DNA from: a virus
IMG/VR virus record: IMGVR_UViG_3300004481_000389
Direction: 5' to 3' (one strand)
Length of the DNA: 64,000 bases
Part shown: positions 1 through 64,000 of the stretch, one piece after another
Layout: each line of letters opens with the position of its first letter
Position numbering within the stretch: position 1 is the stretch's first letter
Notes under the pieces: model-generated
What the model was told of the DNA's origin: nothing
What the model saw: only the letters and a program-made list of their open reading frames with translations
Database searches by the model: none
Translations under genes and position numbers: made by a program

Positions 1-35
1 TTGAGGCCTCATTCATCAAATGAAATAGGCTAGGT

Positions 36-476
36 ATGAAATTTGATTACAGCTCTTTTAAATCTGAGGGTATAAACCGTAACCGGGATCTGGTAGGGAC
101 AGTACAAGGGACCTTTCAGGGGCAAGAAATTACTTGTCGTGCTTACCAGGCTTCAAACAGTGATTTAGTTATTGCTGGATTCATGGGAAAAAATAAGGCT
201 TATAACCGCCTATGGGTTGCTACCGTCTGGCTGGAAAAAGATAACCAGTTACGCTTTTATTTTGGCTTTGAAAGCAAACCGAAGCGCAACGGCGCATCTG
301 ACCTTGTTTATGATCCTGATGGATATTTTGAACAGGCACCTAAGCATTTGTTTAATGTGGACCCATCCAGCATAGAGGAAAACGCATATTGCCATCGTTG
401 CGGAAAGGACGTTGTTCTAGTGCATGGTGAATGTTCTGATTGTGAGCTTTATTTTGCAAAAAAATACGATTACTAA
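36..476 (+). CDS. hypothetical protein with C-terminal zinc-ribbon (CxxC-x10-CxxC)
   Basis: 146-aa ORF. C-terminus reads CHRCGKDVVLVHGECSDC. A hairpin follows at 483-501. Confidence 0.5.
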   Translation: MKFDYSSFKSEGINRNRDLVGTVQGTFQGQEITCRAYQASNSDLVIAGFMGKNKAYNRLWVATVWLEKDNQLRFYFGFESKPKRNGASDLVYDPDGYFEQAPKHLFNVDPSSIEENAYCHRCGKDVVLVHGECSDCELYFAKKYDY

Positions 477-506
477 AAAAATGCCCTGATTTTTTCAGGG
501 CTATTT
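475..506. terminator. bidirectional rho-independent terminator between convergent genes
   Basis: Stem gccctga (483-489) pairs with tcagggc (495-501). An A-run lies upstream and T-rich sequence downstream. Confidence 0.6.
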
Positions 507-534
507 GCTAATTGATATATGTTGTAGCCTGCCC

Positions 535-1089
535 TTATTTGTAAGGGCTTTCCTTTTTTGCGCGTACCTTCTTAAAGTGCTGGTTTACCAGGTCCCAGGC
601 CATATCTTTATTTTTTCGCACTCTTGCCCGGTTCTGATTCAGCTTTTTCATTGCCCAGGGCCGTTTTTTCGCAATAATGGTCCCTATCCTTTCCCAGTCC
701 TCACTTTTATCAGCTGCAGTGCGCCCATGCTCACCAAAAGCAGCAATCAGGGTCTTATTTGATGTGCTGCAATCAAACAGGCCTTGTAGCATTCTATGTG
801 CCAGGGTCGCCGTCATATCAAGCTCATATTCAATGGCCAGCGTATATAGGACCACAAGCATTAACCCTGCTTTACGCTTCCTGGACAAAATCGACCACTG
901 GGCCGCATGTTGTGGGTCCATAACGGCCATAGTGTCATGTAGATAACTTGGATCTGGTACCAGGGATTCATGATCGTATTTATGGTAATTGATCCGGTTG
1001 AAAATTAATTGTTCTGCATCTTTTGTGTAGTCTTGGAGACTATAGGGCTTATGCCTGGTGTAGAAGTCCCTCATTTTTTCAATATTCAT
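535..1089 (-). CDS. hypothetical protein with a basic C-terminus
   Basis: 184-aa ORF next to the partition cassette. No motif recognised. Confidence 0.5.
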   Translation of the reverse strand: MNIEKMRDFYTRHKPYSLQDYTKDAEQLIFNRINYHKYDHESLVPDPSYLHDTMAVMDPQHAAQWSILSRKRKAGLMLVVLYTLAIEYELDMTATLAHRMLQGLFDCSTSNKTLIAAFGEHGRTAADKSEDWERIGTIIAKKRPWAMKKLNQNRARVRKNKDMAWDLVNQHFKKVRAKKESPYK

Positions 1090-1192
1090 GTTTACTCCAT
1101 TGTCGAGGCTAAAACATATATCGCTTAGCTTGGTCGATTTTGAGGTTATAACATGAGTTGTGCGCCGTTGTATATCAAGCGATTAGCTGGCA

Positions 1193-1215
1193 TTAAAAAG
1201 CCCCTTTCGGGGCGT
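1193..1215 (-). terminator. rho-independent terminator after the parG-like gene
   Basis: Minus strand reads GCCCC-GAAA-GGGGC followed by TTTTT. Confidence 0.7.
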
Positions 1216-1217
1216 AT

Positions 1218-1430
1218 TTATGGAATGTCTTTAATACATTCATCAATCAGGCTGGTTAAATGGTCCTTCATGTTTAGTCTGTTTTGCGCCAGATAGATCT
1301 TATAGCGTCTGTGGCGATCCTCAGACAATACCAGGCTGCTACGCACGGTTGGACCTATATCCTTAATGCTTTCCAATTGCTGAGCTTTGCGTTTATCGCC
1401 CTGGTCCTTTTTGGATTTAATTTCTAACAT
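1218..1430 (-). CDS. parG: ParG-like ribbon-helix-helix centromere-binding protein (type Ib partition)
   Basis: 70 aa, downstream of parA. The segment VRSSLVLSEDRHRRYKIYLAQNRLNMKDHLTSLIDECIKD aligns by eye with my recollection of the TP228 ParG RHH core (KRVNVNFDEEKHTRFKAACARKG...). Confidence 0.7.
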   Translation of the reverse strand: MLEIKSKKDQGDKRKAQQLESIKDIGPTVRSSLVLSEDRHRRYKIYLAQNRLNMKDHLTSLIDECIKDIP

Positions 1431-1446
1431 TTAACATTCCTGGGTC

Positions 1447-1510
1447 ATGCACTTATGCGGTTATACACTTATACAATTATGCACTTATGCTATCAAGTGC
1501 ATAAGTGCAT
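1447..1510. repeat. array of eight phased 8-bp units (ATGCACTT / AAGTGCAT) between parA and parG
   Basis: TGCA-like cores at 1448, 1456, 1464, 1472, 1480 and 1488. Two inverted copies follow at 1498 and 1506. Confidence 0.8.
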
Positions 1511-1519
1511 ATATTTGAA

Positions 1520-2164
1520 TTAAGTCTTGTCTGAGAGGTATTTAGCTTTGATTTCTTCTGCTAGTTTCCAAGCGTCTTTAGCTGCATTGGAATTAGGTGC
1601 ATAGTCGTGAACAGTCAAACCTTTAGCAATTGATTTTGTGTAGTCGATGTACTGAAAAATAACTGTATCTAACACGGGTAGTTCATAGCCAGCCAAAACG
1701 CTAGAAACTTCTTTACCCAGTGACGTATTTGCAATTACACGAGATACCAGGAAAGTAGCCTTTAATTTTTCATCTGTAAGCTCGATACGTTGTTTAACCA
1801 TATCTACCAGGTCGGACGTTGCCCATATATCAAGTGGTGAAGGCTGGACTGGGATAATAACTAAATCGGATGCTTTAATTGCTGACGCGCTCATTTGTTC
1901 TAAAGAAGGTGCGCCGTCAATAATGACAATATCCATATTGGATAGAGATTTAATGTCTTTATGAATCGTTGGGCGGTCAATAGCGAAAACTGGCACCGGG
2001 TTATTTTCATCTACTTCCTTCCAGTCGCGGGCGCTACCTTGTGGATCTGAATCAACCAGGGCAACTTCCATACCCATTTTTTGAAAAGCACGTGCAAGAT
2101 TAAGTGAATTTGTAGTCTTACCAGCGCCGCCTTTTTGATTGAGCAAAGAGATAACAAAAGCCAT
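1520..2164 (-). CDS. parA: ParA/ParF-family partition ATPase (type Ib, small ParA)
   Basis: Deviant Walker A motif, LNQKGGAGKTT. 214 aa. DSDPQGS and IIDGAP motifs. Collinear with ParF as I recall it. Confidence 0.9.
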   Translation of the reverse strand: MAFVISLLNQKGGAGKTTNSLNLARAFQKMGMEVALVDSDPQGSARDWKEVDENNPVPVFAIDRPTIHKDIKSLSNMDIVIIDGAPSLEQMSASAIKASDLVIIPVQPSPLDIWATSDLVDMVKQRIELTDEKLKATFLVSRVIANTSLGKEVSSVLAGYELPVLDTVIFQYIDYTKSIAKGLTVHDYAPNSNAAKDAWKLAEEIKAKYLSDKT

Positions 2165-2264
2165 TTTTTAATTTCCAGTTTGATGATGAATCCATTGAAG
2201 TATAAGGCTTTACGTGCCTCTGTCAATAAAATAAAGGCCCAAAAATCAGCTATTTGTATATTTT

Positions 2265-2304
2265 AAGTGCATATACATTTATGCACTTATACATTTAAGT
2301 GCAT
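2265..2304. repeat. octamer array upstream of parA (AAGTGCAT-ATACATTT-ATGCACTT-ATACATTT-AAGTGCAT)
   Basis: Read directly. Units are in 8-bp register with alternating orientation. Confidence 0.75.
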
Positions 2305-2385
2305 TTTGTAGAAGTTTCATAGCCTGGGTGATTGATAGCTTTTTAATCTAATTATTTGATTTAATTAAAATCAATTTTATAAAAA

Positions 2386-2417
2386 GTGCATAACCGCATA
2401 AGTGCATGAGTGCATTT
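2386..2417. repeat. four tandem octamers (AGTGCATA ACCGCATA AGTGCATG AGTGCATT)
   Basis: Read directly in the parA upstream region. Confidence 0.75.
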
Positions 2418-2465
2418 CTAGGGATATTGCCTAGATAGGAAAACAGGAGATTAACCGTATTTTTT

Positions 2466-2484
2466 TTATCTCATGATGAGATAA
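2466..2484. promoter_or_regulatory. perfect 19-bp palindrome TTATCTCAT-G-ATGAGATAA, candidate operator
   Basis: Lies 20 bp upstream of the first virion-module gene. It shares a TTATCT half-site with boxes at other operon starts. Confidence 0.4.
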
Positions 2485-2504
2485 ATATACATACAGGTTG
2501 TCTT

Positions 2505-3335
2505 ATGAAAACTGATTTAGTACAACCCCCATTGATCCGCTACAACCTCAAGGAACGTGGCAGACAATTTAGAGGGGTAGAACGTAATTTCGATATTCCG
2601 GCTATCGTTGCTGCTATCAATTCACCCGCTTGCCAGGAGAGAGTTAAAACCCGTGGCATGTTGGGATACCTGGGCCACTGGGTCCGTATTCGTTTTGGTT
2701 TAGAGCCGCCGGAAGGTGGGATTGCTCAAGGCAAGGCTTATGCTGTTGAGCCAGCCATTGTGACGACCTACCTTAAAGCATACCCAAACGGCGATATTGA
2801 GCATCAAACAGAATTTTTAGATACCGATCCAGGCCGTATTGCTGCGCGTATGTATGCAAACGAAGTCGGCGGCTTTAGTTCTGCCATCGATGAAAATAAA
2901 CCGACCTTTTACGGCTTTGACTGGGTGAATGATCCGAACTATTCAACCAATCGCGGGTACAGCTTGACCCTGGATAGCGTGGTAGAGGGTGGAATGACCC
3001 TAGATGATGTTTTGGCTGCTGAATTGCAAGATCGTACCCAAGCTATGAACATGCTTTTAGAGAGAAGCGAGTACCGTGAAAAACTAGCCCTGGATAGCGC
3101 CGTTGCCTTGCGTAATGAAAATGAGCAGCTGTTATCTCTATTGGCTGAGTACGACAAAAAATCAGATGCGCCAGAAGTGCCAATTTCAACCAATGAGGCC
3201 ACAATGCGTATGGAGCGTGATAAGGCGGTGTTTGATTCAGCTGGTATCTTACCAACCTTCAAAGAGCAAAGTAGCGAACAGGACAAGAAAGATGAACGTG
3301 CGTATCGATCAATTCGTTCAATGGTGGTTCGCTAA
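2505..3335 (+). CDS. virion morphogenesis protein, possibly a prohead protease/scaffold fusion
   Basis: The N-terminal ~170 aa carry His/Ser-containing segments (GYLGHW, GGFSSAI, FYGFDWVNDPNYS) reminiscent of HK97-type proteases. The C-terminus is coiled-coil-like. Weak call. Confidence 0.3.
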   Translation: MKTDLVQPPLIRYNLKERGRQFRGVERNFDIPAIVAAINSPACQERVKTRGMLGYLGHWVRIRFGLEPPEGGIAQGKAYAVEPAIVTTYLKAYPNGDIEHQTEFLDTDPGRIAARMYANEVGGFSSAIDENKPTFYGFDWVNDPNYSTNRGYSLTLDSVVEGGMTLDDVLAAELQDRTQAMNMLLERSEYREKLALDSAVALRNENEQLLSLLAEYDKKSDAPEVPISTNEATMRMERDKAVFDSAGILPTFKEQSSEQDKKDERAYRSIRSMVVR

Positions 3336-4084
3336 TGTTTGAGCCAGTTAAAATCGCTTTAGGTGAGTATCTGCAAGGCTTTTATAATGAGCTTGTGCCA
3401 ACTACGCCAGCGTTAAAAGAGTTCAAGAAGCGTGGCTTTTCGTATGGCTTTGTTTATGCGCCTAGCCGCCTGGTGGATCAGGCAAGTGACATGCTGGCCG
3501 CCTGGCAAAAAAACGATACCACGGGCAAGCCAACAACCCCGGCAAAGTTACCCGTGATTATTATCGGGATGGCGAAGGACTACACCCCAACCGGACGGGA
3601 TTTTAACTATCAAATTTCGGATAGCGTGGAAATCATGTTACCCGATGATGCCAAAGAGCGTTATTTTGAAGTTAAAACTATTGCGGGTGATTTGCGGGTC
3701 CAGCTGGTGATTTGTACGAGTGATGAAGCAACGGCGAAAAGTATAGCTGCTCAGCTGTTGTTATATGTGGATTCACCCGTGCGCCGTGGTTTTGATGCGG
3801 TTTATACATTCGCCAAAAATGATGTGAGATTCCCTTGCCAAATTGAGGCCCCGGATAGCCCGGCTTCAAGTGTGGATACAGGGAGTTCAAATGTCACAAT
3901 GCTGGCGATTGATTTTAATCTGCATTGCACGGTACCGCTTTATAGTGCGCCAGATGAGAATGAGCCGAACGATGGTAAAGGGTCCGGCCCTGATGATCCA
4001 AGTGGATTCCCGCTAGTGCAGCAAGTTAATCAAGAAGATCAAACGACTGTTAAAAACGGGCGTGATGTTGATGTGACTGATTAA
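3335..4084 (+). CDS. hypothetical virion-module protein
   Basis: 249-aa ORF whose start overlaps the upstream stop (ATGTTTGA context). Confidence 0.55.
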   Translation: MFEPVKIALGEYLQGFYNELVPTTPALKEFKKRGFSYGFVYAPSRLVDQASDMLAAWQKNDTTGKPTTPAKLPVIIIGMAKDYTPTGRDFNYQISDSVEIMLPDDAKERYFEVKTIAGDLRVQLVICTSDEATAKSIAAQLLLYVDSPVRRGFDAVYTFAKNDVRFPCQIEAPDSPASSVDTGSSNVTMLAIDFNLHCTVPLYSAPDENEPNDGKGSGPDDPSGFPLVQQVNQEDQTTVKNGRDVDVTD

Positions 4085-4452
4085 CACGGTCTGAGTGAGT
4101 GATGTTGTTTAAGTTCCTGGTACTCGATACGTTCATCGTAACGTCTACAGGCCTCGTTAAGTGTTTCGGCATTTAATGAGGCGATCCCCTCCATTAAATT
4201 ATCCGGTCTAATCAGGACTGCATCATATATTCCCATTGAATCCTTATAGATAACTTTAAGTGTGGCCAGGTTGTGATTGAGCTGGACCAATGAGGCTAAA
4301 ACATTGTGCATATCATTGGTGACACTTGTATTGCCCAGGTCTAAATCTTCAATAACCAGAAAGCCTGGATCTAGTAAAAAATACTTAAAATCTGCGGTAC
4401 CAAGCAAATTATTAATACCCTTTTTGGCTTTGGTTTTGTTCTGAAACTGCAT
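4081..4452 (-). CDS. hypothetical protein, antisense to the surrounding structural genes
   Basis: 123-aa ORF convergent with 3335-4084. Its upstream region is the octamer array at 4536-4676. Confidence 0.5.
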   Translation of the reverse strand: MQFQNKTKAKKGINNLLGTADFKYFLLDPGFLVIEDLDLGNTSVTNDMHNVLASLVQLNHNLATLKVIYKDSMGIYDAVLIRPDNLMEGIASLNAETLNEACRRYDERIEYQELKQHHSLRPC

Positions 4453-4535
4453 GTCTTAAAGCCTTATATATTCGATGATTCAGACTATTTTAAACTTTTA
4501 AGTCTCTGTAAAGCAAAGCATGTTGTATTTATATT

Positions 4536-4676
4536 GTGCGTATAAGTGCAAAACTGCATAGCTGTATAGGTGCATAAGTGCAAGGTTGCATAGGTGCCAA
4601 TTTACCTTATCAATCTAGGCCAGGTGCATGAGTGCATAACTGCACGGGTGCAGAATTGCATAGGTGCATAACTGTG
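4536..4676. repeat. two blocks of about seven phased TGCA-core octamers
   Basis: Cores at 4547, 4555, 4563, 4571, 4579, 4587, 4595 and at 4625, 4633, 4641, 4649, 4657, 4665, 4673. A 30-bp gap separates the blocks. Confidence 0.8.
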
Positions 4677-4756
4677 TAGGCAGTATTGGAAAACCAAGTA
4701 AATCAGGCAAACAGGGCTAAATAGAATACCTCCATAGGCTCTATGGGAGTAAACAC

Positions 4757-5248
4757 ATGAAGCAAAAAATACAAGCGAATATACAAGGCTATAAAGGCCG
4801 GCCCGCTAGTTTGTTTGGATTGCATGACACTGAAACGAGTGTACTTGTTATTGCCAAACTATCCACAAAAAGAATGGACCCGCAACCTGGCTGTGCATTC
4901 ATTACCAATCAGTTAAGAACGGAACATGATTTCTATATAGATGAAACCAAGTTGCTTGATTCAATTTCAAGTTATTACCGACTTAAAAACGGTCTGGCCA
5001 AAAACAATGAGACAGCATTATTGCGAATTGACCCTAAAGCGGGGAATGCAGATCCATCAAGCGGCATTGAAATGGACGGCGTATCGGGGCGGGGGATGGA
5101 ATACCGTATTTCGCCTGACGTTACCAATGCACAAATCGCGCTGTTAGCTATGTGCTTGTATGTGGAAGGTTCATCCACGGTTAATGACACGCTGGAAATG
5201 TTCGATGAATTAGAGGCATTGATGGAAGGTAACTGGTTGACGATATGA
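4757..5248 (+). CDS. hypothetical virion-module protein
   Basis: 163-aa ORF with a GGAG-like RBS. Overlaps the next gene (ATGA). Confidence 0.55.
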   Translation: MKQKIQANIQGYKGRPASLFGLHDTETSVLVIAKLSTKRMDPQPGCAFITNQLRTEHDFYIDETKLLDSISSYYRLKNGLAKNNETALLRIDPKAGNADPSSGIEMDGVSGRGMEYRISPDVTNAQIALLAMCLYVEGSSTVNDTLEMFDELEALMEGNWLTI

Positions 5249-5589
5249 CTGCTTATTTAGATCAAAACAGCCAGGCGGCCAGGGTGTTTTTTAAGAAAGT
5301 GGCCAACTATGTGCAAGGTGCTAAGCCCTGGGACAAAGTGGTGAGCTATGAAATCAAGCCGGATGAATATGTGGATGCCACTTTAATCAGCCGCCGGGTG
5401 TATGGGACCTCAGATGAGGTTCTGACAGTTATGGCGTGTGCTGGCATTGATAGCTTTGATGATGGTTTTAAGCAAGGTGTATTAATCCTACCTAACCAGG
5501 TCCAGTTAGACAGATTAAAGCGCGAATCCGGCTTTGAATCTGTGCATAGCAATCGCCGGGATGGTAAACCTCGATGGAGTAGGGATTAA
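5245..5589 (+). CDS. hypothetical virion-module protein
   Basis: 114-aa ORF translationally coupled on both sides. Confidence 0.55.
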   Translation: MTAYLDQNSQAARVFFKKVANYVQGAKPWDKVVSYEIKPDEYVDATLISRRVYGTSDEVLTVMACAGIDSFDDGFKQGVLILPNQVQLDRLKRESGFESVHSNRRDGKPRWSRD

Positions 5590-6638
5590 TGGTTGATGCA
5601 AGTGACCGTAAAATTGCCGGGTCCATAGGTCAAGCCAAAGCCAGGGCGCAAGCCAGCCAGGATAAGCGTGACAGTGCGCCAAATATCCTAACGCCTGGTG
5701 AGGTTCGCGGGGAATATGATGCTAACCGGATGCTTGAGACTACTCTAGGCGGGATCAAGCGAATTATGACGGCTGATGACCTGGCCGCATTTCGCCGTAA
5801 TGCAGCTATAGCCGGGAAAAGCTTTGTTGGTGGAATTACTGCCAGGCAAGTGATCGACCGTTCCTTGTCTACGGATCGAAAGCGGGCAAGACAGGAAATT
5901 CTATGGGCTATGCCAAGTCATGCCAATAAGAATCAGAAAGGCCATTTAGCTGTTAATTTCAATACTGATGCCTCTGGCCGCAATGATGCGTCTAGGCATT
6001 ATGTCCAGGTGGAATTTATAGGATTCCAGACAGCTATTGCATCCGGCGCTCATGCACCACAACGGGCGGCCCGTGAAATGGCTAAGGATAAGATCCGTTT
6101 TGACTGTGATTGTGGCCGTCATACCTACTTTTTGCGATACCTGGCCACGATTGGCAACTATAACTCTGGCCGATCCGAAACGGGCTACCCAAAAATACGA
6201 AACCCTAACCTGGTGGGCGTGGCATGTAAGCACGTTTTACGTGTAATGGCTGAAATTGAGGGCGGGGCATACGTGCTGCAATTCCTGGCCAGGGCTATTG
6301 AAAAGGCGCGTAAGGACAACGGCAAGGTACGCATTCAATCCAGCCAAAAAGAGGCAGATAAGCAAATCCAGAAACAAGCGGGCCGTTCTACAACCAAGCT
6401 TGATTCAAGAGAGGAACGTGATCTGCACCGGGCGCGCCTGGCGTTACGAAAATCGGCAGCTGCAGCACGGGTCAATATGCCAAAACCAAAAGTGACGGCG
6501 GGCGGTAGTCGCAAGATTGGCCAGCTGGGGAAACTTGGCCATAACAAAACCACGGAAACAATTTTGCTGCAAACGATCCAGGGCTTAGGCATTACCCGTG
6601 AACAAGCCATTGCCATGCTGGCGGGCCTAAAAAAATAA
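5589..6638 (+). CDS. SWIM-type zinc-finger protein
   Basis: CDCGRHTYF...VGVACKHVLRVM fits the CxC-x(n)-CxH pattern. The C-terminal third is basic. Confidence 0.55.
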   Translation: MVDASDRKIAGSIGQAKARAQASQDKRDSAPNILTPGEVRGEYDANRMLETTLGGIKRIMTADDLAAFRRNAAIAGKSFVGGITARQVIDRSLSTDRKRARQEILWAMPSHANKNQKGHLAVNFNTDASGRNDASRHYVQVEFIGFQTAIASGAHAPQRAAREMAKDKIRFDCDCGRHTYFLRYLATIGNYNSGRSETGYPKIRNPNLVGVACKHVLRVMAEIEGGAYVLQFLARAIEKARKDNGKVRIQSSQKEADKQIQKQAGRSTTKLDSREERDLHRARLALRKSAAAARVNMPKPKVTAGGSRKIGQLGKLGHNKTTETILLQTIQGLGITREQAIAMLAGLKK

Positions 6639-6659
6639 TCTAATTAGATTCTAATTAGA
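6639..6659. promoter_or_regulatory. two copies of the 10-bp palindrome TCTAATTAGA spaced 11 bp apart
   Basis: Copies at 6639-6648 and 6650-6659, upstream of the gene at 6703. Confidence 0.45.
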
Positions 6660-6702
6660 ATTTTTCGGGCCATTAATCTGCTAATCAAAAATAGGTTTAG
6701 AT

Positions 6703-7212
6703 ATGTTGAATAACATTCCAAAAGGCTTGAATGCCATTACTCGTAAGGTGGTGATCCGGCACCCCAACACATTTAATTGTGAATTTTACCGCCGTAATAC
6801 CAATCGTATTGAGCCAGTAGTGGGGGAGAGGCCCACAATTGGCGGCATGATGGTTATGTCTGTGGATGATGAAGTGGACATAAGCTGGTCCATGATCGGC
6901 ACCGGGTACGCTTTAGTCGCGGATCAATTCCAGCCGTCAACCATGATGGACCGCATGGATACCAACAACGGCAGCGGTGATGAATTTCGCTTTTTGATTG
7001 AATCTGAATTAGAGGCTTTTGAAGGCGGCTTTGAGCCAAAAAAGAACGATGTGTTTTATGTGGTCCTGGGAGATATTCAGGATGAAGATGCACCACGATT
7101 AGCTTATGAAATTATCGGGGTAGAAACGACCGTAAACGTGCCGCCTTATGTCCCACGTTATGTATGCAATCGCCGGGATGATCTAATGCCGCACATAATG
7201 ATGCAGCCATAG
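6703..7212 (+). CDS. hypothetical virion-module protein
   Basis: 169-aa ORF. Confidence 0.55.
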   Translation: MLNNIPKGLNAITRKVVIRHPNTFNCEFYRRNTNRIEPVVGERPTIGGMMVMSVDDEVDISWSMIGTGYALVADQFQPSTMMDRMDTNNGSGDEFRFLIESELEAFEGGFEPKKNDVFYVVLGDIQDEDAPRLAYEIIGVETTVNVPPYVPRYVCNRRDDLMPHIMMQP

Positions 7213-7305
7213 TTCAAAATGGGAAAATCCGACAAATAGGCATTTTTTGAAGGGCAACAATGAGTAATCCGAATTTTTCGGCATCTTATTGGAGTTTTAA
7301 AGAAA

Positions 7306-8958
7306 ATGCCTGCTCGTCAATACCACAAGCAATCCACTATTCAAGCTGATAACTTTCTTAGTGGTCTTAAAGACAACGCTCAGACAACTACAGGTACATT
7401 TGATAGTGCTGCAGCTGAATCATTTGTAAATGAAGCTTTAAGCCAAAACACTATCGAAGTGCCAGCAACATTACAGGGCGTATTAGATTCTGTAAGCGAC
7501 AAAGAATCAGGCTATGTCCTACGCGCTATTCTTGATGGTGCTGCTGCTTATGAAGCTGCTCACGGCCAATCAATGCCAGCTGACGTATTAGAACAAGCAT
7601 TACATTCTGCTTATTCAACTACGCCAGAAGGCCAAAAGGCGGCGCTGGATTCTACAGGTAACAGCCTACAGTCTGCACAGTCTTACCAGTCTAACCGTGC
7701 GATTGTAGCGATTTTAACGACAACTACAGAAGCCATCCCATTTGTTCACTACTTACCAGCTGATATTAAGTCTAACCAGGCTAAATTAGCGATTCTTGAA
7801 CACGTAACCGGATCTGAAAGCGGCCTTTATAAAGAAAGCAGCTTATTGGACGGCGCGCATTCTGGTGATCGTTATATTAGCTCTGCACGTGATCACGTTT
7901 TAACTCACGGTGAAGGTGGTGCCTTAACAGGTAAAATCACTGCAAATCAAGCAACGGCTGATACCTGTGATCCGCAAGGTAAAGCGGTAAAACTGGTTCG
8001 TGGTGCAACAATCATTTATGTGAATGGTTTGAAAGCGGCTCAAGAAGTTGGCTCGAAGTCTGTTAATTCACCGATTGCGGGCGCTGTAACGATTGGCAAT
8101 ACCAGCTATGCAATCAGCGGTAGCGTAAACACAGATAACGGTGAAATTACACTTGCTGTTAATCCAGCATTGCCGACCTCTGTTGAAGTGCTTGCGGAAG
8201 GTTTTATTGATTATGAGCGTCAAGAAGATCTAACGCCTTCAATCATCACAACCGTTGAAACTTTTGATCTGTTTGCGAACTCATGGAGAGCTTTGACTCG
8301 TCAATCAATCGATTCACGTACTCAAATGGCTAACGAATTGGGCTTAGATTCATATTCGGAAGGCGTGATCGCTATTCAGGCTCAATTTGCAAATGAACGT
8401 CATTATGACGTAATCCGTAAAGCGCGCCGTGTCGCGGTATGTAACCGTGAAACTTTCGATTTCAACTGGGTTGGTGCTGGTGATTACAAAGTACGTGCTG
8501 ATATTTGGCGCGACTTCTCATCTGCTTTAGGTGCTGTTTCTCAAAAAATGGCGCTTTTAACGATGAATCACGGCGTAACCCATTTATACGTTGGTGAAAA
8601 GATTGCAGCTCAAATGCAAGGCCTACCAGCTGACATTTGGCAGCCTAGCGGTATCTCTGCACGTCCTGGTATCTACCGTGCTGGCCGTCTATTCGGCAAA
8701 TACGATGTGTACTACACGCCTCGCGGTGTTCATGAAGATGCAGAAGGCGCTGAAATCCTTTGTATCGGTCAGGCAAGTGACGTAACTCGTAACGCATTCA
8801 TCTTGGGTGATGCTGTTGCTCCGACTGTTATCCCTCTAGCAACTAACTCTGACCTGAAAACAGGTGCGGGTTACTACGCTCGTAACTTCACAGCTGTAAA
8901 CCCTCATAAGCATTCTGCTCAGGGTGCGGCTCTAATCACAGTAACTAACTTGTTCTAA
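7306..8958 (+). CDS. putative major capsid protein
   Basis: 550 aa. Codon use is markedly expression-optimised (cgt/ggt/gct/aaa). GGAG RBS. Lies just upstream of the sheath gene. No capsid motif recognised, so this is a context call. Confidence 0.4.
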   Translation: MPARQYHKQSTIQADNFLSGLKDNAQTTTGTFDSAAAESFVNEALSQNTIEVPATLQGVLDSVSDKESGYVLRAILDGAAAYEAAHGQSMPADVLEQALHSAYSTTPEGQKAALDSTGNSLQSAQSYQSNRAIVAILTTTTEAIPFVHYLPADIKSNQAKLAILEHVTGSESGLYKESSLLDGAHSGDRYISSARDHVLTHGEGGALTGKITANQATADTCDPQGKAVKLVRGATIIYVNGLKAAQEVGSKSVNSPIAGAVTIGNTSYAISGSVNTDNGEITLAVNPALPTSVEVLAEGFIDYERQEDLTPSIITTVETFDLFANSWRALTRQSIDSRTQMANELGLDSYSEGVIAIQAQFANERHYDVIRKARRVAVCNRETFDFNWVGAGDYKVRADIWRDFSSALGAVSQKMALLTMNHGVTHLYVGEKIAAQMQGLPADIWQPSGISARPGIYRAGRLFGKYDVYYTPRGVHEDAEGAEILCIGQASDVTRNAFILGDAVAPTVIPLATNSDLKTGAGYYARNFTAVNPHKHSAQGAALITVTNLF

Positions 8959-8970
8959 TTGGGTGCGCCA

Positions 8971-9561
8971 ATGACTAAGAAAATTGACATTGGCGCTTCA
9001 ATTTCAAGCAGAACAGATGCGAGTTCAACTGTTGAGAATGTTTTTAGTGCTGAGGAATTTCCCTGCACTTTAAGCGTTCAAAATCACACAGTAACCCGTC
9101 TGGTATTGCCTGAATTGAAGGGCCTAGACATTCCAGGCATGAGCATCAAAGAAGCTCAATTTAACGATATTGGCGTATTAAAGCGCGTGGTATCAAGCCT
9201 GGCTCAAATCTCACGACTAAACAATTTCACGGCTATCGCAACGATTTGTGCGCCTGAATTTCTGGAAAACCAAAATGCTCAAGAAAGTGAAGGCCAGACT
9301 GAAACTGACGTTACACCGTCTACTTTACAAGGCGGCGAAGAAAGCACTGAAACTGACGTATTGGGCGCAGGGGAGACTACTCCTACTCAGGATCTTGAAG
9401 TCAAAGCCACAGTAATTGAAGAACTGCCAGGCGGCGTTTTGCGTGTAGCTGTTGGTGAAACACAGTTTGAAGTGAAAAAAAACCAGTTACGTGAAAACGG
9501 GACTTTAACCGCTGGCGGTATCTCTGCATACCAGGTAGCACAAAATACTACGAATGAATAA
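8971..9561 (+). CDS. hypothetical acidic virion protein
   Basis: The ORF track starts at a TTG at 8959. An ATG at 8971 is more likely. The central region is E/T-rich. Confidence 0.5.
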   Translation: MTKKIDIGASISSRTDASSTVENVFSAEEFPCTLSVQNHTVTRLVLPELKGLDIPGMSIKEAQFNDIGVLKRVVSSLAQISRLNNFTAIATICAPEFLENQNAQESEGQTETDVTPSTLQGGEESTETDVLGAGETTPTQDLEVKATVIEELPGGVLRVAVGETQFEVKKNQLRENGTLTAGGISAYQVAQNTTNE

Positions 9562-9569
9562 GGTGTGAA

Positions 9570-11207
9570 ATGACAACTTCTTTTGTACGCGCTTTGGGGG
9601 AACAATCGGGCGTTCAGCTTAACCCTCTAGGTGATAATTCTGAAATGCCCACTACAGGCACGGCAGATCAAAATTTAGCAATTGCAATGCGCGCTACACG
9701 TGGCCGTATTGATAAGGCTTTCTCTGTTGATGGTTCAAACTTCTACAAGCGTTTGGGTTATGGCGAAACTTTAAGAGCAAATGCACTCAATGAGGCCTGG
9801 ATTCATGTGCAAGAAGCACTGACCAATGGTACAGCTCAGGCAGTAGTCACTCGTATGGTTGGTTCAGATGCTCAAAACAAGTGGATGACGATCTCTATTG
9901 ATAAAGCTACAAATGCGATTAGCTTTGCTGTTTCGGATGCACAAAGCCCTGAAAGCTACGATATTGCAGTTAAGCATTTAGAGTGTTTTAACGATGGCAT
10001 TCGATTGTCTATTCATGCTGATGAAAACCGTTTAGGCGGCCAGCTGGCGGCAAATGATTATGTAACTTTAATGTTGTCTGATTCAAAAGGCGTAAAGCTT
10101 TATGAGTTCTCAGGTTCACTAACCGAAGGATCTCAGGATGATTACGGCAATTCTGATTATCTGCCTGATGTGATCGAAGCATTAACAGATAACGTTGAAG
10201 TTATGGTTGCAAAAAGCATAACGATTGCTCCTGCATCTAAAGCCTATGGCTTTGATGAAAACGGCGAAACAAGCTGGGCAACTTCTGGTCTACTTAGCTA
10301 TTTCAGCGAAGGTGTGGTCGGTGATTACACAACTGAAACTTATGTGCAAGCGCGTGAAAATCTGGAAAAAACACAGCTGCAATATCGCTATATTGCTTCT
10401 GGTGGTACTAAAGCGCCTGGCCTATTAAGTCAGTTAATGACTTTGGCATTCAATACCAATCGTCAGTTACGTTTTGACATTGATGGGACCTTAACGCCAG
10501 AACAGGCCATTGCGTTTATTGAATCTATCAATCCGTATGGTGCCAAAGCATCACACCTTATTCATGCGTACTGGACCCCGTTAAAGACTAACGACCCAAG
10601 CGGCGTAAACGGTAAAAGCTATATCGGTACGTCTGGCCTGAATATTGGTCTTGCATGTGGCCGTAACGCTGCAAAAAATGCAAAAGGTTTTGCTCCTAAA
10701 AACTACCCAGTGGCGGGCCGTATGTTCCCGGTCAATCGCTCAGGTATCGTGCAAACTTACACGCCAAGTAACCCGGAATTAAACCAGCTTGCAGCTGCAA
10801 AAATTAACCCGGTGATTTATGAATCTTATGAGACAGGCGGCTTGTATGTTTTCCGTGATTCATTAACTTGCGCGCCTGTAAAAAACAGCTTACGCAAACT
10901 GATTGCCGTGGCTGAAATGTCCACTTCCGTTGATGATGCTGTCACGGGTACTGCAAAAATGTACTTGCAGCTGCCTATGGCAACCGCTGTTAAACGTATG
11001 AACGACTGGCTGAAAGGCTACCTAGAAGGCGCAGAAGCGGCTGAATGGATTACGCCATCAAATGATCCAACTATGGGCGGTGCTTCATTCCGTTATGAAG
11101 TGAAGCCGAATGCAGCCAATCCATACGATCAAATGGACGTTAATTACTGGGTGCATTATGACGGTACAGCGCGTCAAATCTTTGCTACTCAAACATTGTC
11201 TAAATAA
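9570..11207 (+). CDS. tail sheath protein
   Basis: 545 aa. The C-terminal ~170 aa follow the sheath C-domain pattern (NQLAAAKINPVIYE..GGLYVFRDSLT...LRKLIAVAEM...WLKGYLEG...FRYEV...VNYWVHYDGTARQI). Confidence 0.6.
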   Translation: MTTSFVRALGEQSGVQLNPLGDNSEMPTTGTADQNLAIAMRATRGRIDKAFSVDGSNFYKRLGYGETLRANALNEAWIHVQEALTNGTAQAVVTRMVGSDAQNKWMTISIDKATNAISFAVSDAQSPESYDIAVKHLECFNDGIRLSIHADENRLGGQLAANDYVTLMLSDSKGVKLYEFSGSLTEGSQDDYGNSDYLPDVIEALTDNVEVMVAKSITIAPASKAYGFDENGETSWATSGLLSYFSEGVVGDYTTETYVQARENLEKTQLQYRYIASGGTKAPGLLSQLMTLAFNTNRQLRFDIDGTLTPEQAIAFIESINPYGAKASHLIHAYWTPLKTNDPSGVNGKSYIGTSGLNIGLACGRNAAKNAKGFAPKNYPVAGRMFPVNRSGIVQTYTPSNPELNQLAAAKINPVIYESYETGGLYVFRDSLTCAPVKNSLRKLIAVAEMSTSVDDAVTGTAKMYLQLPMATAVKRMNDWLKGYLEGAEAAEWITPSNDPTMGGASFRYEVKPNAANPYDQMDVNYWVHYDGTARQIFATQTLSK

Positions 11208-11223
11208 TAGGGGGATCATTTAA

Positions 11224-11934
11224 ATGACTACTTTGACCGATCTTTTACGCACTCAGCTCTATGGCAAAAAGCCTGAAAATGGGGCAGCTGCAGCGGTTAA
11301 ACCTGTCCTGGACAGCGCCAAAACTGAAAAAGAACAAGCGGCTTTAGATTCAGCGGAAGGCTACGAATTGGCTGCAATTGCACAGCAAGCAGTAGCCGCA
11401 ATTCACCAGTGGATCGAGACAGATGATCTTGATTCAGGCGAAACCATGGCCGACCGCTTAATGGGCCTATTTGTTGGGATCGCTGATTCTAATAAAGATG
11501 GTGAGCTTGATGATGATGAACAGGAAATCGTTGAAGCTGCTTTAAGTGCTGCATGGGATTACCTGGAAGGCATGGGCGTGGACGAAAGCGATATTTCAGC
11601 ATTATTGAATGATTGGGATGACGCAGTGGCCAACAACGTGATTGACCTGGTAGCAACCAGCTTGCCGGAAGGTGAAGATGCAGCGGATCAGGTGATTGCC
11701 AAGTTTGCTTTTGGTGATGACGATCAAGAGGCTGTATTTGATGCGACCTATGCAAAGCGTACTGCATTCCGTCACGGCAAGAAGGTTCGCATTAATAAGC
11801 GTATTGCTGGCTCAGTTCGATTGACTGCTAAGCAAAAGGTGGCGATTCGCAAAATGCAGCTTAAATCGCATTCTGCTAAAGCACGTGCTGGACGTTTAAA
11901 AAGCTTTAAAGCTCGCAAAAACGCGGGTCTATAA
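11224..11934 (+). CDS. acidic protein with a canonical EF-hand loop and a very basic C-terminal tail
   Basis: DSNKDGELDDDE fits D-x-N-x-D-G-x-L-x-x-x-E. The last ~60 aa are K/R-rich. Confidence 0.5.
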   Translation: MTTLTDLLRTQLYGKKPENGAAAAVKPVLDSAKTEKEQAALDSAEGYELAAIAQQAVAAIHQWIETDDLDSGETMADRLMGLFVGIADSNKDGELDDDEQEIVEAALSAAWDYLEGMGVDESDISALLNDWDDAVANNVIDLVATSLPEGEDAADQVIAKFAFGDDDQEAVFDATYAKRTAFRHGKKVRINKRIAGSVRLTAKQKVAIRKMQLKSHSAKARAGRLKSFKARKNAGL

Positions 11935-11954
11935 GCAGCATTACACATAAAAAA

Positions 11955-11979
11955 AGGCGATTAATTTCGCCTTTTTTTT
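11955..11979 (+). terminator. rho-independent terminator
   Basis: aggcga-ttaatt-tcgcct followed by T8. Confidence 0.8.
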
Positions 11980-11991
11980 CAGGAGAATTTT

Positions 11992-12879
11992 ATGTCTTTA
12001 TTTGATAAGGCAGCATCGGCGGTCAGTTCAGCTAAATCAGCTGGTACCAGTTTTATTAAGGACAAAATAAACGGGGTCGGCGGGGTGCGTGGTCTGGCCA
12101 CACTGGGCATTAACTCACTGATCAATCAGGCCTCCGCTATGGTCCTGGGTCCTGGTCCCTGGGATAACCTTAACCCCAACTTACTTGCGACCATTTATGA
12201 GGTGGACCATAACGGCCATATCATCCCTGGTACCGCAGTAATCCAGGCACCATTTTCAGAAGATGTAACCATTGAAGCAAGCTTGAACTGGCAAAGTCCT
12301 TTTGAGGGGGCGGGCGCAGAAAGCAAGGCCCCGGCGCTTATGTCTATGCTGCAATCCGGCGCATTCCAGCCACTTATTGACAGTATTGGCGGTAAAACTA
12401 AGGAGGTTTTGCAAAATACGGTAGATGAAGCCAGGGGAAGAACAGGTATTACCAAGTTGAACTCAACCCAGGTGTTTTCTGGTATGCCGCCTATGAAGAT
12501 CCAGGGCAATCTGATATTGCGCGCTTGGGAAAATCCAGTAAAAGAGGTCGAAAATCCACTTGATACTTTAATGAAGTGGTCATTGCCCTATTTCCTTGCG
12601 CCAGAAGGCACTTTGCTAAGTAATGCTGTGAATTTTGCTCAGGGAAATGGCAAGACTTTAATCGAGACAATCATGCCATCCGAAGCCCCGCCAATGGTTG
12701 CACTGACCTATAAGGGCCGTACTTATGGGCCGCTGGTGATTGAGAGTATTAACTTGCCGATAGGCAGTCCGGTTGATGTAAATGGTAACTTTACCAATAT
12801 GTTGATCCCGGTGACATTCTCAACATTAACTGCAATCGATGGTAATGACTGGATGAAATACAGTACAGCAGGTTTTTAA
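11992..12879 (+). CDS. virion (tail-module) structural protein
   Basis: 295-aa ORF after the sheath gene. Exact role not assignable. Confidence 0.5.
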   Translation: MSLFDKAASAVSSAKSAGTSFIKDKINGVGGVRGLATLGINSLINQASAMVLGPGPWDNLNPNLLATIYEVDHNGHIIPGTAVIQAPFSEDVTIEASLNWQSPFEGAGAESKAPALMSMLQSGAFQPLIDSIGGKTKEVLQNTVDEARGRTGITKLNSTQVFSGMPPMKIQGNLILRAWENPVKEVENPLDTLMKWSLPYFLAPEGTLLSNAVNFAQGNGKTLIETIMPSEAPPMVALTYKGRTYGPLVIESINLPIGSPVDVNGNFTNMLIPVTFSTLTAIDGNDWMKYSTAGF

Positions 12880-13631
12880 TGTTATTTATCCCGGTTTTAC
12901 GCACTGCACGTTTTACCCTGGCACTTAAAGAAATCGCCATGCTTAACGCTATTAAGCTGGCGAATATGCCCGAAAGCCAGGCAGAGCAGCAAACGACCTT
13001 TTTGATTAACGCAATTACTGAAAATGTCGAAGGTCTTGAGAATCCGCTTCATTGGACGGTTCAAGAAAGAATGCTTTGTGTTGGTCACTATATTGCGGCC
13101 ACACAGGATGAAAGCCCTGATTTTGCAATCGGTGAGGCTCGTTTCTCAAACTATCTTCAAGCCGAAAAGCAATACCAGCACGATATTTGTGATCTAGGTG
13201 AATATGAGGAAGATCATTGGACTGCAGTACCGTTACTGGGGGTGATGGCTGAAACCATTGAGCGCCTGGAAGGTGCCATCGAAGGCATTGAAAGCCGTAC
13301 ACACTGGTATTTAGGCTGCATGGCTTGTCAATTGATCCCGAACGGCGCAGCACTCGATTATGAAAGCCACAACTATGAAGCTCAGGTGCTTGAGCGCATG
13401 GTGGTGTTATCTCAAATACCTGAAACCAACTTTTTACACCTTATGGGTTTGCTGACCAAAGCACACCAATATTTTAACCATATCTTTGATATTGCCATTA
13501 CTGATGTTGGTATTGCTGTATTGCCGAGAGAGGGGGAGGCAGACTTGCCGTATGCCCGATTTCCAGCTCATACCGCAATCACAACAATATCGCAGCAGCT
13601 TAGTGGAAAATCTCACCTTTCTGGCTCATAA
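12879..13631 (+). CDS. hypothetical tail-module protein, possible assembly chaperone
   Basis: 250-aa acidic ORF. Its 3' end overlaps the ORF at 13486-13848, which is open in the +1 frame. Confidence 0.45.
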   Translation: MLFIPVLRTARFTLALKEIAMLNAIKLANMPESQAEQQTTFLINAITENVEGLENPLHWTVQERMLCVGHYIAATQDESPDFAIGEARFSNYLQAEKQYQHDICDLGEYEEDHWTAVPLLGVMAETIERLEGAIEGIESRTHWYLGCMACQLIPNGAALDYESHNYEAQVLERMVVLSQIPETNFLHLMGLLTKAHQYFNHIFDIAITDVGIAVLPREGEADLPYARFPAHTAITTISQQLSGKSHLSGS

Positions 13632-13848
13632 CATCAGCATATATTCCAACACAAGTCTTATTGATGCTTTCAACTTGACCGAATCCCAGGCCGACCAATT
13701 CTTAGAAGGGAAGGCATTTAAAGATTGGGTCAAAGTGAAGGAATCAGAGCAGAAGTTGCAAGCTGCTTTAGGTGATCGTATTAACGGCGTGATCCGAGCT
13801 TGTGGAGTAATTGTTAAGGCTGTTTCTAATCTATCAAAAGTCAGATAG
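13486..13848 (+). CDS. overlapping +1-frame ORF with uncertain start, possible frameshift extension
   Basis: The frame stays open for 217 nt beyond the upstream stop and has no ATG after 13552. Confidence 0.3.
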   Translation: MILPLLMLVLLYCRERGRQTCRMPDFQLIPQSQQYRSSLVENLTFLAHNISIYSNTSLIDAFNLTESQADQFLEGKAFKDWVKVKESEQKLQAALGDRINGVIRACGVIVKAVSNLSKVR

Positions 13849-13868
13849 AGCAGCATGTAGGTATTGTT

Positions 13869-14288
13869 ATGACAGAGCCAGCAAGTGCATCTGGTTTGAC
13901 TGTGGCGGCGGGAGTGGGTTTAGCCTCACTTCTACCGTTCGTCAACGGGGATGCTTTAATCGGGGCGGTTTTAGGGGCGGCTGTGGTGGCCATCCATACT
14001 AAAGACGCAGTTTGGTATTTAAAAATTGTGGGGTTATTCCTTTCAAGTCTATGTGGTTATTTCTTTGCGCCTGATGCCCAGGTGCTTATCAATGTCTTTC
14101 TCAGTAAATTCTTTGGATTTGAAATTAAGAGCATTGCAGTAGTTAGTTGCTTACTCGCAGTAGTAAGTGTTCCTTTCCTTAAAAAATTGTCTGATTGGGC
14201 TTATAGATTTGATTTAGCTGGCGCTATTGATAGCTATATCGAGAAACGTATGGCCGCCAAAAAAGACAAGGAACAAAAGGGGGAGTAA
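13869..14288 (+). CDS. holin-like membrane protein
   Basis: 139 aa with 3-4 hydrophobic helices and a charged C-terminus. Lies immediately upstream of the endolysin. Confidence 0.55.
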   Translation: MTEPASASGLTVAAGVGLASLLPFVNGDALIGAVLGAAVVAIHTKDAVWYLKIVGLFLSSLCGYFFAPDAQVLINVFLSKFFGFEIKSIAVVSCLLAVVSVPFLKKLSDWAYRFDLAGAIDSYIEKRMAAKKDKEQKGE

Positions 14289-14291
14289 ACA

Positions 14292-14588
14292 ATGATGGAA
14301 TTTATCCCGTTATTTACTGCAATCTTGAAAGTCTGCATAGGCTTACGTGTTCTTGCTTTCACCTCTACTCATCACCGGATCAAGCGGATCTATTCAATCC
14401 TGGCAGTGGCCTTTGTGGGCTATTTCCTGGGGAGTGCTATTGCCATCCTGGTGAATGGCCAGCTTGTGACTGTTTCAGAGCTTATTGTCACCTTCATTTT
14501 GACGATCCTTGTCTTTATCGCACAAGGGAATGTGGCAGAGCTATTCCGTGGAATTACTAAATTATTGGGGCGCAAAGATGAATATTGA
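14292..14588 (+). CDS. holin/antiholin-like membrane protein
   Basis: 98 aa with three predicted TM helices and a charged tail. Its stop overlaps the endolysin start. Confidence 0.55.
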   Translation: MMEFIPLFTAILKVCIGLRVLAFTSTHHRIKRIYSILAVAFVGYFLGSAIAILVNGQLVTVSELIVTFILTILVFIAQGNVAELFRGITKLLGRKDEY

Positions 14589-15123
14589 TAAGGCAATTGA
14601 TGATCTTATTAAAATCGAAGGCGGTTATGTAAATAACCCTAAAGATCGTGGCGGTGAAACCAATTTCGGTATTACTGTTCAAACGGCCCGTGACCATGGT
14701 TATAAGGGCGCAATGCGTGATCTACCTCTATCGGTTGCAAAAGCCATTTACCTAAAAACTTACTGGACGGGTCCACGTTTCGACCAGGTGGCCAAGATCA
14801 GTCCAGGTATTGCCGAAGAACTATTTGATACAGGCGTGAATTGCGGTGTTGGCTTTGCTAAACCTTTATTACAGCGTGTTTTGAATCTGCTTAATCAGCA
14901 ACAAAAAGTCTATAAGGATCTAACGGTAGACGGCGTGTATGGTCCAAAAACTTTACAGGCCTTAGAGCTGACTTTAAGCAAACGTGGCCGTGATGGTGAG
15001 CTGGTAATTTTGCGAATGCTGAACAGCTTGCAAGGTGCGCGCTATATCGATCTAGCCGAAAAGCGGGAAAGCCAGGAAGAATTTATTTTCGGGTGGTTCC
15101 GTGCCAGGGTGGTAATGCCGTGA
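14578..15123 (+). CDS. endolysin, GH108-type with a C-terminal peptidoglycan-binding domain
   Basis: IKIEGGYVNNPKDRGGETNFGIT is the GH108 signature. The likely start is the ATG at 14578; the ORF track starts at 14509. Confidence 0.8.
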   Translation: MNIDKAIDDLIKIEGGYVNNPKDRGGETNFGITVQTARDHGYKGAMRDLPLSVAKAIYLKTYWTGPRFDQVAKISPGIAEELFDTGVNCGVGFAKPLLQRVLNLLNQQQKVYKDLTVDGVYGPKTLQALELTLSKRGRDGELVILRMLNSLQGARYIDLAEKRESQEEFIFGWFRARVVMP

Positions 15124-15533
15124 TCAGAGCATTAATAGGCTCGTTATGCGCCGCTATTGTGGTGCTGGCTATTACTGCTATCTGTCTTTATGGGTGGGGT
15201 CAGAGAAACGCCAATCAGGCGCTTAAATCTGACCGCAGCCTTGAGATAGAAAAGGGCGTTTCTAGTGACTTACGTGTAAGCCTGGAAGTCGCCCAAAAAT
15301 CAAATAGCGACCTGGTGGGCCAGCTGCAGCAAGAACGTGAATTGGTCCAGAAATACCAGGTAAAAACAGCCAGTTTAAATAAAGAACTTTTGTCGAAACA
15401 AGAAACTATCAGGATATTAGAACGTGAAGATAAAGCCTTTCATGATTGGAGTAACACTCCTTTGCCTATCAGTGCTATCGGGTTGTTCGCTACTGCCGGA
15501 AAAGGACCCGCCAATCGTGATAACCCGGACTGA
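15093..15533 (+). CDS. i-spanin (Rz-like)
   Basis: N-terminal TM helix (ALIGSLCAAIVVLAITAICLYGW) plus a coiled coil. The start may be the GTG at 15120, which overlaps the endolysin stop. Confidence 0.65.
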   Translation: MVPCQGGNAVIRALIGSLCAAIVVLAITAICLYGWGQRNANQALKSDRSLEIEKGVSSDLRVSLEVAQKSNSDLVGQLQQERELVQKYQVKTASLNKELLSKQETIRILEREDKAFHDWSNTPLPISAIGLFATAGKGPANRDNPD

Positions 15534-15720
15534 ATACATTACCTGTCCAATTATCTCAAGATGCGATAAAAATGACCCCGTAATGGCCGTAAATGGTGAT
15601 TTATTGCAGGGTTATATTCTGGTGAAGCATGAGCGTGATCAATGTTCTCTATTGGTTGATCTAATCGTGGATTGCCAGCTTGAACACAGGGTAGCCCAGA
15701 GTGCGAATGTGGAAAACTAG
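15424..15720 (+). CDS. o-spanin lipoprotein (Rz1-like), overlapping architecture
   Basis: Lipobox LSGC in MKIKPFMIGVTLLCLSVLSGCS. It starts inside the i-spanin gene in another frame. Confidence 0.65.
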   Translation: MKIKPFMIGVTLLCLSVLSGCSLLPEKDPPIVITRTEYITCPIISRCDKNDPVMAVNGDLLQGYILVKHERDQCSLLVDLIVDCQLEHRVAQSANVEN

Positions 15721-15740
15721 AGCATGACCCTCCTTAAAAG

Positions 15741-15779
15741 GCAGTAATGATGTGCATAAGCATCATTGCTGTTTTTTTT
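15741..15779 (+). terminator. rho-independent terminator after the lysis cassette
   Basis: gcagtaatgatg...catcattgctg followed by T8. Confidence 0.75.
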
Positions 15780-15796
15780 ATTTAAGGTTGTTCAAC

Positions 15797-16297
15797 ATGA
15801 CAGTTTCTACACCGCAGTATTTAAAGGGTTTTAGTGAATCCACTCGCGCCCTGGGTCGCAAGGCCATTAACTCCGACTTCACCATTGAGATTGAAGGTTA
15901 TGAGGGCATGTTCCTTTTAACGAAACAATGCCCGTGGCCAGTGCTTACAACTGGTGGTGAAATTGAAGTCCCGACCCCATTAGGCAGCACGGTATGGGAG
16001 GCTCAACAAGTCAAAACCGCTCAGCAGGGCGCTATTTCATTCCTGGAAACAGCAGCGGGCGATATTGATCAAATGTTGGTCGACCTCATCAAAGATGGTG
16101 GCTATTTCAATGCCAAAATTTATGAAGGTACACCGAAAAAGTACCTACGCTACAAGCGCATTGAAGATTGCTTTATCCAGCTGGACCCAGTGGACCGTGA
16201 CTGGGAAAACCGTTCTCAAGTCTTAACCTTCTCAGGCACGATGTTCTATCACTACTACGGTGATGTAACAGAGGGCAATTCTAAGGATTACCGCTAA
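15797..16297 (+). CDS. tail/baseplate-module protein; its 166 aa is a tube-like size
   Basis: The ATG at 15797 is preferred over the track start at 15752. No firm motif. Confidence 0.45.
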   Translation: MTVSTPQYLKGFSESTRALGRKAINSDFTIEIEGYEGMFLLTKQCPWPVLTTGGEIEVPTPLGSTVWEAQQVKTAQQGAISFLETAAGDIDQMLVDLIKDGGYFNAKIYEGTPKKYLRYKRIEDCFIQLDPVDRDWENRSQVLTFSGTMFYHYYGDVTEGNSKDYR

Positions 16298-16300
16298 TCC

Positions 16301-16750
16301 ATGAAGCTAAATGACATTGTTAAACAGTTTCTCCAAGAGGAACGAAGTGTAGCGGTGTTGTTAGATGAAACCCAAGTAGAAGCTTTGGCAAGATCAGCTG
16401 TGAGCTTCTACTGTGGTTATGCGGATCTAGCATCTTGTCCGAATACCTCGCTTGCCGATATTACCGAGACTACTGAACTATCTATCTCAGAATGGGCGGT
16501 GATTAAGCCGCTATTTCTGCTCTATGTTGAGCGTGAAACCGCTTTGCAAACAGAGGCTACAGGGATGCAGGGCGTGGCGGGTTATGGTCGCAATAGCTCA
16601 GAGGTAAACGGCGAGATTGCTAACTATGAACGTGAATTACCACAAAAGGCTTCATCTAGTGCTGCATTCACCATAGGCGGTGATGAGGCGGCTAATCCCG
16701 ATTCAGTCAATGCTTATTTTCCATTTGGTTTTAATTACCCGATCTACTAA
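16301..16750 (+). CDS. hypothetical tail/baseplate-module protein
   Basis: 149-aa ORF, tightly packed against its neighbours. Confidence 0.5.
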   Translation: MKLNDIVKQFLQEERSVAVLLDETQVEALARSAVSFYCGYADLASCPNTSLADITETTELSISEWAVIKPLFLLYVERETALQTEATGMQGVAGYGRNSSEVNGEIANYERELPQKASSSAAFTIGGDEAANPDSVNAYFPFGFNYPIY

Positions 16751-16758
16751 GGCTGATT

Positions 16759-17661
16759 ATGCAAATTTTTTATGATGATGGCGGTGAAAAGCAGCTAGTC
16801 GATGGTCAATTTTTAAAGAGCTTTGTTCTTAGAAATGACTTGGTGCCAATACCTGTCACTTTGGAGGCCGAAATTCGTGCAGAAGATGAAGTATTGCCGT
16901 TTTTTGAGCAAGGCAAAAAAGTCTACACGGCCAATGGTGATGAGTTCATTATTTTAAAAAGTGAGCCAATCAGCTCAGGTCGGGTCCAGGGCGGGAACAT
17001 AGCACAGGTGGTAAAAATTATTGCTGTGCTAAGTTCCCTGACCAACGCCTGTTATGTCAAAGAGAAATCTATTTATAAAAAGAATACGACCCTAGCTGAT
17101 ATTTATCGCGCCCTGGGCTGTAAAGCAGATTCAATTCAGGGTGACTTAACCGTTCCCTTATTTAACTGCATGGCTGGGGACAGTCCTAGCTATCAGATCG
17201 CCGTCATTTTGCAAGAAAGCGCGGGTGTAATGCGCTGGCGTGATGGTCAATTGTCCTTTATGCGCCTGGATGACTTATTCAGGCAAGAGGCGATTACAGA
17301 CGTACCTATTACGGCGGCTGAAACCGTGCAAAGTGGCTTTTTGGAACGTCATGAAATCCCGACTTTTTACAGTGTGGATGATAACGGTGAATTTATCTAT
17401 GGCAACAAAGACAAGGCCAGAACGGCGCGTTTTGTGCCGAATAAGGACGCATTAACCCTTAAAAATATGAGTACCTGTTTAATCCTAAAACAGATCTCAA
17501 GAATCTCATACAACGACAACATTGTGGCGGGTGATCTTATCCAGGTCAGCGCAGATGAAAAGCTGATAGTGATTACTGCAGCACACGTGTTTAGTGGTGG
17601 TATCGATGGTGATCCGGCACGGCAATATACAAAGCTTTGGCTTGGAGAGCTGCATAAATGA
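16759..17661 (+). CDS. possible baseplate hub protein
   Basis: 300 aa, immediately upstream of and overlapping the spike gene. Context call only. Confidence 0.35.
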   Translation: MQIFYDDGGEKQLVDGQFLKSFVLRNDLVPIPVTLEAEIRAEDEVLPFFEQGKKVYTANGDEFIILKSEPISSGRVQGGNIAQVVKIIAVLSSLTNACYVKEKSIYKKNTTLADIYRALGCKADSIQGDLTVPLFNCMAGDSPSYQIAVILQESAGVMRWRDGQLSFMRLDDLFRQEAITDVPITAAETVQSGFLERHEIPTFYSVDDNGEFIYGNKDKARTARFVPNKDALTLKNMSTCLILKQISRISYNDNIVAGDLIQVSADEKLIVITAAHVFSGGIDGDPARQYTKLWLGELHK

Positions 17662-18209
17662 GCCAAAAATCAGGAAGTAACGGGCTGGTATTTGGCAAGT
17701 TTCCCGCTGTCATTACAAAGTACGACCCAGGTAGTCGAGAGTGCATGATTAAAACCCCGGTTGGGGATGAAGTCGATGCCGAAATCGAGTACCCGATTGG
17801 GGATAAATCCGCAAATGGTTATGTGACTGAAATTGAAATTTTACCAGGTGACAAGGTTTGGTGTGAGTTCATTCAAGGAGATACCCGGCGGGCTTTAATC
17901 ACGGGATGGAGAAATCCAAAAACAGGAAATTCTAGCGGTACTAGGCGCTGGCACCATGCCAATATTGAGCTAGTGGCTGATTCAACAATAAACCTAATAG
18001 TGGGAGGCAGTACCATAAAAATTGACCCAAGTACGATTGCGCTTGTAGCGGCCGCAATTTCTACCCAGGGGGCTTTTTCTGGTACTGGCAATATGTCTAT
18101 TCAAGGTGCTGTTGAATCATCGGATGATGTAGTAGCGGGTGGTGTCAGTGTTCAGGGTCATAAGCACTTTGTACCTAAAGAGGGTGCGGATTCTGAGGCT
18201 GCTAAATAG
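17658..18209 (+). CDS. baseplate central spike (P2 gpV-like)
   Basis: OB-fold motif GDKVWCEFIQGDTRRALITGW. The C-terminal GHKHF resembles the gpV HxH apex motif. Confidence 0.65.
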   Translation: MSQKSGSNGLVFGKFPAVITKYDPGSRECMIKTPVGDEVDAEIEYPIGDKSANGYVTEIEILPGDKVWCEFIQGDTRRALITGWRNPKTGNSSGTRRWHHANIELVADSTINLIVGGSTIKIDPSTIALVAAAISTQGAFSGTGNMSIQGAVESSDDVVAGGVSVQGHKHFVPKEGADSEAAK

Positions 18210-18217
18210 GTGGTATT

Positions 18218-19243
18218 GTGAGTAAAAATATAGTTTTTAATTTTGATGAAATCAGCAACAAGGATAAGGCCACTAAAGCCGTTTCCAACGCATTTAAAAA
18301 GGCCGGGGCTGCAATTGCCCAAGTAGACGTATCGCCTAGCGTAAAACGCACATCAGGGATCAGTTACCGTGAGCTAAGCATTACATTTGCGGATTCCCAG
18401 GTGATTGTTTTCCGTATTAAGCAATCTGGTGATATTTACCAGGCTTTGTTAAATGGCAAAGTGCGCCCAATTACCAATCAGGATGACCATACAGCAGCAA
18501 TTACCGAGCTGGCTAAGGCCATGGAATCAGGCCGTTCGGCATTCCAGGCAAAGCTGGCCAAAGCAAAGTTAAAGTTACCAAATGGTATTAAAACCACGGT
18601 GCCAAATAAGGAAAAATTGCTGATTGAAAAGCGTGATTCTTTAAAGGAGGCGGTAGCAGCTGCAGAGCAAGAGCTTAATCAGATCAAAGCTGAAATTGCC
18701 AAGTCTGCAACACTGGATTCTGTAACGCTCGATGCGGCTAATGATCCTTTCACGGAATTTGATCAACAAGCCCATGAAGCAGCCACTTCACCTTATAGCC
18801 GCACACCAGCACCAGCCTGGGATGATCTAATCGCGGGCAATTATAAAAAGGGTGCAATGACCATTGCCGGGATGAATATTTCTATTGAAAACCCGGCTGA
18901 ATCTATCCGTCAGGGTCAAGATTCAAACGGCGAAAAATGGAAAATCACAATGAAGCATCACTATGGCTATTTTGATGGCTCGATGGGTGCGGATGGTGAT
19001 GAACTGGATGTTTTTGTTAAAAACAATCTGGAAGTAGCGCCGGATCATGCCTATATCATTAGCCAGGTGGATCTTGACGGATCTTTTGATGAACACAAGG
19101 TTGTCATTGGTGCCGAAAGTGAAGATGAAGCAAAGGAAATCTATCACTCAAACTACAAAGCCGGATGGGATGGTTTTGGCAGTATCGAACGTGTGACCAT
19201 GGATGAATTAAAGGGCCGAATGCAGTACCAAGCAGCAGCTTAA
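18218..19243 (+). CDS. two-domain protein: N-terminal domain paralogous to the start of the 974-aa protein, and a C-terminal family-I inorganic-pyrophosphatase-like domain
   Basis: GTG start. ISIENP...HHYGYFDGSMGADGDELDVFV...DEHKVVIG aligns with E. coli PPase (IEIP...NYGYI...DGDPVDVLV...DAKLVAV) as I recall it. Confidence 0.55.
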   Translation: MSKNIVFNFDEISNKDKATKAVSNAFKKAGAAIAQVDVSPSVKRTSGISYRELSITFADSQVIVFRIKQSGDIYQALLNGKVRPITNQDDHTAAITELAKAMESGRSAFQAKLAKAKLKLPNGIKTTVPNKEKLLIEKRDSLKEAVAAAEQELNQIKAEIAKSATLDSVTLDAANDPFTEFDQQAHEAATSPYSRTPAPAWDDLIAGNYKKGAMTIAGMNISIENPAESIRQGQDSNGEKWKITMKHHYGYFDGSMGADGDELDVFVKNNLEVAPDHAYIISQVDLDGSFDEHKVVIGAESEDEAKEIYHSNYKAGWDGFGSIERVTMDELKGRMQYQAAA

Positions 19244-19257
19244 ACAGCTTTCAGGAA

Positions 19258-19282
19258 AACGGGCAATTTAGCCCGTTTTTTT
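19258..19282 (+). terminator. rho-independent terminator
   Basis: aacgggc-aattta-gcccgtt followed by a T-run. Confidence 0.8.
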
Positions 19283-19346
19283 GTCTCTAATATTGTTGAT
19301 TAAGTGAGGTGAAAGCCTTGTAAATTAACTATGTTAAGAGGTCTTT

Positions 19347-22271
19347 ATGACTGTGCAATTTAATTGGGATGGTGCCAATAACCCAGTCGGTCAAACAATT
19401 GACCAGATGCTTTACCGGATTCGCTCAAATGATAAAGAGGGCTTGATTTTTGATAGTGCGACCCTGGCTGATTTTATTGAAGATTCAGACGGCGTTATGG
19501 CGGTTTTTGATGCCTTAGTTACTCCATATTCACGCCTGGAACGCAAAGTGAATCAATTGCGCCTAGTGATGGACAAGGCAATTCCCGACCTGGAAACTGT
19601 ATCGGTCCAGGTATCCGAGCCATTTAAGCAAAATGGCAGTGTGCATGTAGCCGCTGTATTTGAATTATCTGATGGTCAGACGGTATCGGTGGTATTTCAT
19701 AACCCGGATTCAACGCCTAACAAACTGGTCGCCAGTGATGAAATGATTTCCTGGAAGTGGATGCTCAATAAAAAAGACATTACGATTGTTGTAGCGCCTG
19801 AAAATGGCCGTGACCTGGCTATTCGTGAAGTCGGCAGACGTATCATGAAACTGGCCCATAAAAACAGCACAGGCTTTGCCCGTTTAAACCAGAAGCGCGC
19901 CGAAAAACTTGAGAATATTAAGAATCTTACAGGCGAAGTAGAGCAGCTGGAACAAACGCTATCAGGCCTGGAAAAAGAGATTGAAGCGGCTAAGGCTGAA
20001 CAGGCCCGAATTGAGGAAGAAAAAAACAATATTCCAATGATCAAGCAGCTATTTGAAAAGCTGGTGCGCGGTGGCTGGAAACTGAAAAATGGCCATGACG
20101 ATTTTTTATCAAAAGAAGAATATGCCTTTGGTGCAAAATCCAATGTTGTTGTGGATTTTAATAGTTTCGATACTGTAAAAAGTGACATTGAAATTACAGC
20201 GGTGGGCGGTGGTTCCAAAACCATGCACATTGGTACCAGTGACCTTGAGGCTGAATTTGATGAATTTAAGATTATTGTAGAGGACTTGATGAGTGCCTTG
20301 CATGGTAATGGCACGGTCGATTCACTACTTAACCTCCTACAAAACACGTTCAAAATGCAATGTGAGCGCCTGGCCCCGTTAATCTTTAACGTAACTACGC
20401 CTAGAACAAGTAGCGGTGTAACGATTGAGCTTGATGATGATGGTACTTTCCAGTTTGAGAGTGATCATTTGTCAGTGGATCACTTGCAGGGTGAAGATAA
20501 TCAAGCCCTCATTGCTAAAAAACTAGATGAATTAGACTTTGTTGCTTCTCAGGGTGCTTTTGATGATGATCCAGAGCTTGAGGGTGATGTAATCCAGGGC
20601 GGCGTATTTAAGGGTAAATCTTTTGACTTTGCTTATACCATTGAGCAAATTGAAATCGCTGTTAATTCACTATCTAGTTTGTCTTTAGTGTTTGGTGACT
20701 TTAATCATACGGCGGCAGCTGGTGGCACCTTGTTCGATTCAATTGCTAGTGAATCTAACCCGCCAATTGAAGGTATTACTGCACAGATTGGATACAAGCC
20801 AACTGATATTGTTATGGCTAGGGTAAGTGTAGATGCAGCGGGTAATGCCATTATCTACAGAGGCGAAACAGGGACCACACAGGAAAGAGGCATTGATGCA
20901 CCGACCTCCTATAGCCAATTTGTACCTGTATTTAAGCGCCTGATTGCAGAGCTAACCAAAGAGCCAGAGCTAGAGGAAAAGCTACCTGAGTTAAAAGCCT
21001 ACCTTGATACATTTACCCCGTTAAAGCGTGGCCAAGTGCTTAAATCTCTATCACGTGCAGCCTATGATCTGGATGGTGCGCGTGTCACTGTTGCTGAAAC
21101 TGTAATTTCACTTGCCAAAAGTGAAGGTGCTAGAGTGGGCGTGAATGGCAAGGATGAAGTGTCTTTGATGAATGATAAGCACACTTTGAGCAGCAAACTA
21201 GGCAAGATCCCCATGAACTTTGGTATCTGGTTGATTGAAAGCGGCACTGTGAAGCCAAAACCAGCTGCACCGGAATCAAAATATCCGGATGACTTTGATC
21301 CGACTACTCCTGAAAATTATGCCCTGGTTAAAGAAAACGGTGATCTTGAAATGTTCCAGGATCAACTAGATGCGTTTTTCCAAAACCGTTTTATTGATGT
21401 GCGAAATGCTTTACGTGACCTGGGTTGGGAAGGTGAGCAAGGCCGTGACTTGAGCAAAAACGGATATACCGCAATTCCTCATTTCAAACAGGCGGGTGCG
21501 GGCGCTAACCTGGTAGGCATTCATTACACTTTAAACGGTCCTGATGGGAAGGATATTGGATTCTTTATGTCTGATACTTTGACCTTGAGCGCAGAGCAAT
21601 ATGCGGATCGTGTGAATATGGGTCTACCAGCACAACCAGAGCCAATTGTAGTTAATGGGAGTGACCCATTAGATATATCTATGGCGAATAAGCAGAATGC
21701 CATTCAATTAGCAGAAAACCTAAAGACTTTTAGCCAACAATCATGGGTTATGAGAACAACTTTAAATGATGTTAAAGATTTAAGTGTAGATCAGTTTAGA
21801 GAGCTTTATCAGGCTGATTTAGAGGCACTAAAGTCTGAGCATGATCAGGTGATTGCAGCATTTAATACATTGTTTAGAGCAGCTAAGGTTAAGGATCGGG
21901 ATGTTATTCAAGAAATAGCAAATGAGACAAATTCCATTTATAAGCTACTTACTCCAAAAGGCAAACAATTAGAATCTGAATGGCAGAAACTAGGTGGTGA
22001 ATATACAGCTTATCAAAAAAGTTTGAATACAGATCCAATCGTGGACCCAGATCCAGATACAGGGGATGATGAAATTAATACTTTCTTAAATGATGTAATT
22101 GCCAATCCTGGTAATCATACAAATGATGAATCACTGGACCGATTGACAGAACTTGCTGAAAGCCTGGGTGATGATGAAACAAGTGAATTTGCTATCACTG
22201 TGAATAAGGCAGCTAAAGCGGTTCAAGAAGTTGCATTTAAACAGCTTCAAGACATGGTAAGTCAGGGGTAA
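19347..22271 (+). CDS. large (974 aa) protein, candidate DarA-like capsid-internal protein
   Basis: The N-terminal beta-rich domain plus a coiled coil (aa ~190-225) resemble the N-terminus of the gene at 18218. The rest is unrecognised. Confidence 0.4.
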   Translation: MTVQFNWDGANNPVGQTIDQMLYRIRSNDKEGLIFDSATLADFIEDSDGVMAVFDALVTPYSRLERKVNQLRLVMDKAIPDLETVSVQVSEPFKQNGSVHVAAVFELSDGQTVSVVFHNPDSTPNKLVASDEMISWKWMLNKKDITIVVAPENGRDLAIREVGRRIMKLAHKNSTGFARLNQKRAEKLENIKNLTGEVEQLEQTLSGLEKEIEAAKAEQARIEEEKNNIPMIKQLFEKLVRGGWKLKNGHDDFLSKEEYAFGAKSNVVVDFNSFDTVKSDIEITAVGGGSKTMHIGTSDLEAEFDEFKIIVEDLMSALHGNGTVDSLLNLLQNTFKMQCERLAPLIFNVTTPRTSSGVTIELDDDGTFQFESDHLSVDHLQGEDNQALIAKKLDELDFVASQGAFDDDPELEGDVIQGGVFKGKSFDFAYTIEQIEIAVNSLSSLSLVFGDFNHTAAAGGTLFDSIASESNPPIEGITAQIGYKPTDIVMARVSVDAAGNAIIYRGETGTTQERGIDAPTSYSQFVPVFKRLIAELTKEPELEEKLPELKAYLDTFTPLKRGQVLKSLSRAAYDLDGARVTVAETVISLAKSEGARVGVNGKDEVSLMNDKHTLSSKLGKIPMNFGIWLIESGTVKPKPAAPESKYPDDFDPTTPENYALVKENGDLEMFQDQLDAFFQNRFIDVRNALRDLGWEGEQGRDLSKNGYTAIPHFKQAGAGANLVGIHYTLNGPDGKDIGFFMSDTLTLSAEQYADRVNMGLPAQPEPIVVNGSDPLDISMANKQNAIQLAENLKTFSQQSWVMRTTLNDVKDLSVDQFRELYQADLEALKSEHDQVIAAFNTLFRAAKVKDRDVIQEIANETNSIYKLLTPKGKQLESEWQKLGGEYTAYQKSLNTDPIVDPDPDTGDDEINTFLNDVIANPGNHTNDESLDRLTELAESLGDDETSEFAITVNKAAKAVQEVAFKQLQDMVSQG

Positions 22272-22274
22272 AAA

Positions 22275-22664
22275 ATGAATCAATTGCTATGGGGTGATCA
22301 GCCTCATAGCCGTTTTGCTGTCCTTGACAGTGTTTCCCCACTTGAAGCACTTAAAAACAGCCGGGCGGCCATGGGTCTGATTGCTGAAAAACCCAATCTG
22401 AAAAAAACAACTGAAATCATGAGCTGGACCAAAAGAGCAGCTGCTCTACTGGGGTCCATTAATGAAGTCTTGCACCCATCCTTAGAAATCCTGAAAAAGA
22501 TTGGCCAGGGTGCTTATGACCATGAAACCCTCTATTCATTATGGGCCATGATGGATAGTAATTTAGATGAATTGAGCGCAGACAAAGCGTTTAACGATAA
22601 GGCGGGAAGTCTGACGCACAAAGCTATTTCCCGTTGGGCTGAATTGGAGTTAAAGAATGTTTAA
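22275..22664 (+). CDS. small protein, paralogue 1 of a putative adaptor/chaperone
   Basis: ALKNSRAAMGLIAEKPNLKKTTEIMSWTKRAAALLG resembles ALTRKALKLIAEKATTKTTMAVLRWNKEALALLG in the gene at 25044. It overlaps the next gene by 8 nt. Confidence 0.5.
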   Translation: MNQLLWGDQPHSRFAVLDSVSPLEALKNSRAAMGLIAEKPNLKKTTEIMSWTKRAAALLGSINEVLHPSLEILKKIGQGAYDHETLYSLWAMMDSNLDELSADKAFNDKAGSLTHKAISRWAELELKNV

Positions 22665-24645
22665 TAATGACTACAAAGCGGTTAAAAGCCGACTGGGTTA
22701 TTGCTTTGACTTGCTGACGGCCAAAGACATGACCAAAGAGCAAAATTCTGAAAAGAATAGCCTTCTTTTAAAGAAAAAGATCAATACCTTGCGCGCTTTA
22801 ATTGCGGGTCAAAATCTGCCAGCGCATGAAATCTTATTAACCTCAAATACTTCTATGTTCTCCTTTTTTAAGGACCAGATTAAAGCGTTTGAAGATGAGA
22901 CAGATGAAGCGGAAAAGGCTAAAAAATTACTTAGACTGAAAAACTTTATTGATGTGCAAACCGCCGCAATAAATCTTGATGCTACTCGCATGGTCAGTAT
23001 GGGCTATGAGCGCAATAAGGTTGCTACTAAGATCGCTGAAAATGCCAGCCTTATCACTGGCCTGGTTAAGCATACGGTTGAAAATTCAAAAATTAAGGGA
23101 ATGTTTGATCCAGAAAAAGCACGGTCCCTAATTGATGAAGAAGCTCGCAATACTACAGCTTACAATGCACAGTATAGCGCCGCCTGGAAGGTGTTAGTCG
23201 AAAAGCATGATTCGATTAGAGGGCCATTTCTTGAATTGCGTAAGAAAATGTTTGATGAGCTGGAAAGGGAGGGATCGACCCTGGAGCTACGCGAGACTAT
23301 CCGGGGAGAATACGCAGCCGACTTGAATGCTTTAGAGCAAAAGGCCGATGAAGAATATAAGAAGCTTAAAGCCAGTCTTTTTGATGACCTGGAGGCCAAC
23401 TACCAGGCCCAAAAAAATCGTATCGCAGCTGAAAAAATCGCAATGGCCAGGGCGGTTAAAAATGCTGTCATTGATCAGTCGACCGTGACCCAGGAAGATG
23501 CCGAAAAGTGGATTGCAGAAAAGGTGACTATCACTCAAGCTGTGATCAATAAGATGAAAAAGAATGGCATTACGCCTGAGAAGTTTCACCAGGATCTAAA
23601 AGACTTTTTTGTTATTACTAATGGCCGCCTGGGTAAAATTAAGATTGATACCAAAAATCACCAGAGAGCTTATGCCAGCGGCACAACGACCCATGCAACT
23701 GAGGGTTTTATCATGCTGGATAATGACTTTAGCCAGCGGGTATTATGGCATGAATTGGCGCATCATTTGGAATCTGATGATAACTTGCGTGTTATTGCTC
23801 AAGAGTACATTAAATCCAGATCGCTTGATGGAAAACTGGTACACCGCTTACGCAATCTGACCGAAAATAAGGGCTTTGCAGCTAGTGAAAAGGCATATAA
23901 GACAGATATGTTTAATCACTATGTTGCCAAGATCTATGATCATGGGTCCACAGAGGTTTTCTCTATGGGTGTTGAGGTTCTGTATGACGATGCAGTCTTA
24001 TTCGATACCATGTTGAAAGACCCTAAAACTATTGAATTTGTCACAGGCGCATTGATGCAGACAAAGCAAGAAGTGGATCTTATTAATCAACAATTAAGAG
24101 ATAGCATCCTTAACATAAACGCTGATATTGATAATCTCAGGACTGAACAGTATCAAGAGGTTTTTGAACAGCTGGCGGGCCTGGTGAAATTCAGTACCAC
24201 AGTTAATGTCACTGAGGCTGACTTTACCGATCCTGATGCCACTAGATTCTTTAGTGAATGGAAGTCTAAATTTTATGGCACCTTAACATTGCCAAATGGC
24301 CGCGAATTGGTCCTTCTTAAAAGTGGTAAGGTGAAATATAGATCTTTCCGTGGTCGTGCCATGAAGGGTGTATTCGCTTTAGACTTTGGAAACTATGAGC
24401 ATGTCAGGGAGGCAATTGCAGAGGGCCGATATACCACTTATTTTGCTTATGGTTACGGCGTGAAGGAGGAAGTTGCTTTAGCCATCCAAACACAGGACCT
24501 TGACCGGATCAAAGTGTTAGCTTTATCAATGGATTTGCACAAGGTTGGCGGGTATAGTATCCCTAATACTTCTGGCGAAATCGGTGAGGGCTTCACCTCA
24601 TTTGAAAGCTTAGATAATCTCAAAAGACAATATTTACAGGGCTAG
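22657..24645 (+). CDS. 662-aa protein with a zincin HExxH motif (possible polyvalent-protein-type metallopeptidase)
   Basis: WHELAHHLE at nt 23746-23772. The N-terminal half is a long helical region. Confidence 0.45.
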   Translation: MFNNDYKAVKSRLGYCFDLLTAKDMTKEQNSEKNSLLLKKKINTLRALIAGQNLPAHEILLTSNTSMFSFFKDQIKAFEDETDEAEKAKKLLRLKNFIDVQTAAINLDATRMVSMGYERNKVATKIAENASLITGLVKHTVENSKIKGMFDPEKARSLIDEEARNTTAYNAQYSAAWKVLVEKHDSIRGPFLELRKKMFDELEREGSTLELRETIRGEYAADLNALEQKADEEYKKLKASLFDDLEANYQAQKNRIAAEKIAMARAVKNAVIDQSTVTQEDAEKWIAEKVTITQAVINKMKKNGITPEKFHQDLKDFFVITNGRLGKIKIDTKNHQRAYASGTTTHATEGFIMLDNDFSQRVLWHELAHHLESDDNLRVIAQEYIKSRSLDGKLVHRLRNLTENKGFAASEKAYKTDMFNHYVAKIYDHGSTEVFSMGVEVLYDDAVLFDTMLKDPKTIEFVTGALMQTKQEVDLINQQLRDSILNINADIDNLRTEQYQEVFEQLAGLVKFSTTVNVTEADFTDPDATRFFSEWKSKFYGTLTLPNGRELVLLKSGKVKYRSFRGRAMKGVFALDFGNYEHVREAIAEGRYTTYFAYGYGVKEEVALAIQTQDLDRIKVLALSMDLHKVGGYSIPNTSGEIGEGFTSFESLDNLKRQYLQG

Positions 24646-24924
24646 ATGATGGATATAAATACAACGGCGTTAAAAGTGCATACACCTAAAGGCTCATTCT
24701 TTGCTGTCTTTCCAGATGATGCTAAAAACTGTGAATTGTGCGGTCCCTGGCTTGAGGCAATTGGCTACTTTGAGGGTAACTTGCATAAGCTATTTAAGCA
24801 GCATGGCCATCCGCTAGAGCTGGCACGGTTGGAGCCGGGAGACCTCATGCTGTATGGCAACCGTCCGGATCTTGAAATTTCCATTACTGATGACTTTGAC
24901 CGTGAAGAACTGAGAATGATTTAG
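24646..24924 (+). CDS. hypothetical small protein
   Basis: 92-aa ORF that starts directly after the upstream stop. Confidence 0.5.
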   Translation: MMDINTTALKVHTPKGSFFAVFPDDAKNCELCGPWLEAIGYFEGNLHKLFKQHGHPLELARLEPGDLMLYGNRPDLEISITDDFDREELRMI

Positions 24925-24941
24925 TAGTAAAAATAACCAAA

Positions 24942-24971
24942 AAAGGCCCTTCCAAGTGAAAGGCCTTTTTT
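24942..24971 (+). terminator. rho-independent terminator
   Basis: aaaggcc...ggccttt followed by a T-run. Confidence 0.6.
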
Positions 24972-25043
24972 ATAGGAAAAACAAAAGAAAATAAGAAAAA
25001 TTATCTACCAACATACAAGCTGTTTCACTTGTATGGAGTAGTG

Positions 25044-25403
25044 ATGAAAAGCCTTCAATCACTCGCTTTGACCCGAAAGGCTTTAAAGCTAATCGCAGAA
25101 AAAGCAACCACTAAAACCACGATGGCAGTTTTACGCTGGAATAAAGAGGCACTGGCTTTGCTAGGGCAAGCTTTTCCCAAAATTAAAACTGATGAATCGA
25201 ATCCTGATTACCAGTATTTGCAGTCTGTAATTAAACGCGAATTACCCAATATGAATGACCCCGATATTGGCAATCGCATGACAGACATTCTTAACCGAAA
25301 TTCAGAAAACTCGGCATTCCTTTCGTATGTGCAACAAGCCGTTGCTGCATACCGCGAAGCCTTGCTTGCTGCATCCACTCAATTTTTATGGGGTAACGCT
25401 TAA
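25044..25403 (+). CDS. small protein, paralogue 2 of the putative adaptor/chaperone
   Basis: The ATG at 25044 has a GGAG RBS; the track TTG is at 25029. Its stop overlaps the start of the 2242-aa gene (TAATG). Confidence 0.5.
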   Translation: MKSLQSLALTRKALKLIAEKATTKTTMAVLRWNKEALALLGQAFPKIKTDESNPDYQYLQSVIKRELPNMNDPDIGNRMTDILNRNSENSAFLSYVQQAVAAYREALLAASTQFLWGNA

Positions 25404-28400
25404 TGTTTGGCATTTTATTCGATGATGCTGGCAATCCTAAATTGACCACACAGGCGCTTGAGCTTACTAGCAAGCTGCAAAATATTGTTGATAGCCTCAA
25501 AACGCCACAAAATAGCCTAGAAGGCCTTTTGTCTGAAATTGGCACTATCACACGTGGTAATCACTTAATTGCGGATTTGAAGCAATTAGGCGGCAATATC
25601 GGCGGTGTTTCATTGCAAATTAATGATGATCCAGCAATTCCATTGTCAAAACCACGTAAAAAGACGGATCAGCACTACAATTTCCAGCAAAACAACACAA
25701 AGAACAAACGCCAAAAGGACAACATTGCGGCGGTGGAATTGGTGCGCCAATACAATGCGGGTGAAATCACTTTAGATTCCATTACCGATGAGCAAAAAGA
25801 CATTTTAGGCCGATACACCGGGAACGGCGGCAACTTGCTCGATGTGGAAACAGGTATGCGCGGCTCAGACTATGAGTATTACACGCCTAAGCCTATTGCT
25901 TCTGGTATTTGGGACGTTCTAAATGATATGGGCTTTGGTGGCGGTAAAGTGCTGGACCCATGCGCTGGTGTAGGTATTTTTGGTGCTACTGCACCATTAA
26001 ATGCGGCTATTGATGCTGTAGAGCTGGATAAGACTAGCGGCACGATCAATAAGCTGATTAATGAATCAGACAGCTATAACGTGCGTGTAAGTAATTTTGA
26101 GAGTGTGGCAGCGCGTACACCAGATGAATCATACGATGCCATTGTGGCTAACGTTCCATTTGGTAGTAATCGCGGTCGTAACTTCAAATACGATGAAAAA
26201 TACCAGAAAGCTAGTCTTGAGTATTACTTCATCATGCGTTCCCTGGAAAAGCTTAAAGGCGGTGGCTTGGCTGCATTCCTGGTACCGGATCGCTGCATGA
26301 CAGGCAAATCAAGTAAAGAACGTGCATTGCGCCAGGATTCAAGCCTACTGGGTGAATTTTTGGGAGCGTATCGCTTGCCTAACAAAGTATTTGGCGCTGC
26401 AGCAGCAGATACCATTACTTGTGTGATGTTCTACCGCAAACATAGCAAAGCGGCTTTAGAGAAGGTCAGCGACCTCTATTCTGGTGGTGAAGCTAAGACG
26501 CTTTCTGATGCTCAAGTGCTATGGGATTCATTTGTTGATGGCAAATACTTTGAAACCAGCGAAGGTAAAAAGCGCGTCCTGGGTGATGACTTCATCAAAG
26601 CAGAGGAAGGCGATAAATACGGGCGTGATCAACTAACTTCTAGTGAAGATATTTTGGCAATCGCTAAGCGTATGCTGGTTCACAAATTGCCGAAAACCCG
26701 TATTGACTGGGCTTTGCTGGATGAAACCGAAGCTTTCCCAATTTCTTACAATGAAGGCGATACCATTACCCAACGTGGCCAGACTTTGCAGCTGGTGAAT
26801 GGTAATTGGGTCGTATTGAATCCAAGCCCTGAAAACAACGCAAAAATGGACCTGCTAAGTGATGCACAGGACCCATACAGTGCTTTTGTTTCCAATATTA
26901 CGATTGAACAGGTCGATGAATTAGCCGACCACATGAAAAAAATGTCTATGGCGCTGGATATGCCGCCGTGGATGGGTCAAATGCGTGTTGCTTTGGCGGG
27001 TGGTAAAACCCTGGACCAACGCAAGCAGCTTTACAAGCCAATCCTGATTGGTATGTGTGTAAAGCAGATCATGGATGAGGAAGGGCTAGATTCAGGCACC
27101 AACTTCAAAGAGAAATACCAGGATCTATCGGCTGAAATGGAGCGTTACGCCTCAGATGCCAATAAAGTGAAAGGTGTTGAAGGTGAAGCGAAGCTTGCAA
27201 TCCTGGAATACAAAAAGCATTACAAGAAAGGGACCGGATTTAGCTCAATTTGGCTTGGTGAAATTCGCCAGGTAACAGAAGTTGAAATGACCCCGGACGC
27301 AAGCCTGGACGGCGTGATTTATGTGAATAAATCGCCGTGGTTCACTGTTGAACAGGCTAGAGCCTCACTTGGTCCAGACTTTGACCCATTTAAGGACCCT
27401 GAATACTGCCTATCTGATGATGGCAATAAAATCTGTCGTTCTGATGATTACTATGTTGGCAACCTGGGTGAGTTTTTAAAGCGGATCGATCCGGCAATTG
27501 AAAATGCAGCCAATGATTCAATCCGAAATAAGCTACTGGCACAGAAAAAGGCGGCGTTTGAACGTGTGACTAAGATCGATGTTCAAGAAATGCACTTCAA
27601 CCTATTTTCGCCATACGTGACGATTGAAGAAAAAGCAGAGTTTTTGCGCCGTTCCGTACATGCCAGTGCGCGTGTGGTTGATGTTGATGGTGAAAAAACA
27701 ATTTCATTCAACGTAACTTCATCGGAAAAGGATAAAAACAATCGTGCCAAGTACATTGGCCGCCTGGAAAGCTATTTGAAGCATGGCAATGTCTCCTTGC
27801 AGGGCATTAAAATCGAAGGTATTTCTGAGGAAAAGCAGCTCGAAGAACTCCGAAGCTTTATCAACAAAACCAACGATAAATTTAATAGCTATGTGCGTTC
27901 TAATACCAGGATTACTAACCGCCTAGAAAGTACGGCAAACGATCCTAAAAACATGCGTTTTAAGCAGCTTGAAGATACTAAGGACTTGATTGTTCAAGGT
28001 ATGAATCCAGAGCTTAAATTGCACACGTATCAACGCGCTTTCGTGCGTAAAATGTCGCGTGATTTCAGCGGTATCAATGGCTTTGATGTGGGCTTAGGTA
28101 AAACCTTTACGGCACTTGCATCGGTCCAATACGTGCAGTCTATTGGCGTTAAAAAGCGCACTATGTTTGTGGTCCCAGGATCGGTGCTATCAAACTGGCG
28201 TAAAGAAGCATTGCGGGCATATAAAACGATTGATGATTGTTTGTTTGTGGGCTTGCGTGAAAACGGTGATGGCAACCTAATTGCTGATTCCAAGTATTAC
28301 GATGAAGATTTAATGTCGATTGTGAGCAACAAGCCGAATAAGATTTTTATCAGCTTTGAAGCTTTTGAGCGCATTAAATTAAAGGCTGAAACTATTGAGC

Positions 28401-31400
28401 ATTTTGAGAATCATATTCGCTCGGTTGATGCCTCGTTTATGGAAGATGATAGCCGTAAAAATGAGGAAAAAACCCAGGCGAAACTTGAAGGCCTAACCGC
28501 TATTTTGTCGAAAAAGACAGGCGCGGCACCTTATCTTGAGCAATTGGGGATTGATTCAATCGTGATTGATGAAGCCCATGCTTATAAAAACTCAAGTGCT
28601 GTGCGTGAATTTAAGGGCGGTAAATACCTATCAACCGCTGGCATGTCTGGCCGTGGTATCGATGCACAATGTAAGGCCTGGTTTATCCGTGGTATGTCGG
28701 ATCGTAAAGACGGCGTATTGCTACTGACTGCTACCCCGATTACCAATAGCCCGCTTGAAGTCTATTCAATGATGAGCCTGGCGGTTGGCCATGAGCGCGT
28801 GAACAGTTTAGCTATGGGTGTATCTGGTGCTGATGACTTCATGAATGCTGTGTGTGTCATGGAAGATGAACAGGAAGAATCTATCGATGGCCAAATGAGT
28901 AACAAGCGTATCTTTAAAGGCCTAAGTAACCCGGCAATGTTACGCAATCTTATTTCTGATGTGGCCACAATTAAAACCGCCGATGATGTAGGCGCGCAAA
29001 TCGTGGTACCAGATGAAGATACTCAAGAAACGATAGTAACGCTTGATAAGTATTCCCAGGATAAGCTGGATACTTATAAGAATGCCTATCGCTATGCTAT
29101 GGACCTGATCCGTGACCGTGCTTTGCCATTTGGCCCAGGTGTGGCGGCGTATGATTACGTTAAGCAGCAATTTGGTGAAAAGGACGATGTAATCGCGCAT
29201 CCATTTAACTTGATCAATAAAATGACGATGTTAATTGCCGATCCTGACCTGGATAAGCAATACACCAAGTACGTGATTGGCCAGGACCAAAAAGAGGCAC
29301 TTGATAAGGTTCTAGCTGAGTGGGATAAGAAGCGACCTAAAGAGGACCGTGGCCGTATTAGCCCGCATACTCAAGAAAGCGATTACTCCTTAAAGATCAA
29401 GAAGAACAAGGATACAGGTGAGGAAACAGCGATTTATACAATTCAGGTTCGCGCCTGGGCTGATAATGCCAATGTTTACCTGGATTCTACCGACTGGAAA
29501 ACACAAGAAGCATTCGAGACGCTGGCCGAAAAACACGGACTAGGCCTGGATTGCGTCATGTCTCCAAAAATGGCCGCTATGATCGATAACCTCAAGCGTG
29601 AAAACTCGCATGTTCGCGGTGTGAATGCTCAAGGTGAAAAAGCGCCGTATGCGAAACAGATTGTTTTCTGTGACATTTTGGGTATCCACAACAAAATGCG
29701 TAAGTTGATCGCTAAGCATTTAGGTGTTTCAGCAAGCCAGATCGCTATTGTGACCGGACAGCGAAATAATGATGCAGCTGAAATTTTGGAGATTCAAAAT
29801 AACTTCAATGATTATGGTGAAGATAACTATCGCATCATCATTGCCAACAAGAAGGCCGAAGTCGGTATTAACTTGCAAATCGGTACTCAGGCAATTCATC
29901 ACTACACAATTGGCTGGACCCCGGATAGCTTGCAACAACGTAACGGTCGCGGTGTGAGACAGGGCAACAAGACAGAAAAAGTAACTGTGTATCATTATGA
30001 CGCGCAAGGTACTTTTGATGCAGCTAAGCGCACCCTGGTAAACAATAAAGCTGACTGGATCGGTGAGCTGATGGACGGTCAAGGTTCTGAGAGCATTAAG
30101 ATTGTAGGCGGTATGTCCAATGAGCAGATCCGGGCGCTGGCTGAATTTGCGGGCGGTGATGCTTTAGAAGCCATGCAAGCCGAAATTGCACGTAATGAAA
30201 AAATGCGTCATGAAAAGGAAAATGTGGAGCGTCAAAAAGCATTACTTGAGACGGCAAAACAGCAACAAGACTTTCTTGATAAGAACAAGGATTTTTCAGG
30301 ATGGGTTAAACGTGACTTTGATGCTTTGATGCAAACCGCCTCAAGTGTCGGCAAGCTGGAACGTTTAATCAAAAAAGAAAATGATCTTAAAGCTGATCTA
30401 GCTGAAATCGTAGCAAGTAGTGGCTCAGTGAAGGACGTACAAGCCAAACTGAACAATATTGAGAAATCAAAACTCAAGCTTGAAAACGAAATGCGCCAGG
30501 CGAATAAGCTAATGGCTCGTATTGCCGGGGCGGTAAATGCGGTAGTTGCAAATTACAACTTTGAGCAAATTGCACCAGATAAAGCAGCGTATGTGATCAA
30601 TAAAAAGTTCCGTGAACGTGCTGAACAGCCACATTCTAAGGCCACACTTACAGATACTTTTTATGATCATGAAGATGGTGTGCGTTATGGCGTAAAAGTG
30701 AAGGCTAAGGAGGAAGTGGAAGGCTCAGAACTTTACAATGAGTGGAGCTTTGAGGTTGATTCTGCAGCTGGCTTGATCCGTGAAACGGTGAAGCAATTTA
30801 AAGAACGTGCGAAGGTTGATAATTCAATCAATGAGCGCGTGATTGATGACTTTATCGGTGAAGATCGAAATGGCCAGATTAGCCCGTCCGGTGTTTTATT
30901 TTCAAAGTCTTGTTTCCTGGTGAAAAACAACGACCCTAAACAAGCGGTTTATTACTTTACAGGTGTGCCACAAGAAAATCAGTATGGTTCTAAAATTAAG
31001 GGCTTGATCAATGGTGAAAGGACCGATACTGAATTTAACTATGATTTTGTAGATCAACCTGAGTACAGCGTGGCTTATCCTGATTCTGATTTATATACGC
31101 AGTGCTGCATTGCCCTGGCTGAATATGAAGATTCATTGGTAGGCACCGTTTCCACTAAAGAAGGCAACCTATTTAGTGATGTTATGCCGGATATTTTGAA
31201 ATATCGTAAGGGTATTATCGAAATCGCTTTTGAGTACGCTAACAGCTACTTGCAGGGCCACTATTACCCATACGTGATGAATGCACATGAGCCAGATAAA
31301 TTGAGCGATTTTGAGAAAGCAGTTGTTAAACAGCAATCAGAAATCGTATTGAGACATACGAAATATCATTTCTATGTATTGGCTGAAAATGAGCATTTAA

Positions 31401-32131
31401 TTACCAAAAATCGCCCGACCATTGGTAATAAAACCGCAGTGATCCGTGACTTTTGTTTAGCCAATAACTTTAAGGCCAGTGTTTCTGATATTCCGGTATC
31501 TTTTAAACTGTCTGTTGAATTGGCGAATTACATTCGAGAAGGTGATGCTAAGGATCGATTATTTACCTTTATTGACCGGGCAAAATTTGAGACGGTGGCT
31601 GCATTCCGTGAAGCTTTGGCCCAGGTGGTATGTGATGAATTTACACCGTTTATTCATGATATGGAGCCGGATACGTCAATCATGCTGGACGTAGTAGATC
31701 GAGTTTATGAGGTGAGTAATATCTATCGCACTAAACAAGCTGAAATTCTGGCAATTGAGAAAGCAGCTCAAGCGATTAATGCACCGGAAGTACAAGAGCC
31801 TCAGCCGATTGATGTGACGATCCATGAGCCGGATATAGAGCCTGGTGCTATTCCAAAAACTGCAATCATCCGTGTGGAGACTAACGGCTTTAATACTTTG
31901 CCGTATCGTGAAAAATTCCGGGAATATTCGGATGAGATTCAAAATGCGACAAGTTATGCTAAACCTGATCATTGGTCGAAGTACAATAAGCGTTTTAGCA
32001 ATGCCTCCGCTTGTTGGAATAAACCGCTTAAACAGTGGGAAATTCCATACGGTGCATGGCAGCTATTCGAGCAGCGTGATAGCGAACTGACAGATGCTTG
32101 CACATTCACAGTAATTTATGGCGGGGTTTAA
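25403..32131 (+). CDS. 2242-aa N6-adenine methyltransferase plus SNF2-type helicase fusion (P1 DarB-like)
   Basis: Methyltransferase motif I VLDPCAGVGIFG (aa ~183) and motif IV IVANVPFG (aa ~248). Helicase motifs are GLGKT (aa ~897), VIDEAHAYKN, LLLTATPITN and QQRNGRGVRQGN. Confidence 0.75.
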   Translation: MFGILFDDAGNPKLTTQALELTSKLQNIVDSLKTPQNSLEGLLSEIGTITRGNHLIADLKQLGGNIGGVSLQINDDPAIPLSKPRKKTDQHYNFQQNNTKNKRQKDNIAAVELVRQYNAGEITLDSITDEQKDILGRYTGNGGNLLDVETGMRGSDYEYYTPKPIASGIWDVLNDMGFGGGKVLDPCAGVGIFGATAPLNAAIDAVELDKTSGTINKLINESDSYNVRVSNFESVAARTPDESYDAIVANVPFGSNRGRNFKYDEKYQKASLEYYFIMRSLEKLKGGGLAAFLVPDRCMTGKSSKERALRQDSSLLGEFLGAYRLPNKVFGAAAADTITCVMFYRKHSKAALEKVSDLYSGGEAKTLSDAQVLWDSFVDGKYFETSEGKKRVLGDDFIKAEEGDKYGRDQLTSSEDILAIAKRMLVHKLPKTRIDWALLDETEAFPISYNEGDTITQRGQTLQLVNGNWVVLNPSPENNAKMDLLSDAQDPYSAFVSNITIEQVDELADHMKKMSMALDMPPWMGQMRVALAGGKTLDQRKQLYKPILIGMCVKQIMDEEGLDSGTNFKEKYQDLSAEMERYASDANKVKGVEGEAKLAILEYKKHYKKGTGFSSIWLGEIRQVTEVEMTPDASLDGVIYVNKSPWFTVEQARASLGPDFDPFKDPEYCLSDDGNKICRSDDYYVGNLGEFLKRIDPAIENAANDSIRNKLLAQKKAAFERVTKIDVQEMHFNLFSPYVTIEEKAEFLRRSVHASARVVDVDGEKTISFNVTSSEKDKNNRAKYIGRLESYLKHGNVSLQGIKIEGISEEKQLEELRSFINKTNDKFNSYVRSNTRITNRLESTANDPKNMRFKQLEDTKDLIVQGMNPELKLHTYQRAFVRKMSRDFSGINGFDVGLGKTFTALASVQYVQSIGVKKRTMFVVPGSVLSNWRKEALRAYKTIDDCLFVGLRENGDGNLIADSKYYDEDLMSIVSNKPNKIFISFEAFERIKLKAETIEHFENHIRSVDASFMEDDSRKNEEKTQAKLEGLTAILSKKTGAAPYLEQLGIDSIVIDEAHAYKNSSAVREFKGGKYLSTAGMSGRGIDAQCKAWFIRGMSDRKDGVLLLTATPITNSPLEVYSMMSLAVGHERVNSLAMGVSGADDFMNAVCVMEDEQEESIDGQMSNKRIFKGLSNPAMLRNLISDVATIKTADDVGAQIVVPDEDTQETIVTLDKYSQDKLDTYKNAYRYAMDLIRDRALPFGPGVAAYDYVKQQFGEKDDVIAHPFNLINKMTMLIADPDLDKQYTKYVIGQDQKEALDKVLAEWDKKRPKEDRGRISPHTQESDYSLKIKKNKDTGEETAIYTIQVRAWADNANVYLDSTDWKTQEAFETLAEKHGLGLDCVMSPKMAAMIDNLKRENSHVRGVNAQGEKAPYAKQIVFCDILGIHNKMRKLIAKHLGVSASQIAIVTGQRNNDAAEILEIQNNFNDYGEDNYRIIIANKKAEVGINLQIGTQAIHHYTIGWTPDSLQQRNGRGVRQGNKTEKVTVYHYDAQGTFDAAKRTLVNNKADWIGELMDGQGSESIKIVGGMSNEQIRALAEFAGGDALEAMQAEIARNEKMRHEKENVERQKALLETAKQQQDFLDKNKDFSGWVKRDFDALMQTASSVGKLERLIKKENDLKADLAEIVASSGSVKDVQAKLNNIEKSKLKLENEMRQANKLMARIAGAVNAVVANYNFEQIAPDKAAYVINKKFRERAEQPHSKATLTDTFYDHEDGVRYGVKVKAKEEVEGSELYNEWSFEVDSAAGLIRETVKQFKERAKVDNSINERVIDDFIGEDRNGQISPSGVLFSKSCFLVKNNDPKQAVYYFTGVPQENQYGSKIKGLINGERTDTEFNYDFVDQPEYSVAYPDSDLYTQCCIALAEYEDSLVGTVSTKEGNLFSDVMPDILKYRKGIIEIAFEYANSYLQGHYYPYVMNAHEPDKLSDFEKAVVKQQSEIVLRHTKYHFYVLAENEHLITKNRPTIGNKTAVIRDFCLANNFKASVSDIPVSFKLSVELANYIREGDAKDRLFTFIDRAKFETVAAFREALAQVVCDEFTPFIHDMEPDTSIMLDVVDRVYEVSNIYRTKQAEILAIEKAAQAINAPEVQEPQPIDVTIHEPDIEPGAIPKTAIIRVETNGFNTLPYREKFREYSDEIQNATSYAKPDHWSKYNKRFSNASACWNKPLKQWEIPYGAWQLFEQRDSELTDACTFTVIYGGV

Positions 32132-32136
32132 AACTA

Positions 32137-32556
32137 ATGGCATTTTCTGAATTTTTATTCGATAAGGCCTATATTGATGAGGTGGCCGCAAATGCGGCTG
32201 CTTCACTCAAGGCAAATCGTGGTTTTTCTAACCTGGAAGGGTTCGCGGCTGGTGTAATTCAACGCCGTTTAGCAAAGGACCCGGCTCGTTATCTGGACTA
32301 TGGTGTTTATTGGCCAGCCTTAAAAGCGGTGCTGCATAAGCATGGCTTTGATTTTGGCGCGCCAGTTTATCCGCAACTTTGCGCGGTTTATTGCGGCGAT
32401 AATGACTTACAGACAATCATTATGGCTGATGAATTTAGGAATGATTATCTGGCCACTCAGTTTGTGGGTACCAGGACCTTTTTAGTCGATAAAGAGACGG
32501 GTGAGGAAATCATTTTGATCGATGATGACATGGAAGGGAAAGCCCTCAATTCATAA
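32137..32556 (+). CDS. hypothetical protein downstream of the giant gene
   Basis: The ATG at 32137 is preferred over the track start at 32098. 139 aa. Confidence 0.5.
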   Translation: MAFSEFLFDKAYIDEVAANAAASLKANRGFSNLEGFAAGVIQRRLAKDPARYLDYGVYWPALKAVLHKHGFDFGAPVYPQLCAVYCGDNDLQTIIMADEFRNDYLATQFVGTRTFLVDKETGEEIILIDDDMEGKALNS

Positions 32557-32561
32557 CCCTG

Positions 32562-32596
32562 GAAGGCCCGTTTAAATAGCGGGCCTTCTTGTTTTT
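32562..32596 (+). terminator. rho-independent terminator
   Basis: gaaggcccg-tttaaatag-cgggccttc followed by ttgttttt. Confidence 0.8.
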
Positions 32597-32610
32597 GCAT
32601 ATAGGAAAAG

Positions 32611-34188
32611 TTGCCGTTTTCACTCATGGGCCGCGTTTATCGTGGAATGATGAAAAATGTATCTAATTCTCCGAAAGGGCGCGGTAATTTTCTAAACAAC
32701 TTTGGCATTTCTGCTAAAAAATGGGGTTCGGAAAATTTACCACTCGCCAATGAAATCACTCAGACCGATCTAACATTATACGGGTCCGGTTCGACTACAG
32801 TTGCCTCTTTATTATCTAGTGGTTCCAGGACTGCTAGAACTCGTCAAAATATCTATGACAAATGGGCCTTAATGGAAAGTGACCCGATCATTTCCACGGC
32901 CTTAAAGATCCTTGTAACCTCCGCTTTGGGTGGCCATGAGACAAGCGGGGACCTGGTATTTTTGGAGACAAAACCAGGCCTGGCGAAAAACGATAAGCGC
33001 ATGAAGTATATAGACGAAATCAGGGCAGACCTGGTGCCGCTATTTAACAAAGTAGCTTATACAAGTAGCTACCTGGCTGCTGCTTTTGGTGATTCTTATG
33101 TCCGGGTTCACTCCAATAAAAATGGCATTCAGGATCTTTATATTGGTGAATTGGTACGCCCTACATTGATCCAACCGTTTGAACGTGGCAGTCGCACGGT
33201 CGGCTATGCTGTTTCCTCCGGTGCAAAGAATTTCCAGCGCCTCGATGCCCTCCAAATGGCGCGAATGAAGCTGCCCCGTACCCAGTGGATACCTCAAGTT
33301 GGTGTGGTCGAAAAATCAATGCGCTATGCGCTTGAAATCGATGATATGGATGAATTGCCACTTATGCCCGCAATGGTCGGCGGCTCACTCTTATATTCGG
33401 CTGAATCGCCGTATGACAACCTCACATCATCATTGCTTGGCCTGGTTGGTCAGCGGTGGATGGATTCAATCGATGAGCAGCTGCTCACAGTGAATCTTGA
33501 AGGCATGGATAAAAGCCAGCAATCACGCTTCCTGGAATCCATGAAAAAGATGCTGATTAAGTCTAAGCAAATTGCTGAAAACGCTGTGAAGCGTAACAGG
33601 CCTGTCATGGAGCGTATTCGTCATGTGGTCCCAGTATTCAGCGAAAAGCAGCTCACACAGGTTGCGGGCAATGTAGGCGGCCAGCGTAGTGCCAATGTAT
33701 CAATTGAGGACATTATGCTACATGCGCGCTTGCTGTCCGGTTCAATGGGTGTGGATCTGTCCATGCTTGGCTTTGCCGATCAGCTGGCGGGTGGCCTGGG
33801 TGAAGGTGGATTTTTCAGAACATCGGCCCAAATTGGGGAAAGCTCACGGACCATTAGAACGGCCCAGGCTGAATTTTATGATTCGATCATTGATATTCAC
33901 ACGTATAAAAAATACGGCTTTGTCTTTGATAAAAATGACCGTCCTTTTTCAATCAATTTCTATGGGTCCATTAGTGCGCTAGAAAACGAAAAACAGGCGA
34001 CCCGTGCCAATGCAATGAACGGCGGCTTGATGTTGGTTCAGGCCATGCAGCAATTTAAGGACCTGGGCGCTGATAAGGAAATGATGAAGCAATTTCTGAT
34101 GCAGACCATGTTGCTTGATGAGGATATTGCTCAGCTATACAGCGCAATTGTTGATGTTAAAGGGGGTGAGGATGAGCCTCTACAATAA
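32611..34188 (+). CDS. portal protein (head-to-tail connector family)
   Basis: NIYDKWALMESDPIISTALKILVTSAL matches the N-terminal portal signature (Y..y..M..dPeI..Al). 525 aa. Start uncertain: TTG at 32611 or ATG at 32626 or 32647. Confidence 0.55.
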   Translation: MPFSLMGRVYRGMMKNVSNSPKGRGNFLNNFGISAKKWGSENLPLANEITQTDLTLYGSGSTTVASLLSSGSRTARTRQNIYDKWALMESDPIISTALKILVTSALGGHETSGDLVFLETKPGLAKNDKRMKYIDEIRADLVPLFNKVAYTSSYLAAAFGDSYVRVHSNKNGIQDLYIGELVRPTLIQPFERGSRTVGYAVSSGAKNFQRLDALQMARMKLPRTQWIPQVGVVEKSMRYALEIDDMDELPLMPAMVGGSLLYSAESPYDNLTSSLLGLVGQRWMDSIDEQLLTVNLEGMDKSQQSRFLESMKKMLIKSKQIAENAVKRNRPVMERIRHVVPVFSEKQLTQVAGNVGGQRSANVSIEDIMLHARLLSGSMGVDLSMLGFADQLAGGLGEGGFFRTSAQIGESSRTIRTAQAEFYDSIIDIHTYKKYGFVFDKNDRPFSINFYGSISALENEKQATRANAMNGGLMLVQAMQQFKDLGADKEMMKQFLMQTMLLDEDIAQLYSAIVDVKGGEDEPLQ

Positions 34189-34969
34189 CATTGCGAAAAA
34201 ATCCAAACAATCGGGCCTGGTGAGCGCAATTACTAAAGGCGCTCAGTCTGTTGTTGGATCAGCTATTAACAAGACCATGAATAGCTCACTGGCCAGCCCT
34301 CTATTCGATCAGGCGGCCAAAATAGGTATTACGCCAGACCTGGCTAGTTTTGTGGCGAATGAGTTTGCCGGGCAATACATTTCAGACAAGGTTAGTGAAG
34401 CAGAATCATTAATCAAAAAGCAAATAAGTACCTGGATTAACAAGATTGGCGGGGGCTTTAAGGGGATTCCTGAAAAAGCCCAGTACCGTGAATTTATTGC
34501 GCTTAGTCGTGCCAGAAAAAACAATTTTATTGTTCAGGTTGAAAGTAATTTGACGGGTGATTTCTCCAAAAAGATGAATCTATTTGTCACAGACATAGAT
34601 TTAAACCCGATGAATATTTCAGGCGAAAAACGGCGGGTCGGTGGTGGATTTATTGATGCGCCGACCGGGGCCGAAGCTACTGAGATTCGTATCACAACTA
34701 TGGATGATAAGGCGGGAACGATTAAGAAGTGGTTTGAGCAGCAATGTGCTGCAGTCGTGGCTGCTGATGGGACATTTGGTGTGCCAGCCAGTTATGGAAT
34801 CACAATTAAAGTCTTACATGCTGTGGTGAATGGTCAAAACTCAAAAGATGCCTTTACTAATAAGGGGTTATATCGTGCGGCCTCTTATGAGGTGCAGTTG
34901 TCCCGCAGAGAACAGGCCATGCAAGAAGTGACCCTCACTTTCACTCAACTTGATTCATTTAGAAGGTAG
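34172..34969 (+). CDS. virion protein between portal and tape measure
   Basis: The ATG at 34172 has a GGGGGTGAGG RBS and overlaps the portal 3' end. 265 aa. Confidence 0.5.
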   Translation: MSLYNNIAKKSKQSGLVSAITKGAQSVVGSAINKTMNSSLASPLFDQAAKIGITPDLASFVANEFAGQYISDKVSEAESLIKKQISTWINKIGGGFKGIPEKAQYREFIALSRARKNNFIVQVESNLTGDFSKKMNLFVTDIDLNPMNISGEKRRVGGGFIDAPTGAEATEIRITTMDDKAGTIKKWFEQQCAAVVAADGTFGVPASYGITIKVLHAVVNGQNSKDAFTNKGLYRAASYEVQLSRREQAMQEVTLTFTQLDSFRR

Positions 34970-34973
34970 TAAA

Positions 34974-37900
34974 ATGTCAGGGTTAAAATCCGATGAATTA
35001 GGCTTTTTGATAGGAAAGCCGATCAACTTAACTGATCTACATGATGAGCTGTCAGATATTCACGGCGAATTATCAGAGATTAAGCAGCTCTTAAAGAAGG
35101 ATGCTGTTGTTGATATTTCTCCTGATTCCTTAGATCAGCTCACAAGTGCATTTAGTACAAATCTTGCCGCTGAAAATGAAAAAAATGCAGACAAGGCACC
35201 CGATAAAATAAGTGTACCTGGTGCAAGGGAAATAAAGAAGGAAGGCATCCCGTTTGCTAATCTGGATAGGCTAATTGCCAGTCAGCTTGATAATCATGCT
35301 GTCAACCAGAATGGCCAGAATGAAGCAGCTAAATTCCAGCCTCGTGATGCACATGGTCGCTTTACTTCTCCGGTCAATCCGGGTGAAGCCGTTAAAGTCC
35401 ATCAAGTCCGAAATGTGGCGAATAGTCTATCTATTCAAAATGCCCGGACTGATGGCCCTGGTGTTGAAAATCATAATCAGGATATAACGCAGAACACTTT
35501 AAATAATACGGTTTATAAGCGTTCCTCACAGGCAGAAAATATTGCCAGTCCTTCTACTCAAACAACGGTCAATAACAGCTCAAAAACAGCTGCAAAACGT
35601 GATGAAAAAGGCCGTTTTATTGCCAGCCCCTCGGCAAAAGAAGCAATTAGCACTCCCAAAAATCGCGGTGCAAATGGCCAATTTTTGCCAAAAGGGACCA
35701 ATTCTGAAAGTAATACACCGGATAAGGTCGGTGCTGAAAAGGATTCTATCGGCACTAAGATTAAAAATGTCGGTAGCAAAATTTCAGATGCAATCGGCGG
35801 TTTAGCCCAGGACAATGAACAGGCAGACCCAAGTGTTCAGGCTATGGGGGAAATCAAAGGGGTATTAAGCCCGGTTGGTCGCGGCCTGGGTAAATTATTC
35901 ACTGGCGGCAATGGTGGTGTAAGTCGTGGCCAGGACCGCTGGTATAGACGTTTCTTTAAGCAAAATGCTGAAAAGGCAAGAGCTGATGAGTTGGCCAACA
36001 AGCGAGAGCAGCGCCTACTTTCAAATATTGAAAAGAAAGAGGGTCCAGAGGTTGCATCCAATCATGGGTTAATGGCGACTTTGTTCCTGGCGTTTATGGG
36101 TGCATTGGCTGGATTGCTGGTTAAAGGATTCCAGGCATTAGCAACGCCGTTGCGGTTTTTAGGTTCATTTTTCAGCCCATTACTCAAAGCTTTACAGGCT
36201 CTTGCCCGTGCAATTGGCTTAAAGAAGCTTGCGGATCGGATCGGTTCGCCAGGCACGAAAAACCCCGGCAATAAATCCGGCGGGCCAGCTGGTACCGTAA
36301 AGGATAGCTCTACTAAAGGAGGCGCGGGTAAGGCGATATTAAAGAAATTGCCAATTGTTGGCGCTTTAATGTCGGCGGGCTTTTTGGGTAAAGAGCTTTA
36401 CGATATTTCTGAAAATGATGAAACCAGAGAGATTAAGACTAAGCAAGTCGGCTCGGCGGTCGGTTCTACTGTTGGCGGTGTTGGTGGTGCGCTTGGTGGT
36501 GCTGCAGCTGGTGCGGCGGTCGGCTCAGTGGTCCCATTGGTCGGTACTTTGGTCGGCGGTATTGTTGGCGCAGTCCTGGGCGGTATAGGTGGCGATAAAC
36601 TAGGGGGAATCCTGGGGGATAAATTCGGTGCTTGGGTCAATGACCTAAGATCATCGGGTTTTATTGATCGCATGTCCTATAGATGGGACGTTGGCGTAAA
36701 TGCCATGAGTATTATGTGGCGTGACTTTACCAGTCTGGCTTCATCGGTATGGTCCGGCATGGTTGCGGGCTTACAAGGTGGCTGGAATGCGGTAGTTAAT
36801 ACTACTCAACTTATGTGGCAAAACGTGAGCAGCGCGTTCACCTCGGCTACAGATTTTATTAAATCCACTTGGGCCACGACTGCAGCTGTTGTTGGTGGTG
36901 CGCTCGATACAGTATGGACCAGTCTAGGGGAGCTTGCCTCCCAGTTAAATGAAGCAATTAAGGCTAAAACTGGGGTAGATATTGCCCAGAATGTTGATGA
37001 CATGAAAAAGACCGTTGCTGGATGGGCCGATGGCCTAAAAGCAGCGGTGAATGATGTTTCAAACTCATTTAAAGAAAAGCTCGGCGGTATGTTTGAAGGA
37101 AGTTATTTAGGTGGCGTTTTTAGCCAGGCTCAGAATATGGCCGACACTAATAATGAGCCGCTTAGCACTTCAAAAGAACAAGATGCCAATCAAACAGGTG
37201 TACTTAACGCATTTTTGAAAGCTGGATTTACCAAAAACCAGGCAATCGCCTTAACCGCAGAAGTTGGTCGTGAAAATGACTATAACTCTAAAAACTTGTA
37301 TGGCTATCACAAGGATGCGGCAAACGGCGCTGTGAATATGGGTATGATCTCCTGGCAGGGCGATAGAGCCAAGCGTTTAGAAGAACACATGCAAAGCAAG
37401 GGCTTGATCAAAGACGGTAAAATGGTGAGAAGCCAGGCCGCTTTAGACGCTCAAGCTGAATTTGTTAAAAAAGAGATTGATGGCGGTCAATACAAGGCAA
37501 CTAAAAAGCTGTTTTCGGAAAGCCCAAATCTGGACCCCGAAGCTTATGCAAAAACACTGGGTAAAGACTATATTAAATGGGCCTATGGCCAGAATGTCCT
37601 TTCTAATGGCAATAGCTTTGATTGGAAAAAGCATGATGCAAAACGCAGAGGGTACAAGGTTAAGGCTGCTGCTAAAACAAGTACCGCTATTCCATTTAGA
37701 CCGGGATATAACGCGCAAACTGCTCAAGCGGCTATAGCGGAAAAAGGGAAAGGCCAGGCAACCAGTACGGCGGCACCCAAAGCGGATCAGAACACAGCTA
37801 ATGCACCTCAGACTGAAACTGTGACCGCTTCAATGGACGCGACCCAGGCAGAGGAAAAAGCAGCCCCTAACTCTATTGAAAGCTTGATGCAGACCGTTAA

Positions 37901-38186
37901 TAACTTTGATGGCATGTCAAATATTAAACATGCCGTTGTAACTATGCTCAAAAGCAGTGCCGAAGGCCCAGGGGTAGCGCAATATGCTCCACGTAAGACC
38001 CCAGTAGTACCAGCTGTGAACGTGTCAGCGGCACCGCCTATTGCAGAGGCCCCGAAAGTTAGTACACCAATTGCAAGCACTCAAACGGCCCAGGATTCCA
38101 ATAAGGCAATCGATGATGTATCGAGAGATTTATCAGACAGACGTATTGCTCACATTGTAACTGGCGCTTATTCAAGCCCGACCTGA
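34974..38186 (+). CDS. tape-measure / injection protein with a glycine-zipper membrane region and a tail-lysozyme-like domain (P1 Sit-like)
   Basis: GGVGGALGGAAAGAAVGSVVPLVGTLVGGIVGAVLGGIGG. AEVGRENDYNS...GMISWQGDRAKRLEEHM resembles the phage tail lysozyme motif. About 1070 aa. Confidence 0.6.
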   Translation: MSGLKSDELGFLIGKPINLTDLHDELSDIHGELSEIKQLLKKDAVVDISPDSLDQLTSAFSTNLAAENEKNADKAPDKISVPGAREIKKEGIPFANLDRLIASQLDNHAVNQNGQNEAAKFQPRDAHGRFTSPVNPGEAVKVHQVRNVANSLSIQNARTDGPGVENHNQDITQNTLNNTVYKRSSQAENIASPSTQTTVNNSSKTAAKRDEKGRFIASPSAKEAISTPKNRGANGQFLPKGTNSESNTPDKVGAEKDSIGTKIKNVGSKISDAIGGLAQDNEQADPSVQAMGEIKGVLSPVGRGLGKLFTGGNGGVSRGQDRWYRRFFKQNAEKARADELANKREQRLLSNIEKKEGPEVASNHGLMATLFLAFMGALAGLLVKGFQALATPLRFLGSFFSPLLKALQALARAIGLKKLADRIGSPGTKNPGNKSGGPAGTVKDSSTKGGAGKAILKKLPIVGALMSAGFLGKELYDISENDETREIKTKQVGSAVGSTVGGVGGALGGAAAGAAVGSVVPLVGTLVGGIVGAVLGGIGGDKLGGILGDKFGAWVNDLRSSGFIDRMSYRWDVGVNAMSIMWRDFTSLASSVWSGMVAGLQGGWNAVVNTTQLMWQNVSSAFTSATDFIKSTWATTAAVVGGALDTVWTSLGELASQLNEAIKAKTGVDIAQNVDDMKKTVAGWADGLKAAVNDVSNSFKEKLGGMFEGSYLGGVFSQAQNMADTNNEPLSTSKEQDANQTGVLNAFLKAGFTKNQAIALTAEVGRENDYNSKNLYGYHKDAANGAVNMGMISWQGDRAKRLEEHMQSKGLIKDGKMVRSQAALDAQAEFVKKEIDGGQYKATKKLFSESPNLDPEAYAKTLGKDYIKWAYGQNVLSNGNSFDWKKHDAKRRGYKVKAAAKTSTAIPFRPGYNAQTAQAAIAEKGKGQATSTAAPKADQNTANAPQTETVTASMDATQAEEKAAPNSIESLMQTVNNFDGMSNIKHAVVTMLKSSAEGPGVAQYAPRKTPVVPAVNVSAAPPIAEAPKVSTPIASTQTAQDSNKAIDDVSRDLSDRRIAHIVTGAYSSPT

Positions 38187-38240
38187 TCTAAACAGGAAAA
38201 CCAGAAAAAACCTCAAACAACATTGTGCCACATTTAAAGC

Positions 38241-38525
38241 ATGAAAACTTTAAATGGGCATGATGTTGCCGAAATGGTAGGCCACTGGACTGAAACCCCG
38301 ATGAATGGGTATTTAGGCAGTCCCTACGGACAAAACTTCAAATCTTTTTTACAGCAACCGCAAACTGTGGTTGTTGGAAATTCATTCATTCAAAAACTGC
38401 AAAAAGACGTTGATATTTTGCAAGTTTTACCCCCTGATGCAGTCAATATGTACTCAGTTCCTAAAGGTACTGATGGTGCGGAAGTGATTTTGTCTGTGGC
38501 AGGGCGCAAGTTCAATATAGGCTGA
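38241..38525 (+). CDS. hypothetical baseplate-module protein
   Basis: 94-aa ORF upstream of the J-like gene. Confidence 0.5.
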   Translation: MKTLNGHDVAEMVGHWTETPMNGYLGSPYGQNFKSFLQQPQTVVVGNSFIQKLQKDVDILQVLPPDAVNMYSVPKGTDGAEVILSVAGRKFNIG

Positions 38526-38529
38526 AATT

Positions 38530-40023
38530 ATGATCACTAAACAAGAATTTTCGCAGTCTGCTTTTGCAACTATCGGTGATTATCCAACCCTTGAGATTTT
38601 GTACCAGGCAAAGGACCCTCGACTACTACAACACATTGATGCGATAGCAACGATGCTTTCGATGTTCTCAGCACAACTGGAAGTTGCTCAGGCAGAGCCT
38701 TTTGAAAAAACCAAGCAAAGCACCGTACTTGCAGATGCGGCCATGCGGGGCGTGATCCCTAAAGCAGTACCGACCGTGCTATCTATCAAGATCGAAAATG
38801 ATGCAGTAGAAGCCGTGTCAATTGGCGCGGGGCGTATTTTGCTAGATTCTAGCGGCCGATCTTTAAGAGTAGATAATTCAGTAAGTGTAAATGCTAAAGG
38901 CACTGGCTATGTCACAGCTACTCAGTTATATGACCTTAAAACAGTGCATACCGTGACTGAAAGCCGACCGTTTTATGAGATTCCTTTGCCTATGAAAAAT
39001 GAGGAATCACTTTTATCAGGCGTTCGCGTTTTTGACGAGGCTGGTAATGAATATACCTATAGTGATAGGTATGTTGCGATTAATGCTGATGACAAAGTTT
39101 TCCATATTGAAGTTGATGAAAAGCAAAACTTTTATGTGCGCTTTGGTTATAAGGGTATTGTCGGCGTTCAACCTCCTAAAAATGCACAAATTACAGTCCA
39201 GGCCTTTTATACATTTGGTTTAGTTGATTCCTACTTACAAGGGGATCAAGTTGTTTTTGAGGTAAATCAATCTCTAAATGATGCCTATGTAAAACTTTCA
39301 ATTGATGCAGTTAAAACAGTCGGTGAGGCACCAATTTCTACAGCGGTTTTACGCGAATTAACCAAATATCCAAGCGTATATAATAAAAACGCCGTTTATT
39401 TAGGTGAGTTTGATTATTTAATTCGCAGTAATTTTCCTCATTTGGCCTTTCTATCTGTCTGGAATGAAGCAGCGGAAGAAATTGCTAGAGCGCCAAGTAC
39501 GGACAATATTAATAGCCTATTTATTGCTGTGGTGGGTGACACTGGCCAGGAAGGTTATGATCTATACGCACCAGGTAAAAAACCTACGGAGGTTACTCAA
39601 TTAACCCCATTGCAGCAAAGTATTAAGACTGCTGTTTATAAGGCTGATGATACCTACCGAGTGCGTTTTTTCCGGCCATTGGTTCGGGAAATCGCCGTAT
39701 CCATTACTGCCAACGTTTCTACTTCTTATGATCAGGATGTTGTTAAAAAGCAGATTCAAACAGCTGTTATAGAAAAGTATGGCCAGGATTCAGTAGTAAT
39801 GAGTAGAGGTAAGGCAAAACCTAAATACCAGGATCTTTATAACCATATTAAAAAAAATGTATCGGCCTTAGCGGTCGGTAGTGCTGACTTAAAAATTGTT
39901 CTTGAGGATCTAGGCCAGTTTGATGCCTATCCTGAAATCTGGCAATACATTGATGTAAGTAAGTTGGACATTGTGGTGAATGTAGAAAACGTATCTACAA
40001 ACTCCTGGGGGGTCGGATTCTAA
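38530..40023 (+). CDS. baseplate J-like wedge protein
   Basis: 497 aa. Position, plus an N-terminal pattern (DPRLLQHIDAIATML...AEPFEKT...LADAAMRGV) typical of the J/gp47 family. Confidence 0.45.
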   Translation: MITKQEFSQSAFATIGDYPTLEILYQAKDPRLLQHIDAIATMLSMFSAQLEVAQAEPFEKTKQSTVLADAAMRGVIPKAVPTVLSIKIENDAVEAVSIGAGRILLDSSGRSLRVDNSVSVNAKGTGYVTATQLYDLKTVHTVTESRPFYEIPLPMKNEESLLSGVRVFDEAGNEYTYSDRYVAINADDKVFHIEVDEKQNFYVRFGYKGIVGVQPPKNAQITVQAFYTFGLVDSYLQGDQVVFEVNQSLNDAYVKLSIDAVKTVGEAPISTAVLRELTKYPSVYNKNAVYLGEFDYLIRSNFPHLAFLSVWNEAAEEIARAPSTDNINSLFIAVVGDTGQEGYDLYAPGKKPTEVTQLTPLQQSIKTAVYKADDTYRVRFFRPLVREIAVSITANVSTSYDQDVVKKQIQTAVIEKYGQDSVVMSRGKAKPKYQDLYNHIKKNVSALAVGSADLKIVLEDLGQFDAYPEIWQYIDVSKLDIVVNVENVSTNSWGVGF

Positions 40024-40682
40024 TGTTCGACTTTCAGGCCTCAGTTATCCCTCAGATGACCCCACTTCAAAAGAGTTATACCAATAATTCTTTTGAACGG
40101 GAAATCAAAGAGCTATTTATCGATCTGTTTAAAACCCATTTAGGTGAGGCAACTTTTAACGCTTTTGTACTGGGTTCGCCGCATTTGGGTAGCTTCGACC
40201 TGGTGCGTAAAAGTATCAATACAGATGGTATTTCATTGTTGCAAAGTAATGTTGAAGAAGCCACGACCCGATATTTGTATCGCGCCTGGAAATCGGGGGA
40301 CGTTCAAAAGCGCGGCCTCCATATCTTGCGGGTTTATGTGAAATTGCTATTTGGTAGCTTGGCAGAAGTTACCCAGCTGCAGCACAGTATTCATGAGCCT
40401 TATCCGACTAAACTTGTTGAATATAAGCCTGGTGATCCTCTATTGCCAGACCATTACCTAACATCGCGTGTGTATGTGGATATTGATGCTTCTTTTGCAG
40501 ATGAATCAATTAAGCGTATTGCAAGCAGTGTGCAGTCAATCCTGGCTGCTCGTTTTGTTCCTGAGATTCGTTTCAAAACCCTATCGACCCGTTCAAGCAT
40601 GACATTCCTATTTGCAAATAACAGCGGACTAAGAGCGCACTTTATAGCAACAGGTACATTGGTGAATAACAATGGCAATTAA
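40023..40682 (+). CDS. tail protein I-like (P2 gpI family)
   Basis: 219 aa, coupled to the J-like gene (TAATG). Loosely collinear with P2 gpI as I recall it. Confidence 0.4.
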   Translation: MFDFQASVIPQMTPLQKSYTNNSFEREIKELFIDLFKTHLGEATFNAFVLGSPHLGSFDLVRKSINTDGISLLQSNVEEATTRYLYRAWKSGDVQKRGLHILRVYVKLLFGSLAEVTQLQHSIHEPYPTKLVEYKPGDPLLPDHYLTSRVYVDIDASFADESIKRIASSVQSILAARFVPEIRFKTLSTRSSMTFLFANNSGLRAHFIATGTLVNNNGN

Positions 40683-43600
40683 CTTAGCATTAACCCTTAC
40701 TTTAGATGGTAGAGATGCGTTCTGGAATAGTGGAAATACAGGTACAAAGCTTGATATTACACACTTGCAATTTGGTACTCGAAACCGCTTACCAACGGGT
40801 GAGGAATCTCTTTTAAGCTTACCAAAGCAATCAGTAAAGATTCAAAACGGCAATAAGATCGGACCAGATCAGGTTCGGATTATGGCCACAATGCCAGGGA
40901 TTGAAAACTATAACGTCACGGAAATCGGTTTATGGTCCGGTGAGCCTGGGCTTGTGGGCAGTATTTTAGTTGCTTATACATCGGTGAGGACTGGATATAT
41001 TGCCCAGATGGTTAATGGCATTGATCTAGTGTTTACCTATGACATGGTAATTGCTACAACGGATATTGATAAAATTAATATCGTTAAGGATACTGATCAA
41101 AGCTCGACTTTTTCCCTGCTTGCGGCGCATGAAACAGATAGAAATGCTCATCCTTTTTATGTGACAACTGATACGGCTCAGACTATTTCTGGCGCTAAAA
41201 CTTTCACAAATAAGGCGATTTTTTCAGGTGGCTTGACGGGTGAGTTGACAGGTAATGCAGCCACGGCCACACAGCTTGAAACACCCCGAACGATTGGCGG
41301 TGTAAGCTTTAATGGTACTGCAAATATCAACCTACCTGGCGTGAATATTGCGGGTAATCAAAACACCTCCGGGAATGCTGCAACCGCTTCAAAATTGGCG
41401 GCGGCGGTTCTAGTCGGTGGTATTGCTTTTGATGGCTCGGCTGCAATTAACCTACCTGGCGTAAATATTGCGGGCAATCAAAACACCTCCGGGAATGCTG
41501 CAACCGCAACTAAACTCCAAACAGCTCGAACTATTGCCTTGAGTGGCGCGGTTACAGGTACAGCGACGAACTTTGACGGTTCGGAAAACATCACCATTGC
41601 AACAACTTCAATTGATGGCTCTAAGATCAACACGGGCACAATTCCTGCGGAGCGAATTCCAACGCTAAACCAAAACACAACTGGTTCAGCCAAAGTGGTT
41701 CTTAATCAGGGCAATGTGGCACCTTTAACAGGTACAGCTTCTCCTGAACGTGGCTTGAGCATGGTTCAAGGCTACAACAATGGCTACCCACACGCTTACG
41801 GCAACTCACTACGGTTAGGTGGTCATGGTCAGGGCGAGATTTATGTAGGTTGGTCGGATTTAAATGGTGGCTTAGCCCCTTCATTCATCCGAAATAAGCG
41901 TGATAATGCGGATGCCAATTGGAGCGCATGGCGCGAGATTGTGTTTAAGGATGAAATTGGCACACTGAGCGCAGCCACAGCGACTAAACTTGCAACGGCT
42001 CGCACGATTGGCGGTGTGAGCTTTGACGGTACAGCGGACATCAACCTACCAGGCGTTAACACGACAGGTAATCAATCAACAACTGGAAATGCAGCCACAG
42101 CGACTAAACTTGCCACAGCTCGCTCAATTAACGGTGTGGGCTTTGATGGTACAGCTAATATTACGATTGCGGATAATACTAAATTGCCGTTAACTGGCGG
42201 TACATTAACTGGCGGTTTAACTGCACCCAATCTTACGGCTACTGGTAGTATAAACGCTACTACGTGTGGTGTTACTGGAATGGGTAATTATTCCCCAACA
42301 GGACAGGGTGCATACCTTTCATGGAATAGAAATGATGGAGGGGGTAGAACTGACTTTATTAATAATAGAGGTGGGGGTGCAGGTGGTTTTGATTGGTGGA
42401 ATGGAAACGAAAGTAGTTACACCCAAGTAATGAGTCTAGACCAAAGCGGAGTATTATCAACTAAAGGCGGTTTTAACGGTAACGCTGCATCTGCAACTAA
42501 ATTACAAACTGCTAGAACTATCAACGGTGTTAGCTTTGACGGTACATCCAATATTACTATTGCAGCTGAAACCCCTTCTATTACATTAATTAATAGCGAT
42601 GCTACTCTGGCTTCTGCAACGACACCCGGTTTATATTCTGTTGCTGGATATTCAATAGCAGGATTGTACGACTATGGATTATTGAGAGTTTGGTCGTTTG
42701 GCGGTGTATGGAATCAGATGTTCATTTCACATAACTCCAATTCTAACGGATCTGTCGCAATTAGACAATCATGGAATGGTACAGCAGGATATAATGCATG
42801 GAGAGTAATAGATAGTCCTAACGTAGGGGGCAACGCTGCCACTGCAACTAAACTCCAAACGGCTCGCACGATCAATGGCGTAAGCTTTGACGGCACGGCA
42901 AACATTACCGTTGCGGATAGTACTAAATTACCATTAACCGGTGGTACAATTAATGGTAGTATCACAACCACAAATTTGTCTGTACGTTCAGGCTTAATCA
43001 ATTCGGATGACAATAATCACTATATAGATATAGGTAAAGACGGTGTAGACCGAATGAATTTTGGCTCTTATGGCGGTATTTTTAATTTTTATAATACTAA
43101 TAAAGGGACCGGTACTGAGTCTACAATTGGAGTGTCCATTGCCAACAATAAAGTTAAAGCGACTACGTTTGAGGGAGCATTAACCGGCAATGCTGCAACG
43201 GCAACCAAACTTGCAACAGCACGTACAATTAATGGCATGGCATTTGATGGTACAGCTAATATTACTATTACGGATAATACTAAATTACCATTAGCTGGTG
43301 GCACAATTACAGGCAGTTTAAATGTAAGCGATACAATCACTGTTACCGGTGTAGGTGATCATGCAAATGCATTTAAGAAGCTTATTCAAGCTGATACTAC
43401 TACAGATGGCGGATATATTGCAGTAGGTAATAATGGTTCTGATAAAGGTTACGTTGAAATTGGCACGATTGATGATCCTGATGCTGCAATTTGTGCGCGA
43501 AAAAGAAATGCTGCCAATACAGTTATTGATGAAGCTTATATTTTAGGGTCTGATGGTAATACCTCTTTTCCTAAATCAGTATTTATACATAATGTTCCAT

Positions 43601-44361
43601 CTGGATATGGGACATGTGGATTAGTTGCAGGTACCGCTGACAATGCTAGATATGATGGGTGTAATATAGACATTACATCGTGGTTTGGGGTCGGGATTAA
43701 AGCTTCAAACAGTGGCGAAAGAACAGTAGTTTTTAATGCTAGAACTGGTGATATATCTAATAAAGGTTCAATTAATACTGTTGGATTGGTAAACGGTAAA
43801 GGATTGGGAGTCACTAGCGCAGATGGGTTGGGAAGTGGATTATCTTTGTATAACGGAGCAGTGGATGGGTTGCCAACTTACGGTATCGCGTTTGCTCAAA
43901 TACAGCATCACGGAGGATATGGTTATGTAGATGGTGATTGGGCGACTTATTTTACTATGGAAGGTGCTTATAATCGTGGATGGATTTTTAAGTCGCATAC
44001 TCGTGGAAATGTAGCTTCAATTAGTTCAACAGGTGATGCATATTTTAATGGTGTGATTAGTGCTGAGAAGTACCACACAAGAAATAAATCAATTGCCGCA
44101 ACTGGTTATACTCCATTAACCAATGGTGTGATTCTGCAATGGGGCACTAATCTGGTAGAAGGTGATAGTGATTTAACTGTAACTTTCCCGGTTGCTTTCC
44201 CTAACGGCTTTCTTAGTGCACAGGCTTCGCTAGGTATGAACAACTGGTCAGTAAGAGGTGATGCGGGTTGTGGTGCTCATAGTCCCACAAATACAACTTT
44301 GGTAATTCGTAATGGTGCGGGTCCAGCGGGTGATCTTTTCTGGCTGGCAATTGGATATTAA
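40672..44361 (+). CDS. tail fibre protein
   Basis: At least eight copies of GNAATATKLxTARTIxGVxFDGTANI. The C-terminal tip reads GVILQWG...FPVAFPNGF...WLAIGY. Confidence 0.85.
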   Translation: MAINLALTLTLDGRDAFWNSGNTGTKLDITHLQFGTRNRLPTGEESLLSLPKQSVKIQNGNKIGPDQVRIMATMPGIENYNVTEIGLWSGEPGLVGSILVAYTSVRTGYIAQMVNGIDLVFTYDMVIATTDIDKINIVKDTDQSSTFSLLAAHETDRNAHPFYVTTDTAQTISGAKTFTNKAIFSGGLTGELTGNAATATQLETPRTIGGVSFNGTANINLPGVNIAGNQNTSGNAATASKLAAAVLVGGIAFDGSAAINLPGVNIAGNQNTSGNAATATKLQTARTIALSGAVTGTATNFDGSENITIATTSIDGSKINTGTIPAERIPTLNQNTTGSAKVVLNQGNVAPLTGTASPERGLSMVQGYNNGYPHAYGNSLRLGGHGQGEIYVGWSDLNGGLAPSFIRNKRDNADANWSAWREIVFKDEIGTLSAATATKLATARTIGGVSFDGTADINLPGVNTTGNQSTTGNAATATKLATARSINGVGFDGTANITIADNTKLPLTGGTLTGGLTAPNLTATGSINATTCGVTGMGNYSPTGQGAYLSWNRNDGGGRTDFINNRGGGAGGFDWWNGNESSYTQVMSLDQSGVLSTKGGFNGNAASATKLQTARTINGVSFDGTSNITIAAETPSITLINSDATLASATTPGLYSVAGYSIAGLYDYGLLRVWSFGGVWNQMFISHNSNSNGSVAIRQSWNGTAGYNAWRVIDSPNVGGNAATATKLQTARTINGVSFDGTANITVADSTKLPLTGGTINGSITTTNLSVRSGLINSDDNNHYIDIGKDGVDRMNFGSYGGIFNFYNTNKGTGTESTIGVSIANNKVKATTFEGALTGNAATATKLATARTINGMAFDGTANITITDNTKLPLAGGTITGSLNVSDTITVTGVGDHANAFKKLIQADTTTDGGYIAVGNNGSDKGYVEIGTIDDPDAAICARKRNAANTVIDEAYILGSDGNTSFPKSVFIHNVPSGYGTCGLVAGTADNARYDGCNIDITSWFGVGIKASNSGERTVVFNARTGDISNKGSINTVGLVNGKGLGVTSADGLGSGLSLYNGAVDGLPTYGIAFAQIQHHGGYGYVDGDWATYFTMEGAYNRGWIFKSHTRGNVASISSTGDAYFNGVISAEKYHTRNKSIAATGYTPLTNGVILQWGTNLVEGDSDLTVTFPVAFPNGFLSAQASLGMNNWSVRGDAGCGAHSPTNTTLVIRNGAGPAGDLFWLAIGY
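41251..43315 (+). repeat. in-gene tail-fibre repeat modules (~40 aa, GNAATATKL...DGTANIT)
   Basis: Repeated peptide and DNA modules read directly. They are interrupted by AT-richer unique segments. Confidence 0.8.
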
Positions 44362-44373
44362 TTAGGTGTAGCA

Positions 44374-44874
44374 ATGAGTATTAAATTTAGTGAAAAAAAT
44401 CAAGCGTTTTATGATTTAGTTTTGGACTATGGTGATCTACCTGATGATCTGGTTGATATAAACAAGGATCTACACATGGATTTACTTGCAGCGATCAATG
44501 CGGGTCACTATATTTCTTCTGAATTGAAGATTTCAAAAGAAACTAGAAAATCAATATTTGAAAAATGGAATGGTGAGGCTTGGGTTGACCCTAGAAATTC
44601 AGAAGAAATTAAAGCAGCTGAGTTTAGAAAACTGACACCATTAACCCGTAGACAGTTTCGGATGGCCTTTATTTTAAATGGCTATGACCTAGACGCAATT
44701 AAGGCCAAGATCCTAGAAATTGAGGATATTCAAACTCGCCAGCTAACCTTAGTGGAATGGGAAGATGCAGTCACATTTGAGCGTGATAATGCTTCACTGG
44801 TTATGATGGCTGGATTACTAGGCCTGGATGATGATCAGGTTAATGCCATGTGGAAACAAGCATTAACGCTATAA
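44374..44874 (+). CDS. tail-fibre accessory/assembly protein (DUF4376-like C-terminus)
   Basis: KLTPLTRRQFRMAFILNG...LVEWEDAVTFERDNASLVMMAGLLGLDDDQVNAMWKQA. Lies immediately after the fibre gene. Confidence 0.5.
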   Translation: MSIKFSEKNQAFYDLVLDYGDLPDDLVDINKDLHMDLLAAINAGHYISSELKISKETRKSIFEKWNGEAWVDPRNSEEIKAAEFRKLTPLTRRQFRMAFILNGYDLDAIKAKILEIEDIQTRQLTLVEWEDAVTFERDNASLVMMAGLLGLDDDQVNAMWKQALTL

Positions 44875-44957
44875 AAATGTACTGGTTATTGAAGTGGTTA
44901 TTCATTCGTGAGTAATCACTTTTTTTATATATAAAAACAGCAACTTAAAATCCTATG

Positions 44958-44978
44958 TGATGCGTACAGTACGCATCA
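44958..44978. other. 21-bp perfect palindrome TGATGCGTAC-A-GTACGCATCA, candidate recombinase core site
   Basis: Lies 76 bp upstream of int. It can be read as 7-bp arms flanking a 7-bp central region. Confidence 0.3.
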
Positions 44979-45053
44979 TACAAAAGCCTTGTATTTCAAT
45001 TGAAAGCGCATTAATGTGGATCATAAGACTAACCAAAAAAATACAGACTTCCC

Positions 45054-46277
45054 ATGTCTTTGACTGATAAACACGTTCGCCAGGCCCCACCAAAAGATAA
45101 AATCTATTTTTTAAGTGATGATGATGGGCTAAGCCTCAAAATAGAGCCGACCGGATTAAAAACTTGGTGCTATCGCTATACCGATCCAGTCACAAAAAAA
45201 CGGGCAAGAAAAAGCCTGGGCTATTATCCAGAAATGCAGCTCAAACAAGCCAGGAATGAAAGGGACCATAAAAAAGCTTTTTTGCATATTCATGGTATTT
45301 GGGAGGGGGATGAAGTTAAAGCCAGTACCTTATTATTTTCTGATGTGGCGAATGAATGGCTAAATTTTAAAGTTAAAAATAGCCTGGGGGATAATCCTCG
45401 TTGTGGGGTTTTATCACTATCAAAAAGATGCCTGGATAATGATATAAATCCGGTTATTGGTGAAATCCCATTTAATGAGGTTAAACGAAAGGACCTGGTT
45501 AATGTGATCCGTAAAATAGAGGAACGGGGAGTAAAAGAGCCAGTTAAAAAGGCATGTAGTTATTTAAGCCAGATTTATGATTATGCCGTGGCAATTGGTT
45601 ATTCTGATTTTAATATTGCGCTTAATTTAAACAAAGTATTAATTAAATCCAAAATTAAAATAAATTACCCATATTTAAAAGATAGTGAGTTAGGCGATTT
45701 TATTAAATCACTCACTGGTTATAATGCCGATCCAATTATTAAAAAGGCACTATGGTTGAAGCTTTATACTGGTGTGCGTGGTGCTGAATTAATCCAGGCA
45801 AAAGCAGAGCATTTCGACCTGGATAACAAGCTTTGGAGAATCCCGGCAATTCACGTAAAACAATTACGGCGTAAGGCTTTGATGGGTGTCGATGTTCCTG
45901 ACTACTTGGTGCCTTTATCCGATCAAGCCATTGAGGTTGTAAGATCTGCTTTGGATTGGTCCCACGGTGAACGGTATGTTTTTGCTAGTCCTAGAAAGGT
46001 CGGCCAGCATATACATTTTAATTCTATTAATACATTAATTCGCCGTATGGGGTACGATAAAAATAAATTATCTTCACATGGTTTACGTTCAACCATGAGT
46101 ACAATTTTAAATGATTCTGGATTATTTAAAAGTGAATGGATTGAAGCTCAATTATCACATTCGGATAAAGACCAGACCAGGGCAAGTTATAACCATGCTG
46201 AATATATAGGACAGCGTTTAGAAATGATGCAATGGTGGGGGGATTATCTTCATAATCTGCCTACTCAAAATAAATAA
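45054..46277 (+). CDS. int: tyrosine integrase, P4-like family
   Basis: N-terminal LTDKHVRQAPPKDKIYFLSDDDGLSLKIEPTGLKTWCYRY (DUF4102-type). Catalytic segments GVRGAEL, HGLRST and a C-terminal Tyr. Confidence 0.9.
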   Translation: MSLTDKHVRQAPPKDKIYFLSDDDGLSLKIEPTGLKTWCYRYTDPVTKKRARKSLGYYPEMQLKQARNERDHKKAFLHIHGIWEGDEVKASTLLFSDVANEWLNFKVKNSLGDNPRCGVLSLSKRCLDNDINPVIGEIPFNEVKRKDLVNVIRKIEERGVKEPVKKACSYLSQIYDYAVAIGYSDFNIALNLNKVLIKSKIKINYPYLKDSELGDFIKSLTGYNADPIIKKALWLKLYTGVRGAELIQAKAEHFDLDNKLWRIPAIHVKQLRRKALMGVDVPDYLVPLSDQAIEVVRSALDWSHGERYVFASPRKVGQHIHFNSINTLIRRMGYDKNKLSSHGLRSTMSTILNDSGLFKSEWIEAQLSHSDKDQTRASYNHAEYIGQRLEMMQWWGDYLHNLPTQNK

Positions 46278-46308
46278 ACTGAGGCTGCAGATAGAAAAAA
46301 CCTCGTAT

Positions 46309-46338
46309 AAAAAAAGGCCCATTTAAGGGCCTTTTTTT
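46309..46338. terminator. bidirectional terminator
   Basis: A-run, GGCCC-attta-GGGCC, then T7. Confidence 0.8.
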
Positions 46339-46732
46339 AGATATGTGGATATGAACAAATAGCGTCAGTTACATATTCAAAAATAGATCCGGGCGGGATT
46401 TCCAACCAACGGCCAGAGCCAAGATCTTGACCTTTAAATTGGCCATTTGCGCCATAACCGATAGTTGCATCAATTGAGAATCTTGTATTTTTACAGTCTA
46501 TTGTCTGACTGGTAAGCGTGTAATCACCAGCATTAAATTTGCCATCTGCACGATTGTATTTAACTTTTACCCAGGCTTTGCGGTGATCCAGGCCTTTATT
46601 CGCGTATGCAATCCGATCTGCATCTACTGATACTGTTGTATTTTTATTGGCATTAAGCTCTACCCAGTCAGCCGCATTTACAGCCGTGGTTCCCAGTGCC
46701 AAAAACAGGGCAGATACAAGTATTTTTTTCAT
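46337..46732 (-). CDS. secreted protein (signal peptide, two Cys), possibly surface-adhesin-E-like
   Basis: MKKILVSALFLALGTTAVNA/ADW. It is an isolated gene between two terminators, next to int. Confidence 0.5.
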   Translation of the reverse strand: MKKILVSALFLALGTTAVNAADWVELNANKNTTVSVDADRIAYANKGLDHRKAWVKVKYNRADGKFNAGDYTLTSQTIDCKNTRFSIDATIGYGANGQFKGQDLGSGRWLEIPPGSIFEYVTDAICSYPHI

Positions 46733-46765
46733 TTACATTTCCTTTAGTTACAAGGGAAAGTATAA

Positions 46766-46797
46766 ACAAAAAAGGCCCTATAGAAAGGGCCTTTTTT
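46766..46797. terminator. bidirectional-looking terminator
   Basis: A-run, aggccct-ataga-agggcct, then T6. Confidence 0.7.
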
Positions 46798-46807
46798 AAT
46801 TAGAAAA

Positions 46808-47047
46808 CTAGGAATTATGGTGTTTTTCACCCTTATAAAGTGAAATGGCTAACACTGCTCGATAGCGCCAAGATTGCCAGGCTGCTTCAATGAGGGGATT
46901 GGCATAAACCTGATCATCAAGAGGTGAGCGTTTTAGATATTCAGGTGTGAAATTTTCCATACCTAAAATATGTATTTCAAAAGCTTTTCGCTCTAAAGAT
47001 TCTTCAAAGTAGCTTAGGCACTTGAAGGTAAGAGTTTTATCACTCAT
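46808..47047 (-). CDS. hypothetical small protein
   Basis: 79-aa ORF flanked by hairpins. Confidence 0.45.
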   Translation of the reverse strand: MSDKTLTFKCLSYFEESLERKAFEIHILGMENFTPEYLKRSPLDDQVYANPLIEAAWQSWRYRAVLAISLYKGEKHHNS

Positions 47048-47113
47048 GTTATTTTTCCCATTAAAGAAGGCCCTAAAATTAGGGCCTTGAAGGTTTTTGT
47101 GAAGTTGTATTTT

Positions 47114-47668
47114 TTAGCCAAGTCGCCAATCTAGGGGCGCAAAAGGTAGATCATCATCTAAATCACTGGTGCCGCCGCCGCCGTTTGGTGGGGGTGGTGT
47201 ATTTGTCCGGGGTGCATTGCCATAGCCTCCCTGGTTGCGCGGTGGTGGGCTGTTATAGCCTGGCTGTTGCTGATTCCCATAGCCTGACTGCTGTTGGCCA
47301 TTACCGCCTCGTTGCTGGCCATTGCCATCATGTCGGGGACTATCCACCAGCTGCATAACTTCGCCGCGAACTTCGGTTGTGTAACGTTCCTGGCCGTTCT
47401 GATCCGTCCATTGCCGGGTGCGTAATGAGCCTTCGATATAAACTTTCGAGCCTTTACGCACATATTGGGCGGCAATTTCAGCCAGGCGATTATTTAAGAC
47501 AATGCGGTGCCACTCGGTTTGTTCTTTGCGTTCACCCGTAGTTTTATCGGTCCAGCTGTCACTGGTTGCAATTGAAAACTGTGTGAGTGAGCCGCCATTT
47601 GGAAAAGTTTTAGTTTCAGGGTCCTTTCCTACAGTACCAACTAAAATAACCTTATTCACGCCTCGCAT
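47114..47668 (-). CDS. ssb: single-stranded DNA-binding protein
   Basis: [16 protein letters not shown]...[11 protein letters not shown]...[16 protein letters not shown]-rich linker. DDDLPF is followed by eight extra residues. Confidence 0.9.
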
Positions 47669-47684
47669 GATATTTACCTCTAAA

Positions 47685-47999
47685 TTAACTTTTTAGAACG
47701 GGTTTCTTGCCCTGAGTTTTAGGCTTTGATTTGCGTTCAACTGGATTTGGTTTCGGTTTGGTGTCGGATCGCTTTGTAGCTGGCTTGTGTTGCCTGTTAT
47801 CCTTTCGGGCTTGCTGCTGCTTATACCGGGCCTGTTGATCATGCTTGAAGGCTGCAGCGGTGAATTTTTCAATCTCGAAAGGGGCTACATTCTCAAATGT
47901 TTGACCCAGGCAGACTAGGGTTCGCGTCATGCTGCTATAGCGAAAACTGATACCCGTGTGTTTGTTTGGTGTGTTGCTTTGATTCATGTTTATTTCCAT
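47685..47999 (-). CDS. hypothetical protein with a basic C-terminus
   Basis: 104-aa ORF in the leftward operon. Confidence 0.5.
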
Positions 48000-48001
48000 A
48001 A

Positions 48002-48036
48002 AAAAAGCGCAAAACTAAAAAAGGTTTGCGCTTTTA
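48002..48036 (-). terminator. rho-independent terminator or attenuator after the HU gene
   Basis: Minus strand reads aagcgcaaa...tttgcgctt followed by TTTTT. Confidence 0.65.
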
Positions 48037-48056
48037 ATTCTGAAAGCCGCTTATCA

Positions 48057-48332
48057 CTAAGGGTTTAGAATATCTTTCATGCCTTTGCTCATTTTGAAGC
48101 TAACAGTGTTTTTAGCGTGAATCACGGCTGGTTCGCCCGTTTTAGGGTTGCGGCCCATACGTTCATTTTTACGTTTTGGCGTGAAGATACCAAAGCCAAC
48201 CAGGGTTACAGTTTCACCTTCCGCTAGGCCTTCGGTGATCGCCTGTAAAGATGCTTCAAATACAGCACTGGCTTGGGCTTGGGTAACGTTCGCTTTTTTT
48301 GCAACGATTTGGATGATTTCAGCCTTTTTCAT
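48057..48332 (-). CDS. HU/IHF-family DNA-binding protein
   Basis: MKKAEIIQIVAKKANVTQAQA...FGIFTPKRKNERMGRNPKTGEPAVI. 91 aa counted from the second Met. Confidence 0.85.
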   Translation of the reverse strand: MKKAEIIQIVAKKANVTQAQASAVFEASLQAITEGLAEGETVTLVGFGIFTPKRKNERMGRNPKTGEPAVIHAKNTVSFKMSKGMKDILNP

Positions 48333-48350
48333 AGTTCGCTTCGCTTTCAA

Positions 48351-48650
48351 TTAAGTAGATTGCTGTTGCTCGGCATTGGCTTTCATCTGGCTTATGTGAT
48401 TCATAAAGACAGCGAAGGCCTCAGCGCCTTGTAACATATAGCGATACTGTAATCGTAGCTCATGGCTCTCAGTCTGCAATTTTCCATTATTGATAGTGTA
48501 GTGGGGGATTTGTTCGCCACGTGCATCATATTTTTGGATTAGCAGACCAACCAGGTAGTATTTAAATTCTTCCTGGGTGCGTGGTCGGGAAAGGTATTCT
48601 GCAAACTTACTCATAATTGGCTCAAAAAAAGGTAGGCCCATCGTGATCAA
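48351..48650 (-). CDS. hypothetical protein
   Basis: 99-aa ORF, tightly packed. Confidence 0.5.
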   Translation of the reverse strand: MITMGLPFFEPIMSKFAEYLSRPRTQEEFKYYLVGLLIQKYDARGEQIPHYTINNGKLQTESHELRLQYRYMLQGAEAFAVFMNHISQMKANAEQQQST

Positions 48651-48662
48651 TGGGCCTGGGTG

Positions 48663-50234
48663 TTACGCCGTTAATTCAGCATGAAGGGTATTCAAATAAG
48701 CGGCCATGTCTTTAATCATTTGAGCTGCTTCATCTTGGGTATATGAATCTTTTACGATATGCCCTAGATGCGTGGCCAGCTGACCATGATTAAAACGTAG
48801 CTGATTATCTAAATCCGCTGCTGCAATCAGTGATTCAGCATTATCGGACCCTTTCTGCTTGGCTTTTGCGTCCTTTTCCTTTTGCTTTTTGGCCTGTGCA
48901 ATCATCCGTTCAGCTTCCAGGCGGGCAGCTTCACTTACTTGAGATTCCTCAGCGGCGGCCTGTGCCTTTTCGGCCTGTTGCTGGTTATAGCAATCGATCC
49001 GGTATTTCACCGCTTCAACCAGATATTCGCCTGTGTTCTGCTCAGCAAGTTTTTCCTTGTCACTGAATAGGAACTCATAGCCTTTAGCATTCTTATCAAT
49101 AAACGCAATACCTGTGTCGATCTGCTCAATTAGCACATCAATGGCACCCTTAGCGCGTGATACCTCCATGAAAATAGCCTCATTCATAGATGAAAGGCTT
49201 TTTTTGCCTTTGATGGCATTTTCCAGGGAGTAAGTCACATTGACTTGATACTTTTGTTCACTCAAGTACGCTGCAATGGTCGCTTGAGCCTCATGGATCG
49301 CATTTTGTTTAATTTGATCCTTTTGGCTTTTTACCAGCTTTTCAAGGACCAATCGCTTAGAGCGTAGCTTGTCCTGGATCTCGTCAATTGCCGTCAATAC
49401 TGCATTAATATCGGTCGATTGAGACAGTACATTCGCCTTAACATCGGTTAATGATGTTTCTGAACTCTTGCACCATTTCACGGCCTTTTCAGCATCGGCA
49501 AAGTCTTGATCAGTCACCAGCTCAGTGCTGATGCCTTCAATAATGGCTACCGCATTTTCAGTATAAAGATCTAAGTTGCTGGCCAACACTGTGCCTTGCA
49601 CTTGGATCGATAGCTGCATGAGCTGATCAATCGATTTGCCCTGAACTTTCTCCTGGCCAACGATATGAGTTTTTAGATCCTCGTTGAATTTATCCCAACC
49701 GGATAACAGCTGTTTACGCTTAACCGGGTCGGATTCATACCAGCAATGCACCATTTTTTCAGGGGTCCCGTCTGATACCACAAACAGGATTTTTTCAGCA
49801 CCGGAGACATAGAGTTGCTGCTCTAGTTGCCACACATGGGATTCAGGAACTTGATTATTTCTGACACATTCAGCCAGTTTCTCATTCCATATCTTGTGTT
49901 CAAAGCCCACATCACCCATGAGGGTGATGCCATCGAATGATGCAAGGAGATTGTCACGGCTGGCCACTAACTGAAAAAGATCATCATCAATGATGGATTC
50001 AACAATCGGGCGGGCCATGTCCTCGGCCTTATGGCCCAGGGCAAATAGCTGTTTTTCGTAGTAAGTCGGCTCAGGTGTGATGCCTGATTTTTTCTGATCC
50101 AGCAATTGTGTACGGGTGAGGTATGCACAGCATCCCATCATTGCACTGGCCTCGCTGGCCGTGTTGAACTGGGCGCGTAGATCAAGCCATTCTTGCGTAC
50201 CTTGTTTGATACGGTGGGTAATCATTGCATTCAT
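48663..50234 (-). CDS. YqaJ-type recombination exonuclease with a ~320-aa C-terminal extension
   Basis: GTQEWLDLRAQFNTASEASAMMG and SFDG...GFEHKIW. The C-terminal two-thirds is helical, E/K/Q-rich and unrecognised. Confidence 0.7.
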   Translation of the reverse strand: MNAMITHRIKQGTQEWLDLRAQFNTASEASAMMGCCAYLTRTQLLDQKKSGITPEPTYYEKQLFALGHKAEDMARPIVESIIDDDLFQLVASRDNLLASFDGITLMGDVGFEHKIWNEKLAECVRNNQVPESHVWQLEQQLYVSGAEKILFVVSDGTPEKMVHCWYESDPVKRKQLLSGWDKFNEDLKTHIVGQEKVQGKSIDQLMQLSIQVQGTVLASNLDLYTENAVAIIEGISTELVTDQDFADAEKAVKWCKSSETSLTDVKANVLSQSTDINAVLTAIDEIQDKLRSKRLVLEKLVKSQKDQIKQNAIHEAQATIAAYLSEQKYQVNVTYSLENAIKGKKSLSSMNEAIFMEVSRAKGAIDVLIEQIDTGIAFIDKNAKGYEFLFSDKEKLAEQNTGEYLVEAVKYRIDCYNQQQAEKAQAAAEESQVSEAARLEAERMIAQAKKQKEKDAKAKQKGSDNAESLIAAADLDNQLRFNHGQLATHLGHIVKDSYTQDEAAQMIKDMAAYLNTLHAELTA

Positions 50235-51169
50235 GCTGCTTTGTCCTGTAAGTCTAAAATTGCGGCCTTTTGTTCGGCTGTGAGGCTATATGAACTTTCC
50301 ATCGTATCGATCAGCTGTTGAGCTGTGGCGCGACCCGTAGAAATAACCAAAATGGCTTTTTGATAGTTTTTATCGAAACGCTCTTGAGCCATTGGCGGCT
50401 TATCGCTTTCTGGTGGCTGTTGTGGTGCCTGATCTGCTGGCGGCTGCTCTTGCGATTGATCTTGCTGCTGCGCTTGGTCCTGTGGTGGCTGTTGCTGCAC
50501 TTGATCCTGTGGTTGCTGCTGTTGGGCCTCCTGTGCTTCACCCTCTATAGCGGCGGTATCACGCATAAATTGGAGTGCTTCATCTGGATCGTAGATCCCA
50601 GTAAAGCCAAACGCATAACGCGCACACTGAATAAGCGTTTTATGGCGTAACATGCGGTTTGGGTGGCTTTGCCATGCGCCCTCTTTTTTATATCCATTTT
50701 TAACCGATGGTGGCTTGTAGGTTTCGCCCATGTATTCACGGACCACAATCGGACGTTCACGATCTTTACGATAGAGGAAACATTCACACCAGGTATGCGA
50801 AAACATTTTTTCTTTATCTGGTAAAGCTACCATTTCCTCAGAGTATTTGAACTCCATGCCCGCAAATTCAGGATGAGTATTAATAATGCTACTCCAACCA
50901 TCTACCCCGACAATCGGAATAATGCCGCCATTTTGAGCAGGGAAAGCGTAAATCTCACGGGTGAACGGGTTGAGCTGGTATTGCTTGGCCACAATGAGTA
51001 AAGCGGTCATTTGTGCCGGGGTAACTTCTTGCTTGAAGCATGTTTGAATCAATACGTCAGCAACTAGCTGGGTGTTTACCTGGCCTTCATTGACCGCAAT
51101 ATTAAATTTACGGCCAAATTCCTCAAGTAATGCTGATGCGCTATCAAGTGCGGCTACATAGTTAGTCAT
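50231..51169 (-). CDS. recT: RecT-family single-strand annealing protein
   Basis: QYQLNPFTREIYAFP...GIIPIVGVDGWSSIINTHPEF. A Q/P-rich linker precedes a ~55-aa C-terminal domain. The ATG at 51169 is preferred. Confidence 0.8.
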   Translation of the reverse strand: MTNYVAALDSASALLEEFGRKFNIAVNEGQVNTQLVADVLIQTCFKQEVTPAQMTALLIVAKQYQLNPFTREIYAFPAQNGGIIPIVGVDGWSSIINTHPEFAGMEFKYSEEMVALPDKEKMFSHTWCECFLYRKDRERPIVVREYMGETYKPPSVKNGYKKEGAWQSHPNRMLRHKTLIQCARYAFGFTGIYDPDEALQFMRDTAAIEGEAQEAQQQQPQDQVQQQPPQDQAQQQDQSQEQPPADQAPQQPPESDKPPMAQERFDKNYQKAILVISTGRATAQQLIDTMESSYSLTAEQKAAILDLQDKAA

Positions 51170-51240
51170 TTTTGGTATTCCTGAAAATGAAAAAAGCAAT
51201 GCTTTAAGGGCATTGCTCTAAAAGAAGTAAAAAGGGTTGA

Positions 51241-51642
51241 TTAGAAGCCTGGGCGCTCAAAACGGCTTTGAGTTTTGATCTTTTGAGCCATCATGTCGCG
51301 TACATAAGTCAGTACGGTCGGACGTTCGCGCTCGGCCTGAATAGCGGCCTTTTCAGCTTGTTTCTGCGCTTGCATTTCGATAGCCATTTGATGCAATTCG
51401 GCGCTAGGGTAGTAAACAATCGTCATGGAGCTTTTAGACATGCACAGGATTGGATCGCCTTTAGCACCTTTACGCTTAGCAGTCATCATTGCCTCGCGGT
51501 AAGTGTTACCTACAAAGCGGATTGCCTTTTCTTCAATAGTTTTGTGTGGAATACCACGGTACATAGTGTTCATCGTTCTAGCCTTTGATTGATGATGATG
51601 GGAAACAAAGATCGGGATGATCTTTTGTATATAACCAGACAT
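51241..51642 (-). CDS. hypothetical protein, first gene of the leftward operon
   Basis: 133-aa ORF. The true start may be the internal MNTMYRG. Confidence 0.45.
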   Translation of the reverse strand: MSGYIQKIIPIFVSHHHQSKARTMNTMYRGIPHKTIEEKAIRFVGNTYREAMMTAKRKGAKGDPILCMSKSSMTIVYYPSAELHQMAIEMQAQKQAEKAAIQAERERPTVLTYVRDMMAQKIKTQSRFERPGF

Positions 51643-51747
51643 GCTGGTTATATAGAGAAAATCACGGATAACCTTTACTACATATAATCTTTTAATGAAT
51701 GAGTTTTGCAGCTCAGCACTACAAATATTAGAAAGTGACTTTTTAAA

Positions 51748-51768
51748 AAATTAGTCTTTATCTAATTT
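51748..51768. promoter_or_regulatory. operator-like inverted repeat AAATTAG-TCTTTAT-CTAATTT (OL-like position)
   Basis: 7-bp arms. Shares TATCTAATTTAT and CCAATCAT(A)TTTAAA with the cI-cro intergenic region. Confidence 0.5.
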
Positions 51769-51823
51769 ATGATCCAATCATATTTAAACGATTCATGTAA
51801 ATCAAGCGGTTTTTGAATTATTT

Positions 51824-51859
51824 TGCACTTATGCAGTTATGCACCTATGCACTTATGCA
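51824..51859. repeat. five perfectly phased TGCA-core octamers
   Basis: TGCA at 51824, 51832, 51840, 51848 and 51856. Lies between the cI terminator and the leftward-operon promoter region. Confidence 0.8.
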
Positions 51860-51880
51860 CCTAAATTAAGCTATAGGCAC

Positions 51881-51903
51881 AAAAAAAGGCGCACCAGGCA
51901 CCT
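51881..51903 (-). terminator. rho-independent terminator after the repressor gene
   Basis: Minus strand reads AGGTGC-ctggt-GCGCCT followed by T7. Confidence 0.5.
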
Positions 51904-51921
51904 TAACTGTTTTACAAAAGA

Positions 51922-52683
51922 TTAGAAGGACATTAAATCAGTGGGGTAAAGAGCTGATACAACCTTGCCGATCAATTGCGTATTTTGATCTGACACCGTA
52001 ATTGTGCCAGCGTTAGCATTAAAAGCACGGGCTTCAATATTTTCGCCATTACTGGTGATTGCACGGAATACATACTTATCATTGCTTTCAATAATCGATG
52101 ATGTATTTGAGTTGTCGTATTTGATTTTTAATACAGCAAATTCATTTACACGTGGCTTTTCGTCCGGGCTAACCAGCAACAATAATCCCTTACTAAAACT
52201 TAAACCGCCGTTATAAGAAACCATATCCTCAGATTCTAGTTTGATCCAGAAACCATAGGGGCCAACATCCAGGTCAGATGAATAGGTATTGCGGGTTATT
52301 TTATTCAGGGTAATGCTGTTGATCGTGCCTTTTAAATCGTCAATATCATCTGTATTCAAAACTGGGTAACGATATGAACGCTGATCAATCTGGCCTGTAA
52401 TTTTCCCGTACTCATAGGCCATACGTGGTGAAAAATCTTCGATAGATACCTGTAATTGTTCTGCAAAGAAAGCCGCAAATTTAATATTTAAAGGGGTTTG
52501 GCCGTGTAGGTAGGCGAACACAGAAGGCGGCTCGACTTTAAAGCGTTTTGCTAATTCTTTTTGAGTTAAATTTAAAAGTCTTTTTTTATCATTAAATATT
52601 TTCTTCATTGCCTCAGATTCGGCAAAAATAATTTCCTTAGTAACGTCTTGTTTCTCTAACCTTTGTGCTTCTCGCATGTTCAT
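51922..52683 (-). CDS. cI: CI-like repressor (XRE HTH plus lambda-CI-like C-terminal domain)
   Basis: The HTH is LNLTQKELAKRFKVEPPSVFAYLHGQ. FWIKLESEDM...SFSKGLLLLVSP...IGKVVSAL aligns with lambda CI FWLEVEGNSM...SFPDGMLILVDP...VGKVIAS. Confidence 0.75.
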   Translation of the reverse strand: MNMREAQRLEKQDVTKEIIFAESEAMKKIFNDKKRLLNLTQKELAKRFKVEPPSVFAYLHGQTPLNIKFAAFFAEQLQVSIEDFSPRMAYEYGKITGQIDQRSYRYPVLNTDDIDDLKGTINSITLNKITRNTYSSDLDVGPYGFWIKLESEDMVSYNGGLSFSKGLLLLVSPDEKPRVNEFAVLKIKYDNSNTSSIIESNDKYVFRAITSNGENIEARAFNANAGTITVSDQNTQLIGKVVSALYPTDLMSF

Positions 52684-52710
52684 AAATCCTCCGCTTACGG
52701 AATTATACTG

Positions 52711-52780
52711 TATCTAATTTATTGCTATTTAATTAGGTAATAACTAATATTTAAACCAATCATTTAAATTTCTCTAATTT
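52711..52780. promoter_or_regulatory. OR-like divergent control region with a candidate rightward promoter
   Basis: Candidate -35 TTGCTA (52722-52727), 17-nt spacer, -10 TAATAT (52745-52750). CTAATT/AATTAG boxes at 52714, 52731, 52743 and 52774. Confidence 0.45.
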
Positions 52781-52786
52781 CTCAAT

Positions 52787-52993
52787 ATGGCTCTATACCA
52801 ATCATTACCAGAATATATCCACCATTGCGGCGGCTTTACTGATGCTAGTCGGAACATGGCGACTACCCCTCAAACTCTATTTAATGCCTTAAAAGCCAAA
52901 CGCCAGATACTCGTCAAGCTAAATGAATCTAAAGATTACATGGAAGCTTACGAAATTAAACCCTTCCCGTGTCAAAAATTAAGCAAAGTATAA
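52787..52993 (+). CDS. cro: lambda Cro-family repressor
   Basis: LFNALKAKRQILVKLNESKDYMEAYEIKPFPCQK resembles lambda Cro [34 protein letters not shown]. Confidence 0.75.
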   Translation: MALYQSLPEYIHHCGGFTDASRNMATTPQTLFNALKAKRQILVKLNESKDYMEAYEIKPFPCQKLSKV

Positions 52994-53047
52994 CTTAATC
53001 GCTCAATTATTGCACTACCTCTTAATTAGATCAAGGTTTTTTAAGTA

Positions 53048-53929
53048 ATGGCTAATATTTCCGGTCGAAAATTCAACGGAATTTGGATACCCGCTGCTTT
53101 GTGGCTAACTAAGGGGTTAAGCCCAAATCTAAAGGTTTTACTGGTTGAAATCGATAGCCTGGATAACGGTGAAAGGGGTTGTTTTGCTAGTAATGCTTAC
53201 TTTGCCAACTTCTTGCAAGTCAGTGAATCACAAGCATCACGTTTAATTAATACGCTGGTAAAAAAAGGCTTAATTAGTTCCAGGCTAATTAATGGTAATG
53301 GTCGAAATAATGAGCGCCGTTTGCATGTCCTGGTACCGATCAATGAGGCATTCAGTGATGAGGTTGTGGAACAGATCCAGGCTGATGAGGGTATCCGCAA
53401 AAATGCGGAGGGGGTATCCGCAAAAGTGCAGAAGGGGTCTAAGCAAAAATGCGGAGAGGGTATCCGCAAAAATGCGGAGGATAATAAACCAAGTAATAAA
53501 CCAGTTAATAAACCAGTTATAAGTAAAGCCGAAAAAGATAGCTTTACCAGTTCGCTTGACAATGATTTTAAAACTTTCTGGAAGGTTTACCCAAATAAGA
53601 AATCAGGACCGAGTAAAGCAAAAGAGAGTTTTATCCGGGTGATCAAGAAAGGCGTATCCCTGGGCGCACTTTTAAGGTCCATTGCCGAACATAGCCATAC
53701 CCGGAGTTGGATAGATGGATATGTGCCACATGCGACTACCTGGCTAAACCAGGGGCGTTATGAAGCTGAATTTGCACCCGCTGATTTCATACAACCACAA
53801 GCTTCTACAAGGCAAGCCAGCCAAAACCGCTTAGCTGATAACACGGGCCTAGATGCTTTGCTGGATGGGGACCGATTTGCCAGTGCCAGAGTGGTGAATG
53901 ATGTGCCTGGTATCGGGTATCGGGGGTAG
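53048..53929 (+). CDS. replication initiator (lambda O-like organisation, N-terminal winged-HTH)
   Basis: Its position after cro, the in-gene iterons, and the repeated EGIRKNAE peptide encoded by them. Confidence 0.6.
   Translation: MANISGRKFNGIWIPAALWLTKGLSPNLKVLLVEIDSLDNGERGCFASNAYFANFLQVSESQASRLINTLVKKGLISSRLINGNGRNNERRLHVLVPINEAFSDEVVEQIQADEGIRKNAEGVSAKVQKGSKQKCGEGIRKNAEDNKPSNKPVNKPVISKAEKDSFTSSLDNDFKTFWKVYPNKKSGPSKAKESFIRVIKKGVSLGALLRSIAEHSHTRSWIDGYVPHATTWLNQGRYEAEFAPADFIQPQASTRQASQNRLADNTGLDALLDGDRFASARVVNDVPGIGYRG
53387..53479 (+). repeat. four ~23-bp iterons (GGGTATCCGCAAAAATGCGGAG), candidate origin
   Basis: Each iteron contains the inverted repeat CCGCA-AAAA-TGCGG. Three 12-bp AATAAACCAGTT repeats follow at 53481-53520. 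Confidence 0.7.
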
Positions 53930-53931
53930 CT

Positions 53932-54543
53932 ATGGCTTATGTGCAATTACCAGATGCAGTGCGCCTGGTGAAAGACATGAAGTTTCTGTATGGCAAACAG
54001 TTTACCGAGCAATGGACGGGTGTTAGTGACACCGATCTTGCTTTGGGAATCGCTGAACGCTTGGCGGATGTGCATGTGATCCAGTTTGAATACGGATTAA
54101 AGAAAATGCAGACAAGTGAATTTATCCCAAACCTACCCAGGTTTAAAAGCTGGTGCCTAGAGAAAAAGGCACCTGGCCAAGCATGGCTAACTGCAAGTGA
54201 AGCATGGGCGTTATGCCTCAGTTATGACAATAAAGAGGCCGTACAAGTCACCAAACAAGCTATGAGCGCGTTTAAGAAGGTTCGCCATATCTTGAATGTG
54301 GAGGGTCAGAAAGCCGCTTACAACGCATTTAGGGGCTTTTATCAGCGCATTGTCGAGCGTGATCAAGGATTAAATCGATTACAGGAGGCTTATGTGGAGC
54401 CGCCTAGATTAAAGGCACCGGATGAAGATAAGCGCACAGGCCAGCCGATGACGGATGAACAGCGCCAGGCCATGCAACAAAGCTTAGATTTTTTAATGCA
54501 GAAATTACATATCAAACCGAAAACCGTAAGGAATATTAAATGA
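53932..54543 (+). CDS. replication protein P-like (helicase loader)
   Basis: Its position after the initiator gene. FIPNLPRFKSWC resembles lambda P FLPSPGQFVAWC. Confidence 0.4.
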   Translation: MAYVQLPDAVRLVKDMKFLYGKQFTEQWTGVSDTDLALGIAERLADVHVIQFEYGLKKMQTSEFIPNLPRFKSWCLEKKAPGQAWLTASEAWALCLSYDNKEAVQVTKQAMSAFKKVRHILNVEGQKAAYNAFRGFYQRIVERDQGLNRLQEAYVEPPRLKAPDEDKRTGQPMTDEQRQAMQQSLDFLMQKLHIKPKTVRNIK

Positions 54544-54653
54544 CTTTCAATGAAATCGTACTACTGATGACTGCCCTGGGTGTCTGGTCAATCGTGGCTA
54601 TCCTGGCTTATGGCCTATTTTTTGTTGAGCCAAATGATGAAGGTGAAATGTAA
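54540..54653 (+). CDS. 37-aa single-pass membrane micro-ORF
   Basis: ATGA and TAATG overlaps with both neighbours. Sequence is MTFNEIVLLMTALGVWSIVAILAYGLFFVEPNDEGEM. Confidence 0.35.
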   Translation: MTFNEIVLLMTALGVWSIVAILAYGLFFVEPNDEGEM

Positions 54654-54859
54654 TGCCTGATATTGCTGATCTTGCCAATGAGGTCATGGAGCGTCATATC
54701 GCAAATAGCGTGAGCAACCATATCAACCGAACTAACCTGGAAAGCGCGCATAACTGTGAGGAATGCGACAAGGATATACCGGAAGGCCGCCGCCTGGCTG
54801 TGAAGGGTACACAACATTGTGTTGATTGCGCTGATTACTTTGAGCGTAAACGGGTTTAA
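54653..54859 (+). CDS. TraR/DksA-family C4 zinc-finger protein
   Basis: CEECDKDIPEGRRLAVKGTQHCVDCADYFERK. Confidence 0.65.
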   Translation: MPDIADLANEVMERHIANSVSNHINRTNLESAHNCEECDKDIPEGRRLAVKGTQHCVDCADYFERKRV

Positions 54860-54931
54860 ACCAAACATATAAATCAATAACGGCCAGTTTTAATAAATTG
54901 GCCACTATTCTGAAACAGCAAGGCTAGTCAC

Positions 54932-55765
54932 ATGAAAACCAAATCAAAAGTACGCAAAATCCCTAAAGCACAACGTTCACGTAAGCCAGTGCATAAGGAT
55001 CAGCAATTTGCGACTTATGTTGCAAAGCAAGAAATAGCAGAGCAAAAACGTACTGAGGCCCTATTGGCCAAGCCAGTTACTCTATCCATGGTATTTGTGG
55101 CTGAACACGTACAAAAGCAGTTAAAGCAGTTTTGTGAAAAACAGAAGCTTGATGAAGCCTCCCAGGCAAAGGGCATATTTTTCCCGGAAAGCGTGGTGAT
55201 TGATGCCTATGGCCAGAATGACATGATTATTGCGCTCAAGATGCAGCAAGTCACGTGTACCGAATGGCAAGTTGAAGCAGAAACACACCTGTATAACGAT
55301 GATACCGAGGAATTCGTAACGGTCCCTTATGCGATTGGCTTGAGTGGTATCACATACGGCGAACTCACTAGCGGATCAAAAGTAACAGTACCGCGTAAAG
55401 GCGGCTTTAAAACCCGCTGGCAGGGACTACAAAAAGAATTAGATGATGGCTATGACGAATATAAAGAGCGCGACTTAACCAATTTTAGAGTTATTCAGAC
55501 GCACGTTTGCTTCATTGGTGAATGTTATTTTGTGAATTACAAAATGTACCAGGAATTTTTATTCATGCGTGGCTTGCGTGATCAAGGCGTATTGATTGAA
55601 AGCCTGGAAAGTTTGACGAAGGTTGAAGTGGAGAAGGGGAAACTTGATTACCAGCTGCAGCCTGTGAGCGGGATGAGTACAGGTATTCCATTGAAGGCCT
55701 TTGATCCAGTAGTTAATGAGGCTAAATCCCAGGCGTTTAGTATCAAAAAAGCGATTGCTGTATAA
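54932..55765 (+). CDS. hypothetical protein
   Basis: 277-aa ORF. Confidence 0.5.
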   Translation: MKTKSKVRKIPKAQRSRKPVHKDQQFATYVAKQEIAEQKRTEALLAKPVTLSMVFVAEHVQKQLKQFCEKQKLDEASQAKGIFFPESVVIDAYGQNDMIIALKMQQVTCTEWQVEAETHLYNDDTEEFVTVPYAIGLSGITYGELTSGSKVTVPRKGGFKTRWQGLQKELDDGYDEYKERDLTNFRVIQTHVCFIGECYFVNYKMYQEFLFMRGLRDQGVLIESLESLTKVEVEKGKLDYQLQPVSGMSTGIPLKAFDPVVNEAKSQAFSIKKAIAV

Positions 55766-55775
55766 GGTCTTGGCC

Positions 55776-56300
55776 ATGAGTGAAGAAAAAGCCAAAAAGC
55801 CAGCCAAACCGAAGCCGATGCCTGTTTACTTTACGGTCCGTAAGCTTATAGATCCTGCCACTGGACAAGTGGTAGGGGCTTTCGTTCCGAATAGTGATGA
55901 GGATAAAAATTACTTGCGTGAACGTGGCTATAGAAATGGTGAAAAAGTACGCGCCGTACTTACAAAGCCGAGAAATGAGCGTTTCAATCGTTTAGTACAC
56001 GGAATGGGGTATCTAATTGCAACAAATATAGAGGGTTACGAAGGATTAACTTCTCATGAGGCAATTAAGAAACTTCAAATTGAAGGGCTTATATATTGTA
56101 ATATTGAGATATTGACTTTTGAAAATATGGAATTTAAAAGGCATATTCCCCGGTCCATTTCTTATGATTCAATGGATGAACATAACTTTCAAGATTTCTG
56201 GATTCAATGCTGTAAATACTTGATAGATAAATACTGGCCTGAGTTGGATGAAGATGAGCTTACAAATATGATTGAGTTTCAAAGCTTCACACTACATTGA
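55776..56300 (+). CDS. hypothetical nin-region protein, possibly YbcN/DUF1367-like
   Basis: The call rests only on its position upstream of the YbcO-like and resolvase genes. The ATG at 55776 is preferred. Confidence 0.35.
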   Translation: MSEEKAKKPAKPKPMPVYFTVRKLIDPATGQVVGAFVPNSDEDKNYLRERGYRNGEKVRAVLTKPRNERFNRLVHGMGYLIATNIEGYEGLTSHEAIKKLQIEGLIYCNIEILTFENMEFKRHIPRSISYDSMDEHNFQDFWIQCCKYLIDKYWPELDEDELTNMIEFQSFTLH

Positions 56301-56420
56301 TAAAATGATAACCAATTAACGCTAGTTACAAATCTTTAAATTAATTTTGCAATTCCTTACAATCTGGAATAAGTGTAATATTAATCAATCAATAATTTTA
56401 ACTGGAAATGAGACGGGTAC

Positions 56421-56708
56421 GTGGGAATTTTAGCAGAAGAAACTAAGGTAAAATCTAATATTACTCTTGATGTTAGTCTTGAGCTTTTTTTAAATTCAGC
56501 AAATGTCGGTTTTTTGACAGGCAAAGCTATTGAGCAATTAGTGGAAAAGGGTTGCAATCCACTTTTATCACCATCTGAAAGTATTTTAAACGCTCTTTAT
56601 TATTTAGTAGGCGAACTTGAGGAAAATCATAGCCATGAAAAAGAGCAATGGCTTAATTCTCCGATTATACAGTACATATCTAGCTTGAATGACAAAAAAC
56701 CTAAATAA
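56421..56708 (+). CDS. hypothetical protein in an AT-rich insert
   Basis: GTG start, 95 aa, with its own terminator. Confidence 0.4.
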   Translation: MGILAEETKVKSNITLDVSLELFLNSANVGFLTGKAIEQLVEKGCNPLLSPSESILNALYYLVGELEENHSHEKEQWLNSPIIQYISSLNDKKPK

Positions 56709-56761
56709 CTCCCTATTTAGGCCAGTTAAGGCAAAGAAAAAGCACCAATGATTTTATTATA

Positions 56762-56786
56762 AACGCCCTCAATTGGGCGTTTTTTA
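56762..56786 (+). terminator. rho-independent terminator
   Basis: aacgccc-tcaatt-gggcgtt followed by T5. Confidence 0.8.
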
Positions 56787-56808
56787 TACCAAAAAGAGAA
56801 ATTGAGTT

Positions 56809-57132
56809 ATGAGTAAGTCTAATAGGGTCAGTGAGCATTTACGCCAATTCGCAAAACATCAGCCATGCACTCTTAGATTGCCTGGAATTTGCTCAGATGA
56901 TGCCGGACATGAAACAACAGTAATGTGCCATTTATCTATCGGAATGCGTGGGGTTGGTATGAAGGTAAATGATCTATTTTCTATTCATGCTTGTCATACT
57001 TGTCATGATGCCCTGGATCGCCGTAGAACGGATTATGAAGTTGATGAAGGTGATGTATTAAGAGCTTTATGCCGGACTATTGATTTACGCATGAAAGCGG
57101 GCTTAATCCAGGTAAAGGGAATGCAGCAATGA
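56809..57132 (+). CDS. YbcO/DUF1364-like protein
   Basis: CTLRLPGICSDDAGHETTVMCHL...HACHTCHDALD resembles E. coli YbcO (CQVRIPGVCNGNPETSVLAH). Confidence 0.55.
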   Translation: MSKSNRVSEHLRQFAKHQPCTLRLPGICSDDAGHETTVMCHLSIGMRGVGMKVNDLFSIHACHTCHDALDRRRTDYEVDEGDVLRALCRTIDLRMKAGLIQVKGMQQ

Positions 57133-57611
57133 TTTTGGGGATCGATCCGGGCATTACTGGCTGCTTGGTTGTCCTGGATGATGAGGACCATTACAGATAT
57201 AAAGCTCATTTGCACATGCCTGTCATTAAAGTTGCCTCAAAAAGCCGGGTAAATGGTGCCGCTATTGCCGCCTGGTTGCATAACTTTGATATAGATATGG
57301 CCTATGTTGAGCTGGTGAATGGAATGCCGGACCCTAAAACCGGGATAAGCATTGGAACAGCCAGCGCCTTTAGCTTTGGTCATGCCGCCGGATTAATGGA
57401 AGGTGTGCTGCAAGGCGCATTAGTTCCATTTCGTACCGTTACACCGGGGAAGTGGAAACGTAACGCTGGACTGATCGGCAATAACAAGGATGCAAGCCGC
57501 AGCAAAGCAGTACAACTTTACCCAGGTATCCGGGACCTGGATTTAAAAGCAAAAGGCCAGGCTCTAGGTGATGCAATTTTCATTGCCCGGTGCGCCGTCA
57601 ATCCATTGTAA
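57129..57611 (+). CDS. RuvC-like Holliday-junction resolvase
   Basis: MILGIDPGITGCLVVLDD N-terminal signature. It occupies the slot where RusA sits in lambdoid nin regions. Confidence 0.6.
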   Translation: MILGIDPGITGCLVVLDDEDHYRYKAHLHMPVIKVASKSRVNGAAIAAWLHNFDIDMAYVELVNGMPDPKTGISIGTASAFSFGHAAGLMEGVLQGALVPFRTVTPGKWKRNAGLIGNNKDASRSKAVQLYPGIRDLDLKAKGQALGDAIFIARCAVNPL

Positions 57612-57728
57612 CAAAACTTTTAGAATCCCTTAATTTATAAGGGATTCAGCCAATAATTAGATTTTACCTAACTTATAAAATCGTATATATTAGCCTCAGT
57701 CTAATTTATGTGTTTTATTGGTGTGGTT

Positions 57729-58418
57729 ATGGATGAAGAACAGAGCAGTAACGCAATAAAAAGTACAAGCGATTTCTCCCAACCTAGTAACTCGCGTAAA
57801 CCAACATTGTTTAATACACCCTCTAAACAAGAACAGGCCATTTTAAGCCGGGAAGTGGGATTAAGAATGAAGGAAAGTCGCGTTATGTCTGGCTTATCCC
57901 AAGTGGATGCCGCAAAACGCCTGGGCTATCACAATTCAACAAAGCTATCCAAAATTGAGAAAGGCCAATCAACCAGGATTCCATTATGGGTAATCCGCAA
58001 AGCAGCCATTATTTATGATGTGTCGTGTGACTACCTATTCGGCGTTACTCAGACCATGGAACGTGATGATGTATCTCATGCCTCATTAAGAGAGTTACAT
58101 GCTTTCATGTTTGCTGACTTTGATAAACGTCATGCCCAGGATGTCGCCGTCATGATGGCCATTCGCTCTAAATTAGAAAACATCGAAAAGACTATCGTAC
58201 TCGCTGCAATGCAAGCCGACCAATTAAATGAAGCAAAGCTATTTGTTGAAGAACAAGAAGAATGGCTAGACGTTAAAGGCGGTAATCGCCTGGTCAATTA
58301 CATAGATCGCCTAAACCATACTATTACTTCATCCGCATTACGCTTTAAAGACATTAAAAAGGAAATGCAAGTTAAGTCGGGTACAGAGTACCAAATGAAT
58401 CTATTGCTGGAAGTGTGA
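57729..58418 (+). CDS. XRE-family HTH protein (regulator)
   Basis: LSQVDAAKRLGYHNSTKLSKIEKGQ. A TCTAATTTAT box at 57700-57709 lies just upstream. Confidence 0.55.
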   Translation: MDEEQSSNAIKSTSDFSQPSNSRKPTLFNTPSKQEQAILSREVGLRMKESRVMSGLSQVDAAKRLGYHNSTKLSKIEKGQSTRIPLWVIRKAAIIYDVSCDYLFGVTQTMERDDVSHASLRELHAFMFADFDKRHAQDVAVMMAIRSKLENIEKTIVLAAMQADQLNEAKLFVEEQEEWLDVKGGNRLVNYIDRLNHTITSSALRFKDIKKEMQVKSGTEYQMNLLLEV

Positions 58419-58431
58419 GGGGCTAAATCGC

Positions 58432-59424
58432 ATGGCTAAAAAGTTATCCGAAGCAGAGTGGGCAAAGGTACGTTATGACCGAGAGGAAAAGGGACTGTCA
58501 TTTCATGAGCTGGCAGAGAAATATAACGTAAGTAGTGCCACTGTCTACCGTAAGTCAAAAGCTGATAAGTGGAGAGTACCTAATACAGATCCAGGTATAG
58601 AAAACGAAACGGATAATGAAACGGTAAACGAAACACCCAAAGCCATTGATACAAAAAAGATCAAGCCAGATTGTTTATCTGAAAACGAAACGAAACAGCC
58701 AAAACGAAACGAAACGAAACGAAACGAAACGCAAAACGAAACGGATAAGAATCCTGAAAGCTTTGATATTACTGGCTATGTAAATAACCTGAAACAGAGT
58801 TTTGACCCATCGCGCGCGCGTGACCGTGAATATATGTCGTTTCAATTGAGCCAGATCGATGAGCATTTGGGGGACCTATCGAGCATTTTTGACGATGCTG
58901 GCTTCAATGGTAAATATCGACCTGAGTTTTCCCGCATTGCTTACAACATTGCTTTGCTTGGCGGTACACCAGAGAGCCTGGCCCATACGTTAAACGTGTC
59001 AGAACAAACGGTTTATAACTGGCTCAAAACCTATAAAGAATTTCATATTGCCTGGCATGGCGGTAAAGACTTTGCTGATGCCAATGTGGTTAAGGCCCTG
59101 TATAAGCGCGCCGTAGGGTATCGAGAGGAAGTAGAGGAAAGCCGGACCGATAAAGACGGCAATATTTTGACTTCTGAGAAGGTGATTGTCATTGCACCGG
59201 ACGTAAATGCTCAAGTGTTCTGGCTCAAGAATAGACAGCCGTTGAACTGGAAGGACAAAGTAGAGGTACAGGAAGAAATCCCGGCAGCTGTAATCGATAA
59301 GGATGAGGCTCAAGAGCGTTATGACCGCATTGTTAATCAGGCTGCAGAGCTTAAAGCTAAATACCATGGCCGAGGTGAACGTTTAGGACTGACATTAGAC
59401 GGCGAAGCAGAGGAAATAGATTGA
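58432..59424 (+). CDS. terminase small-subunit-like protein
   Basis: N-terminal HTH (LSFHELAEKYNVSSATVYRK). A second HTH plus VKALYKRAVGY...DVNAQVFWLKNRQPLNWKDK, which is typical of TerS proteins. Confidence 0.55.
   Translation: MAKKLSEAEWAKVRYDREEKGLSFHELAEKYNVSSATVYRKSKADKWRVPNTDPGIENETDNETVNETPKAIDTKKIKPDCLSENETKQPKRNETKRNETQNETDKNPESFDITGYVNNLKQSFDPSRARDREYMSFQLSQIDEHLGDLSSIFDDAGFNGKYRPEFSRIAYNIALLGGTPESLAHTLNVSEQTVYNWLKTYKEFHIAWHGGKDFADANVVKALYKRAVGYREEVEESRTDKDGNILTSEKVIVIAPDVNAQVFWLKNRQPLNWKDKVEVQEEIPAAVIDKDEAQERYDRIVNQAAELKAKYHGRGERLGLTLDGEAEEID
58601..58738 (+). repeat. ten GAAAC pentamers, including (GAAAC)x4 at 58706-58725
   Basis: Counted directly. They encode NETKRNETKRNET-type peptide repeats. 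Confidence 0.8.
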
Positions 59425-59771
59425 TGAACCCAACATTAGCCATGCTGATTTTAGTGGTCCTTAGTGGACTAGCCTTGCTCTATTTCCTAGTAGGGTGTCA
59501 GCACAAGTACCGTGTAACCGCGTCAAATCAAGACAGAGACATTTTACAGTGTAGTAAATGCCGCAAGGTTAAGACTAAAGGGCATAGGAAATATCGCAAG
59601 GTTCACGGATGCTTATTCCTGGTTGCGGTCGGCTCCACTCTTATCAATGGGATGAGCTTCATGCTGGAACGGAATCAAAACCCCTTATATGCAGCTATTC
59701 CTTTGTTTGTTGGCATAGGCTGTATGTGTCTGGCTATCCACATTTTCCATAAATCGAATACAGGGAAGTAA
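59421..59771 (+). CDS. membrane protein with a lipobox-like FLVGC and a CxxC
   Basis: 116 aa with three hydrophobic segments. Overlaps the upstream stop. Confidence 0.5.
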   Translation: MMNPTLAMLILVVLSGLALLYFLVGCQHKYRVTASNQDRDILQCSKCRKVKTKGHRKYRKVHGCLFLVAVGSTLINGMSFMLERNQNPLYAAIPLFVGIGCMCLAIHIFHKSNTGK

Positions 59772-59777
59772 ATACCC

Positions 59778-60101
59778 ATGATGCTTGATAGTAGTGCTGA
59801 TTGCTCATGTCCAGATGTACAAGACGATGATTGCCCGGATCTGGATATAAGAACTGAGCTTGAAACTATGTCCAGGGAGGAACTGATTGATGAAGTGTTA
59901 AGTCGAATGAAGTTCACTCAAAGTTTAATTACTTCCAATTGGGAACAGACAGAACAAATGCAAGAGGAAAACATAAAACTACGGCAGTCTATTGATCGTG
60001 GCTTACCCCTCATCGAGGACCTAAAAAGATCAGCAAAAATCTGGAAGTATGCGTTTTTCATATTTGCTGCACTTACGCTTGTTGATGCGGTGTTTCCATG
60101 A
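59778..60101 (+). CDS. acidic coiled-coil protein with a C-terminal TM anchor
   Basis: 107 aa ending in YAFFIFAALTLVDAVFP. Confidence 0.5.
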   Translation: MMLDSSADCSCPDVQDDDCPDLDIRTELETMSREELIDEVLSRMKFTQSLITSNWEQTEQMQEENIKLRQSIDRGLPLIEDLKRSAKIWKYAFFIFAALTLVDAVFP

Positions 60102-60487
60102 AAGCTTTGTACTGGGGTCCCTCTCTTGAGCAACGGGAAAATCAAAAAGCTATCAATCTCATTAAAGACTTGGGCTTAAAAAAGTGCAGAGCCATTGTGG
60201 ACGGCGTACCAGAGGCAATACATGGCCTTGAGTATGTGAAAATGACCCATTATGAGCCAATTTTTAGGACCTACTTTTTAGTAGTCCCAGGGGCAAAATA
60301 TGAGAGATATGCTTATCACTTATCGCATCATCATATTTTTCCCTCCCTTTGTGCTTTTGATCTTGTTTGCCTGGCAAAACTAGATAAAGCCATTACTGAG
60401 CTATCAAAAGAAAAGCCTAAAAAGTTGATGGATCGGATTCAATTACTCTTATCACAATTAAAGGCGTATCTATGCAGCTTCAAGTAA
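60098..60487 (+). CDS. hypothetical protein
   Basis: 129 aa with an ATGA overlap. Confidence 0.5.
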   Translation: MKALYWGPSLEQRENQKAINLIKDLGLKKCRAIVDGVPEAIHGLEYVKMTHYEPIFRTYFLVVPGAKYERYAYHLSHHHIFPSLCAFDLVCLAKLDKAITELSKEKPKKLMDRIQLLLSQLKAYLCSFK

Positions 60488-60765
60488 TTGTTCCTTTGGC
60501 CACACTGACCGCCGTGGCAATCGTATTCACTATATCGGTATGCCTGGTTGAACGGTTCACGACAAAGCAAAAGGTGGACATTCAGAAACTCATGCTAAAT
60601 ATGCTGTGTTTGCAATCCACTTTCTATGTTGCAGGGGCTATAGATCGGGTTTTGTATTGGCAAGGTGATTTTGTGCAGCTGGTGATCCTGGTGATTGTTG
60701 GCTTATGTGTTTTTGGCAAGTTGTCACTTGGTTGGGTCCATAGTGGCCAGAAAGTTAAAAAATAA
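60472..60765 (+). CDS. membrane protein (3 TM)
   Basis: 97 aa. Overlaps the upstream gene by 16 nt. Confidence 0.5.
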   Translation: MQLQVIVPLATLTAVAIVFTISVCLVERFTTKQKVDIQKLMLNMLCLQSTFYVAGAIDRVLYWQGDFVQLVILVIVGLCVFGKLSLGWVHSGQKVKK

Positions 60766-60782
60766 TTGTTTGAAGTGTAGTT

Positions 60783-61724
60783 ATGAGTTCATTAGATCAA
60801 AGTTCAGTACCAGCCGTTAAATACAGCAGCAGCGTGATCGGTGATGCCTTGCGTGTCGTGGCCAAAAAAAATAAGCGTCCTGATTATTCTATTCTGATTT
60901 GCAGAGAGGTTTATGAGGCTATCAAGGACAATACAGACCACAGGCTTAAAAGTGAGGTGATGGGTGTTTTGCATCACTCCGATTGTATTGCAGCTATGGC
61001 CAAAGAGGCTAAGCGTAATGCAATGGAGAGTTACGAGGCAAAATACACACCAGCAACCAGGGATAAGATTAATTATATTGCTAAGTGGTGCAGTCAGCGC
61101 CGTGGCCGCTATGTATTCCTGGCTAAAAAATTGCGACTTAATTTAACTAATTTGCAGTTGCGTATGCGTTACAAGATGAAAATCAAGGACCCGGACCTAG
61201 ACCGAATTTATGCAGTCGTTATGCAAGAGGTTGATAAAGATACCCGTGGCGCTAATCCCAAGTTTGGCAGCCATGAAGATGAAAGGTTTTTCGCCTGGAC
61301 CCTTAGACTTTATGTACGTGCAATGCTGGACCTGGCGCATAAGAACATTAGTAAGCTTGGCATGACTGACAGTACAAGCGGTATGGATCTGGCACTTGAC
61401 TGGTTGCCTATGGAAGATGCAGCAAGACTATATAAACCCTATGACCGATTAGAGCTTGCTAAACGCATAGAGGAAAAAGGATTGATATTGGTTCACCTGG
61501 AAATCAATTCGACCAATTCACAGCGTTTTAAACTTGCTCATACTAGACATGCTCAAGAGCTGTATAAACTGGCTTTTGCAGCAGTTCAGCCGCTATATGC
61601 AGCAGGGGCTATCAGTAACCGCTATAAATTTAGTAAGACTGATGCGGGCAGAGAGCTTACAAAACGCTTACTTAAAATTGCTTATTCCTACTATGAAATA
61701 GGCTTAGCTATTCCCTCTATTTAA
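60783..61724 (+). CDS. hypothetical protein
   Basis: 313-aa ORF. Confidence 0.5.
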   Translation: MSSLDQSSVPAVKYSSSVIGDALRVVAKKNKRPDYSILICREVYEAIKDNTDHRLKSEVMGVLHHSDCIAAMAKEAKRNAMESYEAKYTPATRDKINYIAKWCSQRRGRYVFLAKKLRLNLTNLQLRMRYKMKIKDPDLDRIYAVVMQEVDKDTRGANPKFGSHEDERFFAWTLRLYVRAMLDLAHKNISKLGMTDSTSGMDLALDWLPMEDAARLYKPYDRLELAKRIEEKGLILVHLEINSTNSQRFKLAHTRHAQELYKLAFAAVQPLYAAGAISNRYKFSKTDAGRELTKRLLKIAYSYYEIGLAIPSI

Positions 61725-61833
61725 ATATTTAAAAACAGTCCATATCCTTTGTAACTCAAGGGATATGGCTATAAAAACAACAACAAGTAAAAAAAGCCTT
61801 AATTTGTGTTCAAAAAAGCCGCAGTTTTACATT

Positions 61834-61853
61834 AAATTAGTTTTTATCTAACC
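61834..61853. promoter_or_regulatory. AAATTAGTTTTTATCTAACC box, near-identical to 51748-51767
   Basis: Shared AAATTAGTYTTTATCTAA sequence upstream of the operon that starts at 61905. Confidence 0.45.
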
Positions 61854-61904
61854 AAAAAATTAGCTATCATCTATTTTGTGTTATCAAACTGTAAAGGCTA
61901 GACA

Positions 61905-62174
61905 ATGACAATGGCACCCAATCCCGTCACGGAATTACAAAATTTCCGCTTGAAATACCTTTCTCAATTCAGCAGCGCCGTTTTAATCGGTGGCCTGGAT
62001 TATGAATGTAGTGATGCTTTCAATTATGAAAAGAACACTTCAACTCTACCGTATGAATACGGCCTACCTACCGAAAGGGAAATGAATCGCTGGTGTGAGC
62101 AACAAGCTGAACACCCTAGCTTTAGATTGAGCAATGCGACTTTACTGCCACAACACACACCAGAACTTTTTTAA
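61905..62174 (+). CDS. hypothetical protein
   Basis: 89-aa ORF. Confidence 0.45.
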   Translation: MTMAPNPVTELQNFRLKYLSQFSSAVLIGGLDYECSDAFNYEKNTSTLPYEYGLPTEREMNRWCEQQAEHPSFRLSNATLLPQHTPELF

Positions 62175-62187
62175 GGGGATACATATC

Positions 62188-62514
62188 ATGCGTAATGGAT
62201 TAGGTTTTATCAGCAATCGTTCACGTAACAACAACCATGTTTCAGCACCACGTACAGAGCAAAGCATGGGTAAATACGTGCTTAAAGACCTGGAACAAAC
62301 AGCAGAGGTTTTTGAGCTGCTTAGTCTGTCTGTAACTGGTGTAAATACCCCGATGCAAGTGCGCTTGCGTTCAACCTACAACGGCGCTATTCACACGTTC
62401 GATAACTTCTGGAAGATCCGTCCAGCATTCCCAAATGAAGCCCAGGCGGGGGCGCGTCAGGGATCGATCCAGTTTGATCAATACTGGGCCGCTAATGCAC
62501 ACCAGTATTATTGA
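62188..62514 (+). CDS. hypothetical protein
   Basis: The ATG at 62188 has an AAGGGG RBS; the track start is 62134. Confidence 0.45.
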   Translation: MRNGLGFISNRSRNNNHVSAPRTEQSMGKYVLKDLEQTAEVFELLSLSVTGVNTPMQVRLRSTYNGAIHTFDNFWKIRPAFPNEAQAGARQGSIQFDQYWAANAHQYY

Positions 62515-62521
62515 GGTCCCA

Positions 62522-62908
62522 ATGAGCTATACACACTTCCATGCCCGTCAGTCTGGCCGTACTACCCGTATGCTGAAACAAGCCCTGGATGCCTTAGTTA
62601 AGGATCATGCAGTCTATATTCTGTCTGCAGATGAAACACGCGCACACCACTTGAAAGAGAGGTTTCGCCAGGTATGCCAGCAAAGTAACTACCTGGTAGC
62701 CTCTACTCCAAAGTTTGAGACATTGCGTTCTATTGGCCAGGAAAATATAGACTGGGTAAATACGCGCATTCATAGGGCGCATTCCAACTGCAGATTATTC
62801 ATTGATCATCATGTTTATGAGCATGTCTTTGGTCACTTGATCAATGGATACCATGCTTATGATAGTCAGATAGTGATTAATCCGTTAAGTGTCTATAAAT
62901 CGCTGTAG
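62522..62908 (+). CDS. hypothetical protein
   Basis: The ATG at 62522 is preferred; the track start is 62435. Confidence 0.45.
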   Translation: MSYTHFHARQSGRTTRMLKQALDALVKDHAVYILSADETRAHHLKERFRQVCQQSNYLVASTPKFETLRSIGQENIDWVNTRIHRAHSNCRLFIDHHVYEHVFGHLINGYHAYDSQIVINPLSVYKSL

Positions 62909-62927
62909 AGCGTAAATAGGACAAACC

Positions 62928-62956
62928 AGGGTAAGCATAAAGCTTGCCCTTTTTTA
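62928..62956 (+). terminator. rho-independent terminator
   Basis: gggtaagc-ataaa-gcttgccc followed by T6. Confidence 0.7.
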
Positions 62957-63037
62957 TGCCTAAAGTTTGGCCTAGACCCTTATAGTTCAAAGCATCACGT
63001 GATATTATTAGTTAATGACTAACTTATAAATAAATCT

Positions 63038-63235
63038 ATGACTAACATATTATCTTTTTATTCTGAAAAAGACCGTCAGCACTATGACTGTGAGCAATGC
63101 CGTACTGATGCAGGGGCTTTTCCCGTTTACATGATTTGTTGCCCTGAATGCGGCAATAAACGCTGTCCACAAGCCATTAATCACCGGAATAAGTGTACTG
63201 GCAGTAATGAGCCTAACCAGGCGAGAGAGTTTTAA
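63038..63235 (+). CDS. small Cys-rich zinc-ribbon protein
   Basis: CEQC...CCPECGNKRCPQ...C. Confidence 0.5.
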   Translation: MTNILSFYSEKDRQHYDCEQCRTDAGAFPVYMICCPECGNKRCPQAINHRNKCTGSNEPNQAREF

Positions 63236-63522
63236 TGAATCATGTTCTAGTTTTGGGCCGCCGTGGTCGATCTTTAAGCCTGGGCTTATTGATTCAACAG
63301 TTTCAAGTGATGGAGGTTCACGATGTTGTCACTGGTAATACGCCGATAACGACAACATACGCCGAGATAAAGGAAATACAAGAAAAACTAACCAGGGCTG
63401 AAAAATCACAGCCTAAATGCTTTTTTGTCATGCCTAAACATCATCGTATTAATCAGCACCCTAACGATGATTGGCGGGGCCGTGGTAATCGTAAAAAGCG
63501 TATTAAAAGGAATGACCGTTAA
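63235..63522 (+). CDS. hypothetical protein with a basic C-terminus
   Basis: 95 aa with a TAATG overlap. Confidence 0.45.
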   Translation: MNHVLVLGRRGRSLSLGLLIQQFQVMEVHDVVTGNTPITTTYAEIKEIQEKLTRAEKSQPKCFFVMPKHHRINQHPNDDWRGRGNRKKRIKRNDR

Positions 63523-63905
63523 TGTCTGCCATCCAATTTGTTAAGCGTTTTGGCGTACTACAGGCTAAAGACGCATTGAAAACCGCACCATTTGAAACGA
63601 CCCATATCGCCACTGATGAGCATGGGATTTATAAAATCCGTGTGGATGATCGAGGTCAATCAATCTTCAATCGGCCTAATCAAGAATGGTGGGGATTAGG
63701 CCGTAACTATGACTGTGATCTATACGATATTCATGAGATTAAGGACCTAGTTGATGCTTTGGATCTGATCCGAAACATCGGTGACAAGATCCATGACTAC
63801 CTAGACGGCGAACTGGCTAATTTCTGGATGCACGGATTGAAGTATTCGCAAGAAAGGATCGCCCAGGCTTACAACTTGGTTAAAGCGTATGAGGCCGAAC
63901 AATGA
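63522..63905 (+). CDS. hypothetical protein
   Basis: 127 aa with a TAATG overlap. Confidence 0.45.
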   Translation: MSAIQFVKRFGVLQAKDALKTAPFETTHIATDEHGIYKIRVDDRGQSIFNRPNQEWWGLGRNYDCDLYDIHEIKDLVDALDLIRNIGDKIHDYLDGELANFWMHGLKYSQERIAQAYNLVKAYEAEQ

Positions 63906-64000
63906 TTGCTGCACTTATGATTGTGGGCATTATGGCTGCCATGAGTATTGATTCACAAAAACCAGCACACACCAATTATTCACTGGTGGCTTTGGCCGCT
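63902..64000 (+). CDS. 5' part of a membrane-protein ORF that runs off the window
   Basis: ATGA overlap. Hydrophobic N-terminus MIAALMIVGIMAAM. Confidence 0.3.
   Translation, partial: MIAALMIVGIMAAMSIDSQKPAHTNYSLVALAA

Follow-up and report, generated by a model that had tools for sequence, protein, structure and literature searches.

The question raised by this locus is whether a gene for a small ParA, a gene for a 70-aa RHH protein and the arrays of 8-bp repeats around them form a partition module, and whether the phage that carries them is maintained as a plasmid. The window, as the whole stretch of analysed DNA is called here, comprises 64,000 nucleotides of the virus record IMGVR_UViG_3300004481_000389. 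The locus probably serves an Acinetobacter phage-plasmid of ~78.5 kb, which has P1-like tailed-phage structural genes and a Rep_3 replicon, as its type Ib (ParF/ParG-like) partition module, with the arrays as centromeres or operators.

The par operon and its two proteins

The operon is read on the minus strand. It begins with a sigma-70-like promoter (2226-2199: TTGACA, a 16-bp spacer and TATACT, with 11 of 12 consensus matches), continues with parA (1520..2164) and the parG-like gene (1218..1430), and ends in an intrinsic terminator (1213-1200: GCCCCGAAAGGGGC then TTTTT) located directly after the parG stop codon. This gene order is common to all relatives and the terminator 3' of parG is kept in all of them; the -10 element and the leader of the promoter are also kept in relatives. 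In a nucleotide search of phage and plasmid collections with the par region and the first 25 kb, only a weak similarity to parA was identified (65-68%).

The parA product is a Walker ATPase of 214 aa. Its N-terminus, read from the open reading frame, is MAFVISLLNQKGGAGKTT and contains the deviant Walker A motif KGGAGKT (K11-G-G-A-G-K-T17), which fits the pattern KGGxxGK[ST] with its signature lysine. The closest solved structure is TP228 ParF (4dzz, E=1e-27, residues 4-196). The curated NCBIfam family NF041546 ParA_partition is matched with 248.9 bits (cut-off 180; E=3e-74, residues 4-204), and PHROG 164 (ParA-like) with E=5.5e-47. The protein is small and has no N-terminal HTH domain, the alignment with ParF starting at residue 4. 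Judged by its sequence, which passes the curated family cut-off, it is a ParF-like type Ib partition ATPase, and the small ParA with a deviant Walker box of the original prediction was thereby confirmed.

The second gene encodes a candidate RHH centromere-binding protein of 70 aa, in which residues 1-25 form a basic N-terminal tail and residues 26-70 the RHH domain. The predicted resemblance to TP228 ParG held for family profiles and not for the single sequence, whose comparison with ParG 1p94 was not significant (E=1.1). A profile of nine family sequences gave E=0.068, and one of 21 sequences (A2) gave E=7.5e-7 over the full length, with profile positions 7-78 on ParG residues 3-74, a significance that depends on the inclusion of distant members and may reflect profile drift. 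The Pfam family ParG (PF09274) was matched by eight of the 21 family members (best E=7e-7). The 70-aa protein itself had no match to it at E<=0.1 and none in NCBIfam, its only Pfam match being Omega_Repress (E=0.026; 15.2 bits, below the threshold of 33.3). Its closest plasmid homologues sit in parA-parG cassettes, and one of them, with 36.7% identity to the 70-aa protein, is annotated as ParG. When all open reading frames of the window were scanned with the family profile, the 70-aa one was the sole match and no second ParG-like frame was identified.

The AlphaFold2 monomer of the 70-aa protein comprises an N-terminus of low confidence, an extended segment (residues 24-36) and two helices (37-49 and 54-66; pLDDT 82-94). 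No strand was called in it because the ribbon forms only in the dimer; a Foldseek search of this monomer against the PDB, for which so small a protein without its dimeric ribbon is ill suited, gave no meaningful match. T28, R30 and S32, the residues that putatively face the DNA, do not vary across the family, and the core of the box described below is likewise invariant. These comparisons support the assignment of the 70-aa protein as a putative remote relative of ParG, at the profile level only.

Octamer arrays at and beyond the par locus

Three arrays, A, B and C, surround parA and the parG-like gene and are formed by the octamers AAGTGCAT/ATGCACTT. Array A (1447..1510) extends between the parA stop and the parG start and contains eight contiguous octamers, six in one orientation followed by two inverted (<<<<<<>>); it ends 16 bp before the parG ATG. 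Array B (2265..2304) contains five octamers in mixed orientation (><<<>) upstream of the parA promoter, at a distance of 38 bp from its -35 hexamer. Array C (2384..2415) contains four direct octamers and is located in the intergenic DNA from which parA and a 276-aa gene (2505-3335) diverge; it shows 96% complementarity to the initial 26 nt of array A. All three had been predicted, A and B at exactly these positions and C with a shift of 2 bp (2386-2417). A hairpin in array A (1478-1511) was considered as a terminator or attenuator and rejected; it was called on the non-coding strand only and is absent in the relative L002, where the array comprises eight units, all direct.

Exact AAGTGCAT has 14 matches in the 64 kb, against 3.9 expected for the whole window; nine of them are within 1447-2407, and no shuffle reached 14. 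With the pattern RANNGYAT, derived post hoc from the units of arrays A-C and searched on either strand at exact 8-bp spacing, the only chains of at least two units in the window are A, B and C (8, 5 and 4 units), while the longest simulated chain was of two units (300 Markov simulations of the window and 2000 of the local composition). Period-8 arrays with a matching consensus were independently reported by Tandem Repeats Finder at A and C, B not being reported. The strict 8-bp phasing originally described was thus confirmed, arrays of 8, 5 and 4 units in an exact 8-bp register being far beyond chance. The phasing is strict inside each array, and the arrays are not in phase with one another. 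In the matrix of A-C units positions 2, 5, 7 and 8 are invariant (AA-nn-G-Y-AT), and the unit reads as a degenerate 4-bp box nnGY (GTGC) with an A/T spacer, ATAA.

The list of three arrays was real and incomplete, three more having been missed in the window. Array D (4536..4599) comprises eight direct octamers of the AAGTGCAA / AGGTGCAT type and precedes, by 24 bp, a weak promoter-like site for a 123-aa ORF (4081-4452, minus strand). Array E (4622..4677) comprises seven direct octamers, ~80 bp upstream of a 163-aa ORF (4757-5248, plus strand) that opens the baseplate/tail gene block. Array F (51823..51862) comprises five direct octamers between the gene of a CI-like repressor (stop at 51922) and a 110-aa/RecT/RecE-like operon, and a weak promoter-like site follows 17 bp downstream of the array. 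The promoter-like sites beside D and F are weak and no commoner than in shuffles. At 51241-51642 the called gene is of 110 aa, as against an ORF of 133 aa. Several small ORFs without known function adjoin arrays, the 123-aa ORF among them.

The window thus contains ~37 units in six arrays of 4-8 units, distributed over four intergenic regions. Spacers are less purely A/T in D-F than in A-C, and TGCA is the best-conserved core over all arrays. Outside the window, the near-identical relatives present two arrays upstream of a methylase gene and three units at the Rep_3 promoter (a few boxes there in L009). All arrays are intergenic. An overlap of array and promoter is clear only at the par promoter of three relatives (L001, L012 and L014), the other promoter calls being weak.

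In six lineages with ParA identities of only 61-81% and diverged flanking DNA, box arrays were identified in both intergenic regions, that in front of parA and that separating it from parG. The array between the two genes, pointed out originally as unusual, is real and present in all six, and the layout of array B is kept in L002 despite changed units. In L001, L012 and L014 the par promoter has TTGAAG as its -35 hexamer, and this overlaps the box TTGAAGTGCA(T/G), whereas in the window lineage array B lies upstream of the hexamer and not over it. Array D is kept upstream of the homologous ORF in L002, L009, L012 and L014, and is expanded to ~500 bp in L001. Array E of L009 lacks exactly 16 bp (two units), array F of L025 has gained exactly one 8-bp unit, and near-identical relatives differ in array F by substitutions at unit positions 1-3 only. 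The changes in the arrays are of whole units (+8 bp, -16 bp) and of single letters outside the TGCA core.

The two parts of the ParG-like protein have different histories. The tail type follows the ParA type and the RHH domain follows a different tree; between the window and L002 the RHH domains are 100% identical and the tails 32%. This co-variation of the tail with the ParA type fits a contact between tail and ParA. Co-variation of beta-strand residues with box sequence was sought in distant family members and none was obtained; within the close family, residues and boxes are both simply conserved. The only distant loci obtained (L032/L033, P0017-like) lack a neighbouring parA and show no obvious arrays. 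Neither TGCA nor clear 8-bp arrays were seen around the Leptospirillum and Halomonas plasmid homologues, which do sit in parA-parG cassettes, and the P0014 and P0015 loci were not found among viral or metagenome contigs.

It is unlikely that the 70-aa protein is only a transcriptional repressor, global over the phage-plasmid operons, the arrays being operators without a centromere role and ParA working through another site or being dispensable. Such a role would agree with the intergenic location of every array, most of them just upstream of promoter-like sites or gene starts, with the distant family member that stands alone without parA, and with the omega transcriptional repressor as the best Pfam match. 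However, in characterised RHH systems the arrays do both, OF being an operator and a proficient centromere (PMC3130281) and the parS sites of omega overlapping promoters (PMC9499535). Moreover, in every relative the small gene shares its operon with the gene of a genuine partition ATPase, and the tail of its product varies in step with the ParA type.

Somewhat less probable still is that the phased TGCA boxes are bound by another factor, of phage or host, and that the 70-aa protein recognises something else. Arrays also occur at a distance from the par genes (at 4.5 kb, at 51.8 kb and off-window), and the small ORFs of unknown function that adjoin arrays, such as that at 4081-4452, could encode such a factor. 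Against this, contiguous short repeats with a period of 7-8 bp in either orientation are the known binding mode of ParG/omega-type RHH dimers, three arrays hug the small gene in all lineages, and the window has no second ParG-like ORF. The other regulators identified, a CI-like HTH protein with an S24 peptidase domain, other HTH proteins and a Cro-like protein annotated in near-identical relatives, belong to classes that bind longer dyad operators.

The element and its maintenance

The window and a further 14,471 bp close a circle of ~78.5 kb by way of two overlapping contigs, L027 and L009. The element occurs as a stand-alone contig of 77-80 kb, with differing break points, in two isolate assemblies, GCA_037027975.1 and GCA_002835245.1, and in many metagenomes, and was seen in dozens of wastewater and other metagenomes. 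No contig longer than 80 kb and no chromosomal junction was found in any of >90 index blocks, and the phage and plasmid collections searched gave no nucleotide match to the element. A Rep_3 gene (PF01051), located outside the window and seen in relatives only, lies 1.2-2.4 kb beyond window position 1 in the relatives L007-L011 (98.8-99.5% identical); its region contains 22-bp iterons, ATTAGTAGACATTTACCGTGCT, in 4.9 copies.

The phage genes comprise those of sheath, baseplate, PmgG/PmgB-like head morphogenesis proteins, a CI-like repressor, RecET-like proteins and an O-like replication protein. The structural genes show a distant relationship to those of P1 (PmgG, PmgB, Hdf/DarB-like and sheath), and the tailed-phage set of structural and lysogeny genes is complete. 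The lambda-O-like replication gene contains internal 23-bp iterons (53389-53480). An arm-type tyrosine integrase is encoded at 45054-46277, and the element may therefore be able to integrate.

The circular map, the Rep_3 gene with its iterons and the lack of chromosomal flanks support a plasmid-like maintenance. The element is thus supported as an Acinetobacter phage-plasmid of ~78.5 kb maintained in a plasmid-like manner, the assembly alone being also compatible with replicating or virion DNA. Plasmid-like maintenance of a prophage had been argued from the cassette; the maintenance agrees with the circular map, with Rep_3 in ~99% identical relatives and with the absence of any longer contig, while the label of prophage is better replaced by phage-plasmid.

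An ordinary integrating prophage, in which the par cassette is a passenger or remnant and the 78-kb contigs are virion or replicating DNA, is very unlikely. The integrase has a lambda-like mid-map position, the O-like gene with its iterons is a second replication gene, and headful-packaged phage DNA would also be expected to give circularly permuted contigs. However, a Rep_3 initiator with its own iterons is found beside the par operon in all relatives, the two isolate assemblies contain a separate contig of 77-78 kb, the index blocks show neither junction nor longer contig, and the par genes are intact and conserved across lineages down to 61% identity. That the arrays are replication iterons or origin elements of the plasmid replicon, as short direct repeats in AT-rich intergenic DNA and the few boxes adjoining the Rep_3 promoter in L009 might suggest, is scarcely credible, and this reading was rejected since the Rep_3 region has 22-bp iterons of its own, unrelated to the octamers; the O-like gene has iterons of 23 bp, at least five intergenic regions contain arrays, and 8-bp units in both orientations are not known as an iteron architecture.

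Proposed mechanism and comparison with known systems

In the partition module proposed here, dimers of the 70-aa RHH protein would insert the beta-ribbon T28-V29-R30-S31-S32 into the major groove of the degenerate 4-bp box (GTGC). The 8-bp period of the boxes, with A/T spacers (ATAA) between them, would place one dimer on each octamer and let the dimers coat each array cooperatively, in either orientation. The coated arrays, all of at least four contiguous units, would be the centromeres; the basic N-terminal tail would recruit and stimulate the nucleoid-bound ParA ATPase, and ParA would position the plasmid copies. The same complexes would be operators. Those at the par promoter and ahead of parG would serve autoregulation, and others, probably, an omega-like control of the 123-aa ORF and the tail block, of the RecET block and, off-window, of the methylase operon and rep. 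The identity of the box binder, the stoichiometry of one dimer per octamer, the centromere activity and the repression are what we infer from these arrangements.

The description of the arrays as centromere or operator stood as far as it could be computed and was too narrow, the arrays outside the par locus suggesting an omega-like multi-site regulon. A wider and tentative reading, which we consider possible and rather doubtful, would make the ParG-like protein the centre of a circuit spanning the whole genome of a P1-like Acinetobacter phage-plasmid, the arrays being also dispersed centromeres and array A an internal operator or roadblock that sets the ParA:ParG ratio. If this were true, at least eight arrays (>45 boxes) would put par, Rep_3 copy control, baseplate/tail, RecET and methylase genes under the partition protein, and an omega/KorB-style regulon would have moved into a phage, linking plasmid maintenance to the lysis-lysogeny programme.

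The locus belongs to an uncharacterised and widespread lineage of Acinetobacter phage-plasmids. It is a compact and readable example of RHH-type partition, with a code of box and spacer legible from ~37 units, and its modular evolution is visible in the tail of ParG, which goes with the ParA type, and in the RHH domain, which goes with the boxes. The dispersed arrays give a testable prediction, namely that the partition protein also regulates phage operons. For Acinetobacter genomics, contigs of ~78 kb with tail genes are flagged as plasmids and not as integrated prophages. The mechanism was already expected from TP228 and pSM19035, and the conceptual gain is therefore modest.

The closest known system is parFGH of TP228. 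It shares a small ParA that lacks an N-terminal DNA-binding domain, a gene downstream for an RHH protein of ~70-76 aa, whose N-terminal tail is flexible in ParG and probably so here, and degenerate 4-bp boxes with 4-bp AT-rich spacers, repeated with an 8-bp period in direct and inverted orientation; ParG is also what the family profile matches best. The design given for parH in the original prediction (tetramers, 4-bp AT-rich spacers and an 8-bp period) was correct: OF contains 8 and parH 12 degenerate ACTC tetramers, oriented both ways and set apart by regular 4-bp AT-rich spacers, and these arrays tolerate inversion and act as operator and centromere (PMC3130281). The box differs, as had been noted, being ACTC in TP228 and GTGC/TGCA here. 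In TP228 all boxes are clustered upstream of parFG, whereas here one array lies between parA and parG and at least three more elsewhere. The similarity of TP228 ParG to the 70-aa protein is remote only, and the TP228 replicon is an enterobacterial resistance plasmid, not an Acinetobacter phage-plasmid.

In pSM19035 six parS sites of 7-10 heptads are bound by omega, at once centromere binder and repressor of several promoters, and at least four contiguous repeats are needed for the activation of ParA (PMC9499535), a number reached by all six arrays of the window. As here, the arrays are separate and formed by contiguous short repeats in either orientation; those of omega overlap the par and copy-control promoters. 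The omega protein has a T-V-R motif in its beta-strand, and the 70-aa protein shares this motif. Differences are the unit (7-bp heptads WATCACW in pSM19035; an 8-bp period with the unit AAGTGCAT here), the hosts (Gram-negative here), the ParA (ParF-like here and not delta-like) and the targets, which here would include phage operons.

The phage-plasmids P1 and N15 are, as is proposed for this element, temperate phages kept as low-copy plasmids by means of a ParA-type system. N15-like phages are linear plasmid prophages, whereas the element here is circular with a Rep_3 replicon. N15 has several centromere sites, four separate ones being described (IR1-4; PMC7205306). Both P1 ParAB-parS and N15 SopAB are of type Ia, with a large HTH ParB or SopB and palindromic sites, and are thus unlike the module of the window. 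The small ParA proteins of the phage-plasmids VP882, vB_VpaM_MAR, VHML and phiHAP-1 are 43-46% identical to the ParA identified here. Finally, the Acinetobacter phage-plasmids of the 'AB' group are of ~110 kb (PMC7969092), whereas the element described here is of ~78 kb.

The par operon and its phased arrays

The par operon lies on the minus strand and comprises parA (1520-2164, 214 aa, with the deviant Walker A motif in its start MAFVISLLNQKGGAGKTT) and, in the same orientation, a parG-like gene (1218-1430, 70 aa). It is preceded by a strong sigma-70-like promoter candidate (2226-2199, minus; TTGACA, 16-bp spacer, TATACT), and an intrinsic terminator (1213-1200, minus) is located directly 3' of the 70-aa ORF. 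After the terminator comes a 184-aa ORF (535-1089, minus) with no family match, whose position is kept in most relatives (177-184 aa), the Acinetobacter proteolyticus locus L001 being an exception.

Three arrays of 8-bp units accompany these genes: array A (1447-1510), 8 octamers, of which the last 2 are inverted relative to the first 6; array B (2265-2304), 5 octamers of mixed orientation; and array C, 4 direct octamers at 2384-2415, 2 bp away from the 2386-2417 of the original prediction. The step between units is exactly 8 bp throughout and, since the box is central in the octamer, box centres remain 8 bp apart across orientation flips. All 17 units have A, G, A and T at positions 2, 5, 7 and 8 and C or T at position 6, 15 have A at position 1, and the bases at 3-4 are degenerate; read across unit boundaries, a degenerate 4-bp box (consensus GTGC) alternates with the near-invariant A/T spacer ATAA (TTAT on the other strand). 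Exact matches to AAGTGCAT number 14 in the 64 kb (whole-window expectation 3.9), nine of them within the 1-kb par stretch. Chains of at least two RANNGYAT units (either strand) at 8-bp spacing were identified in the window only at A, B and C, and Markov simulations (300 of the whole window, 2000 at local composition) reached 2 units at most, confirming the predicted phased arrays around the par genes. Tandem Repeats Finder independently called period-8 arrays at A and C, B not being called.

A scan of the whole window for TGCA repeated at 8 bp (simulated mean, 0.04 such clusters per 64 kb) identified three arrays missed originally. Arrays D (4536-4599, 8 direct units) and E (4622-4677, 7 direct units) share a divergent intergenic region, with a 123-aa ORF on one side and the opening gene of the baseplate/tail block on the other; array F (51823-51862, 5 units) separates the CI-like repressor gene from the 110-aa/RecT/RecE operon. 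Each of the six arrays has at least 4 units. "TGCA box" is a fair label, because T-G-C-A is the best-conserved core over all 37 units in the window. D and E are also present in relatives, E being shorter by exactly 16 bp in the relative L009. Substitutions in array F among near-identical relatives are confined to unit positions 1-3, and one of these relatives has gained exactly one unit. The D/E equivalent in L001 (6580-7040) consists of about 500 bp, almost wholly phased ATGCACTT-like boxes, and is the best candidate for a main centromere, should there be a single one.

Off-window, near-identical relatives contain two more arrays of 5 and 6 units at 8-bp phasing (L027 15028-15067 and 15552-15599; L011 19730-19777), about 4.5-5.1 kb past window position 64000, within a 930-bp intergenic region 5' of an N6/N4 DNA methylase operon. 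All arrays found, in the window and beyond it, are intergenic.

ParA, the ParG-like protein and their exchange between lineages

The small ParA with a deviant Walker box proved ParF-like: TP228 ParF is its top match among solved structures (E=1e-27, residues 4-196), and it scores 249 bits against NCBIfam ParA_partition, above the curated cut-off of 180. The 70-aa protein alone presented no significant similarity to any curated entry (Omega_Repress, E=0.026, under cut-off), and as a single sequence it matched ParG 1p94 at E=1.1. Its family is small, with 12 close homologues, one from A. proteolyticus, and 15 further short, more distant proteins from an exhaustive profile search. A 9-sequence family profile ranked ParG first (E=0.068); with 21 sequences the alignment to ParG was end to end (E=7.5e-7), followed by the other RHH proteins 56B, E73, ParD and omega. 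The predicted resemblance to TP228 ParG is thus borne out at the profile level and not by the single sequence. Pfam ParG was matched by 8 of the 21 family members. In the AlphaFold2 model a disordered basic N-terminus leads through an extended segment into two confidently predicted helices at the C-terminal end (37-49 and 54-66), a predicted RHH layout minus the intermolecular ribbon; a Foldseek search was uninformative. The closest plasmid homologues lie within parA-parG cassettes, one of them annotated ParG. On the single-sequence, profile, AlphaFold2 and plasmid-cassette results, the protein can be called ParG-like at the superfamily or remote-family level only, and not a member by the Pfam threshold. 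No second ParG-like ORF was identified in the 64-kb window.

Six lineages were compared: the window, L001, L002, L012, L014 and L015. With ParA proteins 61-81% identical and diverged flanking DNA, all six have box arrays at two sites, one 5' of parA and one in the parA-parG gap (69-125 bp), where an array had been considered unusual. This gap contains 8 direct units in L002 and 2 inverted plus 6 direct in the window, the same number and phase with changed sequence. Array A ends 16 bp before the parG start codon and could be an internal operator or roadblock tuning ParG relative to ParA; a conserved internal promoter was not established at this gap. The par promoter of L001, L012 and L014 (TTGAAG, 17-bp spacer, TATA[AC]T) has its -35 hexamer overlapping a box, by sequence a classic operator placement. 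A different segment of about 40 bp forms the promoter region in the window and L002, with array B 38 bp upstream of the TTGACA -35 hexamer.

Within the close family T28, R30 and S32, polar residues of the beta-strand, never vary, and neither does the box core. There are two ParA sequence types; the ParG N-terminal tail splits in the same way and the RHH domain does not, as in the window and L002 (RHH domains identical, tails 32% identical). This co-split, underlain by few recombination events, is the pattern expected from a tail-ParA contact and an independent DNA-binding module, as in ParG and omega. A swapped module is seen at window 1361-1659 in L002-L005, on backbones 97-98% identical to the window: another parA allele (ParA 68% identical), another array A (8 direct units) and another ParG tail, with the RHH domain and arrays B and C kept. 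It looks like recombination inside parG at the tail/RHH-domain boundary.

The element and its replicons

The structural genes of the window comprise tail sheath, baseplate proteins, PmgG/PmgB-like head proteins and Hdf/DarB-like proteins; others encode a CI-like repressor, RecET-like proteins and a lambda-O-like replication protein. No nucleotide match to the element was found in phage or plasmid collections. In sheath protein comparisons, identity is 54-57% with Xanthomonas phage Rb1 and an Ideonella plasmid, 37-43% with Burkholderia and Pseudomonas plasmids of 81-114 kb and 23% with P1; pBVIE05, one of the plasmids with a related sheath, has a RepB initiator. The structural block also contains a giant 2242-aa ORF (25403-32131, plus), near which 18218-19243 encodes a protein with matches to antirestriction (Hdf/DarB-like) and endolysin-type PHROGs. 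A pentanucleotide repeat, AAACG (12 copies, 81% match, 58683-58743), inside a 330-aa multi-HTH ORF (58432-59424) could cause slippage frameshifts (phase variation).

Where relatives with 98.8-99.5% identity to the window extend beyond window position 1, they encode a Rep_3 initiator accompanied by 22-bp iterons (L009 12610-13554, with upstream features at 12097-12202 and 12385-12499). The L009 iterons, ATTAGTAGACATTTACCGTGCT, are present in 4.9 copies; nearer the rep start, extra copies are interleaved with TGCA boxes (CCGTGCAT AAGTGCAT AGGCGCAT), three phased units lying among them just upstream of Rep_3 (12468-12491). The lambda-O-like gene (53048-53929) contains four internal 23-bp iterons, GGGTATCCGCAAAAATGCGGAGG (53389-53480), and a 12-bp repeat of 3.2 copies (53482-53519), the arrangement of a lambda-type ori, with iterons within the initiator gene. 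From these iterons and the off-window Rep_3, the element seems to have two replicons.

Loci begun at the right-end gene of the window reach the same Rep_3 region by way of the methylase operon, and L027 has overlaps with the window (98.4%) and with L009 (100%), closing a circle of about 78.5 kb (64,000 + 14,471). Stand-alone contigs of 77.1-79.7 kb with varied break points, from many metagenomes, two isolate assemblies and IMG/VR, agree with this size; across more than 90 index blocks no contig was longer than 80 kb, and the hosts named in the records are Acinetobacter. The circle, the Rep_3 of relatives and the contig sizes support the plasmid-like maintenance proposed originally and a phage-plasmid, although the assembly data alone would also fit phage DNA in replication, and the element, having an integrase, may be able to integrate. 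This arm-type (P4/lambda-like) tyrosine integrase (45054-46277, plus) lies in mid-map, where the tail-fibre block gives way to the early genes, and is adjoined by an Adhesin_E-like lipoprotein gene (46337-46732, minus; Pfam E=7e-9). Such a phage-plasmid may switch between episomal and integrated states.

Proposed mechanism and known systems

A type Ib partition module best explains the par locus. In it, RHH dimers would read the 4-bp boxes and coat each array, probably one dimer per 8 bp; the coated arrays would recruit and stimulate ParA via the basic tail and simultaneously repress neighbouring promoters. By analogy, the dispersed arrays suggest an omega-like regulon extending to rep and phage operons. 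The units upstream of Rep_3, weak evidence at three only, hint at a further role of the ParG-like protein at the rep promoter, like that of omega at copS.

RHH proteins that bind centromeres, with phased short repeats at several promoters, are textbook cases, and the centromere sites of phage N15 have an effect on late gene expression. Small ParF-like ParA proteins are already annotated on other phage-plasmids, among them VP882, vB_VpaM_MAR, VHML and phiHAP-1 (43-46% identity). N15 is a phage-plasmid precedent with several separate centromere sites (PMC7205306). In pSM19035 six separate arrays of 7-10 heptads each are located at the copS, delta and omega promoters, and at least 4 contiguous repeats are required for ParA activation (PMC9499535), a length likewise found in each of the six window arrays. 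The TP228 centromere was correctly described as tetramer boxes with 4-bp AT spacers: TP228 has 20 ACTC boxes, and its OF site is operator and centromere at once and tolerates inversions (PMC3130281). Against this background the new elements are the box, TGCA/GTGC instead of ACTC, the unusual yet conserved intra-operon array and the dispersed array set, the last of which yields a specific, testable prediction.

Follow-up and report, generated by a model that had tools for sequence, protein, structure and literature searches.

A contiguous gene block between baseplate and portal genes, with homologues of five P1 Dar proteins, in a P1-related Acinetobacter phage

The window, that is, the whole 64-kb stretch of viral DNA that was analysed, contains at positions 18218-32556 a 14-kb island of eight co-oriented open reading frames on the plus strand. 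These code, in order, for proteins of 341, 974, 129, 662, 92, 119 (or 124), 2242 and 139 (or 152) amino acids, and the shorter ATG starts of the 119-aa and 139-aa genes are those chosen by gene callers on related contigs. Tail/baseplate genes flank the island on one side and the portal gene on the other. It lies inside late virion operons, which have terminators and whose genes overlap or adjoin; its own gene junctions are overlapping or 1-8 nt apart, and the genes are tightly coupled. A preliminary description of this DNA had stated that eight co-oriented genes split the virion module, and the reading frame coordinates, the strand and the flanking genes all agree with it.

The same description divided the island into three units bounded by terminators, and stable hairpins with U-runs are indeed present at all three sites. 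The first, at 19252-19283 (+), is intrinsic terminator-like (-18.6 kcal/mol, z -7.3; none of 200 shuffles equally stable) and marks the end of unit 1 and of the tail operon before it. The second, at 24937-24971 (-14.5 kcal/mol, z -3.1), closes unit 2 and has an A-run on one side and a T-run on the other, so it could be active in both directions. The third, at 32561-32589 (+), is a strong intrinsic terminator (-21.7 kcal/mol, z -4.6) with a 12-bp stem including seven GC pairs and closes unit 3 just ahead of the portal gene. The 5' side of unit 1, however, has neither terminator nor gap: the unit starts 8 nt past the preceding tail gene and is therefore the last gene of the tail operon, not a separately bounded unit. 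Since no P1-type late promoter motif was found upstream of the island units, late expression is suggested by position only.

The surroundings of the island are of the P1 type. The portal gene (32611..34188, +) codes for a homologue of P1 Prt (PHROG portal, E 2e-166; BLASTP 26% over 447 aa, E 2e-39), the major capsid protein gene (7306..8958, +) for a homologue of P1 gp23 (PDB 9ukm_A Gp23, E 7.8e-18, residues 50-506) and the gene at 2505..3335 (+) for a homologue of the P1 prohead protease Pro (BLASTP 29% over 174 aa, E 4e-19). In P1, gp23 forms the shell that binds the DarA-Hdf pairs, and Pro trims DarA. PmgG/PmgB-like proteins are also encoded in the window. Tail proteins, the tail tube among them, are encoded in the upstream flank, and the product of the gene next to the island weakly resembles P1 baseplate Gp5 (E 0.0019). 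All eight island genes are kept in five related Acinetobacter loci, and the core gene order is also found in Xanthomonas phage Rb1.

The 341-aa protein (18218..19243, +) is identified by sequence as an Hdf homologue with a C-terminal inorganic pyrophosphatase-like (type I; InPase) domain. It consists of DarA_N (residues 7-105), a helical part up to about residue 165, a linker and InPase (residues 206-333), in which the signature DGDELDV is intact at 259. Pfam gives E 1.5e-20 for DarA_N and E 2e-45 for InPase, and the protein matches the PHROG "Hdf-like antirestriction" family (E 8.6e-42), P1 Hdf itself (BLASTP 28% over 120 aa, E 2e-11) and the Hdf chain of PDB 9ukm (E 5e-9), while the InPase domain matches the C-terminus of the gp19 portal in 9b41 (E 1.8e-26). 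This domain had been regarded as unusual, which does not hold: among DarA_N homologues in public databases no other architecture is as common as DarA_N plus InPase, and InPase fused to DarA_N was described in 2017 as a phage polyvalent-protein domain by Iyer, Burroughs, Anand, de Souza and Aravind (PMC5512222).

The 974-aa protein (19347..22271, +) is, by sequence and predicted structure, a modular DarA homologue. It matches Pfam DarA_N (E 8.5e-42), P1 DarA (BLASTP 35% over 134 aa, E 2e-25) and the DarA of 9ukm (E 5.4e-23), and the top Foldseek match of its AF2 model is in-situ P1 DarA (9ukm_I, E 2.5e-8, 366 columns). Its score of 91.5 bits lies below the NCBIfam DarA equivalog cut-off of 350 bits. 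Residues 1-235 (an N-terminal extension, DarA_N and a coiled coil) are kept across distant taxa, residues about 240-640 are exchanged among close relatives, residues about 650-765 form a module that is found widely, and residues 780-974 are a helical C-terminus. Profile searches and structure comparison, which had been suggested earlier as a check, thus gave DarA_N in both the 341-aa and the 974-aa proteins, methyltransferase and SNF2 domains in the giant protein described below, and P1 DarA as the nearest structure; DarA_C, also sought, is absent from the 974-aa protein.

The 662-aa protein (22657..24645, +) is DdrB-like according to BLASTP and hhalign. A helical bundle (1-275) is followed by a zincin-type HExxH core (about 280-470) and a β-rich C-terminal domain (510-662); HELAH at 365-369 is unchanged across 38 homologues, and H365, E366, H369 and E433 of the peptidase core are invariant. 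BLASTP aligns the protein with the C-terminus of P1 DdrB (25% over 197 aa, E 9e-13), and its family profile aligns residues 267-473 with residues 772-990 of DdrB (hhalign, 98.9%, E 1.3e-17). The AF2 model has a pLDDT of 91.7, and structure comparison of the whole chain matched no known fold. The ddrB-ParB domain of P1 DdrB is absent, and the match to DdrB is through the HExxH peptidase domain only.

The 2242-aa protein (25403..32131, +) is, judged by tblastn, PHROG, Pfam and motifs, a true DarB homologue. Pfam finds an Eco57I-type methyltransferase, SNF2/ResIII and Helicase_C; the N6-adenine methyltransferase has motif I LDPCAGVG and motif IV NVPF, an unusual methylase motif common to this protein and P1 DarB, and the SNF2/DEAH helicase has GLGKT at 897, DEAH at 1056 and Helicase_C at about 1444-1521, leaving a C-terminal region of about 550 aa in which no known domain was found. 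In tblastn it aligns with P1 DarB at 26% identity across 71% of its length (E ~1e-118) and with Rb1 at 40.7% across 86%; in PHROG it matches family 11801 (E 0) and "DarB-like antirestriction" (E 1e-71). The earlier claim that the giant gene is DarB-like and stands beside the portal gene is therefore confirmed, as it adjoins the homologue of P1 Prt. Directly downstream of it, as in P1, is the gene for an Ulx homologue (32137..32556, +, or from 32098 with the longer start), which matches PHROG "Ulx-like anti-restriction" over its full length (E 1.6e-34) and P1 Ulx (BLASTP 37% over 63 aa, E 1e-8).

The three remaining proteins are small. The 129-aa gene (22275..22664, +) occupies the slot of P1 ddrA, and its stop overlaps the DdrB-like start. 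DdrA was rejected as its identity, since neither BLASTP nor PHROG gave a match and the hhalign profile probability was 0.08%; no DdrA homologue was detectable in the island. The 129-aa family is small (18 clusters among 1.84 billion representatives) and has a weak counterpart in Rb1 at the equivalent position. The basic 119-aa protein (25044..25403, +, or from 25029), whose stop overlaps the darB-like start (TAATG), is 82-87% identical in relatives and has no match in the phage collection. These two were thought to be paralogues, and the paralogy is real (BLASTP 47% over 38 aa; hhalign 96% probability, E 4e-9, 62 columns), although it is confined to their N-terminal halves. The acidic 92-aa protein (24646..24924, +), coupled to the DdrB-like gene, is kept in all the Acinetobacter relatives, with 61-73% identity in L003-L007, and has no match in Pfam, PHROG, PADLOC or NCBIfam and none by tblastn among 50,697 phage records. 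The roles proposed below for the 129-, 119- and 92-aa proteins are taken solely from gene position and coupling.

The closest annotated phage to the island is Rb1 (PQ569993, 46.6-65.0 kb), which has the same contiguous order sitting between baseplate genes, with identities of 40.7% for the DarB-like protein, 58% for the N-terminal part of the Hdf-like protein, 53.5% for the DarA_N region, 36% for the peptidase and 44% for the Ulx-like protein. In Rb1, however, it is the DarA-like protein that carries InPase, at its N-terminus, and the Hdf-like protein has no domain other than DarA_N; an insertion of six small, unrelated genes stands behind the hdf-like gene, the 92-aa and 119-aa genes are absent and no portal gene follows the ulx-like gene.

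In comparison with P1, five of the eight proteins are tied by sequence, profile and structure to Hdf, DarA, DdrB (peptidase domain), DarB and Ulx, which supports the earlier view that the block is Dar-like. They stand in the P1 gene order, the DarB motif IV NVPF and SNF2 helicase are common to both, the darB/ulx pair adjoins the prt homologue, and the capsid (gp23), portal (Prt) and prohead protease (Pro) are of the same types. On the other hand, the island is one contiguous locus whereas P1 has two loci about 7 kb apart, and darB-ulx is co-oriented with the portal gene here while darB and prt are divergent in P1. InPase is an addition to the Hdf homologue, DarA_C is missing from the DarA homologue, whose C-terminal part of about 700 aa is made up of unrelated modules, the DdrB homologue lacks ParB and has its peptidase domain centrally rather than C-terminally, and in place of DdrA there are two partly paralogous small proteins and the 92-aa protein. 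Sequence identity to P1 is no higher than 25-38%, the DarA-like and DdrB-like matches covering parts of the chains, and the host is Acinetobacter. The word "expanded" used earlier does not fit, because the eight proteins add up to about 4,700 aa and the six P1 Dar proteins to about 4,360 aa.

All six P1 Dar proteins have been detected in virions and each has an assigned role (PMC9024508); 55 DarA-Hdf pairs line the inner capsid surface and are gone from emptied heads (PMC12810830), and P1 Dar works in cis against type I restriction-modification and BREX (PMC12707154). From this homology we infer packaging and function of the island proteins, and the block probably (a probability of about 0.75) represents the genes for Dar, the defence against restriction, in a temperate Acinetobacter myovirus related to P1. 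By analogy with P1, the genes would be expressed late, alongside the virion genes; the Hdf-like and DarA-like proteins would dock pairwise on the inner capsid surface via DarA_N and helical domains and nucleate loading of the remaining proteins. The zincin domain of the DdrB-like protein may process its own chain, and this protein and the Ulx-like one may aid loading of the DarB-like giant. Each small paralogue is translationally coupled to one large cargo gene, the 129-aa gene to the DdrB-like and the 119-aa gene to the DarB-like one, and the simplest reading is that they would be cargo-specific loading partners replacing DdrA. On infection, all the Dar-like proteins would exit the head along with the DNA, and the methyltransferase-helicase would act in cis to shield the injected DNA against type I restriction and perhaps BREX. 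InPase would be extra enzymatic cargo delivered in as many copies as there are of the Hdf-like anchor, with pyrophosphate or a nucleotide-like compound as a possible substrate early in infection. The principle, head packaging and co-injection to block restriction, is shared with T4 IPI* and other capsid-packaged anti-restriction proteins, but IPI*, a small protein that directly inhibits a type IV enzyme, has no sequence or domain kinship with the island.

It is rather unlikely that the proteins are a packaged and injected general early-effector payload of the polyvalent type, aimed mainly at targets other than type I restriction enzymes, with InPase degrading nucleotide-derived immune signals or clearing pyrophosphate and the variable DarA-like middle and DdrB-like domains acting on other defences or taking over host processes. 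DarA_N, InPase and DdrB-type metallopeptidase are all among the packaged and injected early-effector domains of the polyvalent proteins, for which nucleotide-directed or PPi-clearing roles of InPase were proposed and in which DarA_N-fused cargo varies from protein to protein (PMC5512222); apart from InPase, ddrB-ParB, PF18798 and PF11171 occur as such cargo in databases. The exchange of the DarA-like middle among close relatives, the faster divergence of unit 2 than of the flanking tail genes (66% vs 80-88%) and the action of P1 Dar on BREX point the same way. However, the domains here are distributed among several proteins of moderate size within a Dar-like operon, not joined in one giant fusion, and the largest and best-conserved component is the homologue of DarB, for which no role other than that against EcoK/EcoB-type restriction is documented (PMC9024508). 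No module outside the known domains matched a characterised fold, so alternative targets are speculative. Still less probable is a set made up mainly of capsid-assembly or stability factors for head-size determination and DNA anchoring, with anti-restriction as a minor function or one no longer present. P1 head morphogenesis is upset when DarA or Hdf is missing, and the pairs bind capsid and DNA (PMC12810830, PMC9024508); the capsid protein here being a gp23 homologue is in keeping with this. Both roles coexist in P1, however, and the intact methyltransferase/helicase motifs, InPase signature and HExxH are hard to square with a purely structural role.

The preliminary description had named host-type defence and tail morphogenesis as identities contrary to its own, and neither is borne out. 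A prophage-borne system guarding the lysogen, on the model of a DISARM-like or type I/ISP-like methyltransferase, SNF2 helicase and accessory genes, is very improbable: the giant has domain-level PADLOC/NCBIfam matches to DrmD, DpdE, ZorD and type I methyltransferase models, but these lie far under the curated thresholds (63 bits for DrmD, where 610 is needed) and involve only generic helicase and methyltransferase cores, its full-length match is DarB, the other seven proteins have no PADLOC match, and the genes lie inside late virion operons beside Hdf, DarA and Ulx homologues. Ordinary tail or baseplate genes can practically be dismissed, as position between baseplate and portal genes is all that speaks for them, while all eight proteins lack a match to any tail family, five have head-internal Dar proteins as counterparts, and for two there is a match to a chain whose structure was solved within the P1 head.

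The Dar reading is thus preferred, and the earlier suggestion that the composition is unlike the P1 set and undescribed has to be given up: the HExxH protein corresponds to the DdrB metallopeptidase domain, the 341-aa protein is an Hdf homologue, the last small reading frame is Ulx, and the order hdf-darA-x-ddrB ... darB-ulx equals that of P1. Because homologues of five of the six P1 Dar proteins are present in the same order, the island is, on sequence grounds, another instance of the known Dar system and no new kind, and its departures from P1 are modest variation in a family known for domain shuffling.

The assignment of the block at 18218-32556 as Dar-like is borne out by homologues of P1 Hdf, DarA, the DdrB peptidase, DarB and Ulx, recognized by Pfam, PHROGs, BLASTP, hhalign and tblastn, and all eight plus-strand open reading frames are present at the positions given by the preliminary description. 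The order of the genes, Hdf-like (341 aa), DarA-like (974 aa), small (129 aa), DdrB-like (662 aa), two further small ones (92 and 119 aa), DarB-like (2242 aa) and Ulx-like (152/139 aa), is that of hdf-darA-ddrA-ddrB ... darB-ulx in P1. The set differs from P1 Dar, however, in being contiguous, in having an InPase domain on the Hdf-like protein, in a DdrB-like protein without ParB and in new small proteins where P1 has DdrA. Dar membership holds for Hdf, DarA (the N-terminal two-thirds of its solved part), the DdrB peptidase, DarB, Ulx and the head type, and fails for DdrA, the ParB domain of DdrB and DarA_C. Since it holds for five components and the head type, the preliminary claim of a composition unlike the P1 set was largely wrong, and "expanded" hardly describes about 4,700 aa compared with about 4,360 aa in the P1 Dar set. 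The profile searches proposed there detected DarA_N and the methylase and SNF2 domains (Pfam) and the DdrB-type peptidase (hhalign), but DarA_C, which P1 DarA carries at residues 411-472, was absent from the 974-aa protein by Pfam. These departures from P1 are domain and partner shuffling of the kind already documented for the family.

The 341-aa Hdf-like protein consists of DarA_N followed by InPase (Pfam, E 1.5e-20 and 2e-45, respectively) and matches "Hdf-like antirestriction" in PHROGs (E 8.6e-42), P1 Hdf in BLASTP (28% over 120 aa, E 2e-11) and the Hdf chain of the P1 head structure (PDB 9ukm, E 5e-9). It is thus a small DarA_N protein beside darA, as in P1, with an additional C-terminal InPase. 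The InPase domain belongs to PF18823 and keeps a conserved acidic metal-binding signature, DGDELDV at residue 259, which agrees with the D-x-D-x-x-D signature of family I pyrophosphatases, PROSITE PS00387. A domain close to it (E 1.8e-26) forms the C-terminal part, residues 638-747, of the 765-aa gp19 portal in PDB 9b41 (chain L), and this is independent evidence for the domain travelling inside phage heads. For InPase, action on PPi or a nucleotide-like substrate has been suggested by Iyer et al. 2017 (PMC5512222).

The 974-aa protein is assigned to the DarA family by Pfam (DarA_N, E 8.5e-42), by PHROGs, by BLASTP against P1 DarA (35% over 134 aa, E 2e-25) and by a sequence match to the DarA chain of 9ukm (E 5e-23). 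With its AlphaFold model as query, the top Foldseek match was the in-situ DarA chain 9ukm_I (E 2.5e-8), and the 366 aligned columns take in nearly all of the modelled part of DarA. [quoted passage not shown] Without DarA_C, and with 91.5 bits where the NCBIfam DarA equivalog NF052326 requires 350, the protein is not a full-length equivalent of DarA. Its middle, residues about 240-640 (window 20064-21270), gives way to a longer, unrelated stretch in two close relatives (the Acinetobacter loci L003 and L006, 1205 and 1168 aa), although the ends remain 75-86% identical; this segment behaves like an exchangeable cassette. The following module, residues about 650-765, is common to DarA_N proteins of distant taxa and duplicated in some. 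A Pfam search on separate segments of the protein returned nothing, the 650-765 module being without a Pfam family, and the C-terminal modules had no significant fold match except P1 DarA itself. In 418 homologues of the DarA-like protein from databases, InPase is the commonest fusion partner of DarA_N, and ddrB-ParB and other polyvalent-protein domains are also fused to it. These very domains have been described as packaged and injected phage effectors (Iyer et al. 2017, PMC5512222). Their combination of DarA_N, InPase and metallopeptidase (MPTase) in a virion-gene context is found here, with the domains spread over separate proteins. A more general reading, that the block delivers an effector payload against other defences, agrees with such variable cargo and is a less probable alternative.

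The 662-aa protein is made up of a helical bundle, a central peptidase domain and a beta-rich domain. It matches P1 DdrB in BLASTP (25% over 197 aa, E 9e-13) across a region taking in WHELxHHLE and TEVFSM, and its family profile aligns with P1 DdrB 772-990 at an hhalign probability of 98.9% (E 1.3e-17). H365, E366, H369 and E433 are invariant in 38 homologues, the pattern to be expected for a gluzincin-type site. By these matches, the protein shares the HExxH metallopeptidase domain of P1 DdrB. No ddrB-ParB domain was found in it by Pfam (P1 DdrB matches at 2e-39) or in the whole window by tblastn. The helical bundle and the beta-rich domain did not match known folds; the model of the protein (pLDDT 91.7) had no significant match in the PDB and matched only uncharacterised phage proteins in BFVD, and a profile search of PDB sequences gave only coiled-coil noise. 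The DdrB-like gene, in the downstream part of the second unit (22275-24924), diverges faster than any other of the region: it is 56-66% identical to its counterparts in relatives, where the adjacent tail genes reach 80-88% and the DarB-like gene 79-85%. Diversifying selection or recombination may lie behind this.

The 2242-aa protein, like P1 DarB, combines an N6-adenine methyltransferase with an SNF2-type helicase in about 2250 aa. Pfam detects an Eco57I-type methylase, SNF2/ResIII and Helicase_C, PHROGs "DarB-like antirestriction", and tblastn P1 DarB (E ~1e-118), with 26% identity along 71% of the query. The methylase motif I (LDPCAGVG), the Walker A motif (GLGKT) and the DEAH motif are present, and the non-canonical motif IV, NVPF, is identical to that of P1 DarB. 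Directly downstream of the darB-like gene, as in P1, lies the ulx-like gene, whose start codon is 5 nt 3' of the darB-like stop; its 152/139-aa product matches "Ulx-like anti-restriction" in PHROGs over its full length (E 1.6e-34) and P1 Ulx in BLASTP (37% over 63 aa, E 1e-8). A mainly morphogenetic role of the block, which is partly true for Dar in P1, leaves these conserved enzymes unexplained. A host-type defence system such as DISARM is rejected: the helicase and methyltransferase do give PADLOC and NCBIfam matches, but these are partial, confined to the two domains and far below the cut-offs (DrmD reaches 59-63 bits where 610 are required), and none of the block's seven remaining proteins matches a PADLOC model.

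In place of DdrA there are new small proteins. The 129-aa protein, which occupies the place of ddrA, comes from a very small family, with 18 clusters among 1.84 billion representatives, and the 119-aa protein, 5' of the darB-like gene, is its paralogue across the N-terminal half only. As DdrA equivalents they were ruled out at the sequence and profile level: neither gave a DdrA match in BLASTP; PHROGs gave none to the DdrA family for the small proteins up to E 10, P1 DdrA itself matching phrog_1855 at 4e-57; a 19-sequence profile aligned with DdrA at an hhalign probability of 0.08%; and tblastn with P1 DdrA across the whole window gave no homologue (best E at least 1.7). For the 92-aa protein, no relatives were detected outside this phage group.

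The genes are tightly arranged. The 129-aa and 662-aa genes overlap by 8 nt, the 662-aa and 92-aa genes meet at TAGATG, and the stop of the 119-aa gene overlaps the start of the 2242-aa gene in TAATG. Of the three terminator-bounded units proposed earlier (18218-19243, 19347-24924 and 25044-32556), the three hairpins with U-runs are indeed present at 19252-19283 (-18.6 kcal/mol, z -7.3 against shuffles), 24937-24971 (-14.5 kcal/mol, z -3.1) and 32561-32589 (-21.7 kcal/mol, z -4.6), but the 5' side of the first unit is unbounded; the 341-aa gene begins 8 nt after the preceding tail gene and therefore closes that tail operon. No P1-type late promoter motif (AAGTGAnnn-N4-TAnnnT, derived from the annotated LPpro, LPdar and LPlyz) was found upstream of the units or the portal gene (19244-19346, 24925-25043 and 32557-32610), the sole nearby match, at 25030, being on the opposite strand. 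An AGGAAAA-type string from a shared-k-mer search of late intergenic regions was set aside, as it coincides with ribosome-binding sites and terminators. Inside the DarA-like gene, a minus-strand open reading frame of 218 aa (19697-20353) is shortened to 114 and 108 aa in relatives and was therefore judged spurious, that is, probably not a gene; the P1 annotation has an antisense open reading frame, iddB, within ddrB. The block is preceded by a lysis cassette, the tail tube and more tail genes, the directly adjoining one weakly resembling the P1 baseplate protein Gp5, and is followed by genes for the portal, a tape-measure-like protein that includes a lysozyme domain, a baseplate protein and a tail fibre. 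Tail morphogenesis as the role of the block itself is nevertheless rejected.

The head is of the P1 type, with homologues of the gp23 capsid, the Prt portal and the Pro protease encoded in the window, together with PmgG/PmgB-like proteins and a tail sheath. The Pro homologue (2505-3335) lies about 30 kb from the portal gene, and the 284-aa gene after the portal (34115-34969), considered as a candidate for Pro, is not Pro-like; consequently the prt-pro adjacency of P1 is not kept. The 1078-aa tape-measure-like protein (34950-38186) resembles P1 Sit in kind. Its tail lysozyme domain spans residues 747-880, and a Pfam Gly-zipper match below cut-off (E 0.007) marks a glycine-zipper segment. ddrB-ParB is absent from it, in contrast to the ParB-lysozyme fusions of Acinetobacter prophages mentioned by Iyer et al. 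2017 (PMC5512222). In addition, the window encodes an integrase, a ParA-like protein, RecE/RecT, a repressor and a replication initiator, so that, with the P1-type head proteins and tail sheath, it represents a temperate myovirus distantly related to P1. Arrays of iteron-like repeats of about 11 nt (TAAGTGCA / ATAGGTGCA / ATAACTGCA) at 2165-2504 and 4453-4756 flank the Pro-like gene and its neighbour and adjoin the ParA-like gene (1520-2164, minus strand), and the tyrosine integrase is encoded at 45054-46277; the element may thus be kept as a plasmid, integrated, or both.

Megablast against phage and plasmid collections gave no DNA-level relatives of the block, and its relatives were found at the protein level only. 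Homologues of marker proteins are labelled Acinetobacter variabilis and A. proteolyticus by their sources and also occur in an uncultured Acinetobacter MAG; the contigs that carry them measure about 77-80 kb. Five related loci contain the complete set of eight genes; against L003, the flanking tail genes are 80-88%, the DarB-like and Ulx-like proteins 81% and the DdrB-like protein 66% identical. In a metagenomic contig of 78.6 kb (L009, range 68640-72628), the 662-aa protein is 100% identical to that of the window, and the contig breaks off within the darB-like gene, as would fit a permuted linear assembly of a genome some 78-80 kb long. The closest annotated phage is Xanthomonas phage Rb1, whose DarB-like protein is 40.7% identical and whose Dar-like genes have the same contiguous order between baseplate genes. 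Rb1 differs in being without the 92-aa and 119-aa genes and in the position of InPase, which is N-terminal on the DarA-like protein in Rb1 (7817-8284 of the region compared) but C-terminal on the Hdf-like protein here (18833-19216).

P1 virions contain the full set of six Dar proteins (PMC9024508). On the inside of the capsid, 55 DarA-Hdf pairs occupy the penton-hexon junctions and touch the DNA; emptied heads lack them, and without DarA or Hdf every other Dar protein is lost (PMC12810830). Dar protects in cis, and does so against both type I R-M and BREX (PMC12707154). The block described here is homologous and syntenic with the Dar set of P1, the P1 head machinery has homologues in the window, the catalytic motifs are intact, and the genes lie within virion operons; packaging, injection and anti-restriction by its proteins are likely by analogy with P1. 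By the same analogy, the Hdf-like and DarA-like proteins would anchor to the gp23-type shell and nucleate the loading of the others, the zincin domain of the DdrB-like protein would cleave its own chain, and the Ulx-like and DdrB-like proteins would aid the loading of the DarB-like protein; all the proteins of the block would then be ejected with the genome, which the DarB-like enzyme would shield. The InPase, being fused to the Hdf-like protein, would be delivered in the stoichiometry of this anchor and would act on PPi or a nucleotide-like substrate. Moreover, the positions of the 129-aa and 119-aa paralogue genes, each coupled to one large cargo gene, suggest that their products could be cargo-specific loading partners.

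These elements may be joined in one tentative reading, to which we give a probability of about one in four: a compact Dar cassette would serve as a modular capsid-delivery platform, in which exchangeable cargo is carried on DarA_N anchors (InPase moving between anchors, and residues 240-640 of the DarA-like protein being swapped), the 129/119-aa family, previously unrecognised and with each member translationally coupled to one large cargo gene, provides dedicated loading adaptors replacing DdrA, and InPase is brought in at capsid-anchor stoichiometry against a nucleotide-based host response. The block reveals no new principle and is of the known Dar kind. It does show that multi-protein Dar is not confined to enterobacterial P1-like phages, since phages of Acinetobacter and Xanthomonas have a near-complete set, ordered alike, whose proteins are only 25-40% identical to those of P1. 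From this comparison, the DarA_N anchors, DarB, Ulx and the peptidase domain of DdrB emerge as a conserved core, whereas DdrA, the cargo modules, DarA_C and the ParB domain are replaceable. This division gives a comparative handle on Dar loading and on the job of each protein, and the finding is relevant to phage therapy and to engineered Acinetobacter phages for which restriction is a barrier.
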